Origin: a virus
Lineage: Duplodnaviria; Caudoviricetes
DNA: 27,480 nt
Direction: 5' to 3' (one strand)
IMG/VR virus record: IMGVR_UViG_3300025084_000168
Span: 1-27,480 of that record
Positions 1 through 27,480 of the stretch are shown piece after piece. The notes under the pieces were generated by a model that worked only from the letters and a program-made list of their open reading frames with translations, had not been told where the DNA came from and made no database searches. Positions within the stretch are counted from its first letter, which is position 1; each line of letters opens with the position of its first letter. Made by a program: the position numbers and the translations under genes.

Positions 1-1277
1 GCTTCAGCTGTTGTAGCTAATTCAACAACACCGTCTAATGTATCTGAGGCAGCTCTTACTTTTGTTAAATCTACATCTGCATCGGGAACTGTTATTGTTC
101 TGTCAGTCGTTGGATTTGTTATACTAAAAGTTGTTTCGTGCGCATCTGGAACTGATCCTTCAAATATAAGATTACCTTGTAAAAGAGTATCTCCATCAGA
201 TCTAAAGCTAGCTATTACGTTAGTTCCTCTAAGAGTAGTTACACCTCCACTACCGTGTGTTTCTCCTGATTGTATTATTACCGCTCCCCCAGCTCCATTA
301 CCAGTTGCTCTACCACCAAACAATTGTAAAGCTCCCCCTGCTTTATCTGTGCCAGTAGCATCGCCACCTCTTATATATAAATCTCCTCCTGCATCATCAG
401 TATGTCGTAATCTTTTTATTTGAGCAGCACCGTTGTCATCATCACCAATAACCAGTGACTCTGAGTCGTATGTTAAACCTGATTCAGCTTGAACCGCAGA
501 TGTACCGTTACCTGTTAGTATAGAGTTTGATGCTAAAGTTGTTGCTCCCGTTCCACCTTTAGCTACTGTTACTGTATCAGACAGGGTAGATCCAGCAGCG
601 GTAACAGTTATGTCTCCAGTACCATCAAAGCTTACTCCATTAATATCTCTAGCTGTAGCTAATGCTGTTGCTGTGCCTGCATTACCAGAAACAGATGTAA
701 CATTGGAATTTAATAATGTTGATATACTAGTTAACCCTGTTCCGCCATTACCAACTGCTAGTGTACCAGTAACTCCTATATCAGTAACAGCAGCGCTACC
801 GTCAAAGTTGGCTGAGTCAGTTTCACTAAGTGTTACTTGCAAAGCTCTAGTTGTTTCTAACTTAGTTGCTGTTCCCGCATTGCCACTTACAGTAGTTTGA
901 TCCCCAGTATTAGTACCACTTTGTCCAACTAGGTAGGTTTGATCTATAGCAATACCTCTCCATGCACCTGAAGTTATAGTGCCTACAGCTACAATGTTTG
1001 AAGAACCCTGAAACCCATCTTTTAATCCGTCAGGTGTAACAGCTCTTGTAGCATCTGTACCCGTAGTTGTTTCTGCTGTAGTTGCTAATTCTACTATACC
1101 TTTAGTTGTAGCATCAGCGTCAGGGGCTGCAGATGCAGAAGCTTTTACTATTTTATTATTTGAGTCTAGGCCTAAGCTTCCACCACTAGCAATAGTACCG
1201 CTGTCTATATTTTCTAAATAAACATCGCTTCTAAATCTAGCAATAAAATCTTGTATGTATTGACCTATAAACTTCAT
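1..1277 (-). CDS. Tail fibre protein, 3'-truncated by the window edge (>=425 aa; not in ORF track)
   Basis: ATG at 1277 overlaps the TAA of the upstream gene (TAATG). My manual translation is open to base 1: MKFIGQYIQDFIARFRSDVYLENIDSG...DATTKGIVELATTAETTTGTDATRAVTP...GNAGTATKL...NGGTGLTS...ASDTLDGVVELATTAE. It has two 'G(I/V)VELATTAE' fibre repeats, two 'SGNAGTAT' repeats, GGTG motifs and G/A/T/S-rich composition. Confidence 0.85.
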   Translation of the reverse strand, partial: MKFIGQYIQDFIARFRSDVYLENIDSGTIASGGSLGLDSNNKIVKASASAAPDADATTKGIVELATTAETTTGTDATRAVTPDGLKDGFQGSSNIVAVGTITSGAWRGIAIDQTYLVGQSGTNTGDQTTVSGNAGTATKLETTRALQVTLSETDSANFDGSAAVTDIGVTGTLAVGNGGTGLTSISTLLNSNVTSVSGNAGTATALATARDINGVSFDGTGDITVTAAGSTLSDTVTVAKGGTGATTLASNSILTGNGTSAVQAESGLTYDSESLVIGDDDNGAAQIKRLRHTDDAGGDLYIRGGDATGTDKAGGALQLFGGRATGNGAGGAVIIQSGETHGSGGVTTLRGTNVIASFRSDGDTLLQGNLIFEGSVPDAHETTFSITNPTTDRTITVPDADVDLTKVRAASDTLDGVVELATTAE

Positions 1278-1744
1278 TAAGCGAAATCAACATATTCTAT
1301 TGTTACCTCTTCTCCCTGATCTAGTGCTTTTGCAATAGACGGATAAATCCTCTTATATGCGTTAACGCTTTTACCAACGAACCCATCGCGGAGAATAAGA
1401 TTGTTTTCTTGACTGTCTCCAACGATAAGACACCCAGCAGTGTGCTCGTCAGTGTTTCCAGTATGAATAAGAATATACTCAAAACCAGGAACATCAGTGA
1501 CATGAAGCATACCACGGTGTATACCAGGATATTTTTTATCGTATCTTGCATGAAATCCTCCTTCTTTTCTTAGTTCTATTTTGTACGTACCTGCAGGTAT
1601 TCTAGTTTCACCTTTTACCTTTAATGCTCTTTGTTCATCTTCTAGTGTGTAACATAAAAACCTTTTACCTATGTCTGTATCTTCAAATAACAAACCATGA
1701 GTACAATCTACTTGTGAACTAAATCTTAGTACTTTAAGTTTCAT
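1277..1744 (-). CDS. DUF5675-family protein, candidate endolysin/peptidoglycan peptidase (L,D-transpeptidase-like H...GC motif)
   Basis: Motifs CYTLED, T-RIPAGTY and VPGFEYILIHTGNTDEHTAGCLIVG match the DUF5675 pattern common in Bacteroidota phages. The lytic role is inference. Confidence 0.75.
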   Translation of the reverse strand: MKLKVLRFSSQVDCTHGLLFEDTDIGKRFLCYTLEDEQRALKVKGETRIPAGTYKIELRKEGGFHARYDKKYPGIHRGMLHVTDVPGFEYILIHTGNTDEHTAGCLIVGDSQENNLILRDGFVGKSVNAYKRIYPSIAKALDQGEEVTIEYVDFA

Positions 1745-1745
1745 A

Positions 1746-2111
1746 TTATGCCTTTTTAAATAAACCGTACTCTATCTTTACAGTATCTGTATCTGCTCTA
1801 CACTCAAGTCCTTCAGACGGTGCTAAAGTAAACCATGTAAACTCTCCTGGATGTAATTTACCAAAAGTAGCTGCTGCAGCATCTTGTACATATATAAAGT
1901 TTGTAGAATCTATGTTCTTTATAAACACATAATATGTATTAGAATCAGATGCAGGAACTATTTCGCCCCCTCCTGCTACAGCTGTAGTAATATTTCTTTT
2001 ACTTATTTCTATAGGATCTGTAACATTTAGAGTATCAGAAAGAGTAATGTTGATAGTATCTGATGCAGCAGTTGAGCTGTTCAATGTTAATTTTGTTGAT
2101 AATGTTGCCAT
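1746..2111 (-). CDS. Small beta-rich putative virion protein (paralog A)
   Basis: 121 aa, T/A/S-rich. Clearly similar to the neighbour at 2136-2507 (KLTLxSS, SDxxNxTxxDTLxV, YVFxKN, LxxGEFT). Confidence 0.6.
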   Translation of the reverse strand: MATLSTKLTLNSSTAASDTINITLSDTLNVTDPIEISKRNITTAVAGGGEIVPASDSNTYYVFIKNIDSTNFIYVQDAAAATFGKLHPGEFTWFTLAPSEGLECRADTDTVKIEYGLFKKA

Positions 2112-2135
2112 CTTATTATTATTAAGTTATTATTA

Positions 2136-2507
2136 TTATGCTGCTGCTTGAAATATCATTACTTCTAAAACAGGAGTACCTGTTGCTGCATCGTACACTA
2201 AGTCTTCATCACTACTCCAAGGAAATATTGTAAACTCTCCTGCTCCTAAAGACATTACATCTGCAGAATCAGTTGCTCCTACACGTATATGAATTATCTC
2301 AGCTGCTGTAGTACTTTTATTTTTTAAAAATACATAAGCATCTGTATACCCTGATGCTGTAGCAAATACTGCGGCAGTAGCTGAAGTGACTATTGTTTTT
2401 CTATTTATCTGTCCTAGTACACTTAAAGTATCTGTAACTGTTAAGTTTAAAGAATCACTTGGAGTGTTAGAACTTGTAAGAGTTAATTTTGCTGTTACTG
2501 TTGCCAT
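2136..2507 (-). CDS. Small beta-rich putative virion protein (paralog B)
   Basis: 123 aa, paralog of 1746-2111. Starts 1 nt after the stop of the upstream gene. Confidence 0.6.
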   Translation of the reverse strand: MATVTAKLTLTSSNTPSDSLNLTVTDTLSVLGQINRKTIVTSATAAVFATASGYTDAYVFLKNKSTTAAEIIHIRVGATDSADVMSLGAGEFTIFPWSSDEDLVYDAATGTPVLEVMIFQAAA

Positions 2508-2508
2508 T

Positions 2509-4494
2509 TTATTTTATTATTATTTTATTAGTTATACTTAAATTATCTTTAGAAATCTTAATTAGGTAAAAACCTTTGTTAAGCTCTACGTCTAATACTT
2601 TATTAGCTTCATATACAAGTCTTCCTAACTCATCGTAAACTTTTATATCAACTTCAGAGTTAAAACTGATTAACCCGCTTGATGGATTAGGGTAAGGTAT
2701 TACTCCCATTCTTTCAAACATTGCTATATCTGTAGGACCTGTCCAACCGTCTGCACAATACGCATATAGTCCATCACATCCCTCATCCCATGTTGTATTA
2801 CAACAATAAGGATCTACTGAGATAACCCACTCAAAACACGCATTAGGCACATAGTATACATCACCAGAATAACACCCAGCAGAGTAATAGCAAGTACTGT
2901 CTGCCATGTTAGCTTGTGGATTATAATTAATAGCAGACGGATCAATGCACCCATACAAAGGATAAACACAAGTACCATTATTAGTGTTTGCGTTATCATC
3001 GTAATTAATTGCTGTGCTGTCTGTACATCCATAATAAAAAGGTATGCAACTTCCGTTGTCTGTATTTGCTGTTAAATCATAATTCCACATTGTATTATCA
3101 GTACATCCAAATACTACATCAATACAACTATCATCATCACTATTTGCTAGTGGGTTGTAGTTAAAGGCTGCACCATCGGTACAACCCCAGACGTAAGCAA
3201 TGCATGTACCATCGTCTGTATTCGCTAATGAATCATAGTTTAATGCAGTAACGTCTGTGCAACCATACATATATGATATACATGATCCGTCATCTAAATT
3301 TGCATTAACATTAAAATTAAACATTGTATTGTCTGTACACCCTTCAACAACTTCAACACAAGAACCATCTAACTCTGTGTTTGCTTCAGGATTATAATTC
3401 AAGGCTGTAGAATCCATGCAGCCAAGAACGATAAGTGTAGCGCAGGTTTCGTTATCAAAGTCAGCATCTGCGTTATACTCAATGTAAATTGGATTCGTAC
3501 ATCCTTCAACGTAGTAGCAGCTTTCGTCATCTGTGTTAGCACCATCATTATAATTTAAAGCTGTATCATCAATACAACCAAATATTTTTTCTATACAACT
3601 ATTACCGCAATACGGCATACCTAAGTTTATTGCAAAAGGGATTAAAGGATTTGCAAAACCTCCTGGTTCGCTTATCGTTAAGTGTTCTTCTGAATATAAG
3701 CTATAACCACATTGTACGGATGTAAACTGTGATTGTTGTGTAGTATTAAATTTTACTTCTACGGGCTCTGATATACTTAAATCAAAGGTAAAAGTAGTGT
3801 CAAAACCATCATCAAGAGTAAATATACCTAAAAAGTTGTCACCTTGAAATACCTGTAGAAAAGCTCCAGCCCAACCGTTACCAGCTAAGTCTGTTAATTC
3901 TAAAGTGTAAGAACAACTGTCTACTAATATATTAGTGTTAGCTATACTGTCATAATTAAATGCTTCTTCATCTGTACACCCGTATAGCTTTGGAGTGTAA
4001 CACATACCTGTGTCTAATGTTGCTATTGGTAAAAACTCTACAAAGCTTTCATCCATGCAACCATATATTGGTGGTGGAGGTGCACAATCTTCTACTGTAA
4101 ATCCGTGGTACGCGTAAGTACCAAAGTTAGCTGAATCCATTTCAACTATAGTATCATTACATCTTAGTAGATAGTATGAACCATCTTGCCCACCCCATAA
4201 GCTACCCTGCATACCATCTCCATAAGAATCATATATGTCAAAGTAGTAATCACCATTAGGTACACAAAGCTGTGTTACTTGAGGTGAATAATCTATTATA
4301 TCAGTATAAGGCCCTCCTGTAACTATAGTGTCTAAATTACCATTTAATAAAGCCCAAGATGTTTCTTGTGGGTATTGATCTGGATTTATTACAATGTTTA
4401 AGTATGTTCCATTAGGACATTGAGAAAAAGCAGTTGATAGTGTAAACACTACAACCATAATAAATGCGTATAAAAATTTAGTAAACTTGTTCAT
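2509..4494 (-). CDS. Secreted Cys/Asp-repeat protein with Sec signal peptide and type A T9SS C-terminal sorting domain
   Basis: N-terminus MNKFTKFLYAFIMVVVFTLSTAFS|Q. Bacteroidota-type DQYPQETSW...DSYGDG domain. 11 GC(T/M/I)D-x2-A-x-NY...D(D/N)GxC repeats. C-terminus IPYPNPSSG...VYDELGRLV...LNKGFYLIKI...TNKIIIK matches the YPNP / GxY / KxxxK pattern of TIGR04183-type CTDs. Confidence 0.85.
   Translation of the reverse strand: MNKFTKFLYAFIMVVVFTLSTAFSQCPNGTYLNIVINPDQYPQETSWALLNGNLDTIVTGGPYTDIIDYSPQVTQLCVPNGDYYFDIYDSYGDGMQGSLWGGQDGSYYLLRCNDTIVEMDSANFGTYAYHGFTVEDCAPPPPIYGCMDESFVEFLPIATLDTGMCYTPKLYGCTDEEAFNYDSIANTNILVDSCSYTLELTDLAGNGWAGAFLQVFQGDNFLGIFTLDDGFDTTFTFDLSISEPVEVKFNTTQQSQFTSVQCGYSLYSEEHLTISEPGGFANPLIPFAINLGMPYCGNSCIEKIFGCIDDTALNYNDGANTDDESCYYVEGCTNPIYIEYNADADFDNETCATLIVLGCMDSTALNYNPEANTELDGSCVEVVEGCTDNTMFNFNVNANLDDGSCISYMYGCTDVTALNYDSLANTDDGTCIAYVWGCTDGAAFNYNPLANSDDDSCIDVVFGCTDNTMWNYDLTANTDNGSCIPFYYGCTDSTAINYDDNANTNNGTCVYPLYGCIDPSAINYNPQANMADSTCYYSAGCYSGDVYYVPNACFEWVISVDPYCCNTTWDEGCDGLYAYCADGWTGPTDIAMFERMGVIPYPNPSSGLISFNSEVDIKVYDELGRLVYEANKVLDVELNKGFYLIKISKDNLSITNKIIIK
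2890..4065 (-). repeat. Array of 11 degenerate ~26-28 aa GCTD...NY...DDGSC protein repeats
   Basis: Counted in the translation: GCMDES, GCTDEE, GCIDDT, GCTNPI, GCMDST, GCTDNT, GCTDVT, GCTDGA, GCTDNT, GCTDST, GCIDPS. The last nine are tandem. Boundaries are approximate. Confidence 0.9.
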
Positions 4495-4847
4495 TAAAAT
4501 TTGCTTATTATTAATTCATCAATATATTCTTGTACCTCTTTTCTTGTAGCAGCCATTTTAAAACTTATGTCTGCTTGAAATCTTTTTACTTCTTCACCAT
4601 CATCAAACACTACTATTGTTGGTACAATAGCTATTTCGTATTTAGTTTGATTATCATTTTGTTCTATCAAAAGTGTTTGTCTATCACATTCCTTTAATTT
4701 TGAGAACCAAACTACATCATTAGCTGAATTAAAGTCAGCATTAAAGTGAATTACTTTTACCTGAGAAAAAGCAGTATGCGAGGCTACCAATAAAAATAAT
4801 ACTAACAAGTACATTCCAAATATCTTCCATTCTGCTATCTTTTTCAT
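4494..4847 (-). CDS. Exported thioredoxin-fold protein lacking CXXC
   Basis: Hydrophobic N-terminus ending AFS|Q. VIHFNADFNSAN sits at the position of the thioredoxin F-x-A-x-WCxxC motif. KYEIAIVPTIVVFDDGEEVKRF is the cis-Pro loop and following strands of thioredoxins. Confidence 0.75.
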   Translation of the reverse strand: MKKIAEWKIFGMYLLVLFLLVASHTAFSQVKVIHFNADFNSANDVVWFSKLKECDRQTLLIEQNDNQTKYEIAIVPTIVVFDDGEEVKRFQADISFKMAATRKEVQEYIDELIISKF

Positions 4848-5122
4848 TATCTTAATGCATCAATTTTGTCCTCCATGCGAATCATTCGTTCTTCTAACTT
4901 TTCCACATTTTTCTCTGTATTCTTAATAGACTGACGTATATTAACATCTTTCATATTAAACTCCATTTTAGAAATCTCTGGTTTAGGAAGCTCTTTTGCT
5001 TCTGCTATGTCTGCTTGTAGCGTAAACCACATACCTATTAAAGTTGCCATTGCAAAGCCTATGCCTATTAATGTTTTTACACTTATATTGAACCCTGTTT
5101 CTTCGTTTAGTTCTTTTGCCAT
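4847..5122 (-). CDS. Single-TM membrane protein with C-terminal coiled coil (i-spanin/holin-like topology)
   Basis: TM segment TLIGIGFAMATLIGMWFTL, followed by the heptad-like IRQSIKNTEKNVEKLEERMIRMEDKIDAL. Confidence 0.6.
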   Translation of the reverse strand: MAKELNEETGFNISVKTLIGIGFAMATLIGMWFTLQADIAEAKELPKPEISKMEFNMKDVNIRQSIKNTEKNVEKLEERMIRMEDKIDALR

Positions 5123-5125
5123 TGT

Positions 5126-6163
5126 TTAAAATATTCTGTAGTTTACACCAAATTTAAAATCGTACCATTCTCTATTCCAGTACTTGTTATATTTACCTTC
5201 TATAAAACAACCAACATTTCTGTTTAGGTTGTATCCAAAGATCAATCCTCCTGAGTAGTCATACCACTGTTCTCCATCGTTAAAGTTGTGATATGAATAT
5301 TCACCTCCACCATCATAGTGATAAGGCATTAGGTTACCCCAAGAGTGTAACCAAAAATTCTTTTTGTAATGATAAAAATCAAATCCTACTACCAAAGAGT
5401 ATTGCCATTGATTGTCTAACTCATTCTTTTTCTTTTCTACGTAATCATTTAGCATTTCAGGTATAACAACCTGATTCCATACAGTTGCGTTTTCCGCTAC
5501 TAAATTACCGTTTGGATCTCTATACTCAGATTCGTATACATCTACGCTGTAACCTTCTTCAATTGCTAAACAAGTATAGTGTAGTTGTCCTGAAGCTATC
5601 AACCATTCTTCTAATGGATCAAAACCGTATGGTTCTGCCAATCTTTGTGCAGCTCCAATATTAAATGATAGTTTCTTTTTACCGTTTAATCTTAGTCTTT
5701 GTGTAGATTCAAAATACTCTATGTCAGCAAACCCTTCTTTGATATATGCAACCTTTGCCATCCATACTGGCTTTACATATCTCATAAAGTGTTGTTGATC
5801 TAGGTATTCTATTCCTTCTTGTCTTCTATAGTCTACTTCAAATAAATACTCAAAAGGAGAAAGTCCAATAGTAGCAGCATCTCCATAAGCAGCTTCTGTA
5901 CCATCTTTAAATGTTCTTCTATCCTCGTACCCAAATCTTTTTATCTTACGAATACCTAATGTTAATGAATAGTCAAAAGGGGTTAGAACTGTGTCTACCC
6001 CTAAATAACTATTGTTTACAGAATATATATTTTCATCTGCTAGTGATGTACCACCATTAGCTGCTATGTAAAAAGTAGAAAACTTAAATGGTTTTTTAAG
6101 TTGTGCATCTACTGTATTTGCAAAAAATGCTAAAAATAAAAATATAAAAATTCTTAATTTCAT
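5126..6163 (-). CDS. Putative outer-membrane beta-barrel protein with signal peptide
   Basis: Signal peptide MKLRIFIFLFLAFFANTVDA|Q. Aromatic-rich amphipathic strands (YSLTLGIR, YSLVVGFDFY, YSGGLIFGY, CFIEGKY). C-terminal FKFGVNYRIF ends in Phe, resembling a BAM beta-signal. Confidence 0.7.
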   Translation of the reverse strand: MKLRIFIFLFLAFFANTVDAQLKKPFKFSTFYIAANGGTSLADENIYSVNNSYLGVDTVLTPFDYSLTLGIRKIKRFGYEDRRTFKDGTEAAYGDAATIGLSPFEYLFEVDYRRQEGIEYLDQQHFMRYVKPVWMAKVAYIKEGFADIEYFESTQRLRLNGKKKLSFNIGAAQRLAEPYGFDPLEEWLIASGQLHYTCLAIEEGYSVDVYESEYRDPNGNLVAENATVWNQVVIPEMLNDYVEKKKNELDNQWQYSLVVGFDFYHYKKNFWLHSWGNLMPYHYDGGGEYSYHNFNDGEQWYDYSGGLIFGYNLNRNVGCFIEGKYNKYWNREWYDFKFGVNYRIF

Positions 6164-6167
6164 TTTA

Positions 6168-6569
6168 CTATTCTATAATCTTGTCAATATTAATAATTTG
6201 CTCTCCAGTAATATCTGTTGGTAAACAGTCTTCTGGTATTGCATGTAATTCAATTTCAGTTTCTTCAAGTAAAAGTTTATCTACTTCTTCTAACTGATCT
6301 TTTCTAGATTGTACTAGTTCTGCATTCTCTTTTTCAAGGTCAGCAATCTCATCTTTTTTATCTTGATTCATAAGAATCTGAACTTTCTGAGATAATTCTA
6401 AAAAGTCATCTGAAGGCTTACTAGCTTCTTCAATATCTTTAAGTTCTTCCTGTATGATTCTAATGTTCTTAGAAACTAACAGTCCTAACTTAACTCCTTT
6501 TAGTTTTTGTACTGAGGTTAATCCGTTGAATAACTCAACAAACTCACCATTTTTCATTTTTACTTTCAT
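6168..6569 (-). CDS. Charged helical protein, possible tail-fibre assembly chaperone
   Basis: 133 aa, E/K/L-rich coiled coil directly downstream of a fibre gene. Function is inferred from position. Confidence 0.45.
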   Translation of the reverse strand: MKVKMKNGEFVELFNGLTSVQKLKGVKLGLLVSKNIRIIQEELKDIEEASKPSDDFLELSQKVQILMNQDKKDEIADLEKENAELVQSRKDQLEEVDKLLLEETEIELHAIPEDCLPTDITGEQIINIDKIIE

Positions 6570-6594
6570 TGTCTATATAATTGATTGGTTAATA

Positions 6595-8058
6595 TTAGCT
6601 ATTATTTATCACTAAAAAGTGAATTTTACTTGCTGTTGTAGAAGTTGCTCCTGTTGCCGCTGGATTATGTATACTTATTTCACAATGTCCATCATCGACA
6701 CCAACTAAAGCTGCAGTAAGTTGTGCGTTATTTGTTGTATTATCATCTTGCACTGTTATCAAAATTACAGAATCTGCTTGTATTGTACTATTTGTAAATG
6801 TAAACTCTGCGTTAGTCGCAGCATTTAAAGCTACTGCTGCTAGTGTAATTACACCAGAAGTAGTGTTTAGTGTTACTCCTGTAGTATGATCACTTGATTG
6901 AGTTACTGTACCACTATTAGTATGTACAATACCTTTTGTAGCTCCAGTAATAATTAAATTACCTGCATTTACTGTAACATCTTGTGCAGTATCTGCAGTT
7001 AATGCTGTAGTTAGTGCTCCTCCCGCAGTATATGTTCTTAAAAGAACACTACCTGCAGTACCACTAGCTGCGTCTCCTGCTGCTAATGTTAATGAACCAC
7101 CCGCGCCTGAACCTGTACCTGCACCTGCTAGTAAACTTAAAGCTCCACCTGCAAAGTTACCCCCACCTGCTGTAGCTGAAGATATACTTAATGCAGCTCC
7201 TGCCACACCTGAAGCAGATGTAACGTTACCAATTGTGTATGTTGATTGATATGCTGCAGTATTACCAATAGTTATTGCTGATGCAGTAGATCCTTGTATG
7301 TTTAATTGACCTGTAGCTTCTCCTGTAGTTATAGTAGAACCAGCGTCATTAAGAATTACTCTACCGTTAGTATGTACATATATACCTCTGTCAGATCCGT
7401 CTCCACTAATGTAATTTGTATTTAGATCAATATTATAAGAAGCTGTATCTAGGTTTGCAGTAAGTGTAGTCAAAGATGCTGCTAAAGTAATTGCTCCTGC
7501 ACCATTAGTAACAGTCATATTAGTACCAGCTGTAAGTCTTGCTACTGATGGATAACCATTAGTTGCATTACCTATAAGTAGCTGTCCATCTGTAGACATT
7601 GCTGTTGTAGCTGCAATCGTATCATCTGCACTTGCATACAATAAAGATCCTTTAGTTATTGTAGATAATCCTGTACCTCCGTTTGTAACTCCACATTCTC
7701 CTGTAACAGTTCCTGTAAAATCTATGCCAGATATAAATCCTGATGTTGCATTATTACAAAGACTAAGATCTATTCCTGCTTCTAGTACAGTTAATACAAC
7801 ATTATTAGAAGTTGTTGCTACTGTTAACAGTCCTGTATCTCCAGATGCTATTCCTTTAAATACAATTTGATTTTTGTTTGTAAGAGTTGCACTTGTATAT
7901 ATAGTTTCAGAACTAGTTCCTGCTGTAGATACTGTAGGATATAAACTAGTTAGTTGAAACTTTCTTGCCGCTTTTGTACTTGAGTTAGCTACTAATAAAA
8001 AATCTGTAGCTAATGCGTTTGTTTTTGAAAGCGTTGATAATGATGTTATTTCTGCCAT
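6595..8058 (-). CDS. Tail fibre / receptor-binding protein
   Basis: T/A/G/S-rich 487 aa. Motifs VTNGGTGLST, GQLLIG, LTAGTNMTVTNGAGAITL and Gly-rich GGALSLLAGAGTGSGAGG repeats. C-terminal GTVTQ...TTGVTLN beta domain. Confidence 0.8.
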   Translation of the reverse strand: MAEITSLSTLSKTNALATDFLLVANSSTKAARKFQLTSLYPTVSTAGTSSETIYTSATLTNKNQIVFKGIASGDTGLLTVATTSNNVVLTVLEAGIDLSLCNNATSGFISGIDFTGTVTGECGVTNGGTGLSTITKGSLLYASADDTIAATTAMSTDGQLLIGNATNGYPSVARLTAGTNMTVTNGAGAITLAASLTTLTANLDTASYNIDLNTNYISGDGSDRGIYVHTNGRVILNDAGSTITTGEATGQLNIQGSTASAITIGNTAAYQSTYTIGNVTSASGVAGAALSISSATAGGGNFAGGALSLLAGAGTGSGAGGSLTLAAGDAASGTAGSVLLRTYTAGGALTTALTADTAQDVTVNAGNLIITGATKGIVHTNSGTVTQSSDHTTGVTLNTTSGVITLAAVALNAATNAEFTFTNSTIQADSVILITVQDDNTTNNAQLTAALVGVDDGHCEISIHNPAATGATSTTASKIHFLVINNS

Positions 8059-8073
8059 TGTATTTTTATTTTA

Positions 8074-11000
8074 TTATTCGTCTCCAAAAGAAACTCCATT
8101 GTTAGTTAATGATGATCCACCTATTGTGAAGTCATCTGATACTTCTGTATTCTGTTGTGTTTCCTGTAAGTAAGGAGGAATTCCACAATCTTTGCAATAG
8201 CTTCTCGCAAAGCTAATAAATTTTTCTAAATAATCCGAATTATCTGCAGGGGCCGCTACATTTGTACAAAGCTTCCATCCTGTAGTTACAGTATTAGTAG
8301 ATATAGAGTTAAGTGGATCTATATCAAGACCACTACTAGATACTGCTATAAATATTTTTCCATCTCTCTGCACAGAAGATCCTATCCCTAAAGAAAGGGC
8401 TACTACTGGGCTCCATATTATTGCTCCTCCCTCTGTCCAAACTTCTTCGCAATTTGTAATTACATCGCTAAGAGCTGGAGAACCAGAATCAGAACAGTTA
8501 TATATACAAGGTAATCCTCTCACACTTAGTATCTCTTGAATGATAATCATCTTCCAAGCTTCCATTGTAGAGCAGTCATCTGCTAAACCTGTAAGAAGTT
8601 TAGTGTAAAATCTATTACCTGATCTGCTAATACATTCTGCATTATAATCTAGTATTTCGTTTATAGATGAAGGTATACAAGCTGGTATTACTGATGTTCC
8701 AGCTGTACCAGGATTATCTGTTGGATATTGACAACAGCTATTATTATCATTACATGGATATGTTGCAAAAGCATCAAAGTTAACAGCTGTACTATCTGTA
8801 CAACCTGATACTAAAATTGGAGTACAGCAATCTACACTGTAGGTTCCATCAATACAAGGACATTCACCATTACAATCTAAACATGGATATGTACAAGAGT
8901 TATCATCATAACCTGCAGATGCATTATAATTTTCAGCATTAGGGTCAGTACATCCATATATTACTGGATCTACATCTTCATTACAATCATCTTTAGATAT
9001 AAGAACTGAGTCATTAAAACTTTCGTTACAATTAACATTACTAACGTTAACAAGTCCTGCATTATTAGTATATGCATCTGTAGTAAATATAACACTTAAA
9101 TTCCAAACTCCTGGATTTAAGTTTAATGTATGAGTTGGATTTGTCGCAGCCTCTAAATACTCTCCTGAGCCTGGTATCCCAAATCCTCCTGCTCCTAATA
9201 TTCCTAGTCCCCCAGGCATATAACTACCAGTGTAAATAGTTTGCCCTGTAGAATTAGTTGAAGTAGCAAGTATATAATAGTATACACCTAATGGATTATC
9301 AATACTATTATTAAGTTCTGTTACACTTGGTATTGTTATTGTTACTGATCCTGGTGCTGTATAATCACAAGGTTCTCCGTTTGAATCTAAAGTAGTATAG
9401 CTTGTAGGAGCATTAGTAGATGTAATGCCAAGAGTATAACCAGAATCATTTACAAATGTATTTAATTCATCACAGTCTGTAGGGTCATCTCCAGCACAAT
9501 TTTGAATACACTCTGCTTCTGTTGCATAGCCTTCAACTGCATCTGCTTCATACTGACAATTTCCTGGAGTCTTACATATCCATTTACCTAACTCTGGATA
9601 AATACAAAGAGAATTATCAGCTATGGTTGCTGCCGCATTATAGTTAATGGCAGTTATATCCATACATCCTACAATATCTTCTTCTTCTTCGTCATATGTA
9701 CAAAGATTATTATCTGATATAACATTTTCTGTACCAACTGGGCAACAGTAGTTATTTGCTAGAATATCTGTACACTCTCTACTACTTGGAGTATCAAAAA
9801 CACAATCATTTATTAAATCAATTTCCTCTTGACTTAAAACATATGGCTCAGATTGGTAGGTATATTCCCACACATTAAAAGTACCAAAATTATAAGAATA
9901 TGATGTAGAAACTAAACCACCATGTTGCGATAGAAGATTAGCACTAAGACTAACACCTGCATTAGAATTAGGATTAAGAAAATTACTTAAAGACGACGGA
10001 CTTGTAATTTCAAACCCATCTGCAAATACAAAAGTAGTATTTACTATAATAAATTGTGTCTCTATGGTGTTTACATTATCACCATTAGAATTTATATTTA
10101 CGTTTCCTTGGTAATACGTAGGATCAGTGGTATTTCCTATTGCCTCAAAATCTACAGAATACGGTAGATACCCGACATTGTTAGTATTATCATGACAAAA
10201 TATTTCTGAAAATATATAAAATTCAAGAGTATTAGAACTACGAGCTTGATTAAAAGCTGCAGGGCCTACGAACGTTCCTGCGTTTTCTCCCTGCGTAAAA
10301 GTAAATCCATTTTGAGCAGCATTCATTAATGCTGGATTTGTATCTAAGGCATTTTGATAACTAAAAATTATAGAAGGGCCATTTACTAATGAATCTGCAC
10401 ATTCAAACGTAGGATTTAAAATAATCTCACCAGTACAGTCTTCAGTGTCAGTATTATCATAGTTACAACTACCATCACTAAAAGTAGCGCTTTCGTTATA
10501 GTTATTTGCTTCTGGATCTGTACATCCTCCCTGTGTTACAACAGCGGGTCTTGTTATAACATAACACTGTTCAACTTCATCATCTCCGTCTAAAGTACCA
10601 TCATTGTTATATTGTATAACAGTAACATATGTTCCAGGACCTAACCCTGTTACCTCTACAGAACCTCCATTACTATTAGTAGAAGTATCTACTAAGGTAG
10701 CGTTAGAAGTTAAAAAATTTAAAGTACTTGCACCGGTATTCAATGCATCAGTATAACCAGCTCCATAATCTTGAGCAGATATATTTAATCTGTATGTTTT
10801 ATACGTGTAAGGATTAGCTTGATTACTCGTATCAAAATACTCTGATGTGCTAAATACATATTCTTCTTGATATGCTGCATAGTATATAGCGTATGTTGGA
10901 AAAATTAAAGTTGGAATAGTTAAAGTACCATTATCAATATCTCCTCCAACTGGAGTTGAGCTTGCAGCAGTTGCTGTGCTTGGGGAATTAACCAACACCC

Positions 11001-12342
11001 AATCATTTGTAAAAGTATTTCTACCTGACGATTCTAATAAACCAGTTGTAGCATTACAAAATATACAAAGCTCGTCTAAGTCATTAGTAGCTCCGCTATC
11101 AGTATTTATAGCAGAAGCAGTTTTACACCCGTAGGTATTATCTGGATTAGTACCTCCACCTTTTAAAGGTACTGTAAAAAGTATAGAAGATTTACATCCG
11201 TTAGAATCTGTTACTTCTATTTCATAAGTACCTGCGTATAATGATGAAATAGTAAATGAATCTTCAGTTTGTGTTGTATTAGAAGTACTAAAAGCTGTTC
11301 CTGCGGCATTAGCATCATTTAATTCATAATCATCTACAACTACTGTATAATTAGCAACTCCGTTAGCTACAGTAAAACCTGCTGTACCGTTAGCTATATT
11401 TGCACTTGCATCTCCAATACTCCCTGTAGTTACACTAAAGCCTTCACAGCCTACAGTACAACATAGTGCACCTTGAAGCACACTGTTATTAATTATAGTA
11501 GAAGTAAGTGTAGTACCATCGCAAGCCTGTGCGTGCGCACTCCCATCATCTGTACAAGGAAAAGAATTATCTTCACACCCTATAAGCATGTAATTTGCAG
11601 CTGCAGGATCTTTACAAATAAAAATTTCTGGCAGTCCACCAGTGTCAAGAATATCTATAACATTTATCTCTCCAAAGATTAAAGGCCCTTTAATATCTCC
11701 TGCAGATGCAGCTACAACTGGAGAAGCCAATATAAATAAAGATTGTGGAGTAGATGTTCCTTTAAATTTACCTAGCGTATCAGAAGATTCGTCTTTAAGT
11801 TCATACCTAATATTATTTAAAAAACTATTTTGTAGTGAGGTTGATGCAATGTATGCAAAAGCTCCTGATGATAAATAATAAAAATCAGATCTATCACTAG
11901 TATCTAAATATTCCTGTCTTGATGACGGATAAATTACAGTTTGTCTTTGTTGACTCTCTCTTGGGTATTCTAAAAGGTCTACAAAATCATATGTATTAAG
12001 TTTTGTATTTGGAGTAACAGAAAAAGCTCTAGTTAAAGTTTCAAATGGTACAGCTAAAATATTATTAGAGGTAGGAACTCCTATACGTCCTGTAATAGTA
12101 TCTCTACTTTCAAATAGTAAATTATAATAAATTTCTGATGATGATACAGTATTTGTAATACGTATAACTATCTCACTGTTACCTTCAGATAAAATACTTC
12201 GAGTTTCAGTAAATTCAATTTTTTGATCTCCAAAATCAACTTTCGCAATAGGATTCTGGTATCCTGATATAAGAACCAAAAATACTGATCCAGTTGAGTC
12301 TCTAAGACATTTACTAGTATGAAAAGTGTTTAATGTAGCCAT
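8074..12342 (-). CDS. Large Cys-rich mosaic virion-associated protein (tail-hub-like C-terminus; SprB-like, GCTD and CBM5/12-like modules), ~1422 aa
   Basis: The likely start is the ATG at 12342, overlapping the upstream TAA (MATLNTF...). No signal peptide. Contains ~7 GCTD-type repeats, GTYEIEVTDSNGC, a W...G..V...GKIF.A...P...W module and a terminal YCKDC. Confidence 0.65.
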   Translation of the reverse strand: MATLNTFHTSKCLRDSTGSVFLVLISGYQNPIAKVDFGDQKIEFTETRSILSEGNSEIVIRITNTVSSSEIYYNLLFESRDTITGRIGVPTSNNILAVPFETLTRAFSVTPNTKLNTYDFVDLLEYPRESQQRQTVIYPSSRQEYLDTSDRSDFYYLSSGAFAYIASTSLQNSFLNNIRYELKDESSDTLGKFKGTSTPQSLFILASPVVAASAGDIKGPLIFGEINVIDILDTGGLPEIFICKDPAAANYMLIGCEDNSFPCTDDGSAHAQACDGTTLTSTIINNSVLQGALCCTVGCEGFSVTTGSIGDASANIANGTAGFTVANGVANYTVVVDDYELNDANAAGTAFSTSNTTQTEDSFTISSLYAGTYEIEVTDSNGCKSSILFTVPLKGGGTNPDNTYGCKTASAINTDSGATNDLDELCIFCNATTGLLESSGRNTFTNDWVLVNSPSTATAASSTPVGGDIDNGTLTIPTLIFPTYAIYYAAYQEEYVFSTSEYFDTSNQANPYTYKTYRLNISAQDYGAGYTDALNTGASTLNFLTSNATLVDTSTNSNGGSVEVTGLGPGTYVTVIQYNNDGTLDGDDEVEQCYVITRPAVVTQGGCTDPEANNYNESATFSDGSCNYDNTDTEDCTGEIILNPTFECADSLVNGPSIIFSYQNALDTNPALMNAAQNGFTFTQGENAGTFVGPAAFNQARSSNTLEFYIFSEIFCHDNTNNVGYLPYSVDFEAIGNTTDPTYYQGNVNINSNGDNVNTIETQFIIVNTTFVFADGFEITSPSSLSNFLNPNSNAGVSLSANLLSQHGGLVSTSYSYNFGTFNVWEYTYQSEPYVLSQEEIDLINDCVFDTPSSRECTDILANNYCCPVGTENVISDNNLCTYDEEEEDIVGCMDITAINYNAAATIADNSLCIYPELGKWICKTPGNCQYEADAVEGYATEAECIQNCAGDDPTDCDELNTFVNDSGYTLGITSTNAPTSYTTLDSNGEPCDYTAPGSVTITIPSVTELNNSIDNPLGVYYYILATSTNSTGQTIYTGSYMPGGLGILGAGGFGIPGSGEYLEAATNPTHTLNLNPGVWNLSVIFTTDAYTNNAGLVNVSNVNCNESFNDSVLISKDDCNEDVDPVIYGCTDPNAENYNASAGYDDNSCTYPCLDCNGECPCIDGTYSVDCCTPILVSGCTDSTAVNFDAFATYPCNDNNSCCQYPTDNPGTAGTSVIPACIPSSINEILDYNAECISRSGNRFYTKLLTGLADDCSTMEAWKMIIIQEILSVRGLPCIYNCSDSGSPALSDVITNCEEVWTEGGAIIWSPVVALSLGIGSSVQRDGKIFIAVSSSGLDIDPLNSISTNTVTTGWKLCTNVAAPADNSDYLEKFISFARSYCKDCGIPPYLQETQQNTEVSDDFTIGGSSLTNNGVSFGDE

Positions 12343-12857
12343 TAGCAATTACATCCGCAGTGACCGCCACACATTTCGACAGCCTTGTTATATTTCTTTT
12401 CTGCATTAGCTATTACAGCTTTTACTGATACTAAAGATCCAGCTCCTGAACTAGTAGCTAACTCTGCCTCTGCAGTTTTTAATAATAAATAAATTTTTTG
12501 AGCTGAAACTAAGTCCTCTGAGCATTTACTACACTCACAGTTACAGTCAAGCAAGTCTTCCATTTTTTTGGCTAAACAACATAATACATCACAAGAAAGC
12601 ATTACAGCTCCTATCTGAGAAACCTCAGAGTTTGCTAAATGCTCTACAGTAAAAATACCACTGCCTCCATTTGCTGAAGAAATACCTAAACTTGAAATAG
12701 ATACTACACGAGTATTAGAAGCTCCTCCCGGAAATGAATATGTATACTCATTACCATTATCACTAATTTTTATTTGATTAGTGGCTCCTACATCTGAGTT
12801 GGTAACTGTTACTACAATCTTTTTACAATCAGAAGTTGTTGATATGTTTAATGCCAT
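12342..12857 (-). CDS. Cys-rich putative tail-hub/structural protein (probable Zn binding)
   Basis: Motifs CDVLCC, CNCECSKC and C-terminal CGGHCGCNC. Its position after the capsid-auxiliary genes matches the tail-hub gene position in crAss-like phages (synteny inference). Confidence 0.55.
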   Translation of the reverse strand: MALNISTTSDCKKIVVTVTNSDVGATNQIKISDNGNEYTYSFPGGASNTRVVSISSLGISSANGGSGIFTVEHLANSEVSQIGAVMLSCDVLCCLAKKMEDLLDCNCECSKCSEDLVSAQKIYLLLKTAEAELATSSGAGSLVSVKAVIANAEKKYNKAVEMCGGHCGCNC

Positions 12858-12875
12858 GTTGTTTTAAATTTTTAT

Positions 12876-12915
12876 AAAAAAAGACCTACAGGGGAAACAA
12901 GTCCCCTGTGAGTCT
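12876..12915 (-). terminator. Rho-independent terminator closing the head gene block
   Basis: Minus strand reads AGAC-TC-ACAGGGGA-cttgtt-TCCCCTGT-AG-GTCT followed by a T-run (TTTTTT). Confidence 0.85.
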
Positions 12916-12934
12916 AATTAAATTAAATATCTAC

Positions 12935-13312
12935 TTACGCAGATATGTTTGAGATATAGTACTCAACAAATACTTCAACTACACCAGCAGTTAAAGCCGC
13001 TGTTGCAATTACAAACTGAATACCTGTTGAAGATGTAGTCTTGTCCACAACAGTATGTTCTGTTACGTCTTCATCATCAAAAGCTCCATTATCAAATGCT
13101 GTTGCAGCTTTTAAAGTAACTCCTCCCGTAGTAAGAGCTAAAGTTGCTGAACCATCACTTGTCATTGCTGTAGTAACTACAGAATAACATCTAACGATAA
13201 CTGCATTATCAGGGATAATTGCAGAGTTAGCTGGTACAATAGTACTTGCAGCGCCACCATCGACTGCGAAGTCGTATTTAGCGTGTGCTGTCATTAATTT
13301 TGGATGTGCCAT
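12935..13312 (-). CDS. Putative head decoration/cement protein
   Basis: 125 aa beta-rich, YDFAVDGGA...IPDNAVIV...TAALTAGVVEVFVEY. Last gene of the capsid block before the terminator. Confidence 0.55.
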   Translation of the reverse strand: MAHPKLMTAHAKYDFAVDGGAASTIVPANSAIIPDNAVIVRCYSVVTTAMTSDGSATLALTTGGVTLKAATAFDNGAFDDEDVTEHTVVDKTTSSTGIQFVIATAALTAGVVEVFVEYYISNISA

Positions 13313-13337
13313 TTTATTTTATTTTTAAATATTAATA

Positions 13338-14255
13338 TTATAAGATAACAGGTGCAAAATTAGCAGAAGCTAAATACCCGTTAAGTTGATTTTCAAAAGC
13401 TACACCATCGTTTTCGTCAATTGCAATATAGATTTCTATTAAGTTATCTACACCGTTAATTCCTGAAGTTGTACTTCCGTCCTTACTAGCTACAATATGG
13501 TACATGTCATAAACATTACTTGTAACACTGTGAAGCGTTGGTTGAACTGGTAACTCAACTCTGTTGTAGTATCCAAATCCAGAACCTTGTAATTCTTCTT
13601 CAAATTCTCTGATGTAAAATCCATCTCCAAATCCTCTAGAACCTGCAGTTTGATAAGTTATAGTATCAGCTGTTCCGTTACCATTACCATCAATAGCTTC
13701 AAATGCAAAGTCTATGTGAACTAGCTCAGATTGAACTGATCCATCAGCTAAACTTTCACCTTTCTTAAAGCAAGTAAAATCAATACTTGTACCGTTGTTA
13801 GTAATACTATTTACCCAGTAAGGTAAGTCAGCATTAATAGCTGTAGTAAAAGCTGTACACTGTGTAGTTGGAGTTGCACCCGCAGCTACAGTAATTGTGT
13901 AAGATTTAAAGTTAAATGGTTCTGCACCATTAGTTAAGTTAATTACTTTAAGAGTATGCTGTCCTGCCGCAACTGCGTTAGTTGCTAATGCAATTCTAGC
14001 TACTTCTGCAGTTTGAGCTGCACCTGCTTTACCGCCGTATGCTACAACGTTTTTTCCTTTAATCCAAGGGCTTGCAATTTGCTTATCCCCTGTTCCTTGT
14101 ACAAATCTGATGCTATCAGAATCTGAAATTGTATCACCTGGTACAAGACTTGTATTCCCGTCAGCTGATAATTTTTGTATGTCAATAGATCCAGCAGCTA
14201 ATAAGTTATTTGAATAACTTGCAGCTGTACCATCTCCGATTAATAATTGTCTCAT
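13338..14255 (-). CDS. Conserved crAss-like structural protein (auxiliary capsid protein candidate)
   Basis: 305 aa. RGFGDG...EEELQGSGFGYYNR...YDMYHI pattern. Third gene downstream of the MCP, matching crAss-like synteny. Confidence 0.6.
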   Translation of the reverse strand: MRQLLIGDGTAASYSNNLLAAGSIDIQKLSADGNTSLVPGDTISDSDSIRFVQGTGDKQIASPWIKGKNVVAYGGKAGAAQTAEVARIALATNAVAAGQHTLKVINLTNGAEPFNFKSYTITVAAGATPTTQCTAFTTAINADLPYWVNSITNNGTSIDFTCFKKGESLADGSVQSELVHIDFAFEAIDGNGNGTADTITYQTAGSRGFGDGFYIREFEEELQGSGFGYYNRVELPVQPTLHSVTSNVYDMYHIVASKDGSTTSGINGVDNLIEIYIAIDENDGVAFENQLNGYLASANFAPVIL

Positions 14256-14284
14256 TTTTTTATATTTTAGTGAGATTAATAATT

Positions 14285-15448
14285 CTATTCATTCTTTGTT
14301 ACTTCCATAATCGCAGATTTATATCTAGGATCACTTATAGCTTCTAAAATGCTACTTACCGTCATAGCTACAATTTCTTGATGCGTATGCTCTGGTAATT
14401 CGCAATTTACCCCCAAAGATAAGGATATTTCGTTAGGCTTTCTGATGTACGTTATTTTTAGAGTATCTATTATAAATATATCACTAGTGTATATGTCTAT
14501 AGAACTTCCTCTCATAGTTGTTAGTGGAGAGGTATGTTTTGTCGTATTAAACGGATCACTTAAAAGCTTAAATATGTCGTCTTGCTGAGAAAATCTATTT
14601 CCCTCAGTTATTCTTTCTGAGAACGCTAATGGCTCTCTTCTTTCTGAATACGTAGTATCCATTATTTGTAAACCTTGCGGTGATGGAGCAGTTTGTCCTG
14701 TAGCAGGAACTCCAGTAGCAAATGTTGCATTACCTACTGATGAATCCCAATTTATCCAATCATAACTGTCAACGTCTACAGTTACTATAAACTGTCCTGG
14801 GTAATTAAGTGTTTCATATTCTTCCCAGTATATGTTAAACCCTGCACCTGCATTGTTTAGTATGTCTTGTTTAGTAGCTTCTATATTAGCAGGGTAAGAC
14901 TCAGGAGTCCATCCAGATGCTATAAAAGCTGCAGAAGGAGACCATATGTTAGCAGATGTAGCATCAGTTCCTGTAATATCTGCAACCATATTAATCCCAT
15001 TTATAAATGCAGTAGAACTTCCGTCTGCATTATCTAACACAAAATTATTCAAATCTAGTGTAAAGAAATATATAGCTGGTGGATTAACTAAAGAGTAGTC
15101 TATAAACTGACAATTGTTAATCCATAATCTTGATTGTTGATTTACCAAATACATATAATCTGTAGGTAATTGGAATGTGTCAACAAATATTTTTGTTTTT
15201 AATTGCTCCTTAAAAGATACAGGAGCTTCGTACTCGCGTACAAGCGTACGTAAGTCGTCTATTCTTTTTTGTGATTCTTCAAAACCTTTTCTGTACATGT
15301 TATTTCTACCGTACTTAGTATTGATGAATCTGAACATGTTTTTGTTCAATTCAATATCTATCTCTTCAGATAATAAGCTATCAGCTTGGAGTGAATTAAT
15401 CTTATCCACTCCCTGCTGTATAGCTATATGCATTTCAGTTACATTCAT
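14285..15448 (-). CDS. Tail ring / head-tail connector protein with central insertion
   Basis: N-terminal VDKINS...EEIDIELN...GFEESQKRIDDLRTLV and LPTDYMYL; C-terminal LKITYIRKP...CELPEHTHQEIV. These are characteristic of crAss ring proteins. Confidence 0.75.
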   Translation of the reverse strand: MNVTEMHIAIQQGVDKINSLQADSLLSEEIDIELNKNMFRFINTKYGRNNMYRKGFEESQKRIDDLRTLVREYEAPVSFKEQLKTKIFVDTFQLPTDYMYLVNQQSRLWINNCQFIDYSLVNPPAIYFFTLDLNNFVLDNADGSSTAFINGINMVADITGTDATSANIWSPSAAFIASGWTPESYPANIEATKQDILNNAGAGFNIYWEEYETLNYPGQFIVTVDVDSYDWINWDSSVGNATFATGVPATGQTAPSPQGLQIMDTTYSERREPLAFSERITEGNRFSQQDDIFKLLSDPFNTTKHTSPLTTMRGSSIDIYTSDIFIIDTLKITYIRKPNEISLSLGVNCELPEHTHQEIVAMTVSSILEAISDPRYKSAIMEVTKNE

Positions 15449-16257
15449 TAAGATGCTAGTTGTTTAAGTTTTGCTCTTAAAATTGTTAATTTGCCTGAGT
15501 TCTTTTTGTCATTCAGGTGTATTACTGTATCATCCATAGTTTCTCCTAATACCTCGTCAATAAAAATAACTTGGTTTCCAATCTTTCTTAGTACTCCTGC
15601 AGTAACCATTGTCTCGATTTCTGCTTTCATTTCTAAGTGCTTGTCGGCACAAACTTTAATAAACTTCTTAGGTTGCTTTTCCTTAATGTCATAAAGCATG
15701 TTTTCAACTTGCTCTCTTGTTAACGTTTCAGGATTAATATTACCTAATAGTCTAAAGACTCTACGCATCTGCTTTTCGTCAGAAGATACTTTGATAAATG
15801 CTTTATCTGCATCTTTCTTAACTTGAATATCATTGTTACGTCTTAAATCCTTTTTAGCAAGATCTTGTATAAAGAAACGTTTCTGCGAATCTGCATTCAT
15901 TTCTTCTTCTGATAATGCTACATGTGGATGTTTCAAAGCAAAATGATATTTTAAAAAGTCAGTAATGTCAATAGGTGCATCATCATCTGTTGTACCTACT
16001 TCTAATTCTACACCCTCAAAGCCTACTGAAACTGTAAATTCAGCCCAGAATTTTTTGGTGTGTTTTGGCCACTCCATGTGAGCGGGATCTACATCTAACA
16101 TTCCCATTAAATATTTTTTCTCTTCTACAGAGTCAAAAGGTTTTAGTGGTTGTCTGTTGACATATACACTACTTAGTTTCCTAATAGCGCTTGCGTTAAT
16201 TTCCTTTGGCAAATGATTGTTAATCGCTTTTGCTCGTAAATAAACTTTTTTACTCAT
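15448..16257 (-). CDS. Conserved crAss-like protein immediately downstream of MCP (gene 75-like)
   Basis: 269 aa, FWAEF...PIDITDFLKYHFALKHPHVA...AGVLRK...LGET. Conserved position directly after the MCP. Confidence 0.65.
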   Translation of the reverse strand: MSKKVYLRAKAINNHLPKEINASAIRKLSSVYVNRQPLKPFDSVEEKKYLMGMLDVDPAHMEWPKHTKKFWAEFTVSVGFEGVELEVGTTDDDAPIDITDFLKYHFALKHPHVALSEEEMNADSQKRFFIQDLAKKDLRRNNDIQVKKDADKAFIKVSSDEKQMRRVFRLLGNINPETLTREQVENMLYDIKEKQPKKFIKVCADKHLEMKAEIETMVTAGVLRKIGNQVIFIDEVLGETMDDTVIHLNDKKNSGKLTILRAKLKQLAS

Positions 16258-16315
16258 AATTTGGTACTTTTAAAGTGTTGATTAGTGGATGTAAAGTATA
16301 ACTCTCCAGTATCGT

Positions 16316-16352
16316 AAAGTAGAAATTGAGGGGAGCACGAAGCCCCCCACAA
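16316..16352 (-). terminator. Imperfect intrinsic terminator/attenuator downstream of MCP
   Basis: Minus strand reads TTG-T-GGGGGGC-ttcgt-GCTCCCC-T-CAA followed by TTTCTACTTT. Confidence 0.7.
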
Positions 16353-16411
16353 CCTCAACCAAAAAACCAATATATAGACTTGCGAATGCTCGCCTCTTTT
16401 AACCTCCTAAA

Positions 16412-17854
16412 TTAGGAAGCTACACATTGAATATCCAGAGAAGTATCAAATCTACGTAAGCAGATACCCGCTGTCTTCAACATGTGTACACTTGCACCAT
16501 CAACATCAGATGCTCTTGCGTCTGATCCAGAGAATCCTCTAGGTACAACAGAACCAGCAACACACCATCTCATCATCTCGCGACCTTTCTTTGAGATCAT
16601 TGTCAAGTTAGCTTGTCCGTCATAGTTAGACTGGTCAACAAATACCATACGGTAAGACTCCATAGAGTAACCAGTTACTGGGTGCTTCTCACGAGCTTGT
16701 GCAACAGGACCATGATCAAATAGTGGAATTTTTACCACATTGATTACGTGTCCGTCTACGTGCTCATAAGTTGTGAAATATCCAGTCAAACCTAAGTTAC
16801 GACCAGAACCTGTGATAAATCTGTTCTCACCACCTACTTTGAAAGTGTTACCTGCAAAGTGAGATTTAAGAGCCTCATCAAATTCACGCGCTCCACCAGT
16901 ACCAGTATACAAAGTAATCTGCTTCTGATTAGCGTCAGTCATTTGATAGAATAAATCACCAATAATATTTTTCAACTTAGACTCAGTCATAGTTGAGTAA
17001 GTGTCAGTATTTACGATTTGCTCGAATAAACCTGGTCCAACAATTACTGGTTGGCCATTCTCATCTTTCATGAAAGTTGATCCGTTAGAGTCGTAAGTTT
17101 TCTGTCCGTACCAGTAGTACATCTCACACTCTTCTTTAAAGTCAAGCATGTGTTGGTACTCTTCGTAATCCATCCATAACTTAGTAGAAGATCCACCTTT
17201 AGTTGGTAAAGTAAACTCCGCTACGAAGTCTTTAGCATTACCTGACATGTGGTAAGATTTTCTTACAGTTGTGATTTTGTTACGAACTTTACCTGGTGCT
17301 TGCCAGTTAGAAGCGTTACCTCTTGAGAAGTCAACACCTACTGGTGCATATAATTGCGCCCAAAGATCTCCTGCATTGAATCCTCCTGAAAGAACCGCTG
17401 TAGCAGCTGGGTTTACTAATTGTAAAGTATATTCCCAACCAGAACCACCTGCGTAAGGCTTAGGCTCTGCCATAATACGCGCTAGCTCACCTTTTGAGTT
17501 TACTAATACGTAAGGGAAAATAAATCGTTTATCAGGGAATACCAACGTAAATGTTGATCCTCCTTGACCTAAAGATGCTCCTGCATTTGCCACAGCAACT
17601 GGACGTGTTCTCAATTTGTGAGTAGCCACACGATATTCATACTCTAATCTGTCGATTGATTGAACGTTACCAGCTCCTTCTGTTAAGAAAGATAATGGAA
17701 AACGCTTATCATCCTTACCAGACAAGTGTGTGATAATCGGAGAAAGTTCAGTTGGTTTTGACAAAAGAGCATTTGCCAGACTATTCATGTCTGTCATTTG
17801 TGAATCGTTATAAAACGTTTTTTGAACGCTTATATTTGTTCCGTTTAAGCTCAT
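16412..17854 (-). CDS. Major capsid protein (crAss-like, HK97 fold)
   Basis: 480 aa. TDMNSLANAL, RFPLSFLTEG, SRGN, RNKITTVRKSY, GPGLFEQI, LYTGTGG, GYFTTYEHVDGHVI, SYRMVFVD. Follows portal and scaffold. Confidence 0.9.
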   Translation of the reverse strand: MSLNGTNISVQKTFYNDSQMTDMNSLANALLSKPTELSPIITHLSGKDDKRFPLSFLTEGAGNVQSIDRLEYEYRVATHKLRTRPVAVANAGASLGQGGSTFTLVFPDKRFIFPYVLVNSKGELARIMAEPKPYAGGSGWEYTLQLVNPAATAVLSGGFNAGDLWAQLYAPVGVDFSRGNASNWQAPGKVRNKITTVRKSYHMSGNAKDFVAEFTLPTKGGSSTKLWMDYEEYQHMLDFKEECEMYYWYGQKTYDSNGSTFMKDENGQPVIVGPGLFEQIVNTDTYSTMTESKLKNIIGDLFYQMTDANQKQITLYTGTGGAREFDEALKSHFAGNTFKVGGENRFITGSGRNLGLTGYFTTYEHVDGHVINVVKIPLFDHGPVAQAREKHPVTGYSMESYRMVFVDQSNYDGQANLTMISKKGREMMRWCVAGSVVPRGFSGSDARASDVDGASVHMLKTAGICLRRFDTSLDIQCVAS

Positions 17855-17910
17855 AATTATCTAATTTTATTTATTTAAGTTAAGTTGCATTTTAAAATTG
17901 CCATTTTTTA

Positions 17911-19008
17911 TTAAAAGTTAAGATCTAAATCATCTAAGTCTACTTGCTTACTCTTGCGTCTTGTTGCTTTTCGTGCGCTTTTAACTCTTTCTTCATTTCT
18001 AGAAATTCTATCTTTTAGCGATTTAGCACTTTGTGTTTTTGCTTTTTTATCTACAAACTTAGATAAGTCAAAGCCTTTATACATTAAGTAGTCAATTGCT
18101 AACTTAGTTTCTATTTCTGATTCAGAATGATCTAAATCTCGCTGTGTTCTACCATCTTTGGTCACAGGTTTAGAGACATAATCAAAAAACTTTGATTTTT
18201 CTCTTTTTGGAATTGATATACCTGAAAAGTCATCAGTTTCATTAATGGTTTCATATACACCATTCCAAAAATTTTGTTGCTGTTCCTGCGCTTGTTGCCT
18301 TTCTTCTTGTTTTCTAGCAACTAACTGAGATCTAGATTGCTCTTGCATCTTACCCATTGCCTTTCTAGCAGCTTCAGCTTTCTGGTATAATTTACCAGTG
18401 TCTTCATAGTCAGTCAATAATTCATCAATAAAATCTTTATCGTGACCTTTTGTTACGAAGTAATCAGATAGTATTCCTTTCTGACTTCTAGAATCTTCTT
18501 CGTCTAACTCTATCCTACTATAATCTAGGTTAGGATCGTATGCTTGCATAAAATCTTGAGAGTCTCCTCCGTTAAGAACGTATTCTAAATGATCTTTAAC
18601 TAAAGGAAAGTTTTCAAACAGGCCATCTAATTGATCTTCTGCCATTTGTTTTCCTACGTCTTGAGTCATAGCTAATAGTCCTTCTGTTGTATCATCGTAC
18701 TCTTCTTCAGTCTCATATCCTAGTTTTTCTAGAATCTCTGATACTACAGTAGAACCTTCTCTTTCTACTTCCTCATCATCATCATCATCTTCTTCTTCTT
18801 CCTCTAACTCTTCTTCAGTATCATCATCTTCAACTTCTTCTTCGTTAGATTCTTCTTCTTGTAATTCTTCTGCATCCGCATCAAGCTCATCAGCTTCTGC
18901 TTCTGGAGTATCTATTGCCAAATCACTTGGCGTTTCTGTAGATCCTCCGTCTAATACATCGTCAAACGAAATGTCGTCTAATCCAATGTTTTCTTCATCT
19001 GGTGTCAT
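17911..19008 (-). CDS. Acidic scaffold-like protein upstream of MCP
   Basis: Highly D/E-rich N-terminus (EEEEEDDDDDEE), helical C-terminal half. Located between portal and MCP. Confidence 0.7.
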   Translation of the reverse strand: MTPDEENIGLDDISFDDVLDGGSTETPSDLAIDTPEAEADELDADAEELQEEESNEEEVEDDDTEEELEEEEEDDDDDEEVEREGSTVVSEILEKLGYETEEEYDDTTEGLLAMTQDVGKQMAEDQLDGLFENFPLVKDHLEYVLNGGDSQDFMQAYDPNLDYSRIELDEEDSRSQKGILSDYFVTKGHDKDFIDELLTDYEDTGKLYQKAEAARKAMGKMQEQSRSQLVARKQEERQQAQEQQQNFWNGVYETINETDDFSGISIPKREKSKFFDYVSKPVTKDGRTQRDLDHSESEIETKLAIDYLMYKGFDLSKFVDKKAKTQSAKSLKDRISRNEERVKSARKATRRKSKQVDLDDLDLNF

Positions 19009-19030
19009 ATCTATATAAATTTAGTTTTTA

Positions 19031-19038
19031 CAAAAATA
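19031..19038 (-). promoter_or_regulatory. Bacteroidota primary-sigma -7 element (TAnnTTTG) upstream of scaffold/MCP
   Basis: TATTTTTG in the 89-bp intergenic gap, 22 nt upstream of the ATG. No canonically spaced -33 TTTG is evident. Confidence 0.55.
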
Positions 19039-19097
19039 ATTAAAATTGCAAGTTGTTACACATGCAATATGGTTTTTAGTTATGCCTTTATTATATA

Positions 19098-20684
19098 TCA
19101 CTTGCCTTCAAAATTTAATAAGTTTTGAGAAGGCCGGCCTCCATAAACTTTAGGAACAAATGCATCTATAGTACTTTTTGTAATATCTGATTTAATATCA
19201 TCAGGCAGTAATTTTCTAAGATACTTTTTATAATATTTACTATTTCCTCCTCCAACAAGCTCTGTCATTCGTATCGCAGCATCTTCAGGATTACCTTTAT
19301 AAAGATCATACCCTGCTTTTGCTACTGTTTTAATTTTATTATAATTTTGTGCAACAGGTTGTATATATTTATTAGCGGTATTAAACCCTTTAACAGCAGG
19401 AATATAGTTTAAAGCATTTACTCCTATCTTTAAACCGGCCTCTTGTCCTGATTTTTCTCCGGCTGAATATCCTACTCCTGCTTCAGCAGTACTACTCAAA
19501 ACTTTAGGCAGTCCACTTATATAACCATAATTATATAAAGTATTTAAACCTGTTCCAAGTTTACCTTTAACCCCAGGAGTAGTTAGTAACGTATTAATAC
19601 CTTTAGCGGTTTTATCTGTTGGATAAGCAAGAGCTCTTTTTGCAAAATTAGTAGAAGCAGGATTTCTTGCAAGTGAAGCACTTGATCCAACACCCATAGT
19701 AGATAAAGCAACTTGTTGCATAGTTTTTTGCCCTGTACCACTAAGAAGATTATCAAATTTTTCTTCATAGTTGTTTTGATCTTGAAGAGATTGATTTATG
19801 TAATCTCCACCATATCCTGAAGCTATTTGACTAGCTAAAAAAGAGTTAGCCATTACGTCTCTCATATTATCTTTAACCACATCTCTAAACTCACCTTGAT
19901 TTTCAGGAAGAGATGCAGTTTGCATATCTGTTACTTTCTTTATTGTATTCTTAGTATCAAATTGTGCATTTGGACCGGCCTGAATAACTGCCATTTCAGA
20001 AGCATTTAACTGTTCGTTATTTGCCTTTTTAGTATTTATATTAGATATTGTTTGATCATAAAGCTTTTTATTCTGAGTATTAAGATTTTCAGTAACTACA
20101 TTCTTTTGCTGCACAGCAGTTGCTGGGTTCGTATCTAAAGAAGTATTTTGATTGTTTAGTTCCTGATTCATTAAAGCTCTTACATCAAGATTAGTACTAC
20201 CAAGTGGAGGTAATTTAAACCCTGCATTCTGATACTTTTGCTTGTATCCTTTATATCCACCATTTTTATAAGCAGGCGTTTCTATAACTGTACCCCGCTT
20301 TGGTCCTGTAGGTAAATTCTTAATACCAGGTGGTACGTTATTAAAAGATTGAACTAGATGTCCTTGTTCATCTACCTTTGATATATTGATAGGCACTTTC
20401 ATGCCTTCTGTATTAAATGCTTGGTTAGGAGCTACATTAGGAAATGCCATAGATGCACCAGTGTTCCCGCGCGCGTGTTCTTCTCTTAGTCCTACCTCTT
20501 GCTCTTTAGCTGTTTGTGCAACTTGCATTTGCTGCTGTTGCTGTTTAGCCTGCGCCTCAGATTGTAACATACCAGATACATCAGCTCCTTGTTCCGCTAA
20601 TTGAAACAAGTCTAATACACTACCTTGGAAACCAGTTTGTCTAGCTTCGCTTAGTATTTGTCTACGAGTCTGATTGTTTAGCAT
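19098..20684 (-). CDS. Putative internal virion/cargo (ejected) protein
   Basis: 528 aa between portal and scaffold. Q/N-rich, Cys-free. VPPG...GTVIETPAYKNGG...KYQNAG segment and amphipathic G/A-rich helices. Function is inference. Confidence 0.5.
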   Translation of the reverse strand: MLNNQTRRQILSEARQTGFQGSVLDLFQLAEQGADVSGMLQSEAQAKQQQQQMQVAQTAKEQEVGLREEHARGNTGASMAFPNVAPNQAFNTEGMKVPINISKVDEQGHLVQSFNNVPPGIKNLPTGPKRGTVIETPAYKNGGYKGYKQKYQNAGFKLPPLGSTNLDVRALMNQELNNQNTSLDTNPATAVQQKNVVTENLNTQNKKLYDQTISNINTKKANNEQLNASEMAVIQAGPNAQFDTKNTIKKVTDMQTASLPENQGEFRDVVKDNMRDVMANSFLASQIASGYGGDYINQSLQDQNNYEEKFDNLLSGTGQKTMQQVALSTMGVGSSASLARNPASTNFAKRALAYPTDKTAKGINTLLTTPGVKGKLGTGLNTLYNYGYISGLPKVLSSTAEAGVGYSAGEKSGQEAGLKIGVNALNYIPAVKGFNTANKYIQPVAQNYNKIKTVAKAGYDLYKGNPEDAAIRMTELVGGGNSKYYKKYLRKLLPDDIKSDITKSTIDAFVPKVYGGRPSQNLLNFEGK

Positions 20685-22932
20685 TTTGTCCCTCTCTTGC
20701 TATGTTATTTTTATCTTGTGCTATCTGTGACTTATCCATTACTTCTTTTTCCCTAATAGCTAACTCTTGCTGTTTTAATTCAAAATCTTGCATAAGTTTC
20801 TGCATATTAAATCCATCTAGTTCTGGATTTTGCTTAGCTTCAGCATTTATTAAGGCAATCTCAATATCTTTCTGTCTATCTTTCTCAGATTCAATTTTTG
20901 TCTGCTCTAATTTATTTTGCTCCATTTGCATCTGTTGTTGCTGAGCTTGTTGTTGTGCTTGCTGCTGAGCTGCTTCTAATTCTTCAGCCGCTTTCTCTGC
21001 TGCTTTTAATTTAGCTTTAATTTGAGGGAAGCTTTCTGCATCCATCATGTCAGCTACTGTAGAAGCTTTAGTTCCATTTTGAACCATTGCTTGTGTAAGA
21101 CCTTTTATCTGATCTAACCTTTGTTGATCTTTACCAGAGTCTGATACAAATATTCCGTATTCAGATTCCATATGTTGTAAAGTATCAAGGTCTAAAAAGT
21201 CTGTAGTACCGTCTGGCATTACAAACATTCCTTTTTTACCAGTAAGCCAAGCTTCTTTAGAGTAATCTAACATTGCTTGTAAATCTCTTTGTTCTAATCT
21301 TGCAAACTTTCTAAATAAATCTTCTGTAATATGTGAAGATTGTACAATAGCTTGTTGTGAACTAGCTTTACCTTCGTATGCCCCAATTGTACCCTGTCTT
21401 TGTCTACTAACTCCTGAAAGTTTTTCCCATTCATTTAGTATTGACTCTAATAATTGTATATACTGTCCAATAGTCTTAATAGACATATCCAGTACGGATT
21501 GATGCTGTGGGTTCAATTGTATTCCTTCTTTGTTGTAATCCACCCAAGCAATACCCGTACCTTCAACGTAATACATAAACTTGTCCATGTCCCATTTCTT
21601 TGGAATCATGTTAATATCAAACTGTGCAATAATATCTTTTGATCTAGCAATAGCTAATTCTAATCTATATTTGTAAATATTGTAATTTAACTGATAAGGT
21701 ATACCTAATGATACTAAAGATATGTTATCAGAGTTTATATCTGAATATTTTCTACCATTAATAGGAAGTTTACAAGCAGATGGGTTATCTAATGATAATC
21801 TTTGATTAGCTACAGGATTGATGTTGACATATAATCTACCATCAATTCTAGTACCTTCCCATACTTCATTTACCCAAAGGTATGTAACCTTAGCTCCTAG
21901 TTCTTTTAATTCTGCAGGCATTTTAAATCCTTCATTAACTTCCATTTCCTCCATAGCACCAGTTTCTTGGTCCATGTATTCTAAAAAGCCAATTCTTTTT
22001 CTAGATTTCCAATATACAGTACATACTTCAATAAGTCTGTTTCTTTGAACATTTGAATCTGCCCCTGATCTAGCTTGTCTGTATAATAGATAAGATTCTG
22101 GATCAGAGTGTCTAGGTTCTTCTAAAGATAGTACCTCTTCGTCATTTAAAAAATCATAAAAATGATCTACAACTGTAGAAGCATGTACATATTTTCTAAC
22201 TAAAGCCCAATCGCCATCTTCTACAAACTCAATGTCTGGATCTTTATCATAATCTACATCAATAGGATTAAGTATCTCATAAAAAGGTTCTTTACTTCTA
22301 ACTCCTCTGTGAGTATATACTTCTCCAGATATTAAGAAATGAAACCAACCTTTTTGTAATTTTTCGTATACTTCTTCAGATTGCATTATATAAGTCAAAG
22401 CATGCTGCCCTTTAATAGCTCTGTTATCTACATAACTATTATCAAACTGTGCTGCTACGTCTTTTGGTAATGGAATGTCCTCTGGAGTTTCTATATTTTC
22501 TACAAGCTCTGGATTTGTTTTAGCCATCATTTGTATAAACCTTTGTTGAAGGTTTTGAAATATAACTTGCTGTTTAGCTTTTTCTTTTTCACTTACAGCA
22601 TCTCCATTCTGTACTGTAACGGTGTAATTCAGAGGGCGTTTTGACTTTTCACCTAGAAGAAGATCAATTATAGGCTTGATAATAGGATAGTTACGCATTT
22701 TAGAGGGGAAATTATTACGACTCTTCCCATACGGGTGAGTCACGTAACGATAGTCATCCTCTAAAATTACACCGTTATAATAGTCATATAATCTTTTAAG
22801 GTCATCCTTTCTCTGGTTGACTCCTTGATTAGATAAGTCGATAAAAGCTTCTAAGCAGCTTTCTCTCCACTTTTTATTTTTCTTTGATAAAGGCAGCTTT
22901 TGCTGCGGTATTTTGTCTCCCCCTAGATACAT
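20662..22932 (-). CDS. Portal protein
   Basis: 756 aa. IPQQKL, YDYYNG, NYPIIKPIIDLLLGE..KRP, WVNEVWEGTRI, KLPING, PYQLNYNI, SGVSRQRQG, QSSHITE and a Q-rich C-terminal coiled coil. Directly downstream of terminase. Confidence 0.9.
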   Translation of the reverse strand: MYLGGDKIPQQKLPLSKKNKKWRESCLEAFIDLSNQGVNQRKDDLKRLYDYYNGVILEDDYRYVTHPYGKSRNNFPSKMRNYPIIKPIIDLLLGEKSKRPLNYTVTVQNGDAVSEKEKAKQQVIFQNLQQRFIQMMAKTNPELVENIETPEDIPLPKDVAAQFDNSYVDNRAIKGQHALTYIMQSEEVYEKLQKGWFHFLISGEVYTHRGVRSKEPFYEILNPIDVDYDKDPDIEFVEDGDWALVRKYVHASTVVDHFYDFLNDEEVLSLEEPRHSDPESYLLYRQARSGADSNVQRNRLIEVCTVYWKSRKRIGFLEYMDQETGAMEEMEVNEGFKMPAELKELGAKVTYLWVNEVWEGTRIDGRLYVNINPVANQRLSLDNPSACKLPINGRKYSDINSDNISLVSLGIPYQLNYNIYKYRLELAIARSKDIIAQFDINMIPKKWDMDKFMYYVEGTGIAWVDYNKEGIQLNPQHQSVLDMSIKTIGQYIQLLESILNEWEKLSGVSRQRQGTIGAYEGKASSQQAIVQSSHITEDLFRKFARLEQRDLQAMLDYSKEAWLTGKKGMFVMPDGTTDFLDLDTLQHMESEYGIFVSDSGKDQQRLDQIKGLTQAMVQNGTKASTVADMMDAESFPQIKAKLKAAEKAAEELEAAQQQAQQQAQQQQMQMEQNKLEQTKIESEKDRQKDIEIALINAEAKQNPELDGFNMQKLMQDFELKQQELAIREKEVMDKSQIAQDKNNIAREGQNAKQSDS

Positions 22933-22938
22933 ATGTTA

Positions 22939-22946
22939 CAAAATTA
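22939..22946 (-). promoter_or_regulatory. TAnnTTTG -7 element upstream of portal
   Basis: TAATTTTG ends 6 nt before the portal ATG. Confidence 0.5.
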
Positions 22947-23009
22947 ATGTTTTTTACACACATTTATACTATGTGTATATATTTTTAAGCTTTCTTTATA
23001 TATATAGCA

Positions 23010-25066
23010 TTAATGATAGTTCTGATCAAACCAATCATTACTTGCATTATCTTCTAATATCTCTTTAACCTCTGCATTGTACAATTCTCTAGTATGATAC
23101 ATACCAATCATTAGTGCCATAACGCGGTCAAAGTTACCTTTAGTATTAAACTTTATAAGTTCTTGCAAAAGCGCAAGGTCATAAATTTTATGTAGGTTTA
23201 GTATAGTCTTTCCATCCTCTTCTACAGATCTTACTGCACTTAACCAATCTCGTATGTATAACTCTCCCTGTCTTTTCCTAGCCTCTGTTGTATTACTGCA
23301 CTTAACCAATCTCGTATGTATAACTCTCCCTGTCTTTTCCTAGCCTCTGTTGTATGCATACCATATTGACGTTTTACCGTCTTAGATCTTAAGTCTTTCT
23401 TGTCTAACATCTCAAATTCTTCTTGAAGCTTATGTAACTTCCTATGCTGCTTTGCATATTGTATTACAGCACCCCTATCATTCTCAAATCCTATCTTAGC
23501 ATTAAAATAATCAGCTAACATAAATAGATTTTTGTTATATTCGTCTTGAGTGTGTGGCCTACCTACATAACTAGCAACAATTAAATCATCAGGTTTTGAT
23601 ATATTATTTACTCTCTTTATCACATACGCAGCACCCAAAGAGCTGGAGTCTGCTGATTGGTTTTGTCCATACGGGTCATGGCAAATTACATATAGGTTAT
23701 GCGGAGTTTGTCCCTCCCGATTTTTGTAAGGGCCTTCATAAAGAACAATGGCTCCTTCAAGATTATCTTCCTTACGATGAGGATACCTTAGAATAGGCCT
23801 AGCATCTCCGTCTGGTTCAAACTTTATAAGATTATTCTTACCATAATAAAGCCTACCTGCTGTACCAATAGTGTGTAACTTGTTAGCTTTTACCTTATTA
23901 TACTGTTCTTGTAGTGATCCTATGTCAAATAGATTACCTGACACTTGTAATGTAGCTTCAGCTGGGCACATTGGGTGTTCCGCTATATATTGATCATATG
24001 CTTTAGGGTCATTCGTACCTTTTTTCTTATTTCTGTTGCCTTCTTCAAATTCTATAGCTAATTGTGCGTTAGAATTACCATCATCGTCTATAAATCCTTC
24101 TAAGTTCTCGTATATAGGTACAAAATGGCCACATGTAGTACCTCTAGCTCCATCATCCCATACATTTTCAAAAGATAGGCAATCATATGCGTCTGGATTG
24201 TAAAATAACTCTTCCATACCTGAAAAATCTGCACCTTTTGTACCACCTGTACCAAAAGCTACCATTGTTCCTAGTGTTTTATTACCTTGACGCATTGTAG
24301 GCATTGCAACTTCCCATGCTTTTAATAATCCTGGAAATGAACCTGCTTCTTCAAAGAATATAAGCTCTCCTGCCTTACCCCTTACTTTATCTGGGTCATC
24401 TTTTAGTGATACTCCCATTATTTGGGATTTCATTCCTAATTGTACTAGTGCTCCGTTTACATTCTTCCTATATCCAGACATTTTATTCATTTCTCTGTCT
24501 GTAAGTCTAGGTTGCGTCCATGCTGTGTTATCATCCACAAAAGAAAGGATCTCCCAAGCCTTAGATAGTAAACCATCCCCAATTAAGTATTCTTTTTGTC
24601 CTGCAAATACATAATTCTTACTATTTCTTATATGAAAGTAGTTTCTAGCAAGCATTGCGGCTGCTTTATAAGAATATCCTTTACGACGTGACTTAAGAAC
24701 AGTCATATGCTTGTTTGTTTTCCTACAATTATCAATTGCAGTAAAGTATCTCCAATCTCCGTCATAAAACGCAGGAAATGTACGCTCTCTACGAGCTATA
24801 GTAGAACCATCTGGTAATTCCTCATCAACAGACCTGTCAATGGGACAATAATTAAGATAAAAGTAATGATTACCTGTTATTGTAATATCATTATGAGTAA
24901 ATCCGTACACACAACGCTTTCTTTCTTCATCCCAGTAGTCATAATATGCTTTTGTACCGGGTAAGGCATTCGTGTAGTAGCCATTCTCTAAATATAACGT
25001 AGCCGCAGGAGCTAATCCCTTGGTGCCTCTAAAAACTTCCTCTTTATGTTTACTAACTCCTGACAT
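23010..25066 (-). CDS. terL: Terminase large subunit, apparently frameshifted by a 62-bp duplication (664 aa when one copy is removed)
   Basis: Walker A-like LKSRRKGYSY, Walker B LIFFEEAG, AFGTGG, nuclease ICHDPY and FENDRG lie in ORF 23240-25066. The final nuclease motif NFDRVMAL lies in ORF 23010-23309. Both ORFs contain TTEARKRQGELYIRDWLSAV. 2057-62=1995 nt=665 codons. Confidence 0.9.
23231..23354. repeat. Perfect 62-bp tandem duplication
   Basis: ttactgcacttaaccaatctcgtatgtataactctccctgtcttttcctagcctctgttgta occurs at 23231-23292 and 23293-23354. Confidence 0.97.
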
Positions 25067-25290
25067 TTCTCGTATTCTTCTATTTCTATAAAATGTGATA
25101 TTAATAATTCTAGTGTAGCTTCATCTCTTCCGTCTCCTTCTATAGGATCAAATGGTAAATAAAATTCCATTAGTTCTCCCTCATTTTCTGCGGCTTCATA
25201 TATATCATCAAGAGTTATCTTCTTAGTTATAAAGTTATATGCGTTGTCCATTGAGCTATTGTATGCTTCTAAGTCATCTAAAAAATCCAT
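25012..25290 (-). CDS. Small acidic protein with UvrB/UvrC-like coiled-coil motif
   Basis: FIEIEEYEKCQELVN resembles the UVR 'E(E/D)YExA' motif. Overlaps the terL start by 55 nt. Confidence 0.55.
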   Translation of the reverse strand: MDFLDDLEAYNSSMDNAYNFITKKITLDDIYEAAENEGELMEFYLPFDPIEGDGRDEATLELLISHFIEIEEYEKCQELVNIKRKFLEAPRD

Positions 25291-25299
25291 GCTCCCAAT

Positions 25300-25806
25300 T
25301 TACGAACTATATTTGTTAACTACAACTCCTCCACGTGCATTTGTGTTGACTTGCTCTTGTTTTTTAACCTGATCCTCTAGTTTTATTAGTCCATCTACTA
25401 CATCTCCCATCTTAGATAAGTTTGCAACTAAATCTTTTGCATGGTAGATAGGTTTACCGTTATCATCTAGTAATGTTAAATCTACAGTGTCAAAATATCT
25501 CTCTAATTTAACTATAGAGTTCCTTGCAGCCTTTAATAACTTAACCGCTGAGGTTTCTTTTAGTTTTCTATACTTATCACAAGCACCTTTCACCTTAGAT
25601 GATGCTGTCCATTTACTTTTACCATAAACACTTAGCTTTACCTCATCATGTCTTTGTTCAACATCAAATACAGCAAAAGGAGAAGTATGGTCACACATAA
25701 AAAATACATATGCCAACTCTTTAGTGTCTAATCCTTTAAACTCTTCTATTGTAAGAGTGTAAGGAGAAGGAACTGCTACATTATTTACTATCTCCAGTAG
25801 ATTCAT
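25300..25806 (-). CDS. Conserved helical protein upstream of terL, candidate terminase small subunit
   Basis: 168 aa, ELAYVFFMCDHTSPF...coiled coil...ARGG. Size and position fit TerS. Not proven. Confidence 0.45.
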   Translation of the reverse strand: MNLLEIVNNVAVPSPYTLTIEEFKGLDTKELAYVFFMCDHTSPFAVFDVEQRHDEVKLSVYGKSKWTASSKVKGACDKYRKLKETSAVKLLKAARNSIVKLERYFDTVDLTLLDDNGKPIYHAKDLVANLSKMGDVVDGLIKLEDQVKKQEQVNTNARGGVVVNKYSS

Positions 25807-26011
25807 TCTTTCTTTTTGTTATATTATCTCTTCTTGCTTTCTTAGATGAAAACTTACCAAAGTATGGTAGTCTTACAGAGTCAAATGTTCCAGCAGACAT
25901 TGTTTTAGATACATACTTAAACTGACTATTAACTATTGACTCCACTTTCTCTAAAGATAAATTATGCTTTGTCGCTAGTATCTGTATTATCTCCTTCTTG
26001 GATTTGGTCAT
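25781..26011 (-). CDS. HU/IHF-like DNA-binding protein
   Basis: KKEIIQILATKHNLSLEKVESIVNSQF...VRLPYFGKFSSKKAR fits the HU/IHF helix-helix plus V-x-L-x-x-FGxF signature. The beta arm appears short. Confidence 0.75.
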   Translation of the reverse strand: MTKSKKEIIQILATKHNLSLEKVESIVNSQFKYVSKTMSAGTFDSVRLPYFGKFSSKKARRDNITKRKNESTGDSK

Positions 26012-26267
26012 TGTTTATTGTTTGTGGTTTCCATACATTTATTGGGCATTTAGTAGTTTTCCATTTTGCTTTATGCTCAATCAGGCACCCACACTTACCA
26101 CATCTCATCTTATCTCTAATTAAATGCTCACATGCATTACAATCAGATAGTCTTTCAGTATAATCTTCTGGAGACACATTAGGTGCTCCTTCTTTTACCC
26201 ATTTTGCTAAATCTCTACTAAAGCTTTTAGTCATAGACCAAATGCCAGGTGTTTTATTATCACTCAT
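25962..26267 (-). CDS. Small Cys-rich, probable Zn-binding protein
   Basis: RLSDCNACEH...RCGKCGC...KAKW...CPINVW. Confidence 0.65.
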   Translation of the reverse strand: MSDNKTPGIWSMTKSFSRDLAKWVKEGAPNVSPEDYTERLSDCNACEHLIRDKMRCGKCGCLIEHKAKWKTTKCPINVWKPQTINNDQIQEGDNTDTSDKA

Positions 26268-26592
26268 ACCAGTTTATATTAATTTTTACACTCTTTGTAT
26301 CTAAATCTAAAAGCTTACTAAGTAAATAGTTCTTACCTTCTTTTCTAAGTGCTTTTTTATCTTTAAATTTCTTAACATAGTTATTTAAAGTATTGTAATC
26401 CTTAATACCTAATACTTTAGCAGCTGCTTTTTTAGAATCAGGACTACATATATTAATATCTCCTAAACCTGCAGCACAGTCTACTAAAGATGATAAAACT
26501 TTTAGCTCCATACTAGTTAGATTAAAAATACCATTCCAAACTTGTAAAAATTTGTACGTAGAGTTTACGTTAATCGTTATTTTCTTCTCCAT
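26260..26592 (-). CDS. Putative winged-helix DNA-binding protein
   Basis: LTSMELKVL...KKAAAKVLGIKDYNTLNNYVKKFKDKKAL...wing; basic composition. Confidence 0.55.
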   Translation of the reverse strand: MEKKITINVNSTYKFLQVWNGIFNLTSMELKVLSSLVDCAAGLGDINICSPDSKKAAAKVLGIKDYNTLNNYVKKFKDKKALRKEGKNYLLSKLLDLDTKSVKININWYE

Positions 26593-26755
26593 CTTGATTT
26601 TTTTCTTCCTTCTCCTTTAGATATGCAGCAAGAATTGCTTCATACTGCTGTATCTTAAGAGTCTGTTCTTTTAATAAATCATATACACGGTAATCAACTT
26701 TCATTGGTCCTCCATCTATATATATTCTTTTCTTATTTGGTTTTTTCGTCTGCAT
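26570..26755 (-). CDS. Hypothetical protein
   Basis: 61 aa ORF overlapping both neighbours in an operon-like chain. Confidence 0.6.
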   Translation of the reverse strand: MQTKKPNKKRIYIDGGPMKVDYRVYDLLKEQTLKIQQYEAILAAYLKEKEEKNQDGEENND

Positions 26756-26924
26756 CGTCTTTTACTGTTACTATTATTGTGTACTCATGATCTCCTATAA
26801 AGATTTGTATATCCCAGGTAGCATCAATATTTTTTTCTGACCACATAGTTAGTTTACTTTCAAATTCATCATACAATTCAAAGAGCTCATCAAAGCTCTC
26901 CGTCTGAAACTTTGTTCGTATCAT
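26733..26924 (-). CDS. Hypothetical protein
   Basis: 63 aa acidic ORF in the same overlapping chain. Confidence 0.6.
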   Translation of the reverse strand: MIRTKFQTESFDELFELYDEFESKLTMWSEKNIDATWDIQIFIGDHEYTIIVTVKDDADEKTK

Positions 26925-27162
26925 CTTTAAATTCTATTGTGGCTCTACCATTATCTATAACAATCTTAGCTGTGGTAGCTTGCCTATTAAATTCTTCTAC
27001 ATACTGAGTTATATCAGACCTGGTACACAGAAAAGATAGAAATACAGACATCTCCTTAGCCGCTCTAGACGTATTGTCTTTAAGCGTACTAACGTTTTGA
27101 TTGTATTCTACCAAATCTAAGTAGTCTTTTAAATCTATGGTTACAGTACCTGGAATCTTCAT
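26890..27162 (-). CDS. Hypothetical protein
   Basis: 90 aa. Its ATG overlaps the groES stop (TAATG). Confidence 0.65.
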   Translation of the reverse strand: MKIPGTVTIDLKDYLDLVEYNQNVSTLKDNTSRAAKEMSVFLSFLCTRSDITQYVEEFNRQATTAKIVIDNGRATIEFKDDTNKVSDGEL

Positions 27163-27437
27163 TAGAATTTACCTAATACCTGAAACTCATTTACAAACAA
27201 GTAAGGCCTATCTTCTATATGAATAAGCATAGCCTCTGTGTTAGGGTCTACCATAATAGTATCTCCTACCTTAGTTTGCGTAACTTGCGGGCCTACCGCC
27301 AATACTTCTACTATGTTTGTTTGTAATGCTTTTGCAGTTGCGTCATCAAGGATGATTCCTGATTCTGTCTTTTTTGCATCTGGACGTGGTACAATGATCC
27401 ACGCTCCGAAGGGTTGAAATGTTAATTCCTTTGCCAT
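27162..27437 (-). CDS. groES: GroES/Cpn10-like co-chaperonin
   Basis: FQPFGAWIIV, mobile loop KTESGIIL, EVLAVGP, KVGDTIMV and terminal QVLGKF follow the Cpn10 pattern. Confidence 0.88.
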   Translation of the reverse strand: MAKELTFQPFGAWIIVPRPDAKKTESGIILDDATAKALQTNIVEVLAVGPQVTQTKVGDTIMVDPNTEAMLIHIEDRPYLFVNEFQVLGKF

Positions 27438-27462
27438 TATTTCTATAATTTGGTTAATGCTA

Positions 27463-27470
27463 CAAAGTTA
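27463..27470 (-). promoter_or_regulatory. TAnnTTTG -7 element upstream of groES
   Basis: TAACTTTG, 25 nt upstream of the ATG. The -33 region would lie beyond the window. Confidence 0.55.
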
Positions 27471-27480
27471 TAAAAAAATA

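Follow-up and report, generated by a model that had tools for sequence, protein, structure and literature searches.

Three phage genes, encoding a predicted outer-membrane beta-barrel, a predicted inner-membrane coiled-coil protein and an exported thioredoxin-fold protein (together, the trio), form the conserved core of an envelope-directed module. We propose, at a probability of roughly one in three, that the trio is a cross-envelope relay that tunes the timing of lysis and works like the T/RI pair of phage T4; substitution for spanins and surface remodelling are close rivals. The module was found in a 27,480-nucleotide stretch of DNA (IMG/VR record IMGVR_UViG_3300025084_000168; the window), which by its capsid, portal and terminase genes is a fragment of a marine crAss-like phage. 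The relevant features are as follows:

2509..4494, minus strand: 661-aa Cys-rich repeat protein with Sec signal and T9SS type A sorting domain, in an exchangeable cargo slot
2512..2694, minus strand: T9SS type A C-terminal domain of that protein, residues 601-661 (TIGR04183, PF18962)
4494..4847, minus strand: 117-aa exported thioredoxin-fold protein without CxxC, Sec signal 1-28, Gln at +1 (profiles, AF2)
4847..5122, minus strand: 91-aa predicted inner-membrane protein with one TM helix (about 17-35), Pro linker and 35-residue periplasmic coiled coil (alignments)
5126..6163, minus strand: 345-aa beta-barrel, predicted 12 strands, Sec signal 1-20, Gln at +1, C-terminal Phe (AlphaFold2)
5411..5635, minus strand: barrel residues 177-251, a 75-residue helical insertion after strand 7 (secondary structure of the model)
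5855..5944, minus strand: barrel residues 74-103, a conserved segment between strands 2 and 3, candidate docking site
1277..1744, minus strand: DUF5675 protein, candidate endolysin (C82 / L,D-peptidase-like; PF18925, E 7e-28)
16412..17854, minus strand: crAss-type major capsid protein (PF23898, E 8e-82)
20662-22932: portal (PHROG 6547 match)
23240-25066: terminase (PHROG 6681 match)

A preliminary description of this locus had reported four consecutive, tightly coupled envelope genes of phage origin, and each of these points was borne out. All four open reading frames lie on the minus strand at the coordinates given there, and the junction letters show a 4-nt gap between the upstream flanking gene and the barrel gene, 3 nt between the 345-aa and 91-aa genes, TAATG overlaps at 4847 (91-aa/117-aa genes) and 4494 (117-aa/661-aa genes), and a 1-nt gap to the downstream flanking gene. 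The DUF5675 and tail-fibre genes also overlap by TAATG, at 1277, so the close coupling is not special to the module. Envelope-targeting signals were likewise confined to the four proteins as described: three start with a hydrophobic stretch (peak hydropathy over 11 residues, 2.9 to 3.1) and the 91-aa protein reaches 2.2, versus 0.4 to 1.8 in all 17 other window proteins checked. With cleavage sites set heuristically by hydropathy and conservation, the +1 Gln recurred in 107/115 aligned barrels and 114/115 thioredoxin-like proteins. An assembly chimera or host insert was ruled out: GC and GC3 of the module fall inside the range of neighboring genes, contigs from public runs span both outer junctions, and the gene order was found again in many contigs. 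A scan of positions 1-13500 returned 47 promoter sites versus 58.9 expected and one strong terminator-like site (12909-12888), with none bounding the module. Contigs from four RNA runs were mostly 90-95% alike over the module genes, a likeness that is uninformative on expression.

The proposal of a four-gene unit held only in part. Of 62 related contigs with 5 kb or more on each side, 60 had all four genes, but they are not a fixed quartet: the cargo gene was missing in 23/23 loci of a 28-kb phage clade and was replaced by an unrelated Cys-rich exported protein in 65/65 loci of another. The conserved core is the trio, which travels together in crAss-like, 28-kb siphovirus-type and T4-like phages, three unrelated kinds of tailed phage with podovirus-, siphovirus- and myovirus-type genomes. 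The coil and thioredoxin genes are at most 30 nt apart in 92/100 loci, even where the barrel gene moves. Barrel homologs fall into 3,682 clusters at 90% identity (E <= 0.001), and one trio clade alone accounts for 473 IMG/VR stretches; the thioredoxin homolog count (7,993 of 7,997 scored) was set aside because it may include ordinary thioredoxins. Three close relatives (G093, G094, and G110), two of them with a capsid protein 96% identical, lack the trio in its usual slot; their small TM-coil proteins match the coil profile over the TM helix alone and are treated as analogs. Among 50,697 GenBank phage records, none matched the window's barrel, and no module-bearing cultured phage was found in the isolated-phage collection searched. 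A search of 185,579 GTDB species gave only six loci, all on metagenome-assembled contigs with phage-type neighbors; these look like mis-binned phage contigs and bear six different labels, one of them an archaeon, so no host was assigned from them.

Distances among the barrel, coil and thioredoxin families correlate at 0.64 to 0.79, which reflects shared descent only. Covariation was scored by MI-APC on 115 paired rows (effective number, 65), which are too shallow and too bound to kinship for the scores to carry weight; the top score was 5.4 for coil-thioredoxin (4.4 to 5.0 in 12 within-clade shuffles), 6.2 for barrel-thioredoxin (5.6 to 5.8 in 4 shuffles), and 4.9 for barrel-coil (shuffles, 4.7 to 5.2).

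The predicted placement of the four products in the inner membrane, periplasm, outer membrane and cell surface was supported by models and sequence signals. As had been suspected, the 345-aa protein models as an outer-membrane barrel (AlphaFold2 mean pLDDT 79, pTM 0.73), with 12 long strands of in-out alternation that close the barrel, a signal peptide and a C-terminal aromatic residue; the terminal Phe is found in the window's barrel and in 79/118 distant members, and 35/119 barrels carry a lipobox leader. No family in Pfam, PHROG or NCBIfam matched it, a PDB sequence search with the barrel profile gave 0 matches, and the best PDB matches in Foldseek were the NanC, FapF, PcoB and NalP barrels (TMq about 0.3-0.35). 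Residues 74-103 have low pLDDT and by strand count would face the periplasm or the lumen; E80, G88 and E90 are invariant in 115 sequences. The 177-251 insertion is probably extracellular and in distant members contains a D-x-N-x-N-G type motif, which we take to be calcium-binding. The barrel was present in 8/8 capsid-anchored relatives at least 60% complete, a distribution closer to that of a core gene than to that of an accessory.

The 91-aa protein is predicted to lie N-in, C-out, with 56 periplasmic residues, none of them Cys in the window; E54, K58 and R63 are invariant in 115 sequences. Its apparent topology, a type II inner-membrane protein with a periplasmic coiled coil, is that of inner-membrane spanins, and an Rz-like PHROG match appeared in only 1/115 members (E 6e-4). 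In a distant T4-like clade, a cytoplasmic c-di-GMP-binding motif is fused to its N terminus (NF053729, 44.9 bits versus a cut-off of 38 in the one protein scanned), and the same motif is visible in three coil proteins of that clade. This clade is among those in which the lysin lies far from the trio.

The 117-aa protein had been described as an exported, redox-dead thioredoxin. Its fold was confirmed by the AF2 model (pLDDT 88), with which Foldseek agrees, and includes the cis-Pro; P76 and F117 are invariant in 115 thioredoxin-like sequences. Thioredoxin profile matches skip the CGPCR stretch, so the active site is deleted rather than mutated, and CxxC was found in 0/109 distant members. For the 661-aa protein, the claimed T9SS type A signal scored above cut-off with TIGR04183 (39.3 bits; cut-off, 23) and PF18962 (35.7 bits; cut-off, 27). 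Together with a heuristic Sec signal (hydropathy 2.9, AFS-Q site), this marks it as a T9SS type A cargo by signal, putatively secreted by the host T9SS. A pattern search counted 35 Cys and nine GCxD repeats, which also occur in a 1424-aa virion-region protein. Tails of other cargoes had no Pfam or NCBIfam match (5 of 14 GCxD-type and 8 LDLa-type proteins tested) and gave only a poor alignment with the canonical domain (E 0.003, probability 10%), and for these reasons they are not called T9SS signals.

Among the candidate roles first suggested, a lysis-linked one gains most from gene context, and surface display fits the cargo slot only. The endolysin gene is at most 9 nt from the trio in 10/10 small near-complete genomes and within 5 kb in 9/13 near-complete genomes of 60-120 kb (0.17 expected at random), whereas the comparison genes were near the trio in 0/10 (terminase) and 0/7 (portal) cases. 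Four unrelated lysin families fill this place (DUF5675, M15, amidase_2 and a PHROG-endolysin-like family). In the 28-kb clade, the barrel gene is followed by genes for a small 2-TM protein, the coil, the thioredoxin, an M15 endolysin and a holin; the lysin gene comes straight after that of the thioredoxin in 22/23 loci. The compact cassette of G052, which has this order, encodes a 2-TM protein of 65 aa. In the window, the candidate endolysin gene sits 765 nt downstream of the module; DUF5675 is handled as a C82-like candidate lysin in bioRxiv 10.64898/2026.04.11.717860.

Proximity to endolysin genes and the variety of lysins there underlie the proposal of a lysis-timing relay. By prediction, the barrel occupies the outer membrane and exposes a large loop domain on its outer side, the thioredoxin fold is free in the periplasm, and the coil is tethered to the inner membrane. 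In the proposed relay, an external signal, such as another adsorbing phage or contact with a cell or particle, would be sensed by the barrel. The thioredoxin fold may shuttle between the barrel's conserved periplasm-side segment and the coil's conserved helix, and the coil would restrain or free the holin, much as the exported antiholin RI of T4 targets the part of holin T that lies in the periplasm. At the outer end, the T9SS-tagged protein may add a surface component that is dispensable and can be swapped. Regulation is favored over mechanics by the c-di-GMP-binding motif on the coil's cytoplasmic end, by an outer insertion and invariant loop residues for which membrane fusion would have no use, by a coil-thioredoxin pairing that matches T/RI topology, and by the absence of the trio from its slot in three relatives, as could be the case for an accessory. 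The relay is weakened by the core-like behavior of the barrel, by a lysin 28-41 kb away in 3/24 genomes and a common holin candidate more than 20 kb off in 5/13, and by the distant lysin of the c-di-GMP clade. No sequence or fold likeness of the trio to T, RI or any antiholin was found.

Possible too, if tentative, is a substitute for spanins, with the coil as i-spanin, the barrel as outer-membrane anchor and the thioredoxin as adaptor, removing the outer membrane after the wall is cut. The 10 small near-complete genomes yielded no gene-sized lipoprotein of the spanin type, and in G052, the only genome whose genes were gone through one by one, nothing but the barrel qualifies as an outer-membrane candidate; both observations favor such a substitute over the relay. 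The window's coding strand likewise holds no spanin lipoprotein in any frame, bar one match inside the 1424-aa gene, and none accompanies the coil gene. The lipobox leaders indicate that the barrel can take the lipoprotein form of an o-spanin, the trio lies inside the lysis gene order in the 28-kb clade, and the coil's N-in topology is that of i-spanins as outlined in PMC6139136. However, the trio-less relatives show no lipoprotein in the slot either, and isolated spanin-less Bacteroidota phages exist (Croceibacter P2559S/Y and Bacteroides B124-14 in Table 10 of PMC6139136) while no GenBank phage matches the window's barrel, so a phage that lacks a spanin need not carry the trio. Small lipoprotein genes do occur in 2/13 larger genomes (G003, 62 aa; G034, 70 aa). 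Given the width of the periplasm, the coil is short for a bridge, and this reading accounts for neither the barrel's outer loop domain nor the c-di-GMP motif nor the surface cargo.

Slightly less probable than these two readings, though still a close rival, is a surface-remodelling role independent of lysis (superinfection exclusion, receptor masking, decoy or adhesion), in which the trio is near lysis genes only as a late, membrane-related set. It would account for the T9SS signal on a Cys-rich repeat protein, the unrelated exported Cys-rich proteins that occupy the cargo slot across clades like variable surface proteins, the repeats common to the 1424-aa protein, and the T4-like genome with its lysin 40 kb from the trio; competition or exclusion is proposed for the Cryophage T9SS cargo in PMC7468147. 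Yet the trio persists without cargo in the whole 28-kb clade, wedged among lysis genes, and display needs no inner-membrane coil or periplasmic partner. It is very improbable that the module encodes parts of the virion or of the DNA-ejection apparatus, or that it is a host insert or assembly chimera: the module does lie between tail-region genes and shares repeats with the 1424-aa protein, but signal peptides with a conserved +1 Gln, recurrence across three virion types, the six phage-like GTDB loci and the bridged junctions all argue against it.

Tentatively, and with some doubt, we further suggest that the trio is an undescribed device shared by abundant uncultured ocean phages of three virion types, which would span the envelope from outer-membrane barrel to cytoplasm, read outside cues and, in one clade, the c-di-GMP level of the host, set or execute spanin-free lysis, and carry a swappable T9SS-exported outer sensor. 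The trio bears on two general questions, namely how Bacteroidota phages breach the outer membrane and whether lysis by marine phages is timed to the density of hosts or phages; in PMC6139136, 91/677 surveyed phages have no recognizable spanin. Either lysis reading, if true, adds a new kind of lysis component, from a trio that is widespread yet absent from the isolated-phage collection searched. At 1.7 kb (plus endolysin and holin in 28-kb genomes), its size fits a synthetic cassette.

A literature search, with subscription journals and preprint supplements outside its coverage, found no paper on this gene set. In size and shape, the barrel resembles NanC/KdgM, FapF and NalP, which we take to be 12-stranded outer-membrane barrels, but identity is at most 10% and TMq about 0.3-0.35, and the insertion and periplasm-side segment are without counterpart. 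Cryophage (PMC7468147) and crAss-like contigs (PMC6949934) also carry a T9SS-sorted gene that varies between relatives; their cargoes, unlike the window's, are BACON proteins or act on glycans, and the available sections of those papers mention no accompanying barrel, coil or thioredoxin. Precedents exist for non-spanin outer-membrane disruption (phiKT disruptin gp28; bioRxiv 10.1101/515445) and for extra lysis factors (LambdaSo Lcc6; bioRxiv 10.1101/2024.01.23.576932), although both are described there as single small peptides with no barrel or exported globular partner. Like lambda Rz/Rz1 (two-component spanins, as given in PMC6139136), the trio includes, within a lysis cassette, a single-TM coiled-coil protein of N-in orientation and an adjoining outer-membrane product; unlike Rz/Rz1, its outer part is an integral barrel rather than a short lipoprotein, it always comprises a third, soluble protein, and the coil is short and, in the window, free of periplasmic Cys. 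Lysis inhibition in T4, by the type II membrane holin T and the Sec-exported antiholin RI (outlined in PMC8385771), and in N4 (bioRxiv 10.1101/2025.11.12.688109) offers the nearest parallel to the proposed relay. As with T/RI, the trio pairs a single-TM membrane protein that has a periplasmic domain with a small Sec-exported partner tied to lysis genes, a likeness of topology only, as no family match to T, RI or RIII was obtained; it differs in the thioredoxin fold of the partner and in the added outer-membrane barrel and surface protein.

The window spans its IMG/VR record entirely (27,480 bases, estimated to be ∼32% complete) and carries genes for a major capsid protein, portal, and terminase of crAss type. 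Fourteen public DNA runs, with marine or viral metagenome as their label, contain at least half of its sampled words. On the minus strand, the terminase is followed by head and tail genes, the four module genes, two small beta-rich proteins, a DUF5675 protein, and a tail fibre:

27162-27437, minus strand, phage co-chaperonin GroES (family matches)
8074-12348, minus strand, 1,424-aa virion-region protein with five GCxD repeats of the same kind as the T9SS cargo and without a signal peptide; relatives reach 3,459 to 4,619 aa
5126-6163, minus strand, 345-aa barrel
4847-5122, minus strand, 91-aa coil
4494-4847, minus strand, 117-aa thioredoxin-like protein
2509-4494, minus strand, 661-aa T9SS cargo
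1746-2507, minus strand, two paralogous beta-rich proteins of 121 to 123 aa, of no known family; most crAss-like carriers have one to five of them close to the module
1277-1744, minus strand, DUF5675 protein

Direct reading bore out the coordinates, gaps, and overlaps assigned to the four genes in the preliminary description, although overlaps alone are weak evidence because other operon junctions are equally tight. Hydrophobic leaders were present in all four proteins and in none of the 17 other window proteins checked. Gln at the +1 position, first noted in the window, was shared by 107 of the 115 barrels and all but one of the 115 thioredoxin-like proteins; this rule points to Bacteroidota. 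The T9SS type A signal of the 661-aa protein scored above both curated cutoffs, and the 117-aa protein has a thioredoxin fold from which the CGPCR stretch is deleted, as expected of the redox-dead thioredoxin originally proposed. Family searches returned no match for the 345-aa protein. Its model, with 12 long amphipathic strands (pLDDT 79), supports the predicted membrane barrel; Foldseek returned outer-membrane barrels, including NanC and FapF, at low identity, one homologue and porin-like proteins matched among viral models, and the best three ESM Atlas clusters were entirely viral. By strand counting, residues 177 to 251 would be extracellular and the conserved residues 74 to 103 would face the periplasm.

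A chimeric host insert, the danger raised at the outset, was ruled out. GC and GC3 of the block match those of its neighbours. In public runs, both outer junctions are spanned by single contigs: 5534-7572 joins the barrel to the genes upstream, and 1455-3031 joins the cargo to those downstream, the latter junction also being bridged in two other studies. GTDB yielded only six loci; each was on a MAG contig among phage-type neighbours, and their labels were scattered. Among 50,697 GenBank phage records, the window's barrel and thioredoxin-like protein had no matches.

Searching IMG/VR with the barrel gave 473 matching stretches, and the 80 best were fetched; 73 further loci came via the thioredoxin-like protein and 6 from GTDB, and 34 on already-sampled contigs were dropped to give 123 loci, with near-identical contigs kept separate. 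Where at least 5 kb was available on both sides, the trio of barrel, coil, and thioredoxin-like genes co-occurred in 62 of 62 loci and all four genes in 60; a lysin family lay in the flanks of 50 and a holin-like gene in those of 42. Among 100 loci with all four genes, 81 kept the window's order, 16 placed the barrel last, and 3 placed the cargo first. Coil and thioredoxin lay at most 30 nt apart in 92 of 100 loci, as did barrel and coil in 46 of 84 and thioredoxin and cargo in 54 of 97. The canonical tail was matched in 77 of 91 complete cargo proteins, and 14 had a shorter tail of unproven type.

In 35 of 119 barrels, the signal peptide of plain type gives way to a portable leader, in which a lipobox Cys is followed by P-K-K-C-C and then Gln; this leader also occurs once on a thioredoxin-like protein and once on a cargo (examples at loci L013:10001, L070:2224, and L153:2915 and the L052 cargo gene). 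When 66 barrels were placed on a quick tree, the leader needed 16 changes and clustered no more than shuffled labels did. A staphylococcal-nuclease-family gene (PF00565) often sits inside the module (L064:11468-11836 and similar). One 67-kb record, G016, holds two different module copies, one per end (L182:789-4225 and L185:7062-10150), by duplication or assembly artefact. Three carrier genomes encode extra exported proteins of 132 to 139 aa resembling small outer-membrane barrels (L198:11527-11946, L204:13805-14203, and L214:12636-13046).

A profile search yielded 443 representatives at 50% identity. Loci were then retrieved with four distant barrels and counted only if 3 kb or more of sequence lay behind the barrel. 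The proposed four-gene system held for near relatives but not for distant clades, in which the trio emerges as the core. In a clade of ∼28-kb phages with a lambda-type portal, the trio occurred in 23 of 23 counted loci (35 fetched) and the cargo in none; the usual order was barrel, a 60-aa two-TM gene (16 of 23), coil, thioredoxin, M15 peptidase, and a three-TM holin candidate, a lysin immediately following the thioredoxin in 22. A second clade had the trio in 60 of 65 counted loci (80 fetched), a nearby lysin in 58, and the window's cargo in none; in all 65 the cargo slot is occupied by an exported but unrelated protein, which combines a Cys head of LDL-receptor-like type with an acidic repeat stalk and a short tail (e.g., L265:9539-10456 and L296:8024-8806). 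Some contigs of this clade match the window's capsid protein at 79 to 83% identity, yet their barrel is only ∼30 to 35% identical, so the module appears to be exchanged as a unit. T4-like phages had the trio in four of four counted loci, followed by a Cys-repeat lipoprotein, with no lysin in the flank; their coil bears an N-terminal c-di-GMP-binding motif, above the NCBIfam cutoff in the one protein scanned:

L254:8099-8770, coil fused to an MshE-type c-di-GMP-binding motif
L256:8092-8766, the same fusion
L258:9948-10634, the same fusion

An MscS beta-domain gene lies just upstream of the barrel in these phages. The 169-kb T4-like carrier G076 encodes a Volactin/MreB-like protein and a long sugar-nucleotide/glycosyltransferase gene block (L371:17963-19021 and L365). 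In another large phage, an amidase directly follows the thioredoxin. Because podovirus-, siphovirus-, and myovirus-type phages share the trio, it is unlikely to be a virion part.

The trio probably has a role linked to lysis. DUF5675 counts as a lysin candidate on structural grounds (bioRxiv 10.64898/2026.04.11.717860). A lysin lay within 9 nt of the trio in 10 of 10 small genomes and within 5 kb in 9 of 13 near-complete larger genomes (60 to 120 kb; crAss-type capsid, portal, or terminase shown in 10); for the larger genomes the random expectation was 0.17 each, and the control values were 0 of 10 for terminase and 0 of 7 for portal. Exceptions were G014, G029, and G076 (28 to 41 kb apart), and the commonest holin candidate was >20 kb away in 5 of the 13; holin candidates were weak matches (PHROG 3427; PF11351, below cutoff).

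Our preferred reading, at a probability of roughly one in three, is that the trio would form a relay across the envelope that tunes lysis, with presumed binding at each step. Lysis-cassette position, the outer loop domain, and a T/RI-like pairing fit together here, as do the c-di-GMP input, a coil whose shortness would make bridging the periplasm difficult, and loss in close relatives. However, this relay leaves outer-membrane opening by these phages unexplained. That the trio instead stands in for an absent spanin is only slightly less probable. When all frames were scanned heuristically for lipoboxes, the 10 small genomes gave no gene-sized lipoprotein. Hits in the 13 larger ones were the barrel itself (6 genomes), the cargo (1), three longer lipoproteins, and two small ones, in G003 (62 aa, remote from the trio) and in G034. 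The G034 gene (L204:8645-8857), which encodes a 70-aa lipoprotein containing Cys and Pro and immediately precedes the barrel, was the sole o-spanin-like gene found adjoining the trio. Among 80 capsid-anchored relatives, 25 contigs exceeded 20 kb; 16 had the barrel, including all 8 that were at least 60% complete. Of the nine contigs without it, six were read: three stop short of the slot, and three span it without the module (G110 and the near-identical pair G093 and G094, whose capsid is 96% identical to the window's). These fragments (24 to 33% complete), whose genomes could carry the trio elsewhere, have small TM-plus-coil genes before DUF5675, and no lipoprotein was found in them. Together with the spanin-less Bacteroidota isolates in Table 10 of PMC6139136, they weaken the argument for an obligate spanin substitute. 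Surface display or exclusion, with no part in lysis, is somewhat less likely than either.

Compared with known systems, the trio resembles spanins in layout but lacks an o-spanin lipoprotein, and resembles T4-type antiholin systems but lacks homology to them, so it was assigned to neither. T4 T/RI, a single-TM protein with an exported partner, nonetheless offers a layout precedent for the relay (PMC8385771). No description of the trio appeared in the literature searched, and the passages on lysis in a Crassvirales review say only that spanins and lysins appear to be used (PMC10136315). The T9SS cargo is an already known kind of phage gene (PMC7468147, PMC6949934); the trio we rate as categorically new in composition, with a putative function.
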